A stretch of DNA of 64,000 bases from a bacterium (GTDB lineage Bacteria > Auribacterota > UBA3054 > JAPLST01). Positions 1 to 64,000 of this stretch are shown here, piece by piece. A program made the translations under genes and the position numbers. The notes beneath the pieces are model-generated. The model did not search any database. It saw only the letters and a list, made by a program, of their open reading frames with translations, and was not told where the DNA came from. The number at the start of each line of letters is the position of its first letter. Positions within the stretch are counted from its first letter, which is position 1. Location of the stretch: positions 48-64,047 of the forward strand of contig JAOACZ010000101.1 of NCBI GenBank assembly GCA_026417575.1, read 5' to 3'.

Positions 1-1050
1 TAACGGCACCGCCGAACTCTCCTCCCCCCCCGTGGAAAAGAATAGTGGCGCAATCACACACGCCGCTAACACCATCACACTCGCCACACTCACACCAACG
101 TCGCGCCACGATATGCCCCGTTGCGCCCTCCTCCACGCAAATGCAACCCCTCCCATTGCTCCCACTAACACCACGCCGAGCATGCCAGAGCGCGAGCCGC
201 TTTGCAGTAACGCGTACCCCGCCCCTCCTGTCAACATCAGATAGCCCATCTGGCTCAATCCACCTCTCTCCCACGCCGCCAATCCCCAGAGCGGCATCAG
301 CAGACACATGACCAGCCCCAACGCATTAGGATCACTCAGCCCCCCGCTCACACGCCCGCTTTCCCGCCACGCCGGCTCGTGTAATAAGCAAAACCCTGGT
401 TCAAAATAGCTTTGATATAGGACAATCCCGAGCACAACCACAAATCCCACGCCCCATACTCTCATCACCCATCTCCAGCGCTGTGCGCGCATCTGCTCAT
501 CTTCCACTAATATTCCGTAACTCACCCATAGCAGCACTGGTAGCTGAATGTCACGCAGCGTGGCAAGCACTCCCACCCGCACCGCCGTCGCTGCATCGAG
601 CTCACCCGTCACATTCGCCCACACATTCCGAAACGGCTCCCCCGTGAGAAGACAAAAATCAGCATACCGCAACCCCGTAACTACACCCGAACTTAATGTC
701 ACTAATAGCAGCAAGATTGTGGGCACCCTTAAACCCTCCGGCAACCACGCCGGCTTCCGCGTTACCATCCGGTTTGCCCACCACCCCAACCCGCACGCCA
801 GAGTCACAAATATCAACGCTTCATGTGCCCCAAACGCTAACGCGCGCGACGGCATGTTCGCGAGCGGCAGTAACCCCACCGTATACATCCACCCAAGCCG
901 CGGCCACCAGTACGTAAGCACCCCACTCGCCATCGCAGCCCCCAGAAAGAAAAACCGGTACACAAAATGCGGTGGCGCCAGTAGAATCGCCATGACCACC
1001 CAGCACCCAACCCCCCCCAGCCATACTACTATGCTTATCGCCCGCCGCAT
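1..1050 (-). CDS. O-antigen ligase/polymerase-like (Wzy_C-type) polytopic membrane protein; C-terminal part lies outside the window
   Basis: Own minus-strand translation; absent from the ORF track because there is no stop inside the window. ATG 1048-1050 is preceded by an in-frame TAG. Sequence reads MRRAISIVVWLGGVGCWVVMAILLAPPHFVYRFFFLG...LLQSGSRSGMLGVVLVGAMGG. Many hydrophobic spans. Lies 16 nt downstream of the sugar-transferase gene on the same strand. Confidence 0.55.
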   Translation of the reverse strand, partial: MRRAISIVVWLGGVGCWVVMAILLAPPHFVYRFFFLGAAMASGVLTYWWPRLGWMYTVGLLPLANMPSRALAFGAHEALIFVTLACGLGWWANRMVTRKPAWLPEGLRVPTILLLLVTLSSGVVTGLRYADFCLLTGEPFRNVWANVTGELDAATAVRVGVLATLRDIQLPVLLWVSYGILVEDEQMRAQRWRWVMRVWGVGFVVVLGIVLYQSYFEPGFCLLHEPAWRESGRVSGGLSDPNALGLVMCLLMPLWGLAAWERGGLSQMGYLMLTGGAGYALLQSGSRSGMLGVVLVGAMGGVAFAWRRAQRGISWRDVGVSVASVMVLAACVIAPLFFSTGGEESSAVPL

Positions 1051-1066
1051 GACCGCCTACTCCCAC

Positions 1067-2524
1067 CTAAATCCCGCGAAAAGCAAGGAAAATCGTCTGT
1101 ACCAAAATCACAATGTCCAAAAGCAACGACTGCTCATGTATGTAATACAAATCATAATCAATGTTCTCATGAATCGCTAACCGCCGATCCGCACTCAACT
1201 GCCACAAACCCGTAATCCCCGGCTTCACCTTCAGTCGTTCGCGATGCAAATCATTGTATTGCTCCACTATAAATGGCATCTCTGGCCGCGGCCCCACCAG
1301 CGACATATCTCCCTTTAATACGTTGACCAACTGCGGCAACTCGTCCAAACTCGTCCGCCGGAGCCACCGCCCTAACCGCGTGATCCGCGGGTCCGTTGAC
1401 TCCAACGGCGTCCGCTCATACTTGCCCACGTGCGCGTACATCGTCCGAAACTTGTACATGCGAAAAGGCACCCCGTTCATTCCAATCCGCGTGTGGACAA
1501 AAAACACCGGACCCTTACTGTCAAGCCGTATCGCCAGCGCAATAACCCCAATGAACGGTGCCATGATGATCAGTGCCAGCGCACTCAGCACCACATCCAT
1601 TAGACGCTTCAACGCCAAATACACCACGCGGCGCGACGTCTCCCGCAACCCAATGACGGGAATCCCCACTAAATCCCGCGTGATCGTACGCTGAAACGCC
1701 AACTCAAATACATTCGGTACAAATTGAAACCGTATGCCTCCCGCCAGACAGTCATTGACAATCCGAAACATCTGGTCCGCAGTTGCGTTCGGCAGCGCAA
1801 TCAAAACCTCATCCGCCTGCTGCTGAATCACATGCCGTTGTAACTGCTCCCCAGTGCCCAACACCGGCAGGCTCCGTCGCCGGGCAGGGTCATATGTTAC
1901 CTGCGTGTTCGTCCGCGCTGGTTCATCATCAATAAACCCTACCGGACTTAACCCAAATGCGGGAAACTCCGCCAGCCGCTTCGCCACTGCACGTCCCACC
2001 CCACCCGCACCATAAATCAGCACCCGCCGCGCACCAATCCCGCGCCGGTGTAACGCGTACTGAATCTGATTGAATAACGCCCGCCCCATCATGATCCCCA
2101 GCACGCTCAACGTGCACGCATACGCAAAAATTCGCCGCGAAAATAATTTCCTTGTCCCAGGTACGTACGCAATCCACCAGTAATACCCCGCAAGAAAAAT
2201 CACTACCGCAACAATAAACCCTATCACCACACGCCGGTACTCCTTCACATGCAAAATGCTCGTGTCATCTTCGTACAGTCGCATGAACGCATACACTAGC
2301 ACCACCAACACCCCCAACCCCATCGCGATCGTCAAATAGTGATATTCCGGCGACGGAATAAAATACAGCTTCGGTGACAATTCCGGATTGTACACTGCCC
2401 ATATGCGCGGTTTGTCCAAGAAATATATCTGGTAGCCGAAGTAAAACGAAACGTACACCACGCCAAAATCAATCACTACGCGCAGCGCATGCAGTAGAGG
2501 CAGGATTATCTGACGTTTCGTCAT
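1067..2524 (-). CDS. Polyprenyl-phosphate glycosyl-1-phosphate transferase (WbaP/EpsB-like initiating sugar transferase)
   Basis: 485-aa ORF. N-terminal TM segments, a GAGGVG Rossmann-like region and a C-terminal Bac_transf signature (KRLMDVVLSALALIIMAPF, SKGPVFF, MYKFRTM, DPRITRLGRWLRRTSLDELPQLVNVLKGDMSLVGPRP). Confidence 0.85.
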   Translation of the reverse strand: MTKRQIILPLLHALRVVIDFGVVYVSFYFGYQIYFLDKPRIWAVYNPELSPKLYFIPSPEYHYLTIAMGLGVLVVLVYAFMRLYEDDTSILHVKEYRRVVIGFIVAVVIFLAGYYWWIAYVPGTRKLFSRRIFAYACTLSVLGIMMGRALFNQIQYALHRRGIGARRVLIYGAGGVGRAVAKRLAEFPAFGLSPVGFIDDEPARTNTQVTYDPARRRSLPVLGTGEQLQRHVIQQQADEVLIALPNATADQMFRIVNDCLAGGIRFQFVPNVFELAFQRTITRDLVGIPVIGLRETSRRVVYLALKRLMDVVLSALALIIMAPFIGVIALAIRLDSKGPVFFVHTRIGMNGVPFRMYKFRTMYAHVGKYERTPLESTDPRITRLGRWLRRTSLDELPQLVNVLKGDMSLVGPRPEMPFIVEQYNDLHRERLKVKPGITGLWQLSADRRLAIHENIDYDLYYIHEQSLLLDIVILVQTIFLAFRGI

Positions 2525-3585
2525 CCCCGTTGTTCCCCTCCGTTATCCATGTCCAATCCGCTCCTCTCCCCCCACTCCTCCGTTTTCTCTACCAGCTCTT
2601 TCGCCGCCACACGTGTCCCAGGAACCACCCAACAGCCAAATCCCGCCAACGCCATCGTCAGCATCGTCAACCGCAGCAACAACATAAACGCAATCCCTGC
2701 CGCCCCTCCCCCAGACCCCAATACTTGCTTGAAACACCACGCCGCCGCACCCTCCGTGACCCCAAGCCCACTCGGCGTGACCGGAATCGTTAACACCAGC
2801 GTCACCACCGGAAAAATCACAAAATACAAATGCCACGCCATCTGCAAGCTCAACGCCCGCCCAAAACACCACGCAATCACACACATGATCAACTGCAAGG
2901 CCACCGACTCCACTAATGCTAACAGGGCCACAGCCTTGTGGCTCCGATACTCGTAAAGCGCCCGCACCATCTGCCGAATCAGCCGGGGCGTGTAGCGGTC
3001 AACCACTGCCCACCAGCTATATCGTTTCCAGTAGTTCTTTGTCATCAGAAGGGCCACCCCTGCCACTGCCGCTCCCAATAACCCGCACGTTAACGGTAAA
3101 AATTGCCGAAACGCAGGCGATGTCTTCAGCGTCAATATCAGCGCCACCGCAGCAATCAGAACTACCGCCAATAAACCCATCACCCGATCCAGCAAAATCG
3201 CCGTCACTACTACAGCCCCTCGCCCCGGCGCCTCCCGCGCTACGTAAAATACCTTCACTACATCCCCACCAGTTCCTCCCGGAAAAGCCAGGTTGAAAAA
3301 ATACCCAATACAGTTGTACTTCAACGTACGCCAGTACCCTAACCGCACCTGCAGCGCTCGCAGCAGAATCTGCAAACGATGATTCCCTATTGCAATCACT
3401 ACCCATTGCAGCGCCACCGCCACTACGAACCACCACCACTGCAAGGCAACCAGGCGAGCCCGCACATCCCGCCAGTCCACCTGCCAAATCACCACCGCCA
3501 ACAATACCACCGCCAGGACAATCTTCACACCGTTGATAAGCGGTTTGTTTCGCCACACGCGCCGGGCCCTTTCCTTCATCCTCAT
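2521..3585 (-). CDS. Flippase-like / lysylphosphatidylglycerol-synthase TM-region family membrane protein (UPF0104-like)
   Basis: 354-aa polytopic ORF (KIVLAVVLLAVVIWQVDWRDV..., GGTGGDVVKVFY). 4-nt overlap with the sugar-transferase gene. Confidence 0.6.
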   Translation of the reverse strand: MRMKERARRVWRNKPLINGVKIVLAVVLLAVVIWQVDWRDVRARLVALQWWWFVVAVALQWVVIAIGNHRLQILLRALQVRLGYWRTLKYNCIGYFFNLAFPGGTGGDVVKVFYVAREAPGRGAVVVTAILLDRVMGLLAVVLIAAVALILTLKTSPAFRQFLPLTCGLLGAAVAGVALLMTKNYWKRYSWWAVVDRYTPRLIRQMVRALYEYRSHKAVALLALVESVALQLIMCVIAWCFGRALSLQMAWHLYFVIFPVVTLVLTIPVTPSGLGVTEGAAAWCFKQVLGSGGGAAGIAFMLLLRLTMLTMALAGFGCWVVPGTRVAAKELVEKTEEWGERSGLDMDNGGEQRG

Positions 3586-3594
3586 GCCGCCCTC

Positions 3595-4620
3595 CTACGC
3601 GACATGTACACATGTCATATCAGCTAAAATAGCCCCAGGTACATTTGTCCCCTTCACCGCGATATCCACGTACATTAACCACCGCAACGTTCGCGCCAGC
3701 CGCTCGTCACGGATCTGTCGCAGTCGCTCCTCCACTGCACGATGCGCAGGATTACTGTAACTGAGCCGAAATTCTCCCCAGCGCTGGTACAACGTCCCTT
3801 CCCGTGCCGCCGCGCAGGCCGCGGGCAGCCGGCTCAGCGCGCTCGCAACAATGGTACATTCATAAACTGCATCCATGCCACCCGCACGCAACTCCTGGAG
3901 CGCAACTAACGCCTTCCCTACCTCTCCCCGCAGCAGCCGATCGGCAACCTCCCACTCGTTCCTCATCGCCGTGTCCACACACACCGCCATAACATCTTCT
4001 TCCTCCACCTGACCGCGCTCCCCCACATACATGCACACTTTCTCCACCTCTAATCCCAACGCCCGCGCGTCTCCACCACTCAGCTCCCGTAACAATGCCG
4101 CTGCCCCATTCGTCATGCGTTTCCCAAAGTGCACCCGCGCCGCCTCCACCGGGTCGCACCCCTCCTCCGGCGCACATTCCACCACTACCCCGCTTGCCCC
4201 CATCTGCCGCGCAAATCTCGTCCGTTTGTCCAGTTCACCGCACATGAGCACAACCACCACATCCTTGCGCGCCTGCTCAAGCAGTACCACCACATGCTCC
4301 CCTACCACCTCCAATTCCGACGCCGGAAGCGCGTCCGCGTGCTTCACCACCACAAGCCGCACCCCGCCCAGAAACGGTACCGTTTCCATCGCCGCTATAA
4401 TCTCTCCGCTCGTCACCCCCTCCCTTTCGGCGTCCAGTACTTCGTAGTTGAACTCCTCCGTCTCTGCCGTCAGTACAGCCTCCCGGAGTGCACGAACAAC
4501 CTGTTCTTGCCCCAGCGTGTTTTCTCCCGTCAACACATACACACTTAACACATTGCCACGCCGCACCTGTTCCACCACTGCGGCGGGCGTCAGGTGGCCT
4601 GATCCACGCGCCCTTTTCAT
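3595..4620 (-). CDS. holA: DNA polymerase III delta subunit
   Basis: 341-aa ORF with a typical HolA N-terminus (VYVLTGENTLGQEQVVRALREAV) and length. ATGA overlap with the gcvPB stop. Confidence 0.75.
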   Translation of the reverse strand: MKRARGSGHLTPAAVVEQVRRGNVLSVYVLTGENTLGQEQVVRALREAVLTAETEEFNYEVLDAEREGVTSGEIIAAMETVPFLGGVRLVVVKHADALPASELEVVGEHVVVLLEQARKDVVVVLMCGELDKRTRFARQMGASGVVVECAPEEGCDPVEAARVHFGKRMTNGAAALLRELSGGDARALGLEVEKVCMYVGERGQVEEEDVMAVCVDTAMRNEWEVADRLLRGEVGKALVALQELRAGGMDAVYECTIVASALSRLPAACAAAREGTLYQRWGEFRLSYSNPAHRAVEERLRQIRDERLARTLRWLMYVDIAVKGTNVPGAILADMTCVHVA

Positions 4621-6062
4621 GCCGTCAAGATCATTTCCCGTGCGGCCGCCGCCTCATCCAGTCGCCCAACAGGTGTCGTCACCGGGGCCGCGTGCAGCCG
4701 CGCAGGTTCTGTTTCCGCCAACTCCGCAATCTCCTCCATCGCCGCAATAAACGCATCCAGCGTCTCCTTGCTCTCCGTCTCCGTTGGCTCGATCATCAGC
4801 GCCTCATGCACGATCAACGGAAAATATACCGTCGGCGCATGAAACCCACGGTCCAATAGAGCCTTCGCAATGTCCAAGGCCCGCACGCCATGTCGCTCTT
4901 GCCGCCTCGCCGAAATCACACACTCATGCATGCACATCCGGTCATACGGCGTCTCGTATTTCTCTCGTAACTTCACCCGCACATAGTTCGCATTCAACAC
5001 CGCATGCGTACTCACCTCCCGCAATCCCTCTGCTCCTAACATCCGCAAATACGCGTACGCCCTGAGCAACACACCAAAATTTCCATAAAACGGCGCAATG
5101 TACCCAATACTCTGTGGCGCTTCATAGTCCAGCGCGTATGTCCCATCGTCCCGCTTGATCACTCGTGAAATAGGCAAAAATGGGCGCAACTTCTCCACTA
5201 CACCTACCGCCCCCGCCCCTGGCCCTCCCCCGCCATGCGGCGTCGCAAACGTCTTGTGCAAATTCAAATGCACCACGTCAAACCCCAAATCCCCTGGCCG
5301 CACCCGTCCCACAAATGCATTCATGTTCGCCCCGTCGCAGTACATCAGCCCGTCCACCTCATGTACCAACCTGCATATCGTTTGTACGTGCTTCTCAAAT
5401 AACCCCAGCGTGTTGGGCGCCGTCAGCATCACCCCCGCGACGTCATCGCTCAGCTCCTTCTCCAACGCCTTCAAATCCATGCACCCTTCCCCATCGCTCG
5501 GAATCGGCGTCACACCGTATCCCGCTATCGCCGCCGTCGCCGGATTCGTCCCGTGCGCGCTGTCCGGAATGAGAAACCTCTTCTTGTCATTTCCTCGCGC
5601 TGCATGATATGCCGCAATAATCATCGCTCCCGTCAGCTCCCCATTCGCCCCCGCCATCGGCTGCAACGTCATCTCTGCCATCCCTGTCACTTCCGCCAGC
5701 ATCCGCTCCAACTCGTACAGCACCTTCAACGCTCCCTGCGTCAACATCCCGCCATTTCGCAACTGCGGTAACAACGGATGCAACTTCGCAAATCCGTCCA
5801 GCCGCGCCACTTTCTCACACACCTTCGGGTTGTACTTCATCGTGCACGAACCCAGCGGATAATAGTTCGTGTCCACCGAAAAATTCAACCGCGATAAGTT
5901 CGTATAATGCCGAATGACATCCAATTCTGATACCTCCGGCAGCGCTGCCGGCTCCTTCCGCCGCAACCGTGCGGGTATGCGCGCCTTTGCTCGCGGCACC
6001 GAACATTCTGGCACCCGCACCCCCCGCCGCCCCGGCCGCGATTGCTCGTAAATCAACTTCAT
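4617..6062 (-). CDS. gcvPB: Glycine dehydrogenase (decarboxylating) subunit 2
   Basis: 481 aa. MKLIYEQS...LPEVSELDVIRHYTNLSRLNFSVD...HLNLHKTF.TPHGGGGPG (PLP-lysine region). Confidence 0.92.
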   Translation of the reverse strand: MKLIYEQSRPGRRGVRVPECSVPRAKARIPARLRRKEPAALPEVSELDVIRHYTNLSRLNFSVDTNYYPLGSCTMKYNPKVCEKVARLDGFAKLHPLLPQLRNGGMLTQGALKVLYELERMLAEVTGMAEMTLQPMAGANGELTGAMIIAAYHAARGNDKKRFLIPDSAHGTNPATAAIAGYGVTPIPSDGEGCMDLKALEKELSDDVAGVMLTAPNTLGLFEKHVQTICRLVHEVDGLMYCDGANMNAFVGRVRPGDLGFDVVHLNLHKTFATPHGGGGPGAGAVGVVEKLRPFLPISRVIKRDDGTYALDYEAPQSIGYIAPFYGNFGVLLRAYAYLRMLGAEGLREVSTHAVLNANYVRVKLREKYETPYDRMCMHECVISARRQERHGVRALDIAKALLDRGFHAPTVYFPLIVHEALMIEPTETESKETLDAFIAAMEEIAELAETEPARLHAAPVTTPVGRLDEAAAAREMILTA

Positions 6063-6122
6063 TTCTTTGCTCCTCTTCTGCGTAGTTCTTCTCGCCTACG
6101 CTCCCGCGGCTCCCCACCTCCC

Positions 6123-7463
6123 CTAAACCACCGCCTCCAGTGCCGCTGCCAGGCGATCTATCTCCTCCTTCGTCCGCATCTCTGTCACCGCCACTAACGC
6201 CACATTCTCCATCCCCGGATAATAGCGCCCAACCGGAAATCCCGCCGCAAACCCGCGATCAATCAAATCACCAATTACATCACGCGCATCCCGCGGTAAC
6301 GTAATACAAAACTCGTTGAAAAAAATTGCCTTGAACGTCCGCGTCACCCCAGGAATCGCTGTCAGACGCTCATGCGCATAGCTCGCATTGTCCGCACACA
6401 GCTCCGCTACCTCAATGAGCCCCTGCTTTCCCAATAACGCCAGATACACACCTGCCGCCAACGCACACAAATTCTGATTCGTACAAATGTTCGACGTCGC
6501 CTTCTCCCGTCGAATGTGCTGCTCACGCGCCTGCAACGTTAACACAAATCCCCGCCGCCCCTGCGCGTCCCGCGTCATCCCCACAATCCGCCCCGGCATC
6601 TTCCGCACCAAACTCTTTCGCGTCGCCATAAACCCTAAATACGGCCCGCCAAAGCTCAATGGAATCCCCAAACTCTGCCCCTCCCCCACGACAATATCCG
6701 CTCCCATCTCTCCAGGCGTCTTCACTATCGCGAGCGAAATCGGATACACACTCATAATCGCTAGCGCCCCCACCCCATGGGCTCGCTCAATGATCCCTGT
6801 GTAGTCTTCTATGCACCCAAAAAAATTCGGATTCTGAAGCACTATCGCCGCCACACGATCGTCCAGTGCCGCACTCATCGCCTCCTGGTCCAGCACGCCA
6901 TTCCGCGCCGGAATCTCCTCCTGCGCTATCCGCAACTTCGCACTATACGTGTGCAGCATCTTGCGATAAATCGGACTCACCGCCTGATCAATCAATACCC
7001 GCGACCGCCCCGTGCAACGCGCCGCCATTGTCATCGCTTCAAAAATCGCTGTCCCCCCGTCATACAGTGACGCATTCGCCACTTCCATCCCCGTCAACCG
7101 ACAAATACCCGTCTGAAATTCAAATGCCGCTTGCAACGTCCCCTGCGACACCTCCGGCTGATACGGCGTGTACGCCGTGTAAAACTCGCCACGCTGCAGG
7201 ATCGCGTCCACTGCCGCAGGCACATAATGATCGTAAAAACCTCCGCCTAAAAAACACACCAGATCCGTTCGATTCCGCCGCGCCAATGCCCGTAACATGC
7301 GCTCCACTTCGATCTCTGGCATCCCCTCGGGCAAGTTCAGTCGCTCGACCTGCACCTCGCGCGGAATCTCGCCAAAAAGCTCCTCGACACTCTCAATCCC
7401 AATCGCACGCAGCATCTCTGCGCGCTCCTCCTCAACGTGCGGTACGTACGTCGTGTGTCCCAT
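6123..7463 (-). CDS. gcvPA: Glycine dehydrogenase (decarboxylating) subunit 1
   Basis: 446 aa. YVPHVEEERAEMLRAIGIESVEELF...FLGGGFYDHYVPAAVD...YTPYQPEVSQGTLQA. Confidence 0.92.
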   Translation of the reverse strand: MGHTTYVPHVEEERAEMLRAIGIESVEELFGEIPREVQVERLNLPEGMPEIEVERMLRALARRNRTDLVCFLGGGFYDHYVPAAVDAILQRGEFYTAYTPYQPEVSQGTLQAAFEFQTGICRLTGMEVANASLYDGGTAIFEAMTMAARCTGRSRVLIDQAVSPIYRKMLHTYSAKLRIAQEEIPARNGVLDQEAMSAALDDRVAAIVLQNPNFFGCIEDYTGIIERAHGVGALAIMSVYPISLAIVKTPGEMGADIVVGEGQSLGIPLSFGGPYLGFMATRKSLVRKMPGRIVGMTRDAQGRRGFVLTLQAREQHIRREKATSNICTNQNLCALAAGVYLALLGKQGLIEVAELCADNASYAHERLTAIPGVTRTFKAIFFNEFCITLPRDARDVIGDLIDRGFAAGFPVGRYYPGMENVALVAVTEMRTKEEIDRLAAALEAVV

Positions 7464-7849
7464 TACTGCCGCTCCAGCAACGCGCGATACTCCGCAGCGC
7501 TTAATAATCGTGCCTTCTCTCCCTCATCCACTCCACTCAACACACACAACCACCCCCCTCCGTACGGATCTTTGTTGATCAGCTCTGGCGCATCCGCAAG
7601 TGCCGTGTTCACCTCCCCTACCGTCCCACTCACTGGCGCGTAGACGTCACTCGCAGCCTTCACTGATTCAATCACCATAAGTTCAGCCCCCTGCGTCACC
7701 TGCTTCCCCACCCCCGGCAAATCCACATACGTGATGTCCCCCAACTCATGCTGAGCATGATCCGTTATCCCCATGCGCGCTCGGCCTCCCCCCTCAAATC
7801 TTACCCATTCATGCTCCTTCGTGTACCACAACTCCTCTGGCACGTGCAT
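7463..7849 (-). CDS. gcvH: Glycine cleavage system H protein
   Basis: Internal ATG (M49 of the 176-aa track ORF) gives a 128-aa protein, MHVPEELWYTKEHEWVRFEGG...ESVKAASDVYAPVSG (lipoyl-lysine motif). GAGGGGAG RBS upstream. 1-nt TAATG overlap with gcvPA. Confidence 0.88.
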   Translation of the reverse strand: MHVPEELWYTKEHEWVRFEGGGRARMGITDHAQHELGDITYVDLPGVGKQVTQGAELMVIESVKAASDVYAPVSGTVGEVNTALADAPELINKDPYGGGWLCVLSGVDEGEKARLLSAAEYRALLERQ

Positions 7850-7890
7850 ATGCGCTCCCCTCGCTGGGTTACTTGTTGCAATTGCGTAAA

Positions 7891-7919
7891 ATTCTACCAT
7901 TCTTCTCATCGAAAAGCAA
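7891..7919 (-). promoter_or_regulatory. sigma70-type promoter candidate for the gcvH operon (TTGCTT-N17-TAGAAT)
   Basis: On the minus strand: TTGCTT (7919-7914), 17-nt spacer, TAGAAT (7896-7891), 41 nt before the gcvH ATG. Confidence 0.5.
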
Positions 7920-7958
7920 TTGCTTTCACACGTCGCCACGCTTATTCTCAACGAGTCT

Positions 7959-7987
7959 TTGACTTGCTCACGTAGCTCTGATACAAT
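7959..7987 (+). promoter_or_regulatory. sigma70-type promoter candidate for apbE (TTGACT-N17-TACAAT); predicted TSS falls on the GTG start
   Basis: TTGACT 7959-7964, 17-nt spacer, TACAAT 7982-7987, then 6 nt to GTG at 7994. No Shine-Dalgarno sequence. Confidence 0.5.
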
Positions 7988-7993
7988 TCTCAC

Positions 7994-9025
7994 GTGAAGC
8001 GTGCGCGCTTTCTACCCATCGTCGTGGCTTCTTTGCTGGTACTGGCCGCCTGCAGCCGGCAGCAAAAATTTACCGCGCAGCGCTTCCAAATGGCCACCCG
8101 TGTGGAAATTCAAATTCTTGCCTCACCCCGCGACGCCACCCGCGTTCACACTGCACTCCAGGACGCCTTCGCTGCCATCGACGCTGTTGAGCAACAGCTA
8201 AGTTGGTTCCGTACCAATAATGACCTCGCCCGCATCCGCCTCGCCCCCCCTGGTACCATTCTCTTCCTCACCAACTGGACCTGGCAAGCCTTGCTCCTCG
8301 CGCGCGACCTCTACAACAAAACCGCAGGACACTACGATGTTGCCGCCGGCCCCCTCATCCGTGCCTGGGGCTTCGGCCCCGGTAAGACAAATCGCATCCC
8401 TGATGAAGCCGAACTCGCTGCCGCCCGCGCTCGCAGCGGTATGGACAAGCTGATCCTCCTTCCCCACCTCTGCGCTGTCAGTACCTCTGTCGCCGGCGTT
8501 GATATCGATCTCAGCTCCCTCGCCGCCGGCTTCGCCGTTGACCGCGCGGCCGAACGCCTCCTCGCCCATGGATTCTCCAACTTCCTCGTCAACGGCGGAG
8601 GCGAAATCCGCGTCTCCTCTACCGGCGCCAAGCGCTGGCGCATCGGCATCCAAGTCCCCGATGAACACGCCCCCGACAACCTCTATCTGCGCGATCGCAT
8701 CCTCGCTCTTCGCCACGGTGCCGTCTCCACCTCCGGCAGCTATCGCAACTTCCACCGCGCCGGAACAAATGTCTTCATTCACCTCATCAACCCTCGCAGC
8801 GGCCGCCCACTGCACACCTCCACTGTCAGTGTCACCACCTGGGCCGACTCCTGCGCCCGCGCCGACGCTTGGTCAACTGCCCTCTTCTGTCTGCCCGTCT
8901 CTCAAGCCCTCGCCCTCGTCGAACTCGAGCCCCAGCTCGAATGCCTCATTCTTGAAGCACCCACTAACTCTCTCTCCGGCTACCGCTTCTCCTCCTCTTC
9001 GGGTTTCCGCCACCTCACCGAGTGA
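7994..9025 (+). CDS. apbE: FAD:protein FMN transferase (ApbE family) lipoprotein
   Basis: 343 aa. Lipobox LLVLAAC|S after a basic N-terminus. ApbE-like body (...GHYDVAAGPL...LVNGGGEIRV...AVSTSGSYRNF...). Confidence 0.8.
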   Translation: MKRARFLPIVVASLLVLAACSRQQKFTAQRFQMATRVEIQILASPRDATRVHTALQDAFAAIDAVEQQLSWFRTNNDLARIRLAPPGTILFLTNWTWQALLLARDLYNKTAGHYDVAAGPLIRAWGFGPGKTNRIPDEAELAAARARSGMDKLILLPHLCAVSTSVAGVDIDLSSLAAGFAVDRAAERLLAHGFSNFLVNGGGEIRVSSTGAKRWRIGIQVPDEHAPDNLYLRDRILALRHGAVSTSGSYRNFHRAGTNVFIHLINPRSGRPLHTSTVSVTTWADSCARADAWSTALFCLPVSQALALVELEPQLECLILEAPTNSLSGYRFSSSSGFRHLTE

Positions 9026-9281
9026 CCCCCCCTTTTTCCCTTCCAACACGTACTCTTGCGCAACTCACGCCCGAGCAGACTTGCACCACGCTGCGCTCAT
9101 AAGCCACCCTACCACCCCGCGCACGCACCCTTCAACTGTTCCACACAGATCGCCGCCACACTACGCGCTGCAATTTATCTTGATCCCCTGCGCTGTCAAT
9201 ACCCTAACATGCCGATACGACCGCGCGATCGGAATGCGTGTCTGAGGCTTTCACACCTCATCGCATGCCTAGAATATTGCT

Positions 9282-9310
9282 TTGGCAGCTCCCAGGGCTT
9301 TTGTTATAAT
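9282..9310 (+). promoter_or_regulatory. sigma70-type promoter candidate for tRNA-Ser (TTGGCA-N17-TATAAT)
   Basis: TTGGCA 9282-9287, TATAAT 9305-9310, 16 nt before the tRNA 5' end. Confidence 0.55.
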
Positions 9311-9326
9311 ACTAACCGCACAAGCC

Positions 9327-9416
9327 GGAGAGATGCCAGAGTGGTCGAATGGGCCGGTTTCGAAAACCGGTAGGCTCGCAAGGGTCTCCAGGGTTCGAAT
9401 CCCTGTCTCTCCGCCA
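9327..9416 (+). tRNA. tRNA-Ser (anticodon CGA), long variable arm, encoded CCA
   Basis: Hand-folded. Acceptor GGAGAGA/TCTCTCC, anticodon stem CCGGT/ACCGG with loop TTCGAAA, long extra arm, T-loop GGTTCGAATCC, 3' GCCA. Confidence 0.9.
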
Positions 9417-10074
9417 TGCTTCTCTCTTCCCGTCCGCGCACCTCACCGCGCCCGTTCCGATCATTCACCCAAGGAACCTTCACGACCTCACGACCCCTAC
9501 CAGACAACACCTTTAATGTACCGTGCCTTACCGCATGCGCACGCGTTGCGTGCCCGTGAAGCCGCTCTTGCTATCCAAAGCAACCACCCGGTCGGCGCGG
9601 ATTCTCATCATACTGGTGCGGAGTGCTTCCACACTCCCGCGCGCACGCCTTTGTCGTCACCCCCTCGTGCGGCACCACTTCCGCCGCGACGGCTGTATCG
9701 GTCCGTTCTGTACGAAACGCCTCCTCCCGCACTCCCCTCACGGGCCGGTCTGTTCCTTTTCGAGTGGATTTACGCAACGCTTCCTCTTTCCACTCGGCCA
9801 CCAGAACGTTTTCTCGAGCCTAAACCCACTGATTATCCTCGGGGGGCGGGAATAAAACTTCTACTTCGTCCCAAGAAGCACACCTCCGCCACACCCACCC
9901 GCTCGCATGTCAACCGTGGTCATCTCCGTAACATGGCGCCCTCTCGCCTACCCACATGAGCCCGCTCCGCCGGCCTCACATCGCCCTGATCAACCAACGC
10001 CACGATCCGCGCCGCCGCTGACGGCACTGTCGTCGCCACCTGGTGCAAAGCGCCCGCTCCCAATCCTGCGAGCC

Positions 10075-10103
10075 TTGACACGTAAATCAAAAGTGGCTAT
10101 CAT
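10075..10103 (+). promoter_or_regulatory. sigma70-type promoter candidate for the giant pseudopilin pair (TTGACA-N17-TATCAT)
   Basis: TTGACA 10075-10080, TATCAT 10098-10103, about 82-nt leader to the ATG at 10186. Confidence 0.5.
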
Positions 10104-10185
10104 CGGAAAAACGTGCGGTGACACGCGTAAACACACGTTCACAACACTGCAACCCCTTTTCTCCAACACTCACCCGCACTTACGC

Positions 10186-13100
10186 ATGAGAACCGCCCTT
10201 CTCTCCCCCACGACGCGTACGCCGCGTGGTGTCGCCCTGGTGGCCGTCTTATCAGTCTTGACCGTTCTTGCCATCCTCGCCGCCGCATTCGCCGTCCTCA
10301 CACAACTCGATATTAATAACGCGAACGCACAGCTCGAGGCGCAGCGCCTCTCTCTGCTGATCGAGTCTGGCGTCAACCATGCAGTGGCCGTCATCCAGCA
10401 AGCCCAGGCACGTGGCGAAAAAATTTCGACCTCGCCAGACAGCAGTTTGCGGCGCGCCTTCGCTGCCTTTACCGCCGGATCGGAAACCCTGAACGCGCGT
10501 GGGGCACACGCCAAGCACACCGGAATATGGCACTACGTCAAAAACAGTCGAGGAATATTGGAAGGCCGCTACTCCGTCGCCGTGGAAGATGAAGCCGCCA
10601 AAATCAACCTCAATACTGCCTTCCTGCTTCGTCCCTCCCCTGGCTCTGGCTGGCTCCCCGGAGAACTTGCCCTGACTATGGCAAGCGGGCTCCCCACCCA
10701 ATTCATGCAACGGATCCTTGACTTCCGCTACGGCCCCAATCGCGTCCCCGGCGCCCGCGGTGATGACGACGCCAACAACGTTCTTCTTATGTCAGACGGG
10801 ATCGATAACAACGCCAACGGCCTTGTCGACGAAGATGACGAGGGCCTCGAAGATCCCGGTGAATACTCACCCTATTACCCTATGGGCGATGATCGGCGCA
10901 TCACCACTATTAGTGAAGCGCTTGGTGTTGTCTTGAGCGGGCCGATTCGCCTCACCTTGGAATCACGCCGCTTGATCCAGCGTGAGATCCCGCGCCGCAC
11001 AACTCTCTACTCGATCGACATGCCGGGCTCAGCCAGTCTCCCCGCTGACGATCCCGCTGATATTAATGTCGTCTCACCCCGTCAGGCACGCAAATTAATC
11101 GGTCAAGCTAACATGCGCCGCCCGTTCGGCGCAACCCAACGCGATCTGAATCAATTAGCTGTGAATGTGGTCGATTACCGTGACCAAAATCATGTCCTTT
11201 CCACCCATGCTTCCCTGTACGGCGTAGAAGCCATCAACTTTAACGAACTTCTCGCTAATGACGGCACCCAAGGTCGCACCATCCGGAGCGGCCTGTTCTG
11301 GACAGGTGCTGGCTCGCCCACCGTCAATGACGACGCCTTTCTCGTCTGTTCCTCCGAACTCACAGGCAACGGTCTCACCTACAACTCCACCACGCTCAAC
11401 GGCGCCTATTGCTGGGACTGTGAAGTCGTCGGCCCCAACGCCATCAAACTTTTGGGACCAGCAAAACGCCTCACAAGTAGTGGCATTGCCGATGCCTGGG
11501 ACTCCACGTTTATGTCCCGCTACCGGCATTACCTCACTATGCGTGACCGCGCCGGCCAATACCCCCGGCGCGTCGTCACCGGGAATGCCGGGCTCGGCCT
11601 CGAATCGTATGAAACTATCCAATGGCCGGAAAATCTTTTTGCCCATGGTTTCCTTATCATCGGCCACAGTGCTTCAAACAGCACCTCCTGCACGGATCAG
11701 CGCAAGCTCACTATCACCAGTAGCACGCCGGATGGCATCGTCCGCGTCCAGGGTACCCTCCCCACAATCCCTCCCGGGCGCGTTTCTCGTTGCCAGATTT
11801 ACACCTGGGAGACAGAAAACGGTTACTCGCGCTGCGCTATTCCGCGCGCGCGCATGATGGTTACTGTCCAAAATCTTCGCCCCCGCGTCTATTATTTGCC
11901 TGTTGCCAGCGGCTGGCCCAATCACCGCACTCCTGACCGCCTCGGCCAGTTACGCTTTGCTCCCTTACATCGCCTCGACAGCGACAGCCGTGAGCACCGC
12001 AATCACAAGTGGGAATACGCCGGCAACGACCGCGACGCCGAGCCCGTCCGCAGCTCGCGCGGCGGCATCATGGACCTTTTCGTCGCTGGCGGCAACGGCG
12101 TACGCTACAGTGCGGATGATTGGAGCCAATTCAGTACCTGCTGGAGCATTACCTACACACGTCCTGAAGCCATTGAGCTGATTAATGTCAGCGCCCGGCC
12201 CATCTCGATCCGAAATTGGACCTTGACTTTCAACACCGGTTCGATTGTCAACGATATCGGCGTCATTGACTATGGTCAAGGTTACTCGCTGAATCAAAGC
12301 GGCTTGCGCGATCCCAACCCCGTCATCATGCCCAATGGGTATTTCTACCTCGTGAACAATATCAAACTGTTCAATGCCGAGTTCGGGAGCGGCACGCCCA
12401 GTCTCAATTGGGGTGGCAACGCCAGTCAGTACAACCCCGTGTGGCAAATACCCAGCGACGCCTGGGGCGTGCAATATGCCATTGACCGTACCATCAGCCG
12501 CTCCCAAAACAATGTCGCCGTAGCGCGCACATACCTGCGCAACGCGCGATTCCGCCCAGGCCAATTTAAAGGCGAAGTGATCGAATTCATGCGCTTGGAA
12601 AATGGCCGGCAACGCATCCCCTGCACCGCGGATGGCTCTCGCTACGAAGTTCGCGACAATGGTCGTGATTGGATTGAGTTCGCTATGCGTGCGCCCTGGG
12701 ACGCTAATCACTTCAACCCACAATCGCGCATGTTCTGGCCCCCCGCCGATACACTCATGATCGTCGGTATGCCGGCCAAGGGTGGCATTGTCTCCATGAC
12801 CCTCAAGAACGAATACAAACAAGTGGTAGCCCGCACAGTAGAGTACGCCTACCTGGAACAAGAGCCTATCGCGTGGGTCGGCAGCAGTGCAGAGAAAACC
12901 GATCCAACTCAGTACAACTGGGTCGTGCGACGTACTCCCAGTATCAGCGGCCGCCCAGAGAAAGCTGAAAATGCCGCTTCCCGGGGCCGCCGCCGTCAAC
13001 CAGTCGAAATCAAAGACGGCCCTTACGTGAGCGTCGGGGAAGTCCGCCGCGTCCGCATGGGCAACGAATTTGCGAATGTAGGTGCAGGGCGCAGCGGAGT

Positions 13101-14274
13101 GCGTCAACGCGAAACGTTAGCCGCACTCGCCGACGCCTTCTATGCCTCTGCACTCCGCCTGGAAGCGTGCGATGAGCGCGCACAACGGACGGGCTGGCAA
13201 AGTGCTCAATACACTGTCTCCGCAACACGGCCTACCAGTATTACCGCCTCTGACGCCGCGTGGGAAGTGGACATGTGGCGAAATCACACCGTCCGCTTCA
13301 TGACAGGCCGCCTGCGCGGCGAAATGTTCCCGATCTTTGGCAACTCGCGCAACACCCTCCAAATAAGCGAGCCTGGAGAACGCGCACAAGTCCGCTCCTG
13401 TCCCGGCCGCAAGCCGTTAACCGCAGCCGTCGGTGACGTGTTTACAGTCGGCCCCGGCTACGCAAGCGGCTTGTGCTATGCGCGCCAACCCGGCCAGCAA
13501 GGTGAGTGGACATGGCTGCAACGCATCGGTGTACCTGGCCGTTATCATTTGTACATCTTCGGTCTCAGTGATTCGATTAGCACTACGGAATTCCTCGAGG
13601 AAAACGATAACGCGGCCCTCGACATCGAAGTGTGGAACTACGCGACGCACCAGTACGATTTGCTCGCACGTAACCAACGCTACGGAAAAGACGACAGCAT
13701 CTACGTCGGCCAGATTTCCCCCCATCACATCTCGCCTAAGGGCGATTTCAAACTCCGCTTGACTGCCCGTGATGTTGGTGAGCGTGGCCTGGAACGTGAG
13801 ACACGCCAGACTATCCAAGCGCAGCGCCGTCGTCAGAGTGGTTTTGCCTGGTTTAACTATGCGATGTTAACCCCCATCCCCGTTCCCGGCAGAGTTAACG
13901 TCAATACAGCCGGTCCGCGCCTTCTCGCAAGCCTACCAGGAGTCTCCCTGGCACTCGCACACAACATCTATCAAGGCGTAGACGCAGGCGGCCGCGCCCT
14001 TTTGAAACCGTACAAAACATTCGGCGATCTCCTCAAAGTCCGCGGTATGACGCCAGAAATTTTTGAGCGCATCGCCAACTTACTCTGCCTCGATAGCACC
14101 GCCTACACAATTGACATTTACGCACAGACGCTCAAAGATCGTAACAATGACGGCCTCTTCGACCAAGCAAAGGAACCTGTCCAGGGGGAACGACATCGGC
14201 GCTTCGTAATTCGCACAGATGTTGATCCACTCGCCGCGCGCAATGTCGAGATACTTGAGCAGTACACACCGTAG
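10186..14274 (+). CDS. Giant GspK/PulK-like minor pseudopilin, paralog 1 (1362 aa)
   Basis: Start chosen at M94 of the track ORF: MRTALLSPTTRTPRG|VALVAVLSVLTVLAILAAAFAVL (pseudopilin-type hydrophobic N-terminus, no Glu5). GspK-like VEDEAAKINLN and ILDFRYG...GARGDDD. C-terminal GRVNVNTAGPRLLASLPGV...LKVRGMTPEIFERIANL (helix-hairpin-helix). About 1000 residues lie between these parts. Confidence 0.7.
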   Translation: MRTALLSPTTRTPRGVALVAVLSVLTVLAILAAAFAVLTQLDINNANAQLEAQRLSLLIESGVNHAVAVIQQAQARGEKISTSPDSSLRRAFAAFTAGSETLNARGAHAKHTGIWHYVKNSRGILEGRYSVAVEDEAAKINLNTAFLLRPSPGSGWLPGELALTMASGLPTQFMQRILDFRYGPNRVPGARGDDDANNVLLMSDGIDNNANGLVDEDDEGLEDPGEYSPYYPMGDDRRITTISEALGVVLSGPIRLTLESRRLIQREIPRRTTLYSIDMPGSASLPADDPADINVVSPRQARKLIGQANMRRPFGATQRDLNQLAVNVVDYRDQNHVLSTHASLYGVEAINFNELLANDGTQGRTIRSGLFWTGAGSPTVNDDAFLVCSSELTGNGLTYNSTTLNGAYCWDCEVVGPNAIKLLGPAKRLTSSGIADAWDSTFMSRYRHYLTMRDRAGQYPRRVVTGNAGLGLESYETIQWPENLFAHGFLIIGHSASNSTSCTDQRKLTITSSTPDGIVRVQGTLPTIPPGRVSRCQIYTWETENGYSRCAIPRARMMVTVQNLRPRVYYLPVASGWPNHRTPDRLGQLRFAPLHRLDSDSREHRNHKWEYAGNDRDAEPVRSSRGGIMDLFVAGGNGVRYSADDWSQFSTCWSITYTRPEAIELINVSARPISIRNWTLTFNTGSIVNDIGVIDYGQGYSLNQSGLRDPNPVIMPNGYFYLVNNIKLFNAEFGSGTPSLNWGGNASQYNPVWQIPSDAWGVQYAIDRTISRSQNNVAVARTYLRNARFRPGQFKGEVIEFMRLENGRQRIPCTADGSRYEVRDNGRDWIEFAMRAPWDANHFNPQSRMFWPPADTLMIVGMPAKGGIVSMTLKNEYKQVVARTVEYAYLEQEPIAWVGSSAEKTDPTQYNWVVRRTPSISGRPEKAENAASRGRRRQPVEIKDGPYVSVGEVRRVRMGNEFANVGAGRSGVRQRETLAALADAFYASALRLEACDERAQRTGWQSAQYTVSATRPTSITASDAAWEVDMWRNHTVRFMTGRLRGEMFPIFGNSRNTLQISEPGERAQVRSCPGRKPLTAAVGDVFTVGPGYASGLCYARQPGQQGEWTWLQRIGVPGRYHLYIFGLSDSISTTEFLEENDNAALDIEVWNYATHQYDLLARNQRYGKDDSIYVGQISPHHISPKGDFKLRLTARDVGERGLERETRQTIQAQRRRQSGFAWFNYAMLTPIPVPGRVNVNTAGPRLLASLPGVSLALAHNIYQGVDAGGRALLKPYKTFGDLLKVRGMTPEIFERIANLLCLDSTAYTIDIYAQTLKDRNNDGLFDQAKEPVQGERHRRFVIRTDVDPLAARNVEILEQYTP

Positions 14275-17200
14275 TGCTACCAGGCCCCTCCCTCCCCAGC
14301 CCTGCTCCGCTCGTTACCGCGGCGTGGCTCTCATAGCTGTCTTGTCCGTTCTTACGATCATTGCTCTGCTCGCGGCCTGCTTTGCACTGCTAATTCAGTT
14401 AGATATGGCCAATGCCAACGCGCAGCTCGACGGGCAACGGCTTGCCATGTTGACCCGTTCCGCGGTCAACCATGCTCTCGCTCTTCTCCAATCCACGGAC
14501 GCCGCTGCGCACTTGGATAACCCACACTACTCGGCTTGGGTCATGGTCGCAAACAGTGCCGGGCGCATCGAAGGCCAATACCGCTTCGTGGTGGAAGACG
14601 AGGCAGGCAAACTACATCTAAACAGTGCGTTCCTCACCACACCGTCACGCGGAACGGGATGGAGTGTAGGAGAGCAAGACCTGGCCCATGCCCTCGGCCT
14701 CTCCCCGCCCCTTGCCGCGCGGTTACTTGAGTACCGCTACGGCCAGAATCATGTACCCGGCGCACGCGGGGACGACGACGCCAACAACATTCTCCTCATG
14801 TCTGACGGCATCGATAACAACGCCAATGGGGTGGTCGACGAAGACGACGAAGGCGTGGATGATCCCGGTGAATATTCTCCTACCTACCCTTGTGGCGACG
14901 ACCGCCGTCTGACTAGCATAGCCGAGGTATTGAGCTTGTTGCTCGGCGACACACAGCGCCTGCCTCTCCGCGTGCAGCGGGCTATTCAGCACGAAATACC
15001 TCGCCGCGCCACCGTATACGCTGTTGACCTGCCAGGCTCTGCCACCCTCCCGGACGAGGAACCTGCTGATCTCAACGCCGTCAGTGTGCGCCAGGCACGT
15101 CGCCTGCTCGGCCGCGCCCAAGCCCGTACTGCATTCACAGCCACACAGCGTGAGCTCGCTCAGCTTGCCGTCAACCTGGTGGATTACCGCGATCAGAACC
15201 ATGTCCTCTCCACTCTCGCTTCAACCTACGGCGTAGAAGCAGTTAGTTTCAACGAAGTTCTTGCCAACGACGGGACCGAGGGCCGATACACTTCCTCCGG
15301 CTTCTACCCGCATTATGGTGTCGGCTACTTCGCCCAACCAACCGACCGAGATTTTAGCGTCTCCACCGCGAGCTTGTTTTGGGAATTCGACGGGAATCGT
15401 GAACTCAGCGAACACGACATGAAAACCTTCACGTTCAATAAGGCCTACGACGCGTGGAACTACCTGAATGAGGGATGTTGGGATGTGATGATCAGGGCGG
15501 GCGGCCGGGAACTCCTCCTCCTTGGTCCCGCAAAGAATATGGATAATCACGGTGTAATCAGCGAGGCCTGGCTCGTCCTCGGACACGCTAATTTCCCCGG
15601 TGAACGTTGGCGGCGCTTCCAGCACTACGTCAAAATGCGCGCGGACCTCGCCGAATATGGCCCGCGCTTCCAGCTCGGCGACCCGGGCTTCATGCAAGGA
15701 CCGCAACGATATCAAACATTTGACTGGCCGCCGGACTTTTTCAAAAACTGCTACGTCTCTGTTGGCTTTACCCGCCCGTTCATCCGCCACGCCGACTCCC
15801 ACGCAAAAGTGCTCGCCACACCAACTTCCGTGAAAATTCTCGCTAGCTCACGTGACGGCGTCCTTCGCTTGGCCACCGCGATCCAACCGACGTCCGTGCC
15901 CAGCAACGTTTCACGCGCTGTCATTTGGGGCTGGCGCACAACCGCAGCCACGGAAACCTTGACCCCCGGCTTGCTCACGCGCTTTACCTTCCAAGGTCTG
16001 CAACCCCGCACCTACTACCTCCCAGTCATCAATGCCTGGTCAAGTGCGCGCGACTTTAAGCCGCGCCTCGGCTTCGCTCCCTTCCCCCAGGTCCTCCACG
16101 ATGATCGTGAACCGGTCGGTGACTCCCGCAAGTGGACCTACGGAGGCGAGGGTGATGAGAGCGTCTGTGTGCGCACTAGTCGAGGAGGCTGTGTTGACAT
16201 CTATTTGCGCAGCGGCTCAAACCTTCGCTCAAGTGGCTCGGCCATGAACAACGGTAACTACCTCATGGGAATCACCTTCGTCCGACCGGAAGTCCTTGAA
16301 CTGTTCAACGTCAGCTCACGCCCTATTTCCTTACGTGGTTGGACACTCACGTTCAATACCGGCTCCATCGCCAATGACATCGGCACAATCGAGTATAGCA
16401 TCGGATACGGGAGTGGCGGCAGAACGCGCTTCACCAACCCAGTAATTGGAAGCAACGGTTATTTTTACCTGGTGAACAACGAGAAGCTCTTCACGGCCGA
16501 GTTTGGTTCTCGTAGGCCCGGCCCATGGGGCACCACCGCTAGTCAGCGTATCCCCATCTGGCCCATCCCCAACGACGCATGGGGAGTGCAATACCGCGTC
16601 CGTAAAATCCTGACCAGTAGCAAAGTGCAGGACTTGGAGTGGAACAACAAAATACGCTTCTACCTCGAAAACGAACGCTTCACACGTGACAACCAGTTCA
16701 AAGGTGAAGTGTTCGAAGTCCAAAAAAACACGCCTGGCGGAGCACAAGAATCCCCCATCCACGGCTCGCGTTACATCGTGCATGCGAGCGGACGGGATTG
16801 GATTGAGTTCCGCGGCGAGCGCATTGGGTGGTTCCATGCTCTCTTCACTCCCCCCGCTGCCGGAGGCTCAGGCATTGATACCCTCATGCTGCTCGGCATG
16901 CCCGCAAAGGGCGGGGTCGTCTCCATGACCTTAAAAAATGAATACAAGCAGATCTCTGCTCGGACTGTCACCTACGCCTATCGCGAACTCGAGCCGCAAA
17001 AATGGTACGGACAAAGCGCCGAGAAAGTTGACCCAACCCAGTACGAATGGGTCGTGCGCGAAATTCCAACCATCGGCGGTACGCCACGCGCAGCGCAGAG
17101 TCACGCCGCGCGTGGCACTCAGACACTCGCCCCGATTAAAAACGGCCCCTATGTGAGTGTGGGTGAACTCCAGCGCGTCCGCAGTACCCGCCCCTTCGCC

Positions 17201-18403
17201 AACCTCGGCGCCGGCTCCCGCGAAAGCGCGCGCGACCACGCAACTCTGGCGGCCCTAGCGTCATCCTTCTGCACGTCGGCATTGCGGCTCGAAGCCACTG
17301 ATCCCCGCGCTGAACGGGCGGGCTGGCAGAGTACCGTGTATACCGTCGCTGGCGTGGCTCCCGGCACACTTACCGCTGCTGACGCCGCGTGGGAAGTTGA
17401 TCAGTGGAAAGGTCAGAGTGTGCGTTTCCTTTCTGGACGCTTACGCGGTGAAATCTTCCCAATCAGCGGCAACGGCCGCACAACTCTCCACGTAGGCGAT
17501 ACTCAGGGAGGTGCCTCGCCTCGCTCGACCCCCAATGGTTCTCTCTTCACCCCCGCTCCGGGCGACGTCATTTCCGTCGGCCCCGGTTATGCCACTGGCT
17601 TATGCTACGCGCGCCGTCCAGAACAACAAGGTGAGTGGATCTGGCGCCGCCGCATCCCCATTCCAGGCCGGTACCATCTCTATGTGTTCGGTCTCAACGA
17701 CTCAATTAGCACAACGGAGTTCTTGGAAGAAAACGATAACGCCGCTTTAGACGTTGAATTGTGGAACTACCGCACATCCTCCTACGACCTTATTTGCAGA
17801 AACCAGCGCTATGGAAAAGACGATGGGTTCTATGCAGGAGTGATGCACCCTGATCATGTCTCCCCGGAGGGGGACATTCGCCTTCGTTTGACAGCACGCG
17901 ACGTGCAACCGCGCGGTGTGCCGCGCGACACACCCCACGCAGTTCAGGCCCAGCGCCGTCGTCAAAGCGGGTTCGCGTGGTTTAATTACGCCCTCATCAC
18001 GCCCGTACCCGTCTTTGGGCGCGTGAACGTCAACACAGCAACCCAACCACTCTTACGTGCTCTGCCCGGTATTACACCTGCGCTTGCCCACAACATCTGG
18101 CGCGGTATCGACACTTCCGGTCGAGCGACGCTGAAACCCTACGCCGCTCTAGGTGACCTCCTCCGCGTTCGGGGTATGACTCCAGAGGTGTTCGAACGGT
18201 TCGCCAACCTTGCGTGCGTGAACAGCCGCACCTTCACTATCGCGGTCCATGCTCGCCTCCTCAAAGACTCCTCAGCAATCTCTCACGATAGCGTCGCACA
18301 CACTCCAGTCCTGGCAGAACAGCGCACACGTGTGGTCGTTCGCATGCCACCCTCCGGCGAATCCAGTGGTATCCCGGAGATCCTTGATCACCTGCCCCAG
18401 TGA
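14243..18403 (+). CDS. Giant GspK/PulK-like minor pseudopilin, paralog 2 (about 1386 aa)
   Basis: Alignable end to end with paralog 1. Shared blocks include RG|VALIAVLSVLTIIALLAACFALL, VEDEAGKLHLN, VDYRDQNHVLST, GMPAKGGVVSMTLKNEYKQ, GRYHLYVFGLNDSISTTEFLEENDNAALD, AQRRRQSGFAWFNYA, GRVNVNTA and LRVRGMTPEVFERFANL. Start uncertain: ATG 14243 overlaps paralog 1 by 32 nt. Confidence 0.7.
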   Translation: MSRYLSSTHRSATRPLPPQPCSARYRGVALIAVLSVLTIIALLAACFALLIQLDMANANAQLDGQRLAMLTRSAVNHALALLQSTDAAAHLDNPHYSAWVMVANSAGRIEGQYRFVVEDEAGKLHLNSAFLTTPSRGTGWSVGEQDLAHALGLSPPLAARLLEYRYGQNHVPGARGDDDANNILLMSDGIDNNANGVVDEDDEGVDDPGEYSPTYPCGDDRRLTSIAEVLSLLLGDTQRLPLRVQRAIQHEIPRRATVYAVDLPGSATLPDEEPADLNAVSVRQARRLLGRAQARTAFTATQRELAQLAVNLVDYRDQNHVLSTLASTYGVEAVSFNEVLANDGTEGRYTSSGFYPHYGVGYFAQPTDRDFSVSTASLFWEFDGNRELSEHDMKTFTFNKAYDAWNYLNEGCWDVMIRAGGRELLLLGPAKNMDNHGVISEAWLVLGHANFPGERWRRFQHYVKMRADLAEYGPRFQLGDPGFMQGPQRYQTFDWPPDFFKNCYVSVGFTRPFIRHADSHAKVLATPTSVKILASSRDGVLRLATAIQPTSVPSNVSRAVIWGWRTTAATETLTPGLLTRFTFQGLQPRTYYLPVINAWSSARDFKPRLGFAPFPQVLHDDREPVGDSRKWTYGGEGDESVCVRTSRGGCVDIYLRSGSNLRSSGSAMNNGNYLMGITFVRPEVLELFNVSSRPISLRGWTLTFNTGSIANDIGTIEYSIGYGSGGRTRFTNPVIGSNGYFYLVNNEKLFTAEFGSRRPGPWGTTASQRIPIWPIPNDAWGVQYRVRKILTSSKVQDLEWNNKIRFYLENERFTRDNQFKGEVFEVQKNTPGGAQESPIHGSRYIVHASGRDWIEFRGERIGWFHALFTPPAAGGSGIDTLMLLGMPAKGGVVSMTLKNEYKQISARTVTYAYRELEPQKWYGQSAEKVDPTQYEWVVREIPTIGGTPRAAQSHAARGTQTLAPIKNGPYVSVGELQRVRSTRPFANLGAGSRESARDHATLAALASSFCTSALRLEATDPRAERAGWQSTVYTVAGVAPGTLTAADAAWEVDQWKGQSVRFLSGRLRGEIFPISGNGRTTLHVGDTQGGASPRSTPNGSLFTPAPGDVISVGPGYATGLCYARRPEQQGEWIWRRRIPIPGRYHLYVFGLNDSISTTEFLEENDNAALDVELWNYRTSSYDLICRNQRYGKDDGFYAGVMHPDHVSPEGDIRLRLTARDVQPRGVPRDTPHAVQAQRRRQSGFAWFNYALITPVPVFGRVNVNTATQPLLRALPGITPALAHNIWRGIDTSGRATLKPYAALGDLLRVRGMTPEVFERFANLACVNSRTFTIAVHARLLKDSSAISHDSVAHTPVLAEQRTRVVVRMPPSGESSGIPEILDHLPQ

Positions 18404-18675
18404 CTACCCATATTGCGCAGGCACGAGCTTTCCGCCCGTCTCACGCGCGCGCTCAAGGCGGCCTCACATATTTCCCAACGGCCCTGTGATAGTCGCCTAG
18501 TTCTCTCGAACCTGCACCATGCTGCAGACGTGGCGAGCGCGAATTTGTGCCTGCCGCTCACGCTCGATTACGCCGCCCATCGATCGCGCTGGCTTCACCT
18601 GCCCTCGCACAGATGCACGCGCGCCTCGTTTAGCAGGCCCAAGGCTTTCATCACTCACTCAAAAAACGTTCCTGC

Positions 18676-18704
18676 GTGACATTCCATACCAAATCTGCTA
18701 TACT
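18676..18704 (+). promoter_or_regulatory. sigma70-type promoter candidate (GTGACA-N17-TATACT) for the HAD hydrolase gene
   Basis: GTGACA 18676-18681, TATACT 18699-18704. GGAGGAG RBS at 18731-18737. Confidence 0.45.
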
Positions 18705-18740
18705 AACGCTGAAGTGCTTAAAGTTCCCGTGGAGGAGCCC

Positions 18741-19466
18741 ATGGTTGAATTGCGTGCAGTGCTGTTTGATCTTGATGGTGTGCTGGTAGATTCTCACCGC
18801 CTACATTATTTGAGTTGGCAGGAGTTAGCCGACGACCTCGGCTTGCGCTTTGATGAGCGCATGGGCGACCGGTTCCGCGGGATGGAGCGTGAGGAATGTG
18901 TGCGTGTCCTTTACGAGGAATTTAATAATCGGCCCGCTCCGTCACGCCAAGCAGTGCACGAACTCACCGAGCGCAAGAATCGTATCTATCAGGCAATGCT
19001 GGCAAAAGCCGGGCCAGAGGAGTTAGTCCTGCCGGGCGCGCGCGAATTGCTCGATACCTTGCGCAAAGCTCATGTCACCATCGTGGTCGCCTCAGGCAGC
19101 AAAAACGCCAAAATGGTCCTCAAACGCGCTGGGATGTGCGATCACGTGGATATCGTCGTAGATCGTTATGATGTCACGCACACTAAGCCAGACCCAGCCA
19201 TCTTTCGCGTGGCACTCGAACGCGCGCGCACTACCGCGGCTCACGCCGTGGGCGTAGAGGATGCTACCCTTGGAGTACAAGCTCTTCACGCCGCCGGCAT
19301 CAAAGCCGTAGGTATTGGACACTATGTCGAAGGAGCAGACCTACACCGCCCGACTATCGCAGATCTAACCTTGGAAGACTTGCGGGGCCTCGTCAATCAT
19401 TCCCCGCGTTGTGTCGGTAGCCACGCCCCCTCCCACGGCAAAAGCGGCTCTTCAACCGCATCGTAA
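18741..19466 (+). CDS. HAD-IA family hydrolase, beta-phosphoglucomutase-like
   Basis: Start at an internal ATG with a GGAGGAG RBS. MVELRAVLFDLDGVLVDS (DxDG motif), ...VASGSKNA..., ...GVEDATLGVQALHAAGIKAVGIG. 241 aa. Confidence 0.75.
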   Translation: MVELRAVLFDLDGVLVDSHRLHYLSWQELADDLGLRFDERMGDRFRGMEREECVRVLYEEFNNRPAPSRQAVHELTERKNRIYQAMLAKAGPEELVLPGARELLDTLRKAHVTIVVASGSKNAKMVLKRAGMCDHVDIVVDRYDVTHTKPDPAIFRVALERARTTAAHAVGVEDATLGVQALHAAGIKAVGIGHYVEGADLHRPTIADLTLEDLRGLVNHSPRCVGSHAPSHGKSGSSTAS

Positions 19467-19759
19467 ACAGTGTTACCGGGAGCTAAGTACCCAACCGTGA
19501 CCAAGTCAATCACCCCACCGAACGCCCGTACCACCGTCATACCCGCGCCTTGCAATGCTCCCGGTACAACGCCTATCACCGGATATTCCACCGCGTAGTA
19601 CGTCAGACACTGAGGAATCTCCAACCAACCCACAACTAAATTCGCAACGCCACGGCCTAATCCTTTGAGCAGCGTGTGATCCCCAGCGTGCGCACCGTTG
19701 GTCACGCCCATCAGCCAACTCACTATCCCGAGCATTAATAGCCCTCGCCTCACTCTCAT
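19397..19759 (-). CDS. Small secreted protein, exosortase-system-associated TIGR04073-like (family recalled from memory, unverified)
   Basis: 120 aa. Signal peptide MRVRRGLLMLGIVSWLMGVTNGAHA, then LGRGVANLVVGWLEIP...GALQGAGMTVVRAFGGVIDLVT. Confidence 0.6.
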   Translation of the reverse strand: MRVRRGLLMLGIVSWLMGVTNGAHAGDHTLLKGLGRGVANLVVGWLEIPQCLTYYAVEYPVIGVVPGALQGAGMTVVRAFGGVIDLVTVGYLAPGNTVYDAVEEPLLPWEGAWLPTQRGE

Positions 19760-19783
19760 GCTTACCCTCTCGCCTCACGGTTA

Positions 19784-19861
19784 TGGTCGGGGCGACTGGA
19801 TTTGAACCAGCGGCCTCTTGCGCCCAAGGCAAGCGCTCTAGCCAGGCTGAGCTACACCCCG
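19784..19861 (-). tRNA. tRNA-Pro (anticodon TGG), encoded CCA
   Basis: Hand-folded from the reverse complement. Acceptor CGGGGTG/CGCCCCG, D-arm GCTCAGCCTGGCTAGAGC, anticodon stem CTTGC/GCAAG with loop CTTGGGC, T-loop GGTTCAAATCC, ACCA end. Confidence 0.9.
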
Positions 19862-19875
19862 CCTATGCCTGTTCT

Positions 19876-19904
19876 ATGGTAGCGAAGCACCCCTGCCCTG
19901 TCAA
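19876..19904 (-). promoter_or_regulatory. sigma70-type promoter candidate for tRNA-Pro (TTGACA-N17-TACCAT)
   Basis: On the minus strand: TTGACA (19904-19899), 17-nt spacer, TACCAT (19881-19876), 14 nt before the tRNA 5' end. Confidence 0.55.
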
Positions 19905-20214
19905 GCGCTCATCCCCCTCCACTCGCCGCACATTCATTTCCTAGACACTCTGTTGACACGTGATCCTATGGCGCTACCGCGGCTCGGCGCCCTTTGTCCG
20001 CGCCTTCCCAGGCCTGCTCACACCCGCGCGCGCGATGTGCTCCCCACGCGGCTTCACGCTTGCGCAACACCGTGCCCGCACACATACGGGCACACTCTCA
20101 GGGCTCATGTTCCTTCCGTCTCGCTGCTAGCTAAAACGTCGCCCCTTACAGAATACGGACGACATACACCCGCGTTCGTGACTAGCAAAGACATCCCAGG
20201 CGTGCGCGGCCTGT

Positions 20215-21027
20215 TTATTGCGTCGTGCTACATTCTTCTGTTGGGCCGGCGCTGCTCCTCTCGCTCAAGAGGATTTCTATGGCGAGCGTCGCACACACAA
20301 ATCCAAACGATCCGGTGACTGCGCAGCATGTACCTGGTTTTACGCTGTGCCGCAAAGCGCCTTCGGCGCGACGAGGTGTCGTAGCCGGTGGCGCTGCCGG
20401 TTCCAGCGAATACACAGCCGGTATATCGAATCGGCCGTTAATCGCGCTGATGCCATGCACGCGCCTCAAGCGCGCCCGCACAGCCCGTGCAAGCGCGTCA
20501 CCCTGTACCTGCGCAAGATCTGCCACGCGAATGCGCACAGGGTCGCGTCGTCCCCCTGCTCCGCATGCGCAAATTACAGATCTACACACCCGCTTGCACA
20601 TCGCCAACAGAAGCGCCTTCTCCCCTACACTGTCAATCGCGTCAATCACCACGTCCGGTGCCGTGCCAAGCACCCGCTCTGCGGTCTGGGCGGTAAAACG
20701 CAACGGCAACACACTCACACGGCATTCAGGGTTAATCTCTTTCACACGCTCACCCAAACACACCGCTTTCGGCATGCCAAGGGTGGAACGAAGCGCTGGC
20801 AGCTGGCGATTCAGATTGGACAGGCAAACCGAATCGTGGTCAACCAGGGTCAGGCACCCCACCCCCGAACGAGCCAGCGCCTCCACTGCCCACGATCCCA
20901 CCCCCCCTAAGCCCACTACAAGCACATGCGCACGCTGCAAACGCTGCAACGCCGCACTCCCAAATAGCCGCTCGAGCCGCTCCCACGGCCCCGCCTCTTC
21001 AGGAATATGCGACGTTGATGTTAACAT
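20215..21027 (-). CDS. tcdA: ThiF/MoeB-fold E1-like enzyme, tRNA threonylcarbamoyladenosine dehydratase (TcdA/CsdL)-like
   Basis: Start at an internal ATG (MLTSTSH...). HVLVVGLGGVGSWAVEALARSGVGCLTLVDHDSVCLSNLNRQ. 29-nt overlap with the argJ 3' end. Confidence 0.7.
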   Translation of the reverse strand: MLTSTSHIPEEAGPWERLERLFGSAALQRLQRAHVLVVGLGGVGSWAVEALARSGVGCLTLVDHDSVCLSNLNRQLPALRSTLGMPKAVCLGERVKEINPECRVSVLPLRFTAQTAERVLGTAPDVVIDAIDSVGEKALLLAMCKRVCRSVICACGAGGRRDPVRIRVADLAQVQGDALARAVRARLRRVHGISAINGRFDIPAVYSLEPAAPPATTPRRAEGALRHSVKPGTCCAVTGSFGFVCATLAIEILLSERSSAGPTEECSTTQ

Positions 21028-22189
21028 ACTCGTGGGATAAATCAGTCGTCCAAATAGTGGCTGACGCCCGCCCTTCGTGTAACACGATCCGAATCGTGAT
21101 CTCCTTTTGCTTGAAGAGCTCGTCCAGCACCGCCTTGCTGACTCCCGCTGCACAGCCATTCTTTACCGTGAGCACATCATTGAAATACACATCCAGGCGA
21201 TCAGGATCAAATGCCACACCCGCGCGGCCCGCCGCCGCAATGACTCGCCCCCAGTTCGGATTGCAGCCCGTTAGCGCCGTTTTTACTAACGGCGAATTCG
21301 CAACCGTGCGCGCGATCGCATCCGCCTCGCGCACCCGCCGACACCCCTCCACAACCACCGTCACAAACTTCGTCGCCCCCTCTCCATCGCGCACAATTAA
21401 CTGCGCTAACTCGATGCACAACGCCTCCAATGCCTTGTACAACGTGTGCTCCTCTTCCCGATCTACCGCCACGCCCGACGCGCCGTTTGCTAAACCAAAA
21501 ACACAATCGTTGGTACTGGTATCACCGTCCACAGTGATGCGATTGAAGGAAAGCTGCACTGCCTGGCGCAGTATGCGCTGCCAGCGCGTGCGCCCAATTT
21601 GCGCGTCGCACGTGATAAACGCCAGCATAGTCGCCATGTTCGGCATGATCATGCCCGCCCCCTTCGCGATGCCACCTAGCCGCACCGTGCCCCCACGTAA
21701 GGCGACACTGCACGCGCGTTGCTTGGGAAACGTGTCAGTAGTCATTATCGCTTCCGCAGCACGTGCGCCGTTGGCAGGCGAAAGGTTCGCTACCAGCTCG
21801 TCCAATGCATCAATTATCCGCTCCACTGGCAGCGGCACCCCAATAATTCCCGTCGAAGCAACTAGTAACTGCGCCGGCGCGCAACCCAAACGACGCGCAG
21901 TTTCTTTGAGACAGCGCTCCGCGGCGTGAATACCCGCCGCGCCTGTTGCCGCGTTGGCATTGCCTGAATTAACCAGAATCCCCCGCACGCTTTTACTTCC
22001 CAAGTGCCGCCGCGCCACAATCACGGGCGCGGCGCAACACCGGTTCCGCGTGAATAGCCCGGCCGCCACTGCTGGCCGATCCGACACAATCAGCGCGAGA
22101 TCCAGCGCCTTCTTGCGAATGCCACAATGCACCGCTGCCGCGCGATACCCTTGGGGATAGGTGATCCCTTCGTCTGCTAACAGCCTCAT
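20999..22189 (-). CDS. argJ: Bifunctional ornithine acetyltransferase / N-acetylglutamate synthase
   Basis: 396 aa. GYRAAAVHCGIRKK..., NSGNANAATG, TTDTFPK, GIAKGAGMIMPNMATMLAFITCDA (autoprocessing site region). Confidence 0.9.
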   Translation of the reverse strand: MRLLADEGITYPQGYRAAAVHCGIRKKALDLALIVSDRPAVAAGLFTRNRCCAAPVIVARRHLGSKSVRGILVNSGNANAATGAAGIHAAERCLKETARRLGCAPAQLLVASTGIIGVPLPVERIIDALDELVANLSPANGARAAEAIMTTDTFPKQRACSVALRGGTVRLGGIAKGAGMIMPNMATMLAFITCDAQIGRTRWQRILRQAVQLSFNRITVDGDTSTNDCVFGLANGASGVAVDREEEHTLYKALEALCIELAQLIVRDGEGATKFVTVVVEGCRRVREADAIARTVANSPLVKTALTGCNPNWGRVIAAAGRAGVAFDPDRLDVYFNDVLTVKNGCAAGVSKAVLDELFKQKEITIRIVLHEGRASATIWTTDLSHEYVNINVAYS

Positions 22190-22731
22190 CGCTGCACCTC
22201 CTGCTCATTATAACCACGCTCGACCGCCTCCAAATTCAACGCAGTCAGTTCCGGCCGTTTCGCCGTTAAAGCCTGGACTTGCAAACGTACCGTCTCCAGC
22301 CTGGCAATTCCTGTCTCCCGTATCACACGCCCAATTGCCACCATGCTACACACCAGCGTGTTCCCCAGCTGGCCCGCAATTTCCGTAAAGGCTCCCCCGA
22401 CTTGTCGCACCTGCGCTCGTTCGCGCGCTTGCACCAACGATGAATCGTAAATGATCAACCCGCCACCACGCACCAAAGGACCAAATTTTTCATAACTCGG
22501 TTGATTCATTGCCACCAACACGTCGCTGTGATCAATGATCGGTGATGCGACAGGTTGGTCAGATACCACCACGCACGCATTGGCTGTCCCCCCACGCATC
22601 TCCGGCCCGTAACTGGGCAGAAATGTCACGTAACGTCCTTCCTCCATCGCCGCCTGCGCAATCACACGCCCCATCAGCAAAATCCCTTGCCCGCCAAACC
22701 CCGCAAAAACAAACTCCACTTTCATGGGCAC
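22186..22731 (-). CDS. 2-oxoacid:ferredoxin oxidoreductase gamma subunit (stand-alone)
   Basis: 181 aa. FAGFGGQGILLMGRVIAQAAMEEGRYVTFLPSYGPEMRGGTANACVVVSD. ATGA overlap with argJ and 10-nt overlap with proS. Confidence 0.8.
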   Translation of the reverse strand: MPMKVEFVFAGFGGQGILLMGRVIAQAAMEEGRYVTFLPSYGPEMRGGTANACVVVSDQPVASPIIDHSDVLVAMNQPSYEKFGPLVRGGGLIIYDSSLVQARERAQVRQVGGAFTEIAGQLGNTLVCSMVAIGRVIRETGIARLETVRLQVQALTAKRPELTALNLEAVERGYNEQEVQR

Positions 22732-24446
22732 GACTCGTAAACGCGGATAATTGCGTCCACCGCTCCTTCGACAGGTATGAGGGTCGCACCCTTGTCTACG
22801 CGCCGTTTCACCTCCACACCCCCCTTCCCCAGCGTGCGTGGGCTGATCGTTACACGCAACGGCACGCCAATCAGGTCTCCATCCTTAAATTTAAACCCCG
22901 GTTTCGCATCACGATCATCCATCAGCACCTCGTAGCCACGCGCTGTCAGCCCCTCCTCCAGTTGTCGCGCAACCTCCATGATCTCCGCCTGCTTCACGTC
23001 CAACGGCTGAATGAGTATGTCAAACGGCGCAAGTGCCCGCGGCCAGATAATCCCTTCCTCATCATGATGCTGCTCAATCGCTGCAGCCACTGTACGCGTT
23101 ACCCCGATACCATAGCAGCCCATGATGAACGGCTGTTCAACATTGTCTGCGTTCAAAAACGTCGCCCGCATGGCATCAGAGTATTTTGTCCCAAGCTGAA
23201 AGATGTTACCGACCTCGATGCCGCGGAACGTCGTCATGGGCGTCCCACACTGCGGGCAAAGATCGCCGGCAACGTGCCGGACCAGGTCAAGATAGGTTGC
23301 ACCCGGCAGATCACGCTCCGCACAGAAGTGCGTACAGTGCCAGCCAGGCTTATTCGCGCCGATCACCCCATGACGCAGCCGCTGCACCGTTAGGTCAAAG
23401 AAGACAAAATCCGGCGTAATCCCCAGAGGGCCGCAGTAGCCCGGAACCACACCGCTCGCACGCTTCGTCGCCAGAAATTCGGGCCCCGCCATCTCCACAT
23501 CGTTCGCTCCAGTCAGACTGTGCAGCTTTACCGCATTCACATCACGATCGCCACGCACAAACACTACCGCCAGCTTGTCATCGCAACGGTACAAAAGTGC
23601 TTTCACACACTGTGTCGTCGGTACCCCGAGAAACGCTGCAACTTCCTCAATCGTTTCTTTGCCTGGTGTCGCCACCTCCGTCAACGGCAGCAATGCCTCT
23701 GTTTCCTCACGTCCCGGCGGCACCGTCCCCTCAGCAGTTTCGTCCGTGGCTGTGTATCCACATGCGGGATCAGGACATGCCAAAACACACGATTCGCCTG
23801 AGTCCGCCAGCACCATCAATTCATGTGCTACCCGTCCCCCGATTGCGCCTGAGTGCCCTACCACTACGCGCGTCTCCAGCCCACAGCGCGCAAAAATACG
23901 AATGTACGTCTCCCGCATCAGCTCGTAATAGCGCAGCAAATCTTCCTGCGTCGCATGAAACGAGTACGCGTCCTTCATAAGAAATTCGCGCCCTCGCATC
24001 ACGCCAAAACGCGGTCGGATTTCATCACGAAACTTCGTTTGGATCTGGTACAAGCACAACGGCAACTCCCGATACGACCGCACCTCGCGCCGTACCAGAT
24101 CGGTTATCACTTCCTCATGCGTCGGCCCCAGCACATAGTCGTGATCATGCCGATCGCGCAAGCGCATCAACTCCTTCCCATACACATCCCAGCGCCCCGT
24201 CTCACGCCACAACTCCGCCGGCGACAGCACCGGCATCAGCAGCTCCTGCGCCCCCGCACGATTCATTTCCTCCCGGATAATCTGCGCCACCTTCTGAATC
24301 ACCCGCCACCCCAATGGCAAGTACTCATAAATACCCGCGCCAACCTTGCGCATCATCCCGGCGCGCACCATCAGCTTGTGACTCACCACTTCCGCGTCCT
24401 TCGGGTCCTCTTTCAACGTGGGTATAAATGCCTGCGTCCAGCGCAT
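22722..24446 (-). CDS. proS: Prolyl-tRNA synthetase (bacterial type with editing insertion)
   Basis: 574 aa. MRWTQAFIPTLKEDPKDAEVVSHKLMVRAGMMRKVGAGIYEYLPLGWRV...FRDEIRPRFGVMRGREFLMKDAYSF. Confidence 0.93.
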   Translation of the reverse strand: MRWTQAFIPTLKEDPKDAEVVSHKLMVRAGMMRKVGAGIYEYLPLGWRVIQKVAQIIREEMNRAGAQELLMPVLSPAELWRETGRWDVYGKELMRLRDRHDHDYVLGPTHEEVITDLVRREVRSYRELPLCLYQIQTKFRDEIRPRFGVMRGREFLMKDAYSFHATQEDLLRYYELMRETYIRIFARCGLETRVVVGHSGAIGGRVAHELMVLADSGESCVLACPDPACGYTATDETAEGTVPPGREETEALLPLTEVATPGKETIEEVAAFLGVPTTQCVKALLYRCDDKLAVVFVRGDRDVNAVKLHSLTGANDVEMAGPEFLATKRASGVVPGYCGPLGITPDFVFFDLTVQRLRHGVIGANKPGWHCTHFCAERDLPGATYLDLVRHVAGDLCPQCGTPMTTFRGIEVGNIFQLGTKYSDAMRATFLNADNVEQPFIMGCYGIGVTRTVAAAIEQHHDEEGIIWPRALAPFDILIQPLDVKQAEIMEVARQLEEGLTARGYEVLMDDRDAKPGFKFKDGDLIGVPLRVTISPRTLGKGGVEVKRRVDKGATLIPVEGAVDAIIRVYESCP

Positions 24447-24931
24447 GTGATCTCCTGCGGTGAAAGCTCATCGAACACGTAAAAACGCACTATTATAACT
24501 AAAAGTGTCACCAAATTAAACGCACCACATCGCACTCTTTCTCTTGAGGTTCGCGCCCGCTATTTTCCGCGCACCTTGCTATGGCGCCGCACCAGCTCTC
24601 ATAAGCGCACCATGCCTGTCACGCTCGCTGCTCCTGGACCACGTCTCCCCTATCGCATCCCCTTCGTGGAATTCCCGCACTGCGTCACTCTGCTCCCCCT
24701 TCCCTGAGATGAACAATGACCTCGGCGCGAGTACACGCCACTGTGAAAGGAGCACTCCGCTTGGACAAGATTACCCCCGATCCCTCTTTCAAGAACGATG
24801 CGCGGTTCGACGTGCTTTCCTTTCACATTCGCACACGCACGACATCTCTCTGCAACGAACGCCTGCTTCGCAAGGTTTGATCTAACTGTTTCGTAGGCTC
24901 CCCACTCACGCGCACTTTCGATAAATCCCGC

Positions 24932-25831
24932 CTATGTCTGCCCGCCGGCAAGCCGCCAGGCCACATTCGCCAAGCCCAGTACGGCACTGACAAACGGCGC
25001 GTACGCAAGTTTATCCGGGGTGTCTTCGGGATGATGATAGTACGGATAGCGGAATTCCGCCGTATCAGTTATCATGACCGCAGGATAGCCACAACGCCAA
25101 AATGAGGAATGATCAGAGGCAACTATGCGGGGAACGAATGCGGGCAGAGCCGCACCTTCACAGGGCAGCGTGGCGTGTGCGCGAAAGAACGAGAGACAAC
25201 GGCGGACTAAGCGCGCTGCTGAGAGCATACCGATAAAACCAAGAAAGTTGCCCACGGATGGATAAAACCAGTGAAATGGCCACGGGTAGCGTTGCGAATG
25301 CGGCGCAGTAGTGTAGTAGCCCATGGTTTCTGGAGCAAGCATCGCTACGACCTTCTCCCCACGTGCCCTACACGCCCGCGCGTAGACCAGGCTGCCCATG
25401 CCGGCGCCCCAAAAGTAAGGACGTTCTTCGTTTGTGAAGGCCAGAAAACGCATGGTCCGTGCTGGTACGCTCCCGCGCGCCACCGTGGCGTTTGCTATGG
25501 CGAGAACCGTCGCCACGCCGGAGGCGTTGTCGTTCGCGCCGGGCGTCCCGAGCGCAGTATCATAGTGCGCGCCAATAATAACAATCTCGTCCGGCCGGCT
25601 CTGGCCAGGCAAGACAGCTTCAAGATTGCAAAAAGTCATCCCGTCGTAGCGGTACTCGAGGCGCCGAGTAGGCAGCCCGGATGCTGCCAGGCGCGCTTCC
25701 ACATAATCAGCTGCTGCAGCGAGCTTGCGTGGAAAACGATAGTTGCGCTCGCCAATCTGCCCCGCAAGCACCTCCACATCGCGGCGCACGGCTTGCTCCC
25801 ACCCGCTACTTGATCCGCCAGTTGAGGTCAT
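24932..25831 (-). CDS. M28 family metallopeptidase (aminopeptidase-like)
   Basis: 299 aa. IIGAHYDT...GANDNASGVATVLAIA...FLAFTNEE (Zn-ligand motifs). Confidence 0.8.
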   Translation of the reverse strand: MTSTGGSSSGWEQAVRRDVEVLAGQIGERNYRFPRKLAAAADYVEARLAASGLPTRRLEYRYDGMTFCNLEAVLPGQSRPDEIVIIGAHYDTALGTPGANDNASGVATVLAIANATVARGSVPARTMRFLAFTNEERPYFWGAGMGSLVYARACRARGEKVVAMLAPETMGYYTTAPHSQRYPWPFHWFYPSVGNFLGFIGMLSAARLVRRCLSFFRAHATLPCEGAALPAFVPRIVASDHSSFWRCGYPAVMITDTAEFRYPYYHHPEDTPDKLAYAPFVSAVLGLANVAWRLAGGQT

Positions 25832-25897
25832 GAGGGGCGATAGGGTGAGACCAACGGCGTCAGGAGAGGTAAATCCCCACGACCGCAGAAACGAAAA

Positions 25898-25973
25898 TGG
25901 AGCCAGAAGTCGGACTTGAACCGACGACCTGCGCTTTACGAAAGCGCTGCTCTACCGACTGAGCTATTCTGGC
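25898..25973 (-). tRNA. tRNA-Thr (anticodon CGT), encoded CCA
   Basis: Hand-folded. GCCAGAATAGCTCAGTCGGTAGAGCAGCGCTTTCGTAAAGCGCAGGTCGTCGGTTCAAGTCCGACTTCTGGCTCCA. Anticodon loop TTCGTAA. Confidence 0.9.
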
Positions 25974-26153
25974 TTTCAACTCCTTCTCAATTATAGCGAT
26001 TTCGGCGCACGTTTGCAAGGGCCCATTGCGCGCACGAGGTCCAGTTTCGAGAACGGCTCGCACGCGCCTGGCACGCGCTTCCTGGTGCTCAGCTGCCCAG
26101 CATGCATTTTGTTACTACAACCGGCGCCGTACCTCGGGCGTATGCAGTCCGTT

Positions 26154-26182
26154 TTGCAAAATCAGTACTGCTCTGGTACAAT
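26154..26182 (+). promoter_or_regulatory. sigma70-type promoter candidate (TTGCAA-N17-TACAAT) for the nfu-like gene / GT9-dapB cluster
   Basis: TTGCAA 26154-26159, TACAAT 26177-26182, 45-nt leader ending in a GAGG RBS. Confidence 0.55.
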
Positions 26183-26227
26183 ACAAATGCAATTAAGCGT
26201 GATAACCACGATCACAGCGAGGCCCGG

Positions 26228-26452
26228 ATGAAAGAAAAAGTTGAACAGGTTATCAAAGAGAAAATCAACCCGATGCTGGCGACACATGGCGGCTCTTGCG
26301 AATTAATCGGCGTGCGCTCAGACAACGTGGTGGTGGTGAAACTGCAAGGAGCGTGCGGTGGCTGTCCAAGCGCAATGATCACCCTGAAAGGGTTTGTGCT
26401 CGAAGTGCTACGGGAGCATGTGCCGGAAGTGGCCGATGTCGAAGCGGTGTGA
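26228..26452 (+). CDS. NifU-like (Nfu C-terminal domain) Fe-S cluster carrier protein
   Basis: 74 aa from an internal ATG. MKEKVEQVIKEKINPMLATHGGSCELIGV...LQGACGGCPSAMITLKGFVLEVL (CxxC). Confidence 0.8.
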   Translation: MKEKVEQVIKEKINPMLATHGGSCELIGVRSDNVVVVKLQGACGGCPSAMITLKGFVLEVLREHVPEVADVEAV

Positions 26453-26461
26453 TCTCGGCAG

Positions 26462-27502
26462 ATGCGCGTGTTGGTCGTCAAGCCCAGTTCATTAGGCGAC
26501 GTGGTCTGTGCTCTTGCGGTGGTGCCACGGCTGCGCCGGTTATTACCTGGCTGTGAAATTGATTGGCTGATAAATCGCGAATACGCAGCGTTGGTCCAAG
26601 CAGCAGGAGTTGACCGGGTGATTGTCTTTGATCGTGGTTCATGGCGGCGCTGGCGTAGCGTACTCGCCGGCTTGAGCAACCTGTGGGATGCCTCGTTGCA
26701 GATTCGCAGATCAAGGTATGCGCTGGTCCTGGACTTGCAGGGATTGTTGCGCAGCGGATGGTTTACGTGGGTGAGCGGCGCGCCGCGGCGGATTGGTTTC
26801 GCCGATGCTCGCGAGGGGGCATGGTTGGCGTACACAGAGCGCGTGCAGGTGCGGCGCCATACAGTGCACGCTGTGGATTACTGCCTCGCGGCGTTACGTG
26901 TGCTTGGAGACGGAGCTGAGCCAGCCTCTTGGGAGTGGCCAGGCCTGGCACCCGCACTCGCAGCGGTGCGGGAAAAGACCGGCTTGGTCAGTAAAACATA
27001 TTTCGTCCTCGCTCCAGGCTCACGGCGCGCTGAGAAGCGCTGGCCGGTCGCAGCATGGGGCGAGCTGACAGCACGCCTGTGGCAACGGTACCACTTGCCG
27101 GTTGCGCTCGTTGGAGACGAGCGAGAACGCGAATTGGCTGCAGAGATTGCTCGAAGGGCGTCCACTTGCGGGATAGCACCGGGCGTCGTGCACGTCCTGG
27201 CCGGCGTGTTGAACTTACTGGACCTGCTTGCCCTCAGTCGCGAGAGTCGCCTATTCATCGGTGGTGATACCGGTCCTCTGCATGCAGCGGTGGCTGCCGG
27301 TGCCCAAGTCGTTGCGCTCATGGGTCCCACTGATCCTGATCGGCATGGCCCTTACGGACAGCGCGAGCATGTCGTTGCCGCTCCGGCCCCTTGTGCCCCG
27401 TGCCATGGAAGTAGGCGCGCGTGTGATATGACGCCAGGTTGTATGGAGGCAATTACCGTAGATGCAGTGATGAACAAAGTGCAGGAGGTGATCGGGGCAT
27501 GA
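26462..27502 (+). CDS. Glycosyltransferase family 9 (heptosyltransferase-like)
   Basis: 346 aa. MRVLVVKPSSLGDVVCALAVVPRLRRLLPGCEIDWL...GGDTGPLHAAVAAGAQVVALMGPTDP. Confidence 0.8.
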   Translation: MRVLVVKPSSLGDVVCALAVVPRLRRLLPGCEIDWLINREYAALVQAAGVDRVIVFDRGSWRRWRSVLAGLSNLWDASLQIRRSRYALVLDLQGLLRSGWFTWVSGAPRRIGFADAREGAWLAYTERVQVRRHTVHAVDYCLAALRVLGDGAEPASWEWPGLAPALAAVREKTGLVSKTYFVLAPGSRRAEKRWPVAAWGELTARLWQRYHLPVALVGDERERELAAEIARRASTCGIAPGVVHVLAGVLNLLDLLALSRESRLFIGGDTGPLHAAVAAGAQVVALMGPTDPDRHGPYGQREHVVAAPAPCAPCHGSRRACDMTPGCMEAITVDAVMNKVQEVIGA

Positions 27503-28344
27503 CGGAACAAAGCTCGGAATGCAGTATCTGTGTCGTGGGCGCGGCGGGGAGAATGGGGCAGCGTGTGATCGCTTGCGCCAGAACCATGCCGGTGTTCCGC
27601 ATCGTAGGAGCGGTAGAAGCACCAACATCTCCTGCATTAGGGCGTGATGCCGGAGTGCACGCAGGCTGTGAACCGCTCGGGGTGACAGTCAGCAGCGATT
27701 TGGCGGGTGCATGTGCTGCCGCAACGGTGGTGATTGACTTTGCTTTGGCGGAAGGGTTCGCAGCACGCGTAGAAACGTACGCACGGTTGGGTAAGGCCTG
27801 CGTCCTGGGCACGACGGGGGTAGATGCGGCTGGCCGTGCGGCCGTCGCGCGCGCGGCGGAGCGGGTGCCCGTCGTTCACGCACCAAATTTCAGTGTCGGT
27901 GTCAACCTGCTTTGTGCGCTCACGCGCTATGCCGCTGCAATCCTCGGCGAAGCCTTTGATGTGGAAATCGTTGAGATGCATCATCGCCAGAAAAAGGACG
28001 CACCAAGCGGCACAGCGGTCCGCCTGGCAGAAATGGTCGACGCCGGCCGGGGAACCGCGCTCCACCGCGTCTTCGGGCGGGAAGGGATCTGTGGCACGCG
28101 CGCGGCAGGCGAGCTCGCCATTCACGCGGTGCGCGGCGGTGACGTCGTCGGCGATCATACCGTGATCTTCGCCGGCGAAGGCGAGCGTGTGGAATTGACT
28201 CATAAAGCCAGCTCTCGCGATACGTTCGCCCGTGGAGCCTTACGTGCTGCCTTATTCGTGGCGCGCGCGGCGCCGGGTGCGTACTCAATGTCCGATGTCC
28301 TAGGCTTGGCCGATCTCGCTCTCCCAACCATCGCACGCCCCTAA
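27499..28344 (+). CDS. dapB: 4-hydroxy-tetrahydrodipicolinate reductase
   Basis: ATGA-coupled start. ICVVGAAGRMGQRVI...HAPNFSVGVNL...EIVEMHHRQKKDAPSGTA...HAVRGGDVVGDHTVIFAG. Confidence 0.9.
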   Translation: MTEQSSECSICVVGAAGRMGQRVIACARTMPVFRIVGAVEAPTSPALGRDAGVHAGCEPLGVTVSSDLAGACAAATVVIDFALAEGFAARVETYARLGKACVLGTTGVDAAGRAAVARAAERVPVVHAPNFSVGVNLLCALTRYAAAILGEAFDVEIVEMHHRQKKDAPSGTAVRLAEMVDAGRGTALHRVFGREGICGTRAAGELAIHAVRGGDVVGDHTVIFAGEGERVELTHKASSRDTFARGALRAALFVARAAPGAYSMSDVLGLADLALPTIARP

Positions 28345-28432
28345 AGTAACATGAGCAGTATCGTCTCGGAACACGCAGATCTCAACCGGTAATCAGCGTC
28401 ACGATGCGGAGAAAAACGCAAGAATCAAATCT

Positions 28433-29368
28433 ATGGGGCTACGTATCTTAGTAACGGGCGGCGCAGGGTTTATCGGGAGCCACCTTTGTGAGCGGCTCCT
28501 CGACCAGGGTCACGACGTGTTGTGTCTGGACAATTTCTTCTCCGGACACAAGCGCAACATCGCGCCCTTCCTCCAACGGCCGAATTTTGAACTGATTCGC
28601 CATGACATAACTGTGCCCATTTTGCTGGAAGTTGACCAGATTTATAATTTCGCTTGCCCGGCCTCGCCGAAAGCTTATATGCAGAATCCAGTCAAGACTG
28701 TCAAGACATCAGTGATGGGCACCATTAACATGCTGGGGCTGGCAAAGCGTGTGAAAGCGCGTATTTTGCAGGCCTCCACCTCTGAGATTTATGGCGATCC
28801 CAAAGTCCACCCACAAGTTGAAAGCTACTGGGGCAATGTAAACCCGATCGGCATCCGCAGCTGCTATGACGAAGGTAAGCGGGTCGCAGAAACTTTGATG
28901 TTTGATTACCGACGCCAAAATAATGTCGACACGAAAATCGTCCGCATTTTTAATACGTATGGTCCGCGCATGCTGGAAGATGACGGCCGTGTGATCTCGA
29001 ACTTTATTGTCCAAGCCTTGCGCGGCGAGGATCTCACCGTCTACGGCGACGGCACACAAACTCGTTCGTTCTGCTATGTGGATGACTTAGTCGAAGGCGT
29101 CATTCGGATGATGAACACCGATGATTTCTTTGGCCCCGTCAATCTCGGCAATCCCACGGAATTCAAAATCATTGAATTGGCCGAACTAGTGCTGCGGCTC
29201 ACGCGCTCCCGCTCTCGCATTGTCTTTAAGCCGTTGCCCCAAGACGATCCCGTCCAGCGCCAGCCAGATATCACCCTCGCGCGCACGCGCCTCGGCTGGG
29301 AGCCAAAAGTGCCCCTTGAGGAGGGCTTACTCCGGACCATCGCTTATTTCACAAAACTGCTGCTGTAA
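28433..29368 (+). CDS. UDP-glucuronate decarboxylase (UDP-xylose synthase), SDR family
   Basis: 311 aa. [39 protein letters not shown]...STSEIYGDP...YDEGKRVAE. Confidence 0.85.
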
Positions 29369-29384
29369 CACTGTTAGGTACCCT

Positions 29385-30707
29385 ATGGCACACCCCGCGA
29401 CCCAATCCATCACCCACCTTGAAACACTTCTTGCCACCCGGACCGCTCACATTGGTGTGGTCGGCCTTGGCTACGTGGGCCTACCGCTTGCAGTGGAATT
29501 TGCTAAAGCGGGGTTCCGTGTCACTGGGGTGGATGTGGACGCACACAAAGTTGCCCGGCTCAATCGTGGTGAAAACTATATTCAGGATGTGGATAGCACC
29601 ACCCTCCGTAAGCTGGTCAAGGACAAGCGGCTACATGCCACCACTGCCTTCCGCTCTGCACGCGCCTTCGATGCCGTCTCCATTTGTGTCCCTACCCCGT
29701 TGAGTAAAACCGGCGACCCAGACATCTCCTTCATCTTGCATGCGCGCGATGCCCTCCTGCCGCACCTACGCCCACCGCTGATCTTCATCCTCGAAAGCAC
29801 CACCTACCCAGGCAGCACCGATGAACTCATCGTTCCCAAACTCCAGGAACGTGGCTTCCGCGTCGGCCAAGATGTGTTCGTGGCCTTTTCTCCCGAACGT
29901 GTAGACCCGGGCAATCCCACCTACAAAACCCACAATACACCCAAGGTCGTCGGCGGCGTCACGCCCCAGTGTACCGCGCTCGCCGCACAACTTTACGGTA
30001 CGATCATTGAACGCGTCGTCCCCGTTTCATCCTGCACCACCGCAGAAATGGCAAAGCTGCTCGAAAATACTTTCCGCAGCATCAACATTGGCCTGGTCAA
30101 TGAGCTCGCAATTATGTGCAAGTATCTGAACGTCGATGTGTGGGAGGTGATTAACGCCGCGGCCACCAAACCGTTTGGCTTCATGCCCTTCTACCCGGGG
30201 CCTGGCCTGGGCGGTCATTGCATTCCCATTGACCCCCTCTATCTTTCCTGGAAGCTCAAAACGCTGAATTACAAAGCACGCTTTATTGAGCTCGCCGATG
30301 AAATTAATTCTTCCATGCCTGAGCACGTGATTACCTTGATTGCCGACGCCTTGAACGCCCGCAAGAAAAGCATCAACGGCTCCCGCATTCTTTTGCTTGG
30401 CGTGGCCTACAAGCGCGATGTGGACGACGTGCGTGAATCCCCCGCACTGGACATCTACGACGGCCTAAGGAAGCGGGGCGCTCACGTCGCCTACCACGAT
30501 CCTTACGTTCCTTCTCTCGCGTACGACAATATCAAGGCGCGCTCCGTGCCTCTCACACCCACGCTCCTGCGTGCGCAGGACTGTGTGGTGATTGTGACCG
30601 ACCACCGCGATGTTGATTATCGTATGGTGGTACGGGAAGCCAGCCTCGTTGTTGATACGCGCAACGCCACGAAAGAATTTCGCAGTCGCAACGTGGTGAA
30701 ATTATGA
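29385..30707 (+). CDS. Nucleotide-sugar dehydrogenase (UDP-ManNAc/GlcNAc/Glc 6-dehydrogenase family)
   Basis: Internal ATG. IGVVGLGYVGLPLAVEFAKAGFRVTGVDVD...GPGLGGHCIPIDP...LLGVAYKRDVDDVRESPA. Confidence 0.85.
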   Translation: MAHPATQSITHLETLLATRTAHIGVVGLGYVGLPLAVEFAKAGFRVTGVDVDAHKVARLNRGENYIQDVDSTTLRKLVKDKRLHATTAFRSARAFDAVSICVPTPLSKTGDPDISFILHARDALLPHLRPPLIFILESTTYPGSTDELIVPKLQERGFRVGQDVFVAFSPERVDPGNPTYKTHNTPKVVGGVTPQCTALAAQLYGTIIERVVPVSSCTTAEMAKLLENTFRSINIGLVNELAIMCKYLNVDVWEVINAAATKPFGFMPFYPGPGLGGHCIPIDPLYLSWKLKTLNYKARFIELADEINSSMPEHVITLIADALNARKKSINGSRILLLGVAYKRDVDDVRESPALDIYDGLRKRGAHVAYHDPYVPSLAYDNIKARSVPLTPTLLRAQDCVVIVTDHRDVDYRMVVREASLVVDTRNATKEFRSRNVVKL

Positions 30708-31783
30708 AACGGACGCGTGCAGGCGTTTCGCCGTCGGTGCGTCGCCCCCGCACCGCGCGCAATGCCTGCCGTGCGCTTGTACCCCTCGATACGGCCGAGA
30801 TCCTCGCCGTGCGCCTGCATGAGTGTGAGGAAAGCATCGCGGCCTTGCTGAGCACGGAACGCGCGCTGCGCCAGTATGCCGATGACGCGCGTGCCCACCG
30901 TGCCTGGCTAGCGGTAGCACTCGGCCCGCTGCACTCGGCGTTGCGCGAGGCTCAGGCCGCCTACCGTGCCGCCTACGTCCTGTATCGTCAGGCCATCGCT
31001 CGTCTCGGGGCCCGCCCAAGTATAAGTGACCAGCTCAACGACCTTCTCCACGGGCGGTCGTCGCAAGCGGAATACAACGAGCCCATCTTTTCCCCATCCT
31101 CAGACGATATGCCGGCCGATACCGACGGTTCTGCCACTGACGCTGCGCGCCGTGAACAGTTCATTGCTGCGCAAGCTGAGCACTTCGGACTAACCTATGA
31201 CCGCGTCGCAGCCAAGATCAAAGCACTCTACCGCCGCGTATGCCGTTTACTCCATCCCGATGCTAACGGTGCCATCCCCGATGAACTAGCCTGGCTTTGG
31301 GAGGAGCTGCAGTGTGCATACCACGCGGGTGACATAAAGGAGCTGTACCACTTGGAAACACGGGCGATGATTGTGCAACGGGTGTATCGTGTGTTCACGC
31401 GCGTCAGCGACGTGATCGCATTTACGGAGCGCGTCGAGCTCGCCCACGCTGCGCTGTGGGAACGAACGGAACTGTGCCGCACTCAGCCCGCTTGGGGCTT
31501 TCATGAATGGGATGACACGCGCAAACAGGCGGCGCGACACGCCGCGGAAAAACGTCTCCAAACCGCAATTGCCAGCCTGAAGGAGTTGACAGAGTACTAT
31601 CAGCATGCCACGGCTGAGCTTATGCGACGAACAACTCGCTCCCCCGCACCAGCCCAACCACACGCGCATTGTTTTGCTCGCCCGAAAGCATCTGTGATGA
31701 GTGATCCATCCGTGCCGCCGCGTCGGTCGTACTCCCGGAATAACACGTCCACGGCCGGGGTTCACCCCGAGTTCTCGTCTTGA
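30704..31783 (+). CDS. J-domain (DnaJ-like HPD motif) protein with coiled-coil N-terminus
   Basis: 359 aa. KIKALYRRVCRLLHPDANG...LWEELQCAYHAGDIKELYHLE, with HPD at nt 31253-31261. ATGA overlaps at both ends. Confidence 0.6.
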   Translation: MKRTRAGVSPSVRRPRTARNACRALVPLDTAEILAVRLHECEESIAALLSTERALRQYADDARAHRAWLAVALGPLHSALREAQAAYRAAYVLYRQAIARLGARPSISDQLNDLLHGRSSQAEYNEPIFSPSSDDMPADTDGSATDAARREQFIAAQAEHFGLTYDRVAAKIKALYRRVCRLLHPDANGAIPDELAWLWEELQCAYHAGDIKELYHLETRAMIVQRVYRVFTRVSDVIAFTERVELAHAALWERTELCRTQPAWGFHEWDDTRKQAARHAAEKRLQTAIASLKELTEYYQHATAELMRRTTRSPAPAQPHAHCFARPKASVMSDPSVPPRRSYSRNNTSTAGVHPEFSS

Positions 31784-33024
31784 ACATGCACCCCGCTCGC
31801 TCCCCTGCGCTGCCACATGCGCTTGCCTGGGTGAGTCTCGGCAACCTCATTAGCAAGGGGCTGATGCTCTTGGCAACCATCTTCGTCGCCAATCGCGTGC
31901 GCGAAGCGGGCTTCGGTGCACTCAATGTTGCATTTACGGTCGTCAGTTACTTGAGTTTGTTCGCCTTCGCCGGCGTCGACACGATCACAACCCGCGAGGC
32001 AGCCGCTCTCCCTCGCTCCCAGCTTGCTTCATTCGCCGGCCAGGTGGTCTGGTTGCGTGTGCTAATCGTCACAGCCCTTTTAGTAATCGCTGGAGCCCTC
32101 AGTACCCTCCTCGACGAACCCACAGGATGGCTGACGCGCCTGTATGCGCTTTCGTTCATCCCGCAAGTCCTCTATACAGTTAACTTATTTTACGGCGTCG
32201 AGTGGAGTTGGCCGATTACAGTTTATTTTATCGGTGGTCGCGTGGCATACGTGCTCCTCCTGCTATTTGTTGTCGGTGGGCCGGATGACCTGGCTCGCGT
32301 ACCGCTCGCGTTTGGCACAGCCATCGCGCTTGAAAACAGTTTTTTGTTCGTCCTTTGGTTGGCACGGTATGGATGCGTCTGGCGGGATTCCCTCGCGCGC
32401 TTACATTGGTGGCGCTGGCGTGCTGCAGTGCCAGTGAGTCTCGCCATGGCCGGCATGCTCTTGCACGAAAATGCTGCGTTATTCGTAGTATACATACTGC
32501 GCGGGGCAGCGGAAGCAGGCATTTACTCGGCTGCTTTTCGCCTCGTCTACGTCGCTATCAGTCTCACTCAACTGTGCAGCTATGTGTACCTCGCTCGGCT
32601 TACGCGTGTGGCCCAAGAACACGGACGTGTGAAACAACTCTATCGCCACGCGTTGCTGGCAGCGTTGGTCCTAGGCGCGGGCTTGGCAGCGGCTGGCACG
32701 CTGCTGGCTCGGCCTATCGTGCAAGGATTGTACCGTGCCGAGTACCGCCTCAGTGCCCAGGTGCTTGCATGGGGCGTTTGGCAAATGGCACTCGCACCAG
32801 TCCGTGTGATTGCTTTCCAAACCATCACCGCGAGCCGTGCCCATCGCGTATTGACGATCTCGGTATGGGGGGGTGTAGGCGCTAGCCTTTTGACCATTAC
32901 CGCCGCGGCACACTGGCGGGGGGCCGCAGGAGCGGCCCTCGGCACCGTCGTCGGCGAAACGATTCTTGCTCTGCTGCTCGCTTGCGTTGCCTGGCAACAG
33001 TTACCCGTTTTCGAGCAAAAATGA
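31780..33024 (+). CDS. Wzx-type oligosaccharide/polysaccharide flippase (MOP superfamily)
   Basis: 414-aa polytopic ORF (LGNLISKGLMLLATIFVANRVREAGFGALNVAFTVVSYLSLF...). Confidence 0.7.
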   Translation: MNMHPARSPALPHALAWVSLGNLISKGLMLLATIFVANRVREAGFGALNVAFTVVSYLSLFAFAGVDTITTREAAALPRSQLASFAGQVVWLRVLIVTALLVIAGALSTLLDEPTGWLTRLYALSFIPQVLYTVNLFYGVEWSWPITVYFIGGRVAYVLLLLFVVGGPDDLARVPLAFGTAIALENSFLFVLWLARYGCVWRDSLARLHWWRWRAAVPVSLAMAGMLLHENAALFVVYILRGAAEAGIYSAAFRLVYVAISLTQLCSYVYLARLTRVAQEHGRVKQLYRHALLAALVLGAGLAAAGTLLARPIVQGLYRAEYRLSAQVLAWGVWQMALAPVRVIAFQTITASRAHRVLTISVWGGVGASLLTITAAAHWRGAAGAALGTVVGETILALLLACVAWQQLPVFEQK

Positions 33025-34523
33025 TTACAGCACACAACAGCCCACCTGCCAGCCAGGTCGTGGTGATGCGCGCGGCTCAAGCTGCCTATCCCCAGCAGCC
33101 ACCCTTTCACCCACCCGAGCGTTATCCAGAATTGGCTTTCCTCCCAGTCGAACCTTGCGACTCACACAACGCAGTGTATCCGGCGGTGCGTGCCGCATTA
33201 CTCGCCCTGGGTACAGCTCAAGACAATCCGCTTGGCTGGCTCGTTCGCCCTGGCGATACTGTTGTCCTCAAACCGAATTTTATCCGCGAGGGGCATGAGA
33301 CGCGCCCTTGGGAATGGCAGCAGGTGATTACACACGGCGCTGTTATTCGCGCCGTGTGCGACTATGTGCTGCTGGCGTTGCAAGGGCGCGGGCGTGTCGT
33401 AATCTGCGACGCGCCGCAGACAGATTCATCCTTCGAAGAAATTTGTGCACGCACAGGCGTGTACGCCCTTGCGCAGTGGTATCAGCGCTGGTCGCCTGTG
33501 CCTGTGGATGTAGTGGATTTACGCGCGGAAGCCTGGCGATCCGCGGACGGCGTGGTCTATTCGCGCCAACGCTTACCAGGTGACCCGCGCGGTTACGTCG
33601 CCCTAAATCTCGGCAAGCTGAGTTATTTTCATGGCATCACACCCCCGCTGGGTTTTTACGGAGCCGACTACGACACCGAAGAAACACAGCGCCACCACCA
33701 TGACGATGTGCATGAGTACCTCCTCGCACGCACAGTGATGGACGCGGACGTGCTCATCAATCTGCCCAAGCTCAAGACGCACAAAAAAACTGGCTTCACG
33801 TGCGCCCTGAAAAATCTGGTCGGCATCAATGGTAACAAGAATTGGTTGCCACATTACATGCTGGGTACGCCCGAGGAAGGCGGCGACCAATTTCCCCTAC
33901 GTACGATGAAGGCCTGTTCCGAGCGCTTGATTGTTTCGTGGTTCAAGCGCCGAATTTTCCACGCCCCGGCCTGGCTGGTGCGCGCTCTCGTGCCGCTCAA
34001 ACAGCTTGGTCGCATCGTCTACGGCGATACTCAACACGTCATTAGAAGCGGGAACTGGCATGGCAATGATACCACGTGGCGCATGGCCCTGGACTTAAAC
34101 CTGTGCTGGTTCTATTTTGATCCCGCACGACAGCAATTCGATCCAACCCGCCCGCCACGCCGCTATCTTGCTGTTGTGGATGGGATTATCGCGGGGGAAG
34201 GCAATGGCCCCATGGCGCCGGATGCTAAGCCCTGTGGGGTCGTCCTCGCCGGCACAAATCCCGTAAGCGTTGACACGGTCTGCGCTTGGCTCATGGGTTT
34301 TGACCCCCACAAACTGCGCTTGCTTACCGGCGCCTACGAGCGACGCCCCTGCCCGCTTACGACGGTCACGCCAGAAGAGCTGCTAGTATGCAGCAACGAG
34401 CCGCGCTGGCAGGGAACGCTAGGCGAACTCGATCCCCACAGCAGCTTTCGTTTTACGCCACATTTCGGTTGGCGCGGCGTGATCGAGCGTATTCCCTCAG
34501 AGCAACCACACGTACGTCTGTGA
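33021..34523 (+). CDS. DUF362 domain protein (long form, cytoplasmic)
   Basis: ATGA-coupled start (MITAHNSPP...). DTVVLKPNFIREGHE...VITHGAVIRAVCDYVLLAL...VVICDAPQTDS...INLPKLKTHKKTG. 500 aa. Confidence 0.65.
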   Translation: MITAHNSPPASQVVVMRAAQAAYPQQPPFHPPERYPELAFLPVEPCDSHNAVYPAVRAALLALGTAQDNPLGWLVRPGDTVVLKPNFIREGHETRPWEWQQVITHGAVIRAVCDYVLLALQGRGRVVICDAPQTDSSFEEICARTGVYALAQWYQRWSPVPVDVVDLRAEAWRSADGVVYSRQRLPGDPRGYVALNLGKLSYFHGITPPLGFYGADYDTEETQRHHHDDVHEYLLARTVMDADVLINLPKLKTHKKTGFTCALKNLVGINGNKNWLPHYMLGTPEEGGDQFPLRTMKACSERLIVSWFKRRIFHAPAWLVRALVPLKQLGRIVYGDTQHVIRSGNWHGNDTTWRMALDLNLCWFYFDPARQQFDPTRPPRRYLAVVDGIIAGEGNGPMAPDAKPCGVVLAGTNPVSVDTVCAWLMGFDPHKLRLLTGAYERRPCPLTTVTPEELLVCSNEPRWQGTLGELDPHSSFRFTPHFGWRGVIERIPSEQPHVRL

Positions 34524-34693
34524 CCTCGCCGCTGCGCGCGAAGCCCATGTTAAAGCGGCAAAAAGACACATTAGCAGGACCGCCAGCTCAGCACTGCCAC
34601 CCGCGCATTCACTATTTTTCTAGAAGGACGCCAGCCGCTGCGACCGTATTTTCACGCTCATACGCTCTTCCACAATTCACGTCCACCTTCCTG

Positions 34694-35240
34694 ATGCAGG
34701 GCACCGGCCTCGGTGCCCAATTCTTCCCACACACCCGCCCCGCACGAACCCAACCGCCACGAATCGCCCTCCCAATCCTAAGGGCGGGAGCCGGCCGCGG
34801 CGACCGCCCCCCGCGCGCAACCACACCTCGCGCAAACTCATTCGTCATGAACCGCCACTTGCAGTCAACAAAAATTGTTCATTGAACGCGCGGGCCCGCC
34901 TGATAGAGCACATGCGAAAATTCTGAGCACTGAGGCCTGTGCCCCTCCACTGGATAGGTTTCGTAAATCGCATGCAGGCCCAATTTCACGCACCATTGCG
35001 GGCGCGGAGACCCTCACCCTTCGATAACTGGCGGCCGCTCAATTGCGTGCTGGCGATTGTGCGCGATGCATGCAGCCGCCCAGGCCGCCAATCCTCTACG
35101 AATCGGAGGGTTTTTGGTGTGAGAGAAGCGCGCAGCGCGATGGGCGAAGCCATGCAAGGACGTAGCCTCAACGCCGCAGCCCTGGATAAATTCATACGAC
35201 GCACAATGTCGTCTGCACTTGACAAAAAATGTTGACTGGC
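34694..35240 (+). repeat. Mosaic intergenic repeat, copy A (5' module internally duplicated; about 150-bp extra segment)
   Basis: Collinear with copies B and C. Shared landmarks are ATGCAGG.CCGGCC.CGG, TTGCAGTCAACAAAAATTG (34859-34877) and GTGCCCCTCC 80 nt later. The 3' part (34965-35015, 35178-35240) matches copy C. Confidence 0.7.
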
Positions 35241-35475
35241 AGAGGCGCTGACCGCAACGATTGAAAATCACTAACCTAGCGCACGCGCAGCTCCCCCTCG
35301 CTGGGTTGGCCGAGCGCCGATCAATCATGCTGCAGTAGGTCTTCGACTGTCTCGTCGTCGTTCCTTTGTAGGGTACGTTCGCGCGGAAGTGGTGACACTT
35401 GATGCCACTTCCTCATCACAGCACTTGCGGTGCCAATGTTGCGCAGCAACAGGCATAGCATTGTCGCGCCACATT

Positions 35476-35484
35476 TGCTACAAT
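35476..35484 (+). promoter_or_regulatory. Extended -10 promoter candidate (TGcTACAAT) giving an essentially leaderless response-regulator mRNA
   Basis: TGCTACAAT 35476-35484, then 9 nt (atcagccgt) to the ATG at 35494. No Shine-Dalgarno sequence. Weak -35. Confidence 0.45.
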
Positions 35485-35493
35485 ATCAGCCGT

Positions 35494-36168
35494 ATGCGTG
35501 TCTTGCTCATCGAAGACGACCAGACGCTCCGTGAGCATATCATCAAGCTCTTGCAGGAGGATGGGTATGCCTGCGATGCGGTGACCACGGCTGAGGACGG
35601 CAATTTCATGCTCAAAGAAAATGATTATGACGTGGTCATTCTGGACCTTTTGCTGCCGGACGGGTCGGGTCTGGATGTGTTGAAACACTTTCGCGCCACG
35701 GGCAAGGCAGTCCCTGTGTTGATTTTGAGTGCGCTAGGCGGGGTCCATGATCGTGTCGGTGGGTTGGACCTAGGTGCGGATGATTATTTAGTCAAGCCAT
35801 TCGAGCCAGCGGAATTGCTGGCGCGCGTACGTGCACTGGTGCGGCGCCGCTATCAGCAGCCTGATCCGATCGTGCGCTGTGGGAACCTTACCATCAATAC
35901 CCGCACACGCGAAGTAACCCGCGGCCGTCGACGCATAGAGCTGAAGCCGAAAGAATACGCCGTGCTCGAGGTGCTCGCGCGCAATCTTGATACCCCGGTC
36001 ACCCGTACGATGCTCTGGGAGCATATTTACGACTGGGATTACGACGGCATGAGCAATACTGTTGACGTCTACGTCAGCCGTCTGCGCAGCAAAATCGACG
36101 TAGAAGGCGAAAAACCCCTCATCCATACCGTGCGCGGCGTCGGCTACATGCTGAGCGCTAACCGGTAG
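35494..36168 (+). CDS. OmpR-family response regulator
   Basis: Internal ATG. MRVLLIEDDQTLREHI...VILDLLLPDGSGLDVL...winged-helix C-terminus (RRRIELKPKEYAVLEVLA...VDVYVSRLRSKID). Confidence 0.9.
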   Translation: MRVLLIEDDQTLREHIIKLLQEDGYACDAVTTAEDGNFMLKENDYDVVILDLLLPDGSGLDVLKHFRATGKAVPVLILSALGGVHDRVGGLDLGADDYLVKPFEPAELLARVRALVRRRYQQPDPIVRCGNLTINTRTREVTRGRRRIELKPKEYAVLEVLARNLDTPVTRTMLWEHIYDWDYDGMSNTVDVYVSRLRSKIDVEGEKPLIHTVRGVGYMLSANR

Positions 36169-36169
36169 C

Positions 36170-37672
36170 ATGCGCCTGCGCCGCACCCTCTACGGCACGA
36201 TCATCCGTTGGTACACGCTGTGCACCGTCGCGGTGCTCATCGTCTACACGGTGATTCTGCACGAAGAGATTGAACGCGGACGGCGTGTCCCCTTTGACGT
36301 GCAACTTGACGCTCACGGCGCCCGCGTGGCCTCGTGCTTGTACGCTGATCAAGGCATGCTGGATCTCGTGCATTTGCCTGTGCACGAGCTCACTAACGCC
36401 ATATTTGCGGTGTACGACATGGCGTGGCAGCCTTTGCTTGTCTCGATGCCGTGGTATTATGTGCGCTGGCGGACTAATCATCTTGCCCAAGCGGAATTTG
36501 CAGAGCGGATCGCCGCTGGTAAGCGCTATCACGGGCGCCTGCGCAACGCTCTCGGCCAGGATATGCGTGTGAGCCTCACTTGCGCGCACGTACCTCCTCT
36601 GCCGCGCAGCCTGGGAGGCAGCACGACTAACGCCTCTCCCCTGCGCGTGTACGTAATCACAGCCAACGTCTACGAGCCGATCAAGGAATTTGTGTGGCGC
36701 CAGAAATATCGTGCCGCGGCGGCGGTAGTGGTCGTCTCGCTTGCTGCGCTTGGTTCTGGCGTCATTTTAGCGCGGCGTGGCCTGCGGCCGATCAAGCGCT
36801 TGACCCGCATTGCCCAGCTCGTCACACCGGAAGACGCGCGCACGCGCCTGCCTGTCAGCACCCTGCCGGAAGAGCTGCGTGAACTAGCCCAGTGCGTCAA
36901 CGCGGCTTTCGATCGGCTGGGCACGGCCCTGCTAGCCGAACGTACGTTCACCTCAGCCGCCGCGCATGAACTCCGTTCCCCCTTGGCCAATTTGATCGCC
37001 CGCCTGGATGCGCTCCTCCAGCGCACAGATTTGCCTGACGACCTGCGCAACCAGCTGAGCGTCGTACGCGAAGAGGCCGCGCGGCTTACCCGCATTACCG
37101 GTCAACTTCTCCTTCTCGCCCGTCTGGATCGCGCGGCAGCGGGTGAATCCTTCCCAATGACCGAGGTGGACGTGGAAGAGTTAGTGCGCGATGTGGCAGA
37201 TTCGTTAGAGCCAAGTGTGCGCGAAAAACACCTCAACGTCGAAATCCAGGCCGACGCGGGAACGCGCGTGCGCGGGCACGAAGAATGGCTCCTCCGCGCT
37301 GTTTACAACGTCTTTCACAATGCGATTAAATTCTCTCCGCCGCACGGCCATCTCCAGGTGCATATCACGCCCACCGCTGACGGCAAACGTGTGTTGCTCA
37401 GCGTGAGCGACGAAGGCCCAGGCATCCCCGCCGAGGAACGCCAACGCGTGTTCGACCGCTTCTATCGCGGTGCAAGTGCCTTGGGAACAGAAGGTAGTGG
37501 CCTGGGGTTGGCCATTGTTGCCGATATTGTGCGCGCACATCACGGCGAGGTGTTTCTTAGTACCGGGCCAGGCGGGCGAGGTACGACGATCACTCTCATC
37601 CTTCCGTGTGATCCGCGCAATGCGCCGCCTGCGAAGCGGCCGCAAGCCGCAGATGTCCGTCCCCTCACGTAA
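36170..37672 (+). CDS. Sensor histidine kinase (two TM segments, periplasmic sensor, HAMP, HisKA, HATPase)
   Basis: 500 aa. H-box FTSAAAHELRSPLANL, N-box FHNAIKFSP, G-boxes DEGPGIP and GSGLGLAIV. Starts 1 nt after the regulator stop. Confidence 0.9.
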   Translation: MRLRRTLYGTIIRWYTLCTVAVLIVYTVILHEEIERGRRVPFDVQLDAHGARVASCLYADQGMLDLVHLPVHELTNAIFAVYDMAWQPLLVSMPWYYVRWRTNHLAQAEFAERIAAGKRYHGRLRNALGQDMRVSLTCAHVPPLPRSLGGSTTNASPLRVYVITANVYEPIKEFVWRQKYRAAAAVVVVSLAALGSGVILARRGLRPIKRLTRIAQLVTPEDARTRLPVSTLPEELRELAQCVNAAFDRLGTALLAERTFTSAAAHELRSPLANLIARLDALLQRTDLPDDLRNQLSVVREEAARLTRITGQLLLLARLDRAAAGESFPMTEVDVEELVRDVADSLEPSVREKHLNVEIQADAGTRVRGHEEWLLRAVYNVFHNAIKFSPPHGHLQVHITPTADGKRVLLSVSDEGPGIPAEERQRVFDRFYRGASALGTEGSGLGLAIVADIVRAHHGEVFLSTGPGGRGTTITLILPCDPRNAPPAKRPQAADVRPLT

Positions 37673-37682
37673 GGAGTACACC

Positions 37683-40600
37683 ATGCAAGGGCACACTGAA
37701 ATAAGTGCGCAGTCCGCACGCCAAGAGTCCGCGCGAGGTCTCCTCGCGCCACGGCCGAGCCTTGCCACCGCGCTACTTGTGCTCTTCCTGACCCTGGTGC
37801 TTGCCCACTGCGGCAAGCGCGAAGAGGCGCCACCCAAGCCCGCCCCACCACCCCGCGCCGCCATCACAACTGCCTCCTCTCCCGCTGCGCACCTTCCCGT
37901 CGAGCCGCAGCCGCCCCCTGAGAGCTGCGCGCCCCCACCCCTCAAAATCCTCCGCGTTCGCGTGGTCGAAGCCAACCAAGCCCCTGCTGTCGGCGCGCAC
38001 GTCACCGTCGAGAGCTGGCGCGGCGTGAGCGGCTTCTGGCACAGCTCGACCGACCGCGGCGGCGTGGCCTACGTGAGCATCCCTGACAATGCGACGGCCT
38101 TGCGTGTCTCTGCCAGCCTGCCCGGTTATGCCCTTGTCTCCCTGCAAACCAATGTTGCTCCCGGCCCCGGGCGACTAGAGTGCCTCTTACGCGTGTGCGA
38201 ACGCGGCGTGGTGGTGGTCGCCATGCTCACCGGTCCACGCGCCGCGACCGTTTCTCAGTGTTTTGCGCGCATTGTGCCTGCCAAGCCCTCCGACTGGCAA
38301 CACGTCGGCGCTGCGGTAAGCACCAGTTGTGTCAGCGGGCGCATTGTCTTCCCCCCCATCAAAGCCGGGCTGGATGGCTTGCGCGTGGTGGTGGAGGCGC
38401 CCGGCTGCGCCCGCGCGGATTCGGCGCCGTTCCACACCCGCGCTGGCGATGTCACCGTGCAGGTAGCAGTGGTGGACGGCGTGGCCTTGCGCATACGTGC
38501 GCGTTACGCAGATGGCCGGCCTGTGCCGGCACTCTATCTGCGCGCTGAGCCGCGTACACGCGGCCGCGAGCTCCCTCACAGCGGTCGCTACGCTCAACCC
38601 TTCACACCCGATCACACGGGCGCATTCGGTCCGTTTTACCTCCTCCAAGATTTTTATCGCTTCACCCTTGATTGCGCAGATGCGCCAACGCTGGTCACGA
38701 ACCTCTGCCTCCAGGCAGACGAAGAAACACTCGATCTGATTTTCCCTCCCTTTTCCATTGTCACCTTGCGTGGTACGGTCTTGTATCAGGCTACACGCGC
38801 CCCGGCGCCTGGGGTGTGTGTGACGTGGCTAAACGAGCGTGGGCAAACCAATGTGTACACCAACGTAGAGGGCAACTTTACACTTGCCATTCCCACGCAA
38901 GCCGATGGCCTGCGGGGCGAGCTGCAGATCACACACCCTGGCTACGCCCCAATTGTCTGTCAGGGATATCAGCTGGACGAGCGCTCCCGCACCTTTTTAC
39001 TATACGCCACCGCCATCCTGCATGGCATAACACGCCGCGCGGACGGCACACCACTCAGCAGCGTCTTCGTTCACGCCAATGCCACACTCCCCCACAGCGG
39101 TCTCGGCAGCACGCGAAGCTATAGCCGCGGGTTAGACGAATTTCACGACTTGCTGCTCAATCTCGCCCCGGCACGCACCGTCAGTGATGAGCTCGGCCGT
39201 TACGTGCTCAGCAACCTCGCCGCACCTGCGACCTATCTCATTTCCGCTTATCACGATCGCCATGTCTTGCCCAGCCCCGTTCCTCAAGTGAATCTCTTGC
39301 CCGGGACACTGCACCAACATGACATTATCCTCTCACCTATGCCCGTCATCTATCTCCGTGCTGTCACCCGGGATGGCATGCCCGTTCCCCAGTTCGACGT
39401 GGAATTACGAATACAAGGCCCCCTCGCAAGTCGATTGACACGCCATCGTGCAGAACTCGCACCTCATGAGTGGTTTGAGCTCGCGTTCGACGCCCAGGGC
39501 GACACCACGGCCTCGCTCTCGCTTAGTGCGCGAACGGCGGCCGGCGCGCACGCAGAGACCAACCTCTCCTGGCGCAGCGATTCCCCTCCTCTTTACGTCC
39601 TCCTCACCCTTACGCCCGCCACTTCGCAACCACCCTCGCCGACAGGCGACTGCGTGCGCGGTTTTCTCTACTCCTATGAGCGCGAGCCGCTTGATGACGT
39701 CGCCATTGAAGCTCGGCTCATCGCCCCTGCCTCGTCTGCAGCGCCCCTTTATGCCTCCGCTACCACGGACCCGCTCGGCTATTTCGAGTTCACTTCGCTG
39801 CGCGTCGTCACTACCGCGCACATCCAGTTGTCGCTCACGCGTCACAAGCAGTACCTTACCACGAATCTGATCTATAGCGGCATTCCAATTGAATGGATTT
39901 TGCCTCGGCCGCAATTTTTACGTGGCCGTGTGTGCATTGAGAGCAGCGCTACCCCGGCGACATCTTTCTGGATTTGGATTCAAGGAGGTGCAGAACAACA
40001 TGTGCGTGATGCGCGCGATGGGCGTTTTGCGCTCCCCATGCCCTCATTTCGTGCCAAAGAGACCCTCGTACGCGCTCATGTTGAGGGCCTCGCACCTGCG
40101 GAAACCCTATGCGATACCACCGGCAGCGAGGACGTGGACGTCGGCGAGCTCATCATTCGGGGGACGCCCGCAAGCATCCTCGGCCGCGTAGTGAGCGAGC
40201 ACAACGAGCCACTCCGGGCCCTCGTGGCCTTGGGCGGCGCTGGTGTCATCGCGAAAAATTTGAACATCGTCCAAAGCAAAGAAGAAGACGGTACCTTCTC
40301 ATTCACCGAGGTCCCGCCTGGCACGTACCGCGTTGCGGTATGGAGCGTTGACGATACCAGCTTGCGGGAGGTGGCTAGCACCGAGATGTTCGAGCTCCGC
40401 GGCGGCGAAGAAAAAAGGCTCCCAGATTTGATCGTCTGGACAACCAACCTCCCACGCGTCACGTTGAGCTTGGTCATGCCAGACGGTACGCCGGCGGCCG
40501 GCTTCACCACGCCACTCACACCCGAACCTACAGACGATCGCGGTATGCTCGTGACGCGCGTGAAATGCGGCGCCTACGCGGGGCTGCGCGCCACGCGTGG

Positions 40601-41141
40601 ACGTGAACAATACTACATGGAGACGTTCACCGTCACGCCGGACACCCATGCTCTCACTGTCCGGCTCTTCCTCATGCCCGAGCTCGCCGGTACAGTCACG
40701 CTCGATGGCCAACCACTCAAGGAAGGAGCGTTACTGTGTGCTTCCGAAGGCGGCCAACAAGCCAGCTGCACCGTGCGCGATGGCCGCTTTAGCCTGCGCG
40801 CACCGCCGGGCCGCTACCTCGCCAGCTCCCAAGACGGTGCGGCCATTGTTACCTTGCGGGAAGGCGCCGACAATGTGATTCCTCTCACCCGCGGATCAGC
40901 GACCTTGCGTTTCATCACGCCACCAAATCAAACCTGGCCCCGCCAACTGCTTCGGCGCTTCGGCGGGCGTTACGTTCCGCTCAGCCACGTTGCTACTTCA
41001 GACACGCTCACCGGCCTGCACCCAGGTGAGTATCTCGTTCGTGCGTTTCGCATCTCTGGAGCGACACTGCTAACGAATGTCGAAGTGCGTGTGACTGTGA
41101 ATGCGGGCGCAACTCATACCATCACTCTCGGCGCGCCATAA
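37683..41141 (+). CDS. Large (1152 aa) probable lipoprotein built of tandem carboxypeptidase-regulatory-like / Ig-like beta-sandwich domains
   Basis: Start at an internal ATG 7 nt after an AAGGAG RBS. Signal-like LATALLVLFLTLVLAHC|GK, then a Pro-rich linker. Repeated G.V....G.P..GA.V......T...G.F.L..L..G.Y-type units (e.g. LRGTVLYQATRAPAPGVCVTW...TNVEGNFTLAIP; ILGRVVSEHNEPL...EEDGTFSFTEVPPGTYRVAVWS). Confidence 0.7.
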   Translation: MQGHTEISAQSARQESARGLLAPRPSLATALLVLFLTLVLAHCGKREEAPPKPAPPPRAAITTASSPAAHLPVEPQPPPESCAPPPLKILRVRVVEANQAPAVGAHVTVESWRGVSGFWHSSTDRGGVAYVSIPDNATALRVSASLPGYALVSLQTNVAPGPGRLECLLRVCERGVVVVAMLTGPRAATVSQCFARIVPAKPSDWQHVGAAVSTSCVSGRIVFPPIKAGLDGLRVVVEAPGCARADSAPFHTRAGDVTVQVAVVDGVALRIRARYADGRPVPALYLRAEPRTRGRELPHSGRYAQPFTPDHTGAFGPFYLLQDFYRFTLDCADAPTLVTNLCLQADEETLDLIFPPFSIVTLRGTVLYQATRAPAPGVCVTWLNERGQTNVYTNVEGNFTLAIPTQADGLRGELQITHPGYAPIVCQGYQLDERSRTFLLYATAILHGITRRADGTPLSSVFVHANATLPHSGLGSTRSYSRGLDEFHDLLLNLAPARTVSDELGRYVLSNLAAPATYLISAYHDRHVLPSPVPQVNLLPGTLHQHDIILSPMPVIYLRAVTRDGMPVPQFDVELRIQGPLASRLTRHRAELAPHEWFELAFDAQGDTTASLSLSARTAAGAHAETNLSWRSDSPPLYVLLTLTPATSQPPSPTGDCVRGFLYSYEREPLDDVAIEARLIAPASSAAPLYASATTDPLGYFEFTSLRVVTTAHIQLSLTRHKQYLTTNLIYSGIPIEWILPRPQFLRGRVCIESSATPATSFWIWIQGGAEQHVRDARDGRFALPMPSFRAKETLVRAHVEGLAPAETLCDTTGSEDVDVGELIIRGTPASILGRVVSEHNEPLRALVALGGAGVIAKNLNIVQSKEEDGTFSFTEVPPGTYRVAVWSVDDTSLREVASTEMFELRGGEEKRLPDLIVWTTNLPRVTLSLVMPDGTPAAGFTTPLTPEPTDDRGMLVTRVKCGAYAGLRATRGREQYYMETFTVTPDTHALTVRLFLMPELAGTVTLDGQPLKEGALLCASEGGQQASCTVRDGRFSLRAPPGRYLASSQDGAAIVTLREGADNVIPLTRGSATLRFITPPNQTWPRQLLRRFGGRYVPLSHVATSDTLTGLHPGEYLVRAFRISGATLLTNVEVRVTVNAGATHTITLGAP

Positions 41142-41410
41142 GTGCGCGTACCGCCGCGCCCGCACGAAGGCCACACCGCGCAAGTCGGGGTCAGGCCTAA
41201 AATTGTAACTTAACGGCTCACGGTCAAGAATCGTGTGTGAAAACGGGAGTTTGCCTCGCCCAGTTTCCAGGCCTTACTTTTTGCGTGAAAACCACGTGGG
41301 AGTCCGTCTCCATGGATTGTATGGCAGAAAACAGGCGGTTCCGACAAGACAAAAAGCGCTTTGTGGAAGCGTTGCCGGCCTCGGTGACCGAATCCTCAGC
41401 ATCCTACTGT

Positions 41411-41719
41411 ATGCAGGAGCGCCGGCCCCGGCGACCGCCTCTTCACGCGCACGCACCCCGCACCAATCCAACCGATTCAAACCGCTATTTGCAATCAACG
41501 AAAAATGTCGCTTGAACGCGCGGATCCGCGGCGTCAACCACACGCGAAATTTGCGGGCACGGAGGTCCGTGCCCCTCCAGAAGGCAGAATTAACGTGCAT
41601 TACCTGCGATTCCCATTTTGCGTTATCCGCAGCTGGCGCCAGTGCCCGCTACCTGTACCGTAGCGAACTTACTTGCCGCGCAGTGAATCGCCCGCACGGC
41701 ATCGCTTGCAATTGCAGAG
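41411..41719 (+). repeat. Mosaic intergenic repeat, copy B
   Basis: ATGCAGGAGCGCCGGCCCCGGCGACCGCC (41411-), TTGCAATCAACGAAAAATG (41489-41507), perfect hairpin GGGCACGG-aggt-CCGTGCCC (41555-41574). 3' boundary CTTACTTGCC...GCAATTGCAGAG is shared with copy C. Confidence 0.7.
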
Positions 41720-41820
41720 TTAACCCGCCATCTTTCCCGCATCACACACATGTGTGGACCTCCTGAGCCAGGAGAAAATTCCTTATGTCCATGTGTCGTT
41801 GTGCTGCCCTGGCGGGAGGG

Positions 41821-42879
41821 TTAGCGCTCGGCAGGTCCCGCAAGCACGCGCCGCGGCGAAGCAACCCCAGACGCGCGGCGCGAGCGACTCGCCGCAAGCT
41901 GCACAATTCGCGCCCCAAGCGCACCGTACGAGTAACCACGATACTCCGCGGCACATGCCAGGCTCGCGTCCGCGCTCAAATCAGGATTGGGATTGACGTC
42001 CAAAACGTAGAATGTGTCACCCTGCATCCGCACATCTATGCGCCCGTAATCACGGCATCCCACCGCGCGGTACGCCACCGCGCAGACCTGTCGCAGCCGC
42101 TCCAGCTCACCCTCGCTGAGCGGCGCAGGAACGATTGTTTGGATTTCGCGGTAGGCCTTGGAGGAAGGCATAAATTTGGCATCATAGCCACAAATACGCT
42201 CACGCACATCGTCGAGACGAGAAAAGTCCATTTCCACGGGCGGGAGAAGTTCCAATCGTCGGTTACCCAAAAACGCCACACGAAACTCGCGCCCTTCGAT
42301 GAACTCTTCCACTAACGCCGGTTGTGCGAAGGTGTCATGCACCCGCGCAACTTGCTCAGCAAGCTCCCGTGCATTGAACACGACCGATTGCGCACTCATA
42401 CCCAGGCTGCAGTGCTCGTAAGCCGGCTTGACAATCGCCGGAAACACTCGCCACCCGTTTAGCGCGCTACCGCGATCAGCAACAATGCCGCGCGGGGTCG
42501 GTACCTCACACGCAGCAAGTACTTGCTTCACGCGCGGCTTGTCCTGTGCGAGCGCAAGGACGGGCCCCGACGCACCGGTGTAGACGTAGCCTGCTGCTTC
42601 AAGCATGGCTGCTACGAGAGGTTCGCTGTGCGGAACCCCTGGCAGTTCTTCACACCAGTTGAAGACGATACACGCTGCGGGGTCACATGACTCCATCGCT
42701 GCCTCTAAATCGGCACTCATCACCGGCACGTATGTGACCTCATGGCCGGAGGCCTCCAACGCCGCGCCCAGGCGCACTGTTTCGCGCAATGCGTCGTCCA
42801 GGTCCTGCTGTGGCCAGTCCGGATCGAGGTTGTGCAGAAGCACAACCTTACGCGCTACGATGGACTGTTTCGTCGCCAT
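41821..42879 (-). CDS. ATP-grasp enzyme of the D-alanine--D-alanine ligase family (stand-alone)
   Basis: 352 aa. PAIVKPAYEHCSLGMS, VEEFIEGREFRVAFLGN, GRIDVRMQGDTFYVLDVNPNPDLS. Confidence 0.75.
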   Translation of the reverse strand: MATKQSIVARKVVLLHNLDPDWPQQDLDDALRETVRLGAALEASGHEVTYVPVMSADLEAAMESCDPAACIVFNWCEELPGVPHSEPLVAAMLEAAGYVYTGASGPVLALAQDKPRVKQVLAACEVPTPRGIVADRGSALNGWRVFPAIVKPAYEHCSLGMSAQSVVFNARELAEQVARVHDTFAQPALVEEFIEGREFRVAFLGNRRLELLPPVEMDFSRLDDVRERICGYDAKFMPSSKAYREIQTIVPAPLSEGELERLRQVCAVAYRAVGCRDYGRIDVRMQGDTFYVLDVNPNPDLSADASLACAAEYRGYSYGALGARIVQLAASRSRRASGVASPRRVLAGPAER

Positions 42880-43002
42880 GCGTTCGCCTCAGCTGCGCTC
42901 GTACATCCTCGATAAGCACAATGACACGATAGCACTGCTCATCCCTGTCCTTACTCCTCTGTTTGAAAGTGTAGCATTTTAGCGTGAAAAAATCAAGAGG
43001 TC

Positions 43003-43032
43003 TTGACAATTCAAATCAACAAAAGATAGACT
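43003..43032 (+). promoter_or_regulatory. sigma70-type promoter candidate (TTGACA-N18-TAGACT) with nested inverted repeats; candidate ArsR operator
   Basis: TTGACA 43003-43008, TAGACT 43027-43032. CAATTC/GAATTG and TCAAAT/ATTTGA inverted pairs span 43007-43056. Confidence 0.45.
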
Positions 43033-43063
43033 ATTATTTGACTATTCGCGAATTGAAAAACTT

Positions 43064-43435
43064 ATGCTTGGTTCCACCGTAACGATCGCGCGCGCGCTGG
43101 CTGATCCATTACGTCTCCGCCTCTTGGCGGTCTTACGCCGCCGCCAGCTCTGCGCGTCCCAGCTTGTGGTCTTTGCGGGCGAGCCACCTTCCACTGTCTC
43201 TGGCCACCTCGCCATCCTTCGCGCCGCAGGCCTCGTCAGCGCACGGCGTGAGGGGCGCTGGTTGTGGTACCGCCTGGCGGAAAATCCCTCCCGCGAGGCC
43301 GCGGCGGCGCTCCAGTGGGTCTTTCGCGCCCTGCGTGGAGACCCGCAGGTTCGCCGCGATCGCCAGCGCATTCGCCATGTGCAGCGCCGCCATCCTCAAC
43401 AGACTGCTCGTGTCTACTTACGGAGCTCTTTCTAA
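43064..43435 (+). CDS. ArsR/SmtB family transcriptional regulator
   Basis: 123 aa. ALADPLRLRLLAVLRRRQLCASQLVVFAGEPPSTVSGHLAILRAAGLVSARREGRWLWYRL (wHTH). Confidence 0.85.
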   Translation: MLGSTVTIARALADPLRLRLLAVLRRRQLCASQLVVFAGEPPSTVSGHLAILRAAGLVSARREGRWLWYRLAENPSREAAAALQWVFRALRGDPQVRRDRQRIRHVQRRHPQQTARVYLRSSF

Positions 43436-43447
43436 TTTGCCCTGCCT

Positions 43448-44464
43448 ATGCACCGCCACCACATCGAACGCTACCAGCACGCTCATGTCTTCCTTGCCCC
43501 CTCACGCGCCGCAGAACGTCGGACGCGTCTCGTCATGCTACTGACGCTCACCGCCATGCTAGCGGAGATCGGCGCAGGCCTCTGGTGCCATTCTTTGGCA
43601 CTTTTGGCCGACGGTTGGCACATGAGCACGCACGCCGCCGCCTTGGGATTGGCTGCGCTCGCGTACTATTTTGCTCGACGCTATGCACATGATCAGCGTT
43701 TCACCTTCGGCACCTGGAAAATGGAAGTGCTCGCAGGATATACCAGCGCTTGGCTGCTTGCCTTGGTAGGATTGGGCATTGTGTACGCAGCCGTGGAACG
43801 CCTTCTCCATCCCCGCCTGATCCAGTATCGCGAAGCCCTCTTAGTCGCGCTGCTCGGCTTGCTGGTCAATCTCGTCTGCGCGCTGATTTTGCGTGGCCGT
43901 GATGCCACCCCCGTCGCGCATGCGCACCCGCATGAGCACGCCTCCGCAAACACACCTCATGATCCTCATCCAGCACACGTACACGACCTCAACCTACGTG
44001 CGGCGTACTTGCACGTACTGGCAGACGCATTGACCTCCGTCTTGGCAATTGTAGCCCTTCTCGGTGGCCTCTGGCGCGATTGGCGTTGGCTCGATGCGCT
44101 GGCTGGGCTCCTCGGCGCAATCATGATCCTGCGCTGGGCTTGGCAGTTGCTCCGCGACACTGCGCTAATCTTGCTGGACGCAGCCGGTGCAGAGCCCTTA
44201 GCAACCCTGATTCGCACCGAACTCGAGCAGGATGGCGACACGCGCGTGACTGATCTGCACCTGTGGCGCGTCGGCGTCGGCCAATACGCATGCATTGTAG
44301 CGTTAATCGCTGCGCACCCAAAACCGCCTGATGCGTACCGCCAGCTTCTTGCCCATCATCGCGAACTCGCTCACCTTACAATTGAAATGCGCCGCTGTGA
44401 AGACGCCTGCGAACGGGGAGCACATGCTGGTCCTGCCTCACATCCCGTCTGCACCAGGCCTTGA
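43448..44464 (+). CDS. Cation diffusion facilitator (CDF) family divalent-metal efflux transporter
   Basis: 338 aa. HSLALLADGWHMSTHAAALG..., His-rich loop PVAHAHPHEHASANTPHDPHPAHVHD, AAYLHVLADALTSV. Confidence 0.85.
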   Translation: MHRHHIERYQHAHVFLAPSRAAERRTRLVMLLTLTAMLAEIGAGLWCHSLALLADGWHMSTHAAALGLAALAYYFARRYAHDQRFTFGTWKMEVLAGYTSAWLLALVGLGIVYAAVERLLHPRLIQYREALLVALLGLLVNLVCALILRGRDATPVAHAHPHEHASANTPHDPHPAHVHDLNLRAAYLHVLADALTSVLAIVALLGGLWRDWRWLDALAGLLGAIMILRWAWQLLRDTALILLDAAGAEPLATLIRTELEQDGDTRVTDLHLWRVGVGQYACIVALIAAHPKPPDAYRQLLAHHRELAHLTIEMRRCEDACERGAHAGPASHPVCTRP

Positions 44465-44608
44465 CAAGTGAACTTAACCCACGTACGAATTGTTTGGCCA
44501 GTCGAATGCCATCACTTCTGATGACTTGCAGGCCAAACGCGCATCCATGCGTGAAAACTCCCGACAGCAGATTGCGCCGTGCCCGTGCACTGTTTGCGGG
44601 AGCCCTAC

Positions 44609-45721
44609 CTATGCTTGCAAAGCGGTGAGCGTGGAACGCAGGAGACTTTCGTCGCACCCGTGTACGACCTTCACGCGCCCAATCGCCTCAGGTAGAATAA
44701 AGGTGAGCGAACCGCCACGCGCCTTCTTGTCGCGTGCAAACGCTGCCATCAGCTCATCCACATTCACGCGCGGCAGACGTGTAGGCAGGCCAGCTGCTTC
44801 AATCACCGCGCGTTGGCGTGCCACCAGCTCGGCAGAACACAGACCCAGTGCGTGTGCGTATGTCGCCGCGGCGTGCATTCCTATCGCAACCGCTTCGCCA
44901 TGTACATAGGTGCGGTAACGTGTCAACGTTTCGATGGCGTGTGCGAAGGTGTGACCATAGTTAAGAATCGCCCGCACACCGCTTTCACACTCGTCCGCAG
45001 CGACTACCCCCGCTTTAATCTCACAACAACGCCGAATGATCTCGCCAACCACCTCGGGCAGCGGCGCATGAGCGCTTATGGCAGCCATCACGGGAGCGGT
45101 CGTCTCTTCAAGCAACTCCCATAACGCTGCGTCGGCGATCATACCATACTTAATCACCTCTGCAAAGCCAGCGCGCATCTCACGCTCTGGAAGGCTGGCC
45201 AGCGTCTTCCAGTTGATGTACACAGCGCGTGGCTGATAAAACGCTCCAACAAGGTTCTTCCCAGAAACGAGATTCACTCCCGTTTTACCGCCAATGGCAC
45301 TATCCACTTGCGCAAGCAAAGTCGTGGGCAGGTGCACCAGTCCAATGCCTCGCATGTAGCTCGCGGCGGCGAATCCCGCCATGTCACCGACAACTCCACC
45401 GCCTAGGCCGAGAATGACACTGCTGCGATCGAGCCCGGCAGTTACGCAATCTTCCATCACACGCTCAAAAACCGACAGAGTCTTGTATTCCTCGCCGTCC
45501 GGCATGAGCACCGCCACGGGCGTACCGCCAGCTGCAACTATGGCTTCACTCACTGCTCCACCGTACAGCCCCCAGACGGTCGGATTGCTCACTACAGCAC
45601 AGCGGCGGCCCTCCACCAGTGGCGCGAGCACATTCGGCAGCTCCTCGAACGACGCAGCAACATGAATGTAGTAGCTGCGCGAACCCAAGTTCACCTGCAC
45701 AGGTGTTTCACAAGCCGTCAT
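44609..45721 (-). CDS. aroB: 3-dehydroquinate synthase
   Basis: Internal ATG (MTACETPVQVNLGSRSYYIHV...). GGGVVGDMAGFAAASYMRGIGLVHLPTTLLAQVDSAIGGKTGVN...NYGHTFAHAIE...HGEAVAIGM. Confidence 0.9.
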   Translation of the reverse strand: MTACETPVQVNLGSRSYYIHVAASFEELPNVLAPLVEGRRCAVVSNPTVWGLYGGAVSEAIVAAGGTPVAVLMPDGEEYKTLSVFERVMEDCVTAGLDRSSVILGLGGGVVGDMAGFAAASYMRGIGLVHLPTTLLAQVDSAIGGKTGVNLVSGKNLVGAFYQPRAVYINWKTLASLPEREMRAGFAEVIKYGMIADAALWELLEETTAPVMAAISAHAPLPEVVGEIIRRCCEIKAGVVAADECESGVRAILNYGHTFAHAIETLTRYRTYVHGEAVAIGMHAAATYAHALGLCSAELVARQRAVIEAAGLPTRLPRVNVDELMAAFARDKKARGGSLTFILPEAIGRVKVVHGCDESLLRSTLTALQA

Positions 45722-45768
45722 ATGCAGACCTTCCACACGGTTACCCGGCCAGCCCGACTCACATCGCG

Positions 45769-46167
45769 TCACCGCCCTTGAAGAACCACACCAGGCGAAT
45801 TCGTCCCGCTCGGGCCGCAATAGGCAATTTCTGCCAGCGCTGCGAAGCGTCGCTCGCTTATGCCCAGGATCGGGGCCACTTCCGCAAGGTCGCGAAACGG
45901 TTGGTGCACACGGCGCGCGATAATGCGTCGCGCAGCTGCCCGGCTCACCCCAGGAAGAGCATCAAGCTCATCAAGCGTTGCACTATTAATGTTAATCCGC
46001 ACCTCGCTAACGCGATCAAGATAGACCTCGTGAACCATGTTCGTTGTCGCGATCGTCATCAACGGAACAAAACGCGGACGTGCGTAATGATAGCGCACAA
46101 ACGCGCCAGCGCCAACAAGCGTAATCAGTATGCCAAGCACCACTGTCTCATAGCTGCGTCGTTGCAT
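45769..46167 (-). CDS. ComEA-like helix-hairpin-helix DNA-binding protein (membrane anchored)
   Basis: 132 aa. N-terminal TM segment, then ININSATLDELDALPGVSRAAARRIIARR...FRDLAEVAPILGISERRFAAL. Confidence 0.7.
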   Translation of the reverse strand: MQRRSYETVVLGILITLVGAGAFVRYHYARPRFVPLMTIATTNMVHEVYLDRVSEVRININSATLDELDALPGVSRAAARRIIARRVHQPFRDLAEVAPILGISERRFAALAEIAYCGPSGTNSPGVVLQGR

Positions 46168-46173
46168 GTGCTC

Positions 46174-47022
46174 TTAATCACGTCGAGGACGTAAGCCGCG
46201 TGCAACCGCATTGGAACTCACACCAATGACCGCCGGTTCAAATCCCGGCACGGTGTGCCATTCGGCCAGGACCACCTCCACCTTCGGGCGCAGAAACCCA
46301 AACGGTACGGTCGATTTCATGTACAATGGCGTACACGTCGTAGACTCAACCCACACTTCGATGTCACGATCAAGATTCAGCAGCCCCTTGAACACTTCAT
46401 GAGGCTTAAGATTCAACGGCGTAAAGCCCAAACGGCACGCATCGAACGTTCCCAGCCCCGCAATTGTCAATTGCCGCCGTGCTAGAACTGTCACACGGAT
46501 GTGAAAGACCCGTTCTGTTTCAATGAGCTTCACGTCGTGTGACCACCCCACAGTCGGTTGAAAGTACTTGCGCGCCTGAAACGCACACGAATAGACATCC
46601 CACACGTCGGGCGTTATCGGCACAACGCGCCGCACTGCATAGGAACCATCGCGCTCACGCCGCACATACGTCACCAGATTGCTCTGCCAATCGAAAATGA
46701 GGCGCCGCCCGCGCCGCTCACTCCCAAATTGTTCAATTTCGTGATACAAAGCCCGGTCCGTGGCGGGATCAAGATGCGACGCCAAACGCACGTCTGCAAC
46801 GTAGAACTTAAAATCACCAAGGCAGCGTCCTTCGCACACGACAGTGTTAGCTCCATGATAGGAGCCCGTCGTAAGCCCCATCCACACCGTGCCTATCGGA
46901 ATAAAACCGATGAACCACGCCTTGCACACCAGGCGTTCGCCTATCGGATACGAGATGCTCGGCGCGGCGCTAACGAGCGCGACGCTGCTAAGCGCAAGGA
47001 GAACAAAGCGCCACGTAGTCAT
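46174..47022 (-). CDS. DUF3108-like secreted protein
   Basis: Start chosen at M27 because it yields a signal peptide, MTTWRFVLLALSSVALVSAAPS. The beta-rich body resembles DUF3108 (recalled, unverified). The upstream ATG at 47100 is an alternative start. Confidence 0.55.
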   Translation of the reverse strand: MTTWRFVLLALSSVALVSAAPSISYPIGERLVCKAWFIGFIPIGTVWMGLTTGSYHGANTVVCEGRCLGDFKFYVADVRLASHLDPATDRALYHEIEQFGSERRGRRLIFDWQSNLVTYVRRERDGSYAVRRVVPITPDVWDVYSCAFQARKYFQPTVGWSHDVKLIETERVFHIRVTVLARRQLTIAGLGTFDACRLGFTPLNLKPHEVFKGLLNLDRDIEVWVESTTCTPLYMKSTVPFGFLRPKVEVVLAEWHTVPGFEPAVIGVSSNAVARGLRPRRD

Positions 47023-47112
47023 CTTCACAACATCCAGCGGGCAAAAGCAAAGCTCACCGTGGCAACCACGGTGAGCTTTGCACATGATCCTGTACGCCAT
47101 TGAGGAGGCCGC

Positions 47113-47259
47113 TTACCAGCGGCTGTACTCATCCCCGAACAAGGCGTATTCGTGCACATTGTCTACTGTGTCCTTGACGTGCTTGCCCGTGCTTGCGCAG
47201 CCAGTCACTAAGATCGTCACGATCCCGCATATCACCCAAATAATCCAGAAGGTCCGCAT
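47113..47259 (-). CDS. Small (48 aa) lipoprotein, below the ORF-track length cutoff
   Basis: Own translation: MRTFWIIWVICGIVTILVTG|CASTGKHVKDTVDNVHEYALFGDEYSRW. Lipobox LVTGC. GGAGGAG RBS 5 nt upstream. Stop lies 12 nt before the next ORF. Confidence 0.6.
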   Translation of the reverse strand: MRTFWIIWVICGIVTILVTGCASTGKHVKDTVDNVHEYALFGDEYSRW

Positions 47260-47520
47260 GTCTCCTCCCCATGGTTAACGTGGGTTCACGCTCAATCCAA
47301 AAATTGCAAGGTACATCAAGTTCTGTATTCTATCATTTCAACTGACCCTTGTCAAGCAACGCGAAGCCCAGCTTCACTACCACACGGGGCAGCGCAGCTG
47401 CCCTTTTTCCACGCCCACACATGGATCCTGCGCGGCGCACTCGCCGACACGGAGGTCAGCTCCCCCATCATAATGATCGTGCGCACCGCACGCTGATCGA
47501 ATTCCGCTCATCGCCACCTT

Positions 47521-47878
47521 ATGGGGGGGTGCCGGCCTCGGCGACCGCTTTCTCACACGATCACATCCCACACAAATCCAGCCGCCACAAACTGTCATTT
47601 GCAATCAACAAAAATTGCTGAATGAGCTCGCGCGGGTCCGCGGAATCGAACACAGGCGAAGTTTGCCGCCACCGCGGCCCGTGCCCGTCCATTAAATGGG
47701 ATCCGCACAAATCGCTGCGGGCCTAATTTCACCCATCATTGCGGGCTCCGAGATCGGTGCCCATCCCGATAAATTCACACGACGCGCAACGTCATTTGCT
47801 GACGACCAAAAATGACAGCTTACTTGCCACCTCCGAGGTTGCGCAGCCCTGAGTGTGAGAAATGCAATCTTCGCAGAG
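47521..47878 (+). repeat. Mosaic intergenic repeat, copy C
   Basis: ATGGGGGGGTGCCGGCCTCGGCGACCGC (47521-), TTGCAATCAACAAAAATTG (47599-47617), GTGCCCGTCC 82 nt later. The 3' part is collinear with copy A, and the terminal CTTACTTGCC...GCAGAG with copy B. Confidence 0.7.
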
Positions 47879-47891
47879 CTGTCGTGACATG

Positions 47892-49535
47892 TTACGTCTC
47901 GCCTGAGAGGTAGAAACTACCGCCGGCACGTGACTCGCCGACCGCACTGACGCGAATGGCCGGAAGATCCTCCACAGGACACTCCCGTTGGCACAGACCG
48001 CAGCCAATGCACTGCGCTGGGTCCACATACGGCCGATGGAGCACGATCCGCTTTCCATCTCTCACAACGATTTGTTCGTCCAACGTGTAAATTGCCTTGG
48101 GCGAAACCGGACACACTTCTTGGCAGACGACACAGTTGCGCTGCATCGCCCAGGGCAGGCAGCGGCCGCGATCGAAGAACGCGGTACCGATCTTGATTGG
48201 TTGACCATGGGGATGGCCAAGTTTCTGCGCGATCGTGAGGCGCTGGATGGCACCGCTGGGGCAGACCTGGCCGCATAACGTGCAATTGAGTTCACAATAG
48301 CCGATGCGCATGTTCAAGATGGGGGTGAGGAACCCTTCCACACCGGCCTCGGTGAGGGCTGGTTGGAGAACGTTGGTGGGGCAGATTTTCATGCATAGGC
48401 CGCATTTAAGGCACCGGGCGAGGAATTCGTTTTCAGGAAGTGCGCCGGGCGGACGAATACGCAAGGGGAAGCCACGCGGGCGTGTGGTACCGGCAAGGCG
48501 CACGCCTACTGCCCACGCCACCCCGGCGAGAGCGGCCGCCAGCAAGCGCCGACGGGGTAGACTCGGCCCTGTCGCAGGGGGGATCAAGCGATCCTGGTAG
48601 CCGCCTGCAAATGACCGGTGTTGCTGTACGCTCGTTTCACTCCCAGGTCTGATAGGTTCAGACAGCACAGCGCCTGCTGGAACAGTCTGACGACCATTTG
48701 TGACATGTGCACACGACTTTCCTCGCCGAGCGTAGATCCATTGCCAGCTTAGCGCGCGTTCCGGGCAGCGCTCGATGCAGTTCCAGCACACGAAGCATTC
48801 ATGCGTTTTGACTAGCGTGCTGGGCGAGCACGCGGCTGGGCAAACAGCTTCGCACGTGCCGCATGTGGTGCAACGTTGTGGGTCACGTGTGACAGCGCCG
48901 AGCACCCAGCGCGAGGCGAAGCCAAGCAAAGCACCGAGTGGGCAAACGTAACGGCACCAAAAGCGCGGGCGCCACGCATTCAGCGCGAGCATAGCGACGA
49001 ATAGCACTGCCCACCACACCGCGCCTTGAAAGGAGCGATGCAGAGTCCCGGCACGTAGAAATGAGTTCGCGTCTGTAGCCAATGGTGCGAAAAATACAGT
49101 GGTGACGCGCGCGAACAAGGCAATAGGGTCGAACAAACCTACCTGGAGAACGCCGAGCACAGCGGCGGCAAGGAGACCGACGGTAAGCAGGTATTTAATA
49201 TTTTGGAGGGGGAGCCAGCGATTGCGTGCGATGCGCGTTGCTGTGGCGCGCGGCTCTGCCAGCCAGCTTGCGAGGTGCAGAACAGTACCCAGCGGGCAGA
49301 GCCAGCCGCAAAAGACGCGGCCAACCAGGGCGGTCAATGCGAGTAGGAGAAAACCGAGCCACATCCAGTGTGCTACGTTCCATGAAGCCAAAAGGGCGCC
49401 GAGTGCATTGAGTGCAGAGCTATCAAGGAACCACGTGACGGGATAGCCGCGCAGTCGCTCCTGCGCGCACAGCCAGAAGAAGAGCACCCATAGGCTGAGG
49501 AAGAAGACCTGGTAGTAAATGCGCAGGGCTCTCAT
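47892..49535 (-). CDS. Membrane polyferredoxin: NapH/MauN-like N-terminal half fused to a NapG/MauM-like multi-[4Fe-4S] C-terminal half
   Basis: Start set at M13 of the track ORF because its ATG forms an ATGA overlap with the upstream DUF362 stop. CGWLCPLGT and CRYVCPLGAL membrane motifs. Six CxxCxxC(xxx)CP clusters (CTTCGTCEAVCP, CFVCWNCIERCP, CLKCGLCMKICP, CTLCGQVCP, CVVCQEVCP, CIGCGLCQRECP). Confidence 0.75.
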   Translation of the reverse strand: MRALRIYYQVFFLSLWVLFFWLCAQERLRGYPVTWFLDSSALNALGALLASWNVAHWMWLGFLLLALTALVGRVFCGWLCPLGTVLHLASWLAEPRATATRIARNRWLPLQNIKYLLTVGLLAAAVLGVLQVGLFDPIALFARVTTVFFAPLATDANSFLRAGTLHRSFQGAVWWAVLFVAMLALNAWRPRFWCRYVCPLGALLGFASRWVLGAVTRDPQRCTTCGTCEAVCPAACSPSTLVKTHECFVCWNCIERCPERALSWQWIYARRGKSCAHVTNGRQTVPAGAVLSEPIRPGSETSVQQHRSFAGGYQDRLIPPATGPSLPRRRLLAAALAGVAWAVGVRLAGTTRPRGFPLRIRPPGALPENEFLARCLKCGLCMKICPTNVLQPALTEAGVEGFLTPILNMRIGYCELNCTLCGQVCPSGAIQRLTIAQKLGHPHGQPIKIGTAFFDRGRCLPWAMQRNCVVCQEVCPVSPKAIYTLDEQIVVRDGKRIVLHRPYVDPAQCIGCGLCQRECPVEDLPAIRVSAVGESRAGGSFYLSGET

Positions 49536-50515
49536 ACTTGGACTTCCTTGAAATGCGGCAGGGCGCGCCAATCAGGCGAGCCAAGGCCGCGCTGTGCAGA
49601 CCGCTCAATGAAGCCGACCTCAGACGGTGCCACATTCAACCATGTACAGGCCAGCGCGTCTAAAGCGACTTGGTCGGTGCCCGCGGCGATCACATTCCCC
49701 GGCACCACATCGGCGAGACTGCCTCCGGTAGGTCCGTTGGTCATGAGCAAACGAGTGCCGTCAATGATGACGAGCGTCGGCGTAATGAAAGCTGCCAGAT
49801 CTGCGATGGCGTCGTGAATAACCTGATGCAAACGTGCGCGCCCATGGCCGAGAAAGCCATACCAATTTTTCATCGCCAGGGACACGCGTGAAAGGTTGTG
49901 AGATTTTGCTGTGGGGACGCCGATGAGTTTCGTCGCCCAGCGGAGCGGCGCCAGGAGCACTTCCCAGGGGCCAATGACTGCGGTGCCAACGCGGGCCGAG
50001 CCGAACAGGGCTGGGGTGGGCAGCCAAACAGTGCCCCCCGCGCGCTTGGTAGCATCGTGGAGGCCAGACTTAACAAAGCACCCTTCGGCGTTATTAATGG
50101 GGTTGTCCGTGACGCGCACTTCTGCACCCGCGGCGCGGCACTGGCGCACTACTTCGGCGAGGACTTCTGGCGAGGTAGTAGCACCAAAATGAGCCGGGCG
50201 GTCGAACGCACAGTTGGGCTTAATCAGCACACGGTCACCCGGCTTGATAAACCGAGCGATACCGCCTAGTTCCGCGAGAGCGGCTGCGACCATGGCAGCG
50301 GGCGAGGTGCCGCGAACAAGGACCAGCATGCCCTCCGTCCCGGAGACGGCGAAGGAGGGAATCTCCGCGGCAGAATGAGATGCTGGGACCAGCCGGCGCT
50401 GGTGAAAGAGCCAGCCGGTAAGCCCTGCAAGAGACGCGGTTGCCACCGCCCCCGCCGCACGCTTCAGGAGCGCTCGGCGCGTTACCAGAGGATGATTCTC
50501 ACTTCCATGCGTCAT
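49532..50515 (-). CDS. DUF362 domain protein with twin-arginine (Tat) signal
   Basis: 327 aa. TRRALLKRAAGAVATASLAGL signal. VLIKPNCAFDRPAHFGATTSPEVLAEVVRQCRAAGAEVRVTDNP. 4-nt overlap with the upstream gene. Confidence 0.7.
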   Translation of the reverse strand: MTHGSENHPLVTRRALLKRAAGAVATASLAGLTGWLFHQRRLVPASHSAAEIPSFAVSGTEGMLVLVRGTSPAAMVAAALAELGGIARFIKPGDRVLIKPNCAFDRPAHFGATTSPEVLAEVVRQCRAAGAEVRVTDNPINNAEGCFVKSGLHDATKRAGGTVWLPTPALFGSARVGTAVIGPWEVLLAPLRWATKLIGVPTAKSHNLSRVSLAMKNWYGFLGHGRARLHQVIHDAIADLAAFITPTLVIIDGTRLLMTNGPTGGSLADVVPGNVIAAGTDQVALDALACTWLNVAPSEVGFIERSAQRGLGSPDWRALPHFKEVQV

Positions 50516-51465
50516 GGTCGTTTTTCCGCTTCACCGTACAGGTGTCCGCCCAGGTGGTCTTGCAAGAGAGCCCAGTGCTGCGTCAAGCTTTCAAATGACT
50601 CAGCCTCGCGCACACCAACGATCAGCGCATTGGTGTGCGCAATACGTTCCCATAGGTCCAGCATGAGACCGCTAAAGCCATCAACGTACCTGTAGATCTG
50701 CGAGCCACCGAACTGAGAAAACTCGCGTGCGTACTGGGCCACCCGCGCTGCGGCTGCGGCCGGATCACGTTCACGTATAACGAACCACGTAGCTTGGGCC
50801 CCCGCGTGCTCGTAGCGGGCCGCGTGGACATTTTCCAACGCCTGGAAGCCAAAAGCCGCGCTGGGCAAAAATTCCCGCGAGCCCTCTTGAAGGCCATCCT
50901 CAGGAAGGAGGGTCGCGGGATCGCTTGTCGTACTTCCGAACGTTGGCAGGTGCTGACAAACCAAACTGAGCAGATTGGTAGCTTCAACCAAGGATGGCTG
51001 GGCCGAGGCGCTACTAAGGTAGACGTAAAAGCGCCCGCAGTGGGTTGCGGCGGCGCCGGGTGCACTCCACGTGGCGCCATCAGGCAGTACTGTAGCACCC
51101 TTTGGCTTTTCCGCCAGCCACACGCCGCGTGCGCCCGCTGGTGTTGTCAGTGTGTAGAGGTACAAGTCCCACGTCGTGCTTCCCCGCCAGGTGATGCACT
51201 GCAGACTTTCCGCGCCGTACTGGAGGAACAGTACGTCGCGCCCATCAATTTTTTCGTACATGCGCTCGCGAGGAAACCAAGCTGGAGCGCTGGCGCGCCA
51301 GGAGCCAAGGACGGACGGTAAGGTGAGACCTTGGTGCCGCGCTTCGCCGTTCGGGGGCCGGAAGAATGCGGGATCATACGTACGGCCTCGCCACAAAACA
51401 AAGGCGACCAGCCCCACAGGTCCGACCCACGCAACTGCACGGACAATTCTGCACACGTTAGCCAA
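50512..51465 (-). CDS. Hypothetical N-terminally anchored protein (no family assigned)
   Basis: 317-aa ORF. One N-terminal hydrophobic segment (VAWVGPVGLVAFVLW). 8-nt and 4-nt overlaps with its neighbours support that it is translated. Confidence 0.55.
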   Translation of the reverse strand: MANVCRIVRAVAWVGPVGLVAFVLWRGRTYDPAFFRPPNGEARHQGLTLPSVLGSWRASAPAWFPRERMYEKIDGRDVLFLQYGAESLQCITWRGSTTWDLYLYTLTTPAGARGVWLAEKPKGATVLPDGATWSAPGAAATHCGRFYVYLSSASAQPSLVEATNLLSLVCQHLPTFGSTTSDPATLLPEDGLQEGSREFLPSAAFGFQALENVHAARYEHAGAQATWFVIRERDPAAAAARVAQYAREFSQFGGSQIYRYVDGFSGLMLDLWERIAHTNALIVGVREAESFESLTQHWALLQDHLGGHLYGEAEKRP

Positions 51466-52594
51466 AGACCGTGGCTATGCGCTGGATGTGATGGCAGACA
51501 GGGACGTGCTGCGGGCACACGCGCTCGCAGGTGCCGCATTTGGTGCAGGCCTGCGGCCCCATATGCGGCGGCAACTCGGCAAGCGTATCCTGCACCGCAG
51601 TCACGTAATCCGCGCGACTCAGGTAATAATCCGAGCAGCGCACAAGATCAGCAACCGCCACGCCGCGTGGGCAGGCAGCTACACACGCGCCGCACATCGT
51701 GCAGTGCCCAGCCAGTGTGAGTCGCGCAAGACGTTCCACCTCGTGTGCGTCTGCCGATGCGGCGGGTGTCGCCGCTGCACTCAACAAGCTGTCACATTGC
51801 TGAAACGTCGTGATCGTTTTGTTGATCGTGGCGACGCCAGGCAGCCCAAGGTATACGGGAATGGCTTTCTGATACGTGAGCGCACCAAGCCCATTTTCCG
51901 TTTTCATCAAGATGATACCGACGCCCGCTTTCGCTGCCCGCTCAAAGATTGGGAGACATTCTTTTTTCATGGTTAAATTAAAGCTCGGCATGAGAACATC
52001 GTAGAAGCCTTGATCGAGTGCTTCCTGCATACAAGCCGCCATGTCGCCATGCGTAGTGAGCCCAATAGCTTTTGTTTTTTGCGCCTTTTTGAGCCTCTCC
52101 GCAGCTTTTGCGTACTGCGGATTTTTGACTTCACGTCGATCATGCAAGTTGAACAAGGCAAGATCCACAGAGTCAACGCCAAGCTGCTTCAGGGCCTCAT
52201 CGAAAGCGCGCAAGTCGTCGGCTCGCCAGGTAATTTTCAGGGCCAGCACAACCTTCTCACGTTGACCTTTAATGGCCTGGCCCACGTTGCGAATGGCGCG
52301 CCCAGCCGCGTAGCCAGTGGACGTGTGAATGAGGTTAATGCCTTGGGAAAGACAATAGCGCAACACCGCGACCGACTGACCAGCACCGGTGCCCACGGAG
52401 ATAACGGGAACCGTGAGTTGGGATTTCCCGAGAACGCGGCGCGGGACAGATGGAGCCCTGGCTGGCACAGGTGCTGCGCCTGCAGAACCGGCTTTGTTGG
52501 TTAATGCAGCTATGGCGGCGCGCGGGAGCGCTGCAGCAAGCGCTGCTAAGCCTGCCACATTGAGAAGCTGACGGCGGGATAATAGTGAACTCAT
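51458..52594 (-). CDS. Tat-exported aldo/keto reductase with C-terminal 2x[4Fe-4S] ferredoxin-like domain
   Basis: Start at an internal ATG with an AGGAGA RBS. MSSLLSRRQLLNVAGLAALAAALPRAAIA (Tat). AKR-like core (GINLIHTSTGYAAGRAI...). C-terminus CTMCGACVAACP...CTKCGTCERVCP. Confidence 0.7.
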   Translation of the reverse strand: MSSLLSRRQLLNVAGLAALAAALPRAAIAALTNKAGSAGAAPVPARAPSVPRRVLGKSQLTVPVISVGTGAGQSVAVLRYCLSQGINLIHTSTGYAAGRAIRNVGQAIKGQREKVVLALKITWRADDLRAFDEALKQLGVDSVDLALFNLHDRREVKNPQYAKAAERLKKAQKTKAIGLTTHGDMAACMQEALDQGFYDVLMPSFNLTMKKECLPIFERAAKAGVGIILMKTENGLGALTYQKAIPVYLGLPGVATINKTITTFQQCDSLLSAAATPAASADAHEVERLARLTLAGHCTMCGACVAACPRGVAVADLVRCSDYYLSRADYVTAVQDTLAELPPHMGPQACTKCGTCERVCPQHVPVCHHIQRIATVFG

Positions 52595-53052
52595 GTGATG
52601 TCTCCTGCTCTTTTTCTTTCGATGAAACAGCCGGCACCAAGCACTATTATATTCGCGTTCAAGTATAGCACATTTCCAACCACGGCGCAAAGCTGTGAGC
52701 GACATGCTAAAGGGCACGCGTGATCCTATGGTTGCTCCGTGTTGTGGCTCAACTGATTGGGCCATAACAATTTCGTTCGCCGCCCGTTCAGTCGCCGCAG
52801 CCTGGGTGTTTCACACAAAGCAGATCCCACGTATCGCGCCCTTCACCCCGTCAGGAACCCGCTTCCCGTAGATAGGTAAAGGCATCGCATCGTTTCAGCC
52901 AGCAACTGTTTGCTTGACAACCGTTTGGCTGTTTCATTACCATGCTTATACTCATGCGCTTTTCGCTTGCACCCCCCTCATCTCCCACGCGACCGCCTTT
53001 CATCTCGTCGGTTGTCGGGAGATATGTGTTACCTTCATGAGCGTGTGGCTGA

Positions 53053-54129
53053 ATGACTAGCTCGTTCTCCACAATGACGTCGCGCGAGCGTGTCCTGGCA
53101 GCCATTGCCCTTCAGCCAGTTGATCGTATTCCTACAGATCTTTGGGCCACCCCCGAGGTCTGGGACATGCTGCGCGCACGCTTCGGCAGCACCACGGAAG
53201 TGTGTGCTGCGTTGCACATTGACGGTTTCGCAGGCCTGGAACCGCGCTATGTGGGCCCGCCTCTGCCAGAGGTTGCCACAGGGGAAAATGTGGATTTCTG
53301 GGGCATCCGCACCACCCGCGTCACATACGTCGGCGGGGCCTACCAAGAGCAGTCCTTCTGTCCTCTCGCCGCGGCGGAGACTATTGACGATCTCGCTCGG
53401 TACCCCTGGCCGCAGGTAGCGTGGTTCGACTTCTCCACTCTGCCAGAGGTGGCCCGCGCTGCACGACGTACCCACGCCATCCAGTGTGGCTACATGGCAC
53501 CTTTTTATCAGCACATCTTGTTGCGCGGTCTCGAACAAGCCTTGCTCGACCCTCTTGAACGCCCTGAGTTCACTCACGAGTTGCTTCAGCGCATTACAGC
53601 CTTCCTCTACGCTTACCATCGTCGCCTCTTTGAGGTGTGCGAAGGCCTCATCGACGTCGCACAGGTTACTGATGATCTAGGCTCACAGCACGGTCCATTA
53701 ATTAGCCTGGAAACGTATCGTACGTTCTACGCGCCACATCATCGCCGACTGATCGCCTTGTGTCATGAATTCGGTATCAAAGTACTCCACCATAATGATG
53801 GCGCGATTCGCCCTTTCCTGCCTCTCCTGGTGGAGATGGGAATTGACATTCTCAACCCAGTACAGTGGACGTGTCCAGGAATGGAGATGTCCGCTTTAAA
53901 ACGTGATTTTGGTGGTCGCTTATGTTTCCATGGTGCTGTGGAAAACCAGCGCATCCTGCCCTTTGGCACGCCGGAGGATGTGCGCGCCGAAGTGCGCCAT
54001 TGCATCGACGCGCTCGCCAGTGATGGTACTGGGTACATCCTTGCGTCATGTCACAACTTGCAGCCCAACACGCCGTTGGAGAACATTGTGGCAATGTACG
54101 ATGAAGCGTATCATTACGGGAAGCGCTAA
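53053..54129 (+). CDS. Uroporphyrinogen-decarboxylase (URO-D) family protein, methyltransferase/decarboxylase-like
   Basis: 358 aa. SRERVLAAIALQPVDRIPTDLW...VTDDLGSQHGPLISLETYRTFYAPHHRRLI...ILNPVQWTCPGME. The start could also be ATG 53074. Confidence 0.7.
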   Translation: MTSSFSTMTSRERVLAAIALQPVDRIPTDLWATPEVWDMLRARFGSTTEVCAALHIDGFAGLEPRYVGPPLPEVATGENVDFWGIRTTRVTYVGGAYQEQSFCPLAAAETIDDLARYPWPQVAWFDFSTLPEVARAARRTHAIQCGYMAPFYQHILLRGLEQALLDPLERPEFTHELLQRITAFLYAYHRRLFEVCEGLIDVAQVTDDLGSQHGPLISLETYRTFYAPHHRRLIALCHEFGIKVLHHNDGAIRPFLPLLVEMGIDILNPVQWTCPGMEMSALKRDFGGRLCFHGAVENQRILPFGTPEDVRAEVRHCIDALASDGTGYILASCHNLQPNTPLENIVAMYDEAYHYGKR

Positions 54130-54213
54130 AGGTGCGCCAGGCACCGACGTGTCAGCGCCTGCCAAACCAAGCCGCACACGTGTTTCAGCATCCGGGGAAG
54201 ACAGCCCAGCGCA

Positions 54214-55056
54214 ATGACAGACCCATCTGACGATTTGTTCACGGCGCCGTTTGCGCCCGCACAACCGTACGCAGGACGCTGGTACATTGGTACGAGTGGC
54301 TATGTCTTCTCGGACTGGGTGGGTACCGTGTACCCGGAGCGTTTGAGCGAACGGCGCATGCTTGCCTACTACCTGGAGCACTTTCAATTCAACGCGCTCG
54401 AGTTGAATTTTACCTTTTATCACATGCCGGCTGCGGCGCAACTGGCCCGCTTTGCTCAGCGGGTTCCTCCACGCTTCCAACTGGCCGTCAAAGCACATCA
54501 ATCACTAACACACGAACGGCCGGCTCCTGACGATCATACCCCGTTCCGCACCTTCGCAGCAGCACTTGCGCCCCTGCAGGCTACGCACACGTTGGCAGCA
54601 GTACTGCTGCAATTCCCCTACTCGTTTCAGTACGCGCCGGCTGCGACCGAGTGGCTCCGTCGCTGTCGTGACGAACTACCCGAGCTCCCCCTGGCGATTG
54701 AATTTCGACATGAGTCGTGGTGTCGTGCCGAAGCTGTCACCTTGCTAAAATCATTGACGTGTGTGTTTTGCATGGTGGATGGCCCACGGCTGCGTGGCCT
54801 GATGCCACTGTTTTGCGCCGATACTGGGGCGTTCTTGTACCTGCGCCTCCACGGCCGGAATCAGAAGTGGTTTTCCGGCGGCGCAAAAGAGCGTTACAAC
54901 TACGATTACTCAGAGGCAGAACTGCGTGAGATTTTGCAGCGTGTGCAAGCGCTCGCCGACCAGACGAAGAAGGTCCTCGTGTTTTTTAACAACTGCTACA
55001 TGGGGCGCGCTGTCACCAACGCCTTGCGCTTTCGCGCGCTGATTGAGGAAAGCTAG
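54214..55056 (+). CDS. DUF72 (UPF0759) family protein
   Basis: 280 aa. WYIGTSGYVFSDWVGTVYPERL...YLEHFQFNALELNFTFYHMP...EFRHESW...YLRLHGRN. Confidence 0.8.
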   Translation: MTDPSDDLFTAPFAPAQPYAGRWYIGTSGYVFSDWVGTVYPERLSERRMLAYYLEHFQFNALELNFTFYHMPAAAQLARFAQRVPPRFQLAVKAHQSLTHERPAPDDHTPFRTFAAALAPLQATHTLAAVLLQFPYSFQYAPAATEWLRRCRDELPELPLAIEFRHESWCRAEAVTLLKSLTCVFCMVDGPRLRGLMPLFCADTGAFLYLRLHGRNQKWFSGGAKERYNYDYSEAELREILQRVQALADQTKKVLVFFNNCYMGRAVTNALRFRALIEES

Positions 55057-55343
55057 TCGCCTTTTCTCTCCACGGCAACGTACGTCGTGAGGGTGGTCGC
55101 GCACCATGTTTCTCTGCGGTCCTGCCACACCAAGACGAGGGCAGGGCCCGCGCGTCCCCTCCACAGCAGGAACAAGCCCAGACAGCGTATCCAACGCCGT
55201 GGGCGACGGACAGAAGCTCGTTAGTGGTATTTGCGTGAACCTCGACCACACTCGGAAAACAAAGTAGTGACCGCGCCAGCGCGCCTCAAGAAAGACAAAA
55301 CCGCCACTGCCCACGGTTCGTGGGCATGTGGCGGTCGGAGAAC

Positions 55344-55420
55344 TGGCGCGAGTGACGAGACTTGAACTCGCAACCTCTGCCGTGACAGGGCAGCGCTCTA
55401 ACCAGTTGAGCTACACCCGC
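55344..55420 (-). tRNA. tRNA-Asp (anticodon GTC), encoded CCA
   Basis: Hand-folded. GCGGGTGTAGCTCAACTGGTTAGAGCGCTGCCCTGTCACGGCAGAGGTTGCGAGTTCAAGTCTCGTCACTCGCGCCA. Anticodon loop CTGTCAC. Confidence 0.9.
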
Positions 55421-55427
55421 GCGAAAA

Positions 55428-57236
55428 TTACGTCGTCGGTGGTTCTGTCCGCGTCTCAGTACTTGCCAAGTCGCCACTAGCCACAGAGATATCAATTCCC
55501 GACTCGAAGCGTTTGGGCTCGGGTGGCGGAGCAGCCGTTTCTGTTGCCCCCGCGCTCTCTTGCGCGGCGCGCTGAGCCTCCATGGCCTTATCACGCTCGT
55601 ACGCGCGAATACTCACGGCAATCTTGCGCTCGCCCGGCTCCACGCGCACAATCTTGCCCGTGACCTCGTCGCCTACCTTCACTACGTCGCGGACACTCCC
55701 CACTTGGCGGTCCGCCAGCTCGGAGATGTGAATGAGCCCCTCGATATCATGCTGAAGCTGGATGAACGCGCCAAACGACGTAGTGTTGGTGATCTTCCCT
55801 GTGACGATGTCACCTTCTTTGTATAGGTCATGAATGTGTTCCCACGGGTCGGGAGTCAGTTGCTTGAGCCCCAGCGCGATTTTGCGCTCCGCGGCGTTCA
55901 CATTGAGCACCACCGCCTCAACTTCGTCGTTTTTCTTCAGCATCTCCGAAGGGTGATTAATCTTGCGGGTCCACGACATGTCGGAGACGTGAATGAGCCC
56001 ATCAATGCCCTCTTCCAGCTCAACAAACGCCCCGTAGGTTGTCAGATTGCGCACAATCCCGCGCACTTTGGAGCCGACGGGATAACGCTCCTCGACCGTA
56101 TCCCACGGATTCGGCTGCGTCTGACGCATTCCCAGGCTGATCTTCTGGTCATAGGGATCCACATTTAAGACCACCGCCGTCACTTCGTCACCCAACTTGA
56201 CAAATTCGGATGGATGATTCACCTTGCGGGTCCAGGAGAATTCCGAGATGTGGATTAAACCTTCTACACCTTCTTCCAGTTCGACAAACGCGCCGTACGG
56301 GAGAATATTGACGACCTTACCGCGCACAGTTGAGTTCACCGGGTATTTGCTCTCCACGTCCAACCACGGATTGTCGTACATCTGTTTAATGCCGAGTGCT
56401 ACCCGTTCTTTCTCGTAGTCAATGCCAATGATCATCACGTCCACCGGCTGGCCCAACTGCAGCATTTCCGACGGATGATTGATCCGTCCCCACTTCATGT
56501 CGGTGAGGTGTAACAGCCCATCAATTCCATGCAGATCAATGAAGGCACCGAAGTCGGTGATGTTTTTGACCACGCCACGGCGAATGTCACCCACTTTGAT
56601 CTTCTCAAGGAAGTCACGTTTGCGTTCCATGCGCTCCTGATCCAAGAGCTCCCGCCGTGAAACAACCACATTCTGCCGTTCATGGTTGACTTTGATCACC
56701 TTGACCTCGATTTCCTGACCGAGGTACTCGTCCACATTCTTCACGTTCTGCAAGGCAATCTGCGAGGACGGTAAGAACGCGTCTATGCCGCCGATGGAGA
56801 CCATCAAACCGCCCTTCACTTTGCGTGTGACCTTGCCCTTCACCCGCCCGTCGCTCTCACATGCGTGCAACATCTGCTGCCAGGCACGTTGCTTGTCAGC
56901 TTGTACTTTTGAAAGCTGAATCGTGCCATCACGATCCTCGCGTTGCACCAGCAACACGTCGATCGTTTGCCCCACACGAATCTCCTCGTCGGGGCCAAAT
57001 TCCTCGCGTGGGATTACCCCTTCTGATTTCAACCCAACATCAACAACTACATGTTGGGGCTGAATGGCAACAACGCGCCCAGTTACAATATTGCCCTCCT
57101 CCGCTTGCTTGAAAGAGGCATGATACAGGTGCCGCAGCTCTTCCTCCCGCGGAGTCTCGTAATTTGATGGTGTGATGCCCCATTCGGCGAAGTTAATTTT
57201 TTGCTCCGGATCTGCTGTCTTGATAACAAATCCCAT
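55428..57236 (-). CDS. rpsA: 30S ribosomal protein S1
   Basis: 602 aa with six S1-domain repeats (e.g. G.IVTGRVVAI, VKGKVTRKVKGGLMVSI, RRGVVKNITDFGAFIDL, VRGKVVNILPYGAFVEL, VRGIVRNLTTYGAFVEL, VTGKITNTTSFGAFIQL). Confidence 0.93.
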   Translation of the reverse strand: MGFVIKTADPEQKINFAEWGITPSNYETPREEELRHLYHASFKQAEEGNIVTGRVVAIQPQHVVVDVGLKSEGVIPREEFGPDEEIRVGQTIDVLLVQREDRDGTIQLSKVQADKQRAWQQMLHACESDGRVKGKVTRKVKGGLMVSIGGIDAFLPSSQIALQNVKNVDEYLGQEIEVKVIKVNHERQNVVVSRRELLDQERMERKRDFLEKIKVGDIRRGVVKNITDFGAFIDLHGIDGLLHLTDMKWGRINHPSEMLQLGQPVDVMIIGIDYEKERVALGIKQMYDNPWLDVESKYPVNSTVRGKVVNILPYGAFVELEEGVEGLIHISEFSWTRKVNHPSEFVKLGDEVTAVVLNVDPYDQKISLGMRQTQPNPWDTVEERYPVGSKVRGIVRNLTTYGAFVELEEGIDGLIHVSDMSWTRKINHPSEMLKKNDEVEAVVLNVNAAERKIALGLKQLTPDPWEHIHDLYKEGDIVTGKITNTTSFGAFIQLQHDIEGLIHISELADRQVGSVRDVVKVGDEVTGKIVRVEPGERKIAVSIRAYERDKAMEAQRAAQESAGATETAAPPPEPKRFESGIDISVASGDLASTETRTEPPTT

Positions 57237-57388
57237 AAAAGTTACCCGGTTACGAACGTGTCACCACAATGTGCGTTATGCCGCGCCGTGGACGCGCACC
57301 GCCGGCGTGACTTCAGTACTGCTCAGGCGGCGCAGCGCGTCCCGCAGCCACCTGCCGTGATCACCATACTATGATCGAGCGGAAATAC

Positions 57389-57417
57389 AGTATACACAAT
57401 CCCTCCAAAAATTGCAA
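57389..57417 (-). promoter_or_regulatory. sigma70-type promoter candidate for rpsA (TTGCAA-N17-TATACT), about 150-nt leader
   Basis: On the minus strand: TTGCAA (57417-57412), 17-nt spacer, TATACT (57394-57389). No SD before the rpsA ATG. Confidence 0.5.
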
Positions 57418-57672
57418 CTCGCGCTGCGTAGTTCCAGCGACGAACTTCGCTTTGCGTCAACCTCCCGCAGCGTTCGCGAGTAGAAACACAGTTTCCGTCA
57501 CGCCTCCCTGTCTACGTGCGGGCTGCGGTTAGCATAACGGGCGGCTATAGCGTTCCCGTCGCAACCATAAATCGCATGGCTGGCAAAAAGCTATCTGACT
57601 TGCGCGGCTCATACCATGCCGCGGGCTCATCGTTCCACTGTGCTAGTCGCTACATCGCGCACTCTTAAGTAT

Positions 57673-57701
57673 TTGACAGCATGTGCACTTCCTGCTACAA
57701 T
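57673..57701 (+). promoter_or_regulatory. sigma70-consensus promoter candidate for guaA (TTGACA-N17-TACAAT)
   Basis: TTGACA 57673-57678, TACAAT 57696-57701, about 85-nt leader. Confidence 0.6.
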
Positions 57702-57790
57702 AGCCAGCGCGGCACAGCATCGCCACGCGACAGGCGAGCGTGCGTGGGATCGGGGCTGGGCCGGCAGAGCCACGTCCATACGCCAGCACA

Positions 57791-59329
57791 ATGCCTGAAC
57801 GCATTGTTATTATTGACTTTGGATCGCAGTATGTGCAGCTGATCGCGCGGCGCGTGCGTGAGCAGCACGTGTTCTGCACGATTGAGCCGCCGACCATCAG
57901 TGCCGCGGAACTGCGCGCCCACCGGCCGAAGGGGATTATTTTATCGGGCGGGCCGGCCAGTGTATACGCACCAGGGGCACCGCAACTCGATCCTAGCCTC
58001 CTGGGGCTGGGCGTGCCCATCCTTGGCATCTGTTACGGCATGCAGTTGCTGGCACAGATGTTGGGGGGAAGTGTCGGCCCAGGCACAAGGCGTGAGTACG
58101 GCCGCACCCGTCTTGATGTGCATACCCCCAACCGCCTCTGCCGCGGTATCCCACGCCGCAGCATCGTATGGATGAGTCATGGGGACAAAGTGACTGCACT
58201 ACCGCCCGGCTTTCATGCGCTTGCTCATTCCCCAGGCGCGGAATACGCCGTCATGGGTGACGACACTCGCCGCATTTACGGCGTCCAGTTTCATCCCGAA
58301 GTGGCCCATACCGTCTATGGCCGGGAATTTTTGCATAATTTCTTATTTGCGATTTGCGGGTGCACCGGTGATTGGACCATGCGATCCTTCGTGCGCCACC
58401 AAATCCACGCCATCCGCGCGCAGGTTGGCGACAAACATGTGATTTGCGGCCTCTCCGGCGGCGTCGACTCATCCGTGGTGGCGTGTCTGCTGCACAAAGC
58501 CATTGGTGATCAGCTCACCTGTATCTTCGTGGACAACGGCCTCTTGCGCAAGAACGAGGTAGAGGACGTCGTTCGGACGTTCCATGATCACTATCACATC
58601 CCGCTGCGCGTGGCCCGGGACGGGCCTGTCTTTTTGCGTGCCTTGCGCGGGGTCACCGATCCGGAGCGTAAACGCAAAATCATCGGGCGCGAGTTTATCC
58701 GTTCTTTCGAACGCGAGGCGCGCGCGTGCGGGCCTGTGGAATTCCTCGCCCAAGGAACGCTCTACCCCGATGTGATTGAAAGCCGCTCTGCTTTTGGCGG
58801 ACCCTCCGCCACGATCAAAACCCATCACAACGTGGGCGGCTTACCAAAAGATTTGAAGTTTAAGCTTATTGAGCCCTTACGCGACCTCTTTAAAGATGAA
58901 GTGCGCGCGGTGGGGCGCGAGCTCGGGCTGCCAGAATCCGTGGTGGGGCGCCACCCCTTCCCCGGGCCTGGACTGGCGGTGCGTGTGCTTGGTGAGGTCA
59001 CCGAGCCACGCTTGGCTATCTTGCGGGAAGCGGACGCCATATTCATTGACATTCTGCGCCAGCGCGGCTGGTACGACCGCGTGTGGCAAGCTTTCGCAGT
59101 ACTCTTGCCAGTGCACACCGTCGGCGTCATGGGCGATGAACGCACCTATGAAAACGTTATTGCCTTGCGCGCAGTCACCTCGGTTGACGGTATGACGGCC
59201 GACTGGGCACCCCTGCCACACGCGCTACTCGGCTATGCCGCTACGCGCATCATTAACGAGGTGAAAGGAGTGAATCGTGTGGTGTATGACATCTCATCTA
59301 AACCCCCGAGCACAATCGAATGGGAATAA
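57791..59329 (+). CDS. guaA: GMP synthase (glutamine-hydrolysing)
   Basis: Internal [27 protein letters not shown]...GICYGMQ...[11 protein letters not shown]...[12 protein letters not shown]. Confidence 0.93.
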
Positions 59330-59344
59330 GCGAGGAGGTGATGC

Positions 59345-59746
59345 ATGGTGAAAAAAATCTATCTCAGCGGACCAATCATGGATGAGCACGAAGGCGTGGC
59401 GCGCGAGTGGCGCGAAACGGCGAAGCGCCTCCTCGGCGACAAATTCTTCCTGCTTGACCCGATGCGCCGCAACTTCAAAGATCGCGAAGTAGATAGCGCC
59501 AACGAGATCGTCCGTTTCGATCTCCAGGACGTGGAAGATGCGGATCTCATCCTCGTCAACTACAACAAGCCGAGCATCGGTACGGCCATGGAAGTGTTTC
59601 ATGCATCACACAACTTGGGCAAGTTTGTTGTCGCATTCTCACCTTTCTCCTTCGCCGATTGTAGCCCGTGGATGGTCAAGTACTGCACCAAGATCTTGCC
59701 AACTCTGGAAGACGCGTGTGAATACATCAAGCGTCACTTCACCTGA
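59345..59746 (+). CDS. Nucleoside 2-deoxyribosyltransferase-like (Rcl/NDT fold) small protein
   Basis: 133 aa. KIYLSGPI...DADLILVNYNKPSIGTAMEVFHA (G-T-x-x-E). GAGGAGG RBS upstream. Confidence 0.55.
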   Translation: MVKKIYLSGPIMDEHEGVAREWRETAKRLLGDKFFLLDPMRRNFKDREVDSANEIVRFDLQDVEDADLILVNYNKPSIGTAMEVFHASHNLGKFVVAFSPFSFADCSPWMVKYCTKILPTLEDACEYIKRHFT

Positions 59747-59875
59747 AAAAGCCCTGTTGCGCAGCGACTCCCCTCTCCACCCGGCCTCTTCGCGCGTCCC
59801 CCATTTCTGCCCACAGCACACGCAGAATGTCGTTCCCGCGTTTTCACCCGACGGTTATCCTCGCCCAGGAATGCT

Positions 59876-60613
59876 ATGATGAAAGGGATTATCCTAGCCG
59901 GCGGTGCCGGTACGCGTCTTCATCCGCTGACGAAAATCACCAGCAAGCAATTATTGCCGGTGTACGATCGCCCCATGATCTACTACCCTCTGCAAACACT
60001 CTTGGATGCCGGCATTCGTGAAATTCTTATCATCGTCGCGCCTGACCGCGCCGGCGACTTTTTGCGCTTGCTAGGCTCTGGCAAAGAATTCGGGGCAAAA
60101 TTTACCTACGAAATTCAAGACCGGCCCGAAGGCCTTGCCCAAGCTTTCCTCATCGGCAAGACCTTCATCGGCGACGACAATGTCACGATGATTTTGGGCG
60201 ACAATATCTTCCTGGGGAACGAAACCTTCTTGCTCAACGCCATTACCACCTTTGCTGGCGGTGCGCGCGTCTTTGCGAAGGAAGTCCCCGATCCAGAGCG
60301 CTTCGGCGTGGTTGAATTTGACGCACACATGCGCGTGGTCTCCATCGAAGAAAAACCCCGTGTGCCCAAAAGCAGGTATGCCGTCACCGGCCTGTATGTG
60401 TACGACAACACTGTCGTGGAGCGTGCAGCCGCGCTGAAGCCCTCTGCACGCGGCGAGCTCGAAATAACAGACTTGAACAACGCGTACCTTCGTGACCACC
60501 AACTGGAAGTCTGCCTGTACGACGGCTTTTGGCTCGATACGGGCACCTTCGATACATTGCTCGACGCCGGCATCACGGTGCGCGAGTTTCGCCGCGCCCA
60601 AACGCGCTCCTGA
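59876..60613 (+). CDS. Sugar-phosphate nucleotidyltransferase, glucose-1-phosphate thymidylyltransferase-like (short form)
   Basis: 245 aa. [53 protein letters not shown]...GLAQAF..G..FIGDD. Confidence 0.8.
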
Positions 60614-61320
60614 TGCTGATCCGCGCCGATTTTCACATCCACTCCTCGGACGACCCCCTCGATAACCTCCCCCACTCCGCGGAAGACATCGTCCGCCGCG
60701 CCGCCACCTGTGGCATCCATTGCCTCGCTATCACCAATCACCTACGCTTCACCTGGCCCCCAGACGCCGCCGCGCTCGCCCAACAGCTTGGCGTGCTGCT
60801 CATTCCCGCCATTGAAGTGCGGATCGAACATGCCGACGTTATCATCCTCAACGCCGATCCTCATGCCGAGACTCTGCGCACCTTCGCCGATCTCCGCTCC
60901 TACCGTGCCCCCCATCGCTGCGTGATTGCACCTCACCCTTTCTATCCTCTCACCCACTCCGTGCATCACGCCCTCGAACAATATCACGACCTCTTCGATG
61001 CCGTGGAATTGTCCCCCTTTTTCCTGCCCTGGTTTGACGGCTTCAATGCACGCGCGCGACGCGTGGCCCAGAGGTACGGCCTGCCCCTTGTGTGCAACAC
61101 GGATGCCCATAACCTCTGGCAGCTCGGCACAAGTTGGACCGAGCTCGACGTAGCAGAGTTGAGCGTGACCGCGGTCATCGACGCCATTCGCGCCGGGCGT
61201 TGTCGCCCCGTGTGCCGGCGCGTGCCGTTGTGGCGGATCGCGTGGTTCTGGCTGTGTGGCACGGTGCGCTGGCGCCTGCGCGAAGCGCGTCAGTGGTACC
61301 AGCGCGTGTGCCAGAAGTAG
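60613..61320 (+). CDS. PHP-domain metal-dependent phosphoesterase
   Basis: TGATG-coupled start. [15 protein letters not shown]...GIHCLAITNH...NTDAHNLWQLG. Confidence 0.7.
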   Translation: MLIRADFHIHSSDDPLDNLPHSAEDIVRRAATCGIHCLAITNHLRFTWPPDAAALAQQLGVLLIPAIEVRIEHADVIILNADPHAETLRTFADLRSYRAPHRCVIAPHPFYPLTHSVHHALEQYHDLFDAVELSPFFLPWFDGFNARARRVAQRYGLPLVCNTDAHNLWQLGTSWTELDVAELSVTAVIDAIRAGRCRPVCRRVPLWRIAWFWLCGTVRWRLREARQWYQRVCQK

Positions 61321-61653
61321 GCTGTCGTGGGCTCCGCCTGATGTGCGTACCTTTCACCTCCCTGTTCCGCATCCCCTCCCGTTCTGCCTCCTCATTTTCG
61401 TTCTTTTGCACGCGCATCCGCATCGTTTACCGTTCGGACAGATACCAACTTCTTCAATTCCCCCCGATCAGGTGGCTTCAGGTGAAGTGTCTCTGCCATG
61501 GGCGATCGCTTACCGCTCACACGAGGCTCAACTGCGCAGAACATTCCTTGTCACCGCGGTGATGTTTGTGTGCCTGACCGCACTCCTCTGGCGATCTTGC
61601 CTGGCATCAGCCAGCCCGCGCGTTGAACGGCCGCAATTCATACTGGCGACGGT

Positions 61654-61682
61654 TTGACAAATGAACGAGGGGTTGCTATAAT
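61654..61682 (+). promoter_or_regulatory. sigma70-consensus promoter (TTGACA-N17-TATAAT) of the nusA-infB operon
   Basis: TTGACA 61654-61659, 17-nt spacer, TATAAT 61677-61682. Confidence 0.65.
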
Positions 61683-61706
61683 TGCTCTGTAAGTGTGGCA
61701 CTACGC

Positions 61707-61734
61707 GAAGTGGGTCACAGCCCGCTTCTTTTTT
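61707..61734 (+). terminator. Intrinsic-terminator-like hairpin plus T6 in the nusA leader (candidate attenuator)
   Basis: GAAGTGGG-tcacag-CCCGCTTC (8 bp including one G-U pair) followed by TTTTTT. About 20 nt after the predicted TSS and 79 nt before the nusA ATG. Confidence 0.5.
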
Positions 61735-61812
61735 GTCTTAGGGCCACGCACCGCCAGGGCGCAGCGTTATGGCGCATCAGGTAGCGGATAAGGATGAGGA
61801 GCATCGGATGGC

Positions 61813-63381
61813 ATGAAAGGTGAATTGCTTTCAATGATCGAATTCCTGGAGAAGGATCGCGGGCTCGAGCGGGGGACCGTGATGGAAGCCGTCGAGCAGG
61901 CGATTGAGGCTGCTGCGCGGAAGATTGAGGGATTGCCGCCGGGAATTAGGGCAAAGATCGACCCGCAGACCGGTGAGATCCAGGCCTGGAGCGAAGTCCT
62001 CGTAGTGCCCGATCCTGCGCCAAAGGGCGAGGAAGTCGCGGATGAAGCAGCGTCTTCCGCCACAGAAGGGGCCGAAAGTGGTGCCCCAGCCGCGCAGGCA
62101 GCTCCAGCGGAAGTGCCCGAGCGCCACTCGCGGAAACGAGCCATCTTCACGGCTCCTGGCAGTGAGGAACATCCTGCCGGCCCACCGCCTTGGCCGCTCT
62201 CCAAAGTACGCAAGTTTGTACGCGATGCCCAGCCGGGTATGATCGTGCGCGTCGCGCTGGACATGGAAGAATTTGGCCGCATCGCAGCTCAAACAGCGAA
62301 ACAAGTGATCATCCAGCGTATCCGCGAGGCAGAACGGATAAAAATCTTGACGGAATACACCCAGCAGATTGGCGACCTGGTTCTTGGGACTGTATCGCGC
62401 TTTGAGCGTGGCAATCTCATTGTGGACATCGGGAAGACAGAGGCCCTGCTGCCGAAGCACGAGCAGAGCCCGTTGGAACGCTACCGACCGGGCGATCGCT
62501 TGCGTGCCTTGGTGCTGGATGTGCGTGACACGGAGGAAGGGCGCGTACCACGGGTGATCTTGTCCCGTGCCAACCCGGGGCTGATCCGTCGCTTGTTCGA
62601 AATTGAGGTGCCCGAGATCTATGACGGGATTGTAGAAATTAAGTCCATCGCGCGCGAACCAGGTTTCCGTACCAAAGTCGCTGTCGTCTCCCACGACGCC
62701 AAAATCGATCCGGTGGGTGCGTGTGTGGGCATGCGTGGCGTCCGGGTCAAGAACATTGTCCAAGAAATTGGCAACGAAAAGATTGACATTGTGCGCTGGT
62801 CGGACAACATTGAAGAATTTGTCGCCAACGCGTTGCAGCCCGTGGAGATTGTGCGTACGTTCGCAGATCCCGATACCGAGCGCATATTGGTCGTCGTCCC
62901 TGATGATCAGCTCACCTTGGCGGTTGGTCGCAATGGTCAGAATATCCGCTTAACCAGCAAGTTGACTGGCTGGCGCGTGGACGTGGTGCGCCAAAGCGAG
63001 GCCGACCGGGTGGCACGCGAACATGGCATTGAGTTGGCACCCACACCACAGACAAAAGTTTTCAATGTCTTCGGCGAGCCGGCGGAACGTAAGACGACCA
63101 CGGTCCTCCCCTCCTCACCTCGTGAACGCGCCGCGAGCATCTTCCGCGAACTGACCCCCGAAGAACGCGCAGCAGCCAACGTCCCACCCCTCCCCCTCAC
63201 CGACGTAGCCGGCATCACGCCACACCAGGTGGAAGTGTTAGCCGCTGGCGGTATCACCACACTCCAAGCCTTGCTCGCCACGCCTCGTGAACGCTTGCTG
63301 GATCTGCCTGGGATCGGGGAGAAGACCCTTGAAAAAATAATGGAAGCTGCCCACGCCGCGCTCGCGGCCAGTAGCTCGTAA
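61813..63381 (+). CDS. nusA: Transcription termination/antitermination factor NusA
   Basis: 522 aa. FGRIAAQTAKQVIIQRIREAER, S1 domain (GDLVLGTVSRFERGNLIVDIG), KH domains (IDPVGACVGMRGVRVKNIVQEIGNEKIDIV; AVGRNGQNIRLTSKLTGWRVDV), C-terminal HhH. Confidence 0.93.
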   Translation: MKGELLSMIEFLEKDRGLERGTVMEAVEQAIEAAARKIEGLPPGIRAKIDPQTGEIQAWSEVLVVPDPAPKGEEVADEAASSATEGAESGAPAAQAAPAEVPERHSRKRAIFTAPGSEEHPAGPPPWPLSKVRKFVRDAQPGMIVRVALDMEEFGRIAAQTAKQVIIQRIREAERIKILTEYTQQIGDLVLGTVSRFERGNLIVDIGKTEALLPKHEQSPLERYRPGDRLRALVLDVRDTEEGRVPRVILSRANPGLIRRLFEIEVPEIYDGIVEIKSIAREPGFRTKVAVVSHDAKIDPVGACVGMRGVRVKNIVQEIGNEKIDIVRWSDNIEEFVANALQPVEIVRTFADPDTERILVVVPDDQLTLAVGRNGQNIRLTSKLTGWRVDVVRQSEADRVAREHGIELAPTPQTKVFNVFGEPAERKTTTVLPSSPRERAASIFRELTPEERAAANVPPLPLTDVAGITPHQVEVLAAGGITTLQALLATPRERLLDLPGIGEKTLEKIMEAAHAALAASSS

Positions 63382-63402
63382 CCAGCACATGATAGCCTGC
63401 GC

Positions 63403-64000
63403 ATGCGTCTGTTTGAACTGGCAGAGGATTTAAAAATTAAGCCCACGAATCAGAAACTCAAGGAGTTTCTGAAAAGCAAGGGAGTGATGGTAAAGGACGG
63501 CAATGACCCCGTGCCGGACTGGGCTTACAAAGCTGTGATGGAAGAATTTAAGCCGCGGCTGGCCGTGGAGGAAGCGCAGCGCAAGGAAAAGGAGAAAGAA
63601 CGCCATAAACGGGAAAGCGAACGGCGCGCCCAAAAACGGAAAGAGGAACAAGCCCTGCGCAAACAGCAGGAAGCGGAGGAGAAAAAGCGGCAAGCGGAAG
63701 AAGCCAAGCGGGCCCGTGAAGAACAAAAGCGCTTGGCTGCCGAAGCAAAGCGCAAAGCGAAGGAAGAACAGCAGGCCGCAAAGCAACGCGCCGCAGAGGA
63801 GAAAAAGAAACAGGTTGCAAAGGGAAAGAAGCGCGCCCCTGCTGAAGAAGCCGCGCCCGCAGTGGTCACAACGGAAACACAGATTACCGTGGCCGCAGAG
63901 GCACCCGCTGCGCCGAGTACCGCCCCCGCTCACATACCGTCAGCCCCAGTCGAGACCACCCCAAGCCCTGCCGTTGCTGTAGAACAACCTACCGCGCCTG
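63403..64000 (+). CDS. infB: Translation initiation factor IF-2, N-terminal part (continues beyond the window)
   Basis: Own translation; not in the track because there is no stop. MRLFELAEDLKIKPTNQKLKEFLKSKGVMVKDGNDPV... is followed by a Lys/Glu/Ala/Arg-rich region, the typical IF-2 N-terminus, directly after nusA. Confidence 0.8.
   Translation, partial: MRLFELAEDLKIKPTNQKLKEFLKSKGVMVKDGNDPVPDWAYKAVMEEFKPRLAVEEAQRKEKEKERHKRESERRAQKRKEEQALRKQQEAEEKKRQAEEAKRAREEQKRLAAEAKRKAKEEQQAAKQRAAEEKKKQVAKGKKRAPAEEAAPAVVTTETQITVAAEAPAAPSTAPAHIPSAPVETTPSPAVAVEQPTAP

Follow-up and report, generated by a model that had tools for sequence, protein, structure and literature searches.

Tandem giant GspK/PilK-like proteins, putative modular tip minor pilins, from a bacterial lineage near Omnitrophota

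The gene pair and its surroundings

The stretch of DNA analysed here (the window, 64,000 nucleotides) carries two adjacent genes on the forward strand. Gene A (10186..14274) encodes a giant GspK/PilK-like protein of 1362 aa with the layout of a modular minor pilin, and gene B (14243..18403) encodes its paralogue, which is 1386 aa long when read from the ATG at 14243. In that reading gene B overlaps the 3' end of gene A by 32 nt; an alternative ATG at 14219 would give a protein of 1394 aa and an overlap of 56 nt. Because of this overlap the two genes are probably co-transcribed. The public gene call for B (P0010, 1332 aa) starts too far downstream and loses a conserved TM segment. The original prediction described two co-oriented ORFs aligning end to end, and BLASTP agrees, with 51% identity across the entire length; the two copies also align in register as DNA, with 71−80% identity and a spacing of 4009−4129 nt, which marks the pair as an old tandem duplication and rules out the assembly artefact that had been a concern. 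A sigma-70-like sequence (TTGACA-17-TATCAT, 11/12) lies on the forward strand at 10075..10103, 83 nt upstream of the start codon of gene A; it is considered a candidate promoter, because promoter-like sites in the region total no more than in shuffled sequence.

The pair is flanked, as predicted, by a tRNA-Ser(CGA) gene (9327−9416) and a HAD hydrolase gene (18519−19466), with ApbE, the gcv genes and ThiF among the other neighbours. The claimed absence of pilus or secretion machinery from the window also holds: Pfam scans of 40 other ORFs in it detected nothing that belongs to a T2SS or T4P, tblastn with GspE, PilT, GspF and pseudopilin queries gave no match, and the pair does not lie in a gsp/T2SS operon beside gspG-J. 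The same is true on a larger scale, as neither the 64-kb window nor ~400 kb of sequence flanking family members contains a prepilin peptidase, assembly ATPase, platform protein, secretin or other pilin.

Both proteins belong to a conserved family of ~1,300−1,500 aa that is confined to one deep lineage near Omnitrophota and, when clustered at 90% identity, yields more than 110 groups. Family genes occur in several copies per genome, sometimes in tandem, and are consistently orphans among housekeeping genes; four paralogues lie on a single 4.04-Mb contig (ctg35858 of ERZ28669879), one MAG holds at least four loci (five genes), and tandem arrays consist of three genes at locus L013 and of two both at L018 and in the window.

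Pilin-module ends and inserted blocks

Residues 1−145 of A (10186..10620, forward strand) form the N-terminal half of a pilin module, with a leader (MRTALLSPTTRTPRG, ending at the putative cleavage site), a hydrophobic α1 without Glu5, and the first β-strands up to VEDEAAKINLN; the equivalent strand motif in B is VEDEAGKLHLN. Both N-termini consist of a basic leader followed by a hydrophobic helix of ~25 residues. With a hyphen at the putative cleavage site, A reads RG-VALVAVLSVLTVLAILAAAFAVL and B reads RG-VALIAVLSVLTIIALLAACFALL, the leader of B being ...CSARYRG-VALIAVLSVLTIIALL; the shared motif RG-VAL(V/I)AVLSVLT places Ala, not Glu, at +5. A and B thus both have a GspK-type N-terminus, defined by Gly at −1, a hydrophobic α1 and no Glu at +5. 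Across the family G15, A17, L18, L22 and L25 are invariant or near-invariant, the Gly at −1 (G15) being retained by at least 90% of members. The N_methyl family (IPR012902/PF07963) gives no Pfam match at E≤1 in either protein, as expected since K-class pilins lack Phe1 and Glu5.

Similarity to GspK is significant at the N-terminus. The equivalog model NF037980 (NCBIfam T2SS_GspK; model length 307, cut-off 130 bits) matches residues 14−144 of A at E 1.8e-11 (44.1 bits) and matches B at E 4e-10 (39.7 bits), both scores below the cut-off and covering only model positions 2−105 or 2−157; it also matches the N-terminus of 34/34 family members tested (best E 1.4e-16), all far under the cut-off. Pfam T2SSK (PF03934), the search originally proposed, reaches 16.9 bits in B over the helix-hairpin-helix (HHH) residues, below its cut-off of 24.2, and has no match in A. 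The whole-protein scores miss every curated GspK threshold. The predicted GspK-like identity therefore stands through the N-terminal similarity and through homology to K-position proteins (below), not through curated scores (44 and 40 bits against 130).

The other half of the pilin module lies at the far end of the protein. Residues 1301−1362 of A (14086..14271, forward strand) are predicted by AlphaFold to provide C-terminal β-strands that complete the pilin sheet in cis; these strands occupy residues 1144−1154, 1170−1182 and 1192−1198 of the partial model of A, and the equivalent hairpin in the full-length model of a relative spans 1014−1040. Between the two pilin parts lie ~1,150 residues, slightly more than the ~1000 first estimated. 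The motifs by which the pair was first recognised are all present in both proteins: the RG-V segment without Glu5, the VEDEA block, GARGDDD, and the tail GRVNVNTA...LPG...VRGMTPE.

The insertion can be divided into four blocks, all given for A on the forward strand. Residues 146−360 (10621..11265), delimited by the conservation profile, form a conserved helical and acidic block with the motifs RYG.N.VPGARGDDD, DGIDNNANG.VDEDDEG..DP.EY, VDYRDQNHVLST and YGVEAINFNE; it probably binds calcium, judging by its DxDxDG-like pattern. Residues 361−660 (11266..12165) are a hypervariable β-rich segment, modelled as β structure at pLDDT ~80−92, whose counterpart in B is 338 aa long (15275..16288, forward strand); here A and B are 26% identical versus 53−67% in the adjoining blocks, and the family has a mean identity of 17% and the majority of its indels. 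Residues 661−1235 (12166..13890) are a conserved β-sandwich block with a lamin-tail-like domain (~658−780) and a jelly-roll-like domain (~990−1225); Pfam LTD gives weak matches to both window proteins and is found in 17/34 family members, and Foldseek on the A model finds lamin Ig-folds at probability 0.54−0.75. When 1.84 billion representatives were searched with a profile of this block, only 44 proteins scored E≤1e-30, each a family member or a fragment of one. Residues 1236−1300 (13891..14085) are the HHH domain (GRVNVNTA...LPG...VRGMTPEIFERIANL), found in B at residues 1260−1321 (18020..18205, forward strand); Pfam HHH_3 scores 48 bits in A and 50.7 bits in B against a cut-off of 27, in keeping with the HHH tail originally read from the motifs.

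Structural models give this layout partial support. The AlphaFold model of the window protein omits its first 162 residues and has a mean pLDDT of 67; in Foldseek this partial model matches non-specific multi-β-sandwich proteins and has no match to the GspK fold. Because of these limits the fold evidence for GspK and CBM6 is transferred from the relative P0239, one of the ~1,036-aa Omnitrophota proteins described below, which is ~25% identical by profile alignment and 31−34% in the best tblastn segment. The full-length model of P0239 (pLDDT 89, pTM 0.84) features an N-terminal helix of 65 residues and a hairpin in both the N-terminal and the C-terminal region; Foldseek aligns it at probability 1.0 with ETEC GspK (3ci0_K, TM 0.42 on the target), with CBM6 (2cdp, TM 0.63−0.69, rmsd 3.2 Å) and with the lamin Ig-fold (1ifr/3gef).

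Relatives and comparable systems

Homologues of A and B occur within assembly operons. Relatives of 695−1,028 aa hold the K position of complete operons, which run PilT, GspE(MshEN), GspF, G/H/I/J-type prepilins, then K. The homology extends end to end for the Omnitrophota ~1,036-aa 'GspK' (A4) family, which hhalign aligns with the giant family at probability 100 (E 5.6e-97, 967 columns; residues 6−1331 against 6−1044), and covers the N-terminal block for the operon protein P0304 (giant-family residues 7−357, E 1.2e-48); the helical and acidic block of A aligns with both. A and B are thus homologous to the K-position proteins of operons encoding GspE/PilB, GspF/PilC and G−J, and by sequence comparison are true, though divergent, homologues of GspK/PilK-class minor pilins.

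Among the closest counterparts are uncharacterised 'GspK/PulK' proteins with an LTD domain from Omnitrophota and further candidate phyla (~930−1,050 aa; P0239, P0249, P0261, P0304, P0308), named by automatic annotation only. They are homologous end to end and share the block order of pilin N-terminus, acidic DGIDN.DG, β domains with lamin-tail, jelly roll, HHH and C-terminal hairpin; however, they are ~330 residues shorter and many directly follow G/H/I/J pseudopilin genes in GspE/F operons, whereas genes of the window family are orphans, occur in several copies and are limited to one lineage. The architecture is not unprecedented, given these relatives and a further GspK-headed family of ~1,300 aa (TIGR02600), and the undescribed fibre first suggested is not needed, because the relatives occupy ordinary GspE/F/G−J operons.

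GspK/XcpX itself (3CI0 chain K, 5VTM chain X) resembles A and B in its prepilin-type N-terminus without Glu5, its (E)DE..K.N.N strand motif, its HHH-containing insertion within the pilin β-sheet and its C-terminal strands supplied in cis (the last two being predicted for A and B); the likeness consists of significant N-terminal HMM similarity and a fold match that belongs to the full-length relative. A and B are four to five times larger, with a mostly β-sandwich insertion of ~1,150 residues in place of the ~180 of the α-domain; unlike GspK, they score far under curated cut-offs, lie outside a gsp operon, are multi-copy and contain a hypervariable segment.

Modular pilins with grafted modules act as tip adhesins (PMC8179133, PMC11870444), and PilK/GspK homologues with large insertions and a C-terminal strand donated in cis include CpaL, ComZ and a protein of the V. 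cholerae competence pilus (PMC13533445). S. sanguinis PilB (vWA) and PilC (lectin), Caulobacter CpaL/TadG, Thermus ComZ and ETEC CofB follow the same concept of a pilin module with grafted, tip-displayed binding modules (PMC8179133, PMC11870444, PMC13533445); in CpaL and ComZ, as in A and B, the insertion lies between the pilin sheet and the C-terminal donor strand. The grafted modules are not related in sequence to those of A and B, which are LTD/CBM-like rather than vWA, lectin or β-solenoid. In the sense of Raynaud et al. 2021 (PMC8179133), A and B combine a pilin module with non-pilin domains (HHH_3, LTD-like and other β domains) in one polypeptide, and are about twice the size of the largest case in that survey (860 aa).

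Two other families of giant proteins were compared. Verru_Chthon cassette protein A (TIGR02600, ~1,296 positions) likewise has a GspK-like N-terminus, and half of the members of the giant family show a weak match to its model positions 1−63; A and B match there only, with 25.4 and 13.4 bits against a cut-off of 332, and show no similarity past the N-terminal helix. Assignment to this family is rejected on these scores, and its four-gene cassette with prepilin-type proteins has no parallel at A and B. PilY1/PilC of T4aP is similar in size (~1,000−1,200 aa) and is proposed to be a tip adhesin that licenses initiation via a C-terminal β-strand. PilY1 is however a non-pilin with a C-terminal β-propeller, giving its strand in trans to PilK, whereas A and B would unite adhesin and K pilin in one polypeptide; Pfam found no PilY1/PilC β-propeller in A, B or 34 family members. 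A tip-adhesin role for A and B is plausible, and the giant K pilins would be a variation on the known modular tip-pilin principle, with LTD/CBM-like modules and greater size.

Proposed role and alternatives

The explanation we consider probable, though well short of certain, is that A and B are modular minor pilins of the PilK/GspK class at the tip of a type IV filament whose genes lie elsewhere, and that they present exchangeable adhesin modules which probably bind glycans. The ~180-residue insertion of GspK in the pilin β-sheet (the α-domain) would have grown to ~1,150 residues: first the acidic helical block, which probably binds Ca, then the hypervariable β domain, the lamin-tail domain and the CBM-like jelly roll, with the ancestral HHH last. 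The proteins would enter the inner membrane by a class-III-type N-terminus and be cut by prepilin peptidase after the conserved Gly (RG-V); as they lack Glu5, they are proposed to be the first, apical subunit. Their own C-terminal strands would complete the pilin sheet in cis, so that minor pilins of the I/J type, followed by the major pilin of a type IV filament machine encoded elsewhere in the genome, could assemble below. Such assembly would display the giant module at the filament tip, where it may bind an external target, a glycan or a polymer on a cell surface being the likeliest. The dispersed and tandem paralogues, whose differences are concentrated in the variable segment of 300 residues, could then represent alternative tip specificities for one machine. 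Several results weigh against this explanation: no machinery genes were found in the window or the flanks covered, every curated GspK threshold is missed, and the GspK and CBM6 fold matches come from a relative.

It is also conceivable, but unlikely, that these are GspK-derived proteins outside any filament, whose N-terminus acts as an uncleaved signal-anchor or Sec-type signal and whose β-sandwich ectodomain has a structural, adhesive or polymer-binding role in the periplasm or envelope. The consistently orphan, multi-copy genes in housekeeping surroundings with no pilus genes nearby would suit such a protein, as would the pilin-module ends being the least conserved parts of the family (mean identity 30% for residues 46−145 and 25% for residues 1301−1362); however, weak conservation is normal for the globular part of a pilin, whereas the Gly at −1 and the α1 helix are invariant or nearly so, every full-length member keeps the C-terminal strands, and close homologues at the operon K position show the scaffold to be that of a working pilin.

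A role as a tip DNA receptor for natural competence, of the kind proposed for Thermus ComZ and with extracellular DNA bound by the ComEA-type HHH_3 and perhaps also by the lamin-tail domain, is considered quite improbable. All 34 members exceed the Pfam cut-off for HHH_3, and the best PDB sequence matches of this domain in A are ComEA and related proteins, with XcpX/GspK matched weakly; yet Pfam T2SSK and PDB XcpX match the same HHH residues, which correspond to an HHH pair inherited as a structural element of the GspK α-domain, T2SS GspK has no DNA role, and the hypervariable segment, the CBM-like modules and the many paralogues would be left unexplained. There is very little to favour a secreted or tip-borne polysaccharide lyase or hydrolase hidden in an unannotated region, since the weak Foldseek similarity of the window model (E 5.7e-4) and of the relative (E 5.2e-5) to xanthan lyase 6f2p, like that to CBM-bearing glycosidases, comes with very low TM-scores (0.08−0.11) and is accounted for by accessory β-sandwich or CBM domains, and no catalytic Pfam or NCBIfam family was found in A, B or 34 members.

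If A and B are tip minor pilins, a further and decidedly tentative reading is that the giant K-pilin genes, both dispersed and in tandem, supply a set of exchangeable tips for one type IV filament machine, which would be primed by the paralogue that the cell expresses. The hypervariable 300-residue domain and the CBM/LTD modules would then decide which polymer or cell surface is seized, a diversification of receptor-binding proteins analogous to that of phage tail-fibre cassettes. If this is true, the uncultured lineage near Omnitrophota, possibly epibiotic or predatory, would attach to varied partners or prey.

Gene structure and surroundings of A and B

A is a 1362 aa ORF on the + strand (10186-14274), and B is a co-oriented ORF of 1386 or 1394 aa running from ATG 14243 or ATG 14219 to 18403; the 5' end of B overlaps the 3' end of A by 32 nt or 56 nt, respectively, and this overlap suggests that the two genes are co-transcribed. 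A near-consensus (11/12) candidate for a sigma-70-like promoter lies 83 nt 5' of A. In the public gene call (P0010, 1332 aa), B begins ~54 codons too late, at MANANAQ... (window 14243-14405), so that the conserved leader and transmembrane helix are excluded; the alignment of homologues places the true start at ATG 14243 or 14219, overlapping A. The original prediction described a tandem pair aligning end to end, which is borne out by a protein identity of 51%, and every motif it quoted was found in A and B. Because DNA identity is 71-80% in register and protein identity 51%, the pair is an old tandem duplication; an assembly artefact, the possibility raised with the prediction, and a recent duplication are both ruled out by these values.

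As claimed, the pair is flanked by tRNA-Ser(CGA) and a HAD hydrolase gene. An integrated island at tRNA-Ser was considered and rejected, there being neither an att-like direct repeat around A and B nor a GC shift. Pfam scans of 40 further ORFs in the 64 kb identified housekeeping and polysaccharide-synthesis genes only, and tblastn of the window with GspE, PilT, GspF, and pseudopilin queries gave no match; the predicted lack of pilus or secretion machinery near A and B is therefore correct for the window. One + strand ORF of 1223 aa (37470-41141) has CarboxypepD_reg as its only Pfam match, and a 1555 aa CarboxypepD_reg protein divergently adjoins P0072, a giant paralogue at another locus (L055 4872-9539); such a protein may be a recurring companion of giant K-pilin genes, or the pairing may be a coincidence. 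GC skew is strongly negative (-0.30 to -0.37) in window 1-10000, where the minus strand carries most genes, and ~-0.1 elsewhere.

Sequence signature and architecture of the giant family

Residues 14-144 of A match the NCBIfam model T2SS_GspK (E 1.8e-11; for B, E 4e-10), as do 34/34 members of the giant family formed by homologues of A and B (best 1.4e-16). The proposed T2SSK-family membership stands in part: the N-terminus matches T2SS_GspK and the C-terminal HHH_3 domain is above cut-off in all members (n=34), however the T2SS_GspK score, ~40 bits, falls well short of the cut-off of 130, and Pfam T2SSK is sub-threshold, in 7/34. LTD was detected in 17/34. The N-terminus consists of a leader ending in RG followed by VAL(V/I)AVL..., with Gly nearly invariant at -1 and Ala at +5; an N-terminus of this type is a K-class signature (PMC13533445). 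PDB sequence searches with both family profiles returned only HHH/ComEA and weak XcpX matches.

With A as a database query, 113 clusters were retrieved, almost all of 1,300-1,500 aa and either unnamed or presently labelled 'hypothetical' or 'helix-hairpin-helix domain-containing'. Conservation extends over the whole 34-sequence alignment, which has >100 invariant columns; it is strong at residues 1-360 and 661-1362 (numbering of A), whereas the segment 361-660 is hypervariable, with many indels. Between A and B, identity falls to 26% in this segment, compared to 53-67% in the flanking blocks, and the same pattern is seen among four paralogues from one genome. A profile of residues 661-1235 searched against 1.84 billion representative proteins found 44 at E<=1e-30, all of them full-length family members or fragments; the protein body is therefore specific to the giant family. 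A motif of ~50 residues at ~1005-1060 of A (window ~13198-13365; W..D.W.G.T.RF.TG.LRGE.FPI.GN...L) matches 2-8 repeated stretches per protein in dozens of unrelated large proteins of up to 6,784 aa (E ~1e-10 to 1e-4), and seems to represent a not yet described repeat or domain that other giant surface proteins also carry.

Residues 163-1362 of A were modelled by AlphaFold from a 14-sequence alignment (mean pLDDT 67). Residues ~352-882 and 992-1342 are predicted with confidence and are nearly all β; the model features the HHH and three C-terminal strands, and is unconfident at 163-348 and 883-965. The latter region (window ~12832-13080) has pLDDT <50 and is highly conserved (SAEK.DPT.Y.W..R..PSIGG......IKNGP..SVGE...V); it may need the missing N-terminal part, or a partner protein, in order to fold. 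Foldseek searches of this model against PDB and BFVD gave weak, generic multi-β-sandwich or phage tail-protein matches with TM <0.15, from which no function was deduced, and a lamin Ig-fold match with a probability of 0.54-0.75. The full-length model of P0239, a shorter relative of 1,041 aa, reaches pLDDT 89 and pTM 0.84 and contains a 65-residue N-terminal helix, an N-terminal β-hairpin, a long β-rich insert, the HHH, and a C-terminal hairpin. It matches the crystal structure of GspK (3ci0_K; Foldseek probability 1.0, TM 0.42), CBM6 modules (probability 1.0, TM 0.63-0.69, rmsd ~3.2 Å), and the lamin tail Ig-fold (probability 1.0). Through homology to the family of P0239, A and B are predicted to share its plan with ~330 more residues.

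Orphan giant genes and operon-encoded shorter relatives

Among GTDB species representatives, the MAGs with the full-length family derive from anaerobic digesters, rumen, lakes, and Guaymas sediments and bear no label beyond 'bacterium' or 'Chlamydiae/Chlamydiota bacterium'. Relatives of the NusA encoded in the window at 50-81% identity come only from this set of MAGs, including the circular-looking 4.04-Mb contig ctg35858 of ERZ28669879, on which the four paralogues P0049, P0059, P0072, and P0081 lie; the next, at lower identity and aligned over part of the query only, are from Omnitrophota and Aureabacteria. The host of A and B belongs to a deep lineage close to Omnitrophota that is uncultured.

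The giant genes reach high copy numbers; their tandem arrays consist of two genes in the window, three in a row at L013 (109-12570), and two at L018 (9965-13966 and 14116-18057); the first 42 residues of the two L018 proteins are identical, which suggests recent duplication or gene conversion. In contrast to the genes of the shorter relatives, those of the giant family are orphans. Of the four paralogues on the 4.04-Mb contig, the three whose surroundings were inspected have unrelated neighbours, namely PEP-CTERM-type secreted proteins, an AraC regulator, an M48 peptidase, and DnaB/GmrSD. Giant-family loci totalling ~400 kb contain no prepilin-motif gene and no GspE/F homologue, and pilus genes were not found beside other paralogues in four long-contig contexts, 49 GTDB loci, and the divergent paralogue L031. 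Directly 5' of P0009, a further homologue, several independent metagenome contigs carry a DDE_3 transposase gene (L002 62-1144 and L003 1864-2946), a possible dispersal route of the orphan giant genes. The paralogue P0049 (L001) sits among large secreted proteins (74-9473, 14260-24182) whose C-terminal end is a PEP-CTERM-like sorting signal (...PEPGIIGLLSLLGLAILRRK); these endings suggest an exosortase system in that genome.

The shorter relatives are ~930-1,040 aa in Omnitrophota and ~650-700 aa in Aerophobetes and Ratteibacteria, and several are encoded directly 3' of prepilin-motif genes. At L051 the order is PilT, GspE(MshEN), GspF, three prepilins, and a 695 aa K-like protein with HHH_3, T2SSK, T2SSK_1st, and LTD; at L039 it is GspF, two prepilins, and a 932 aa K-like protein; at L056 and L057 it is GspE, PilT, GspE, GspF, a sigma-54 two-component pair, G, G, H, I, J-type, and a K-like protein of 1,008 or 1,028 aa. 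Over 967 columns, the giant family can be aligned with the Omnitrophota family of ~1,036 aa (E 5.6e-97), whose automatic names are GspK/PulK or 'lamin tail domain-containing', and the operon-encoded P0304 aligns with giant-family residues 7-357 (E 1.2e-48) with every hallmark motif in common. Within the L057 filament operon, the histidine kinase gene is separated from the first G-type pseudopilin gene by a gene (6455-6808) of the bAvd/23S_rRNA_IVP family, to which the accessory variability determinants of diversity-generating retroelements belong; this gene hints at retroelement-type diversification near LTD-bearing K pilins.

Predicted role at the pilus tip

Tip complexes decide the binding targets of type IV pili, and assembly itself. 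A and B are probably K-class tip minor pilins in which an insertion has grown to a putative binding apparatus of ~1,150 residues; the type IV filament machine that takes the giant K pilin as its tip would be encoded at another place in the genome, and the paralogues would be alternative tips, the hypervariable segment of each setting its specificity. The CBM6-like and LTD modules of P0239 suggest a glycan or polymer ligand, which is the weakest link of this proposal. The tip-pilin assignment agrees with a model of K-class pilins as fibre caps, with initiation licensed by a C-terminal strand, supplied in cis or from a separate PilY1 adhesin (PMC13533445). Some K homologues, such as CpaL and ComZ, have large cis insertions (PMC13533445, PMC11870444), and modular pilins present grafted adhesion modules at the tip, the largest case being 860 aa (PMC8179133). 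The giant family would be an extreme natural cis fusion of a K pilin with an adhesin of PilY1 size.

It is rather unlikely that A and B are exapted, membrane-anchored envelope proteins whose tie to a filament has been lost; the orphan context of the giant genes counts in favour of such a protein. A role as DNA receptor in competence, through the HHH_3 domain found throughout the family, is still less probable. A hidden enzyme is very unlikely.

For tip pilins, GspK/PilK proteins and modular pilins are already known, as are large LTD-bearing 'GspK' proteins under automatic database names and TIGR02600, another giant GspK-headed family; a literature search for 'Verru_Chthon cassette' found no papers, and a survey paper on Omnitrophota does not mention proteins of this kind. 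New here are a distinct, lineage-restricted family about twice the size of characterised modular pilins, the uncoupling of giant K-pilin genes from pilus operons, and the occurrence of multiple copies in a genome, with hypervariability localised to one domain. If the giant proteins do form a repertoire of tips, they would provide a natural test of the cargo size that an initiation complex can carry and a way into the biology of surface recognition in this deep, uncultured lineage.
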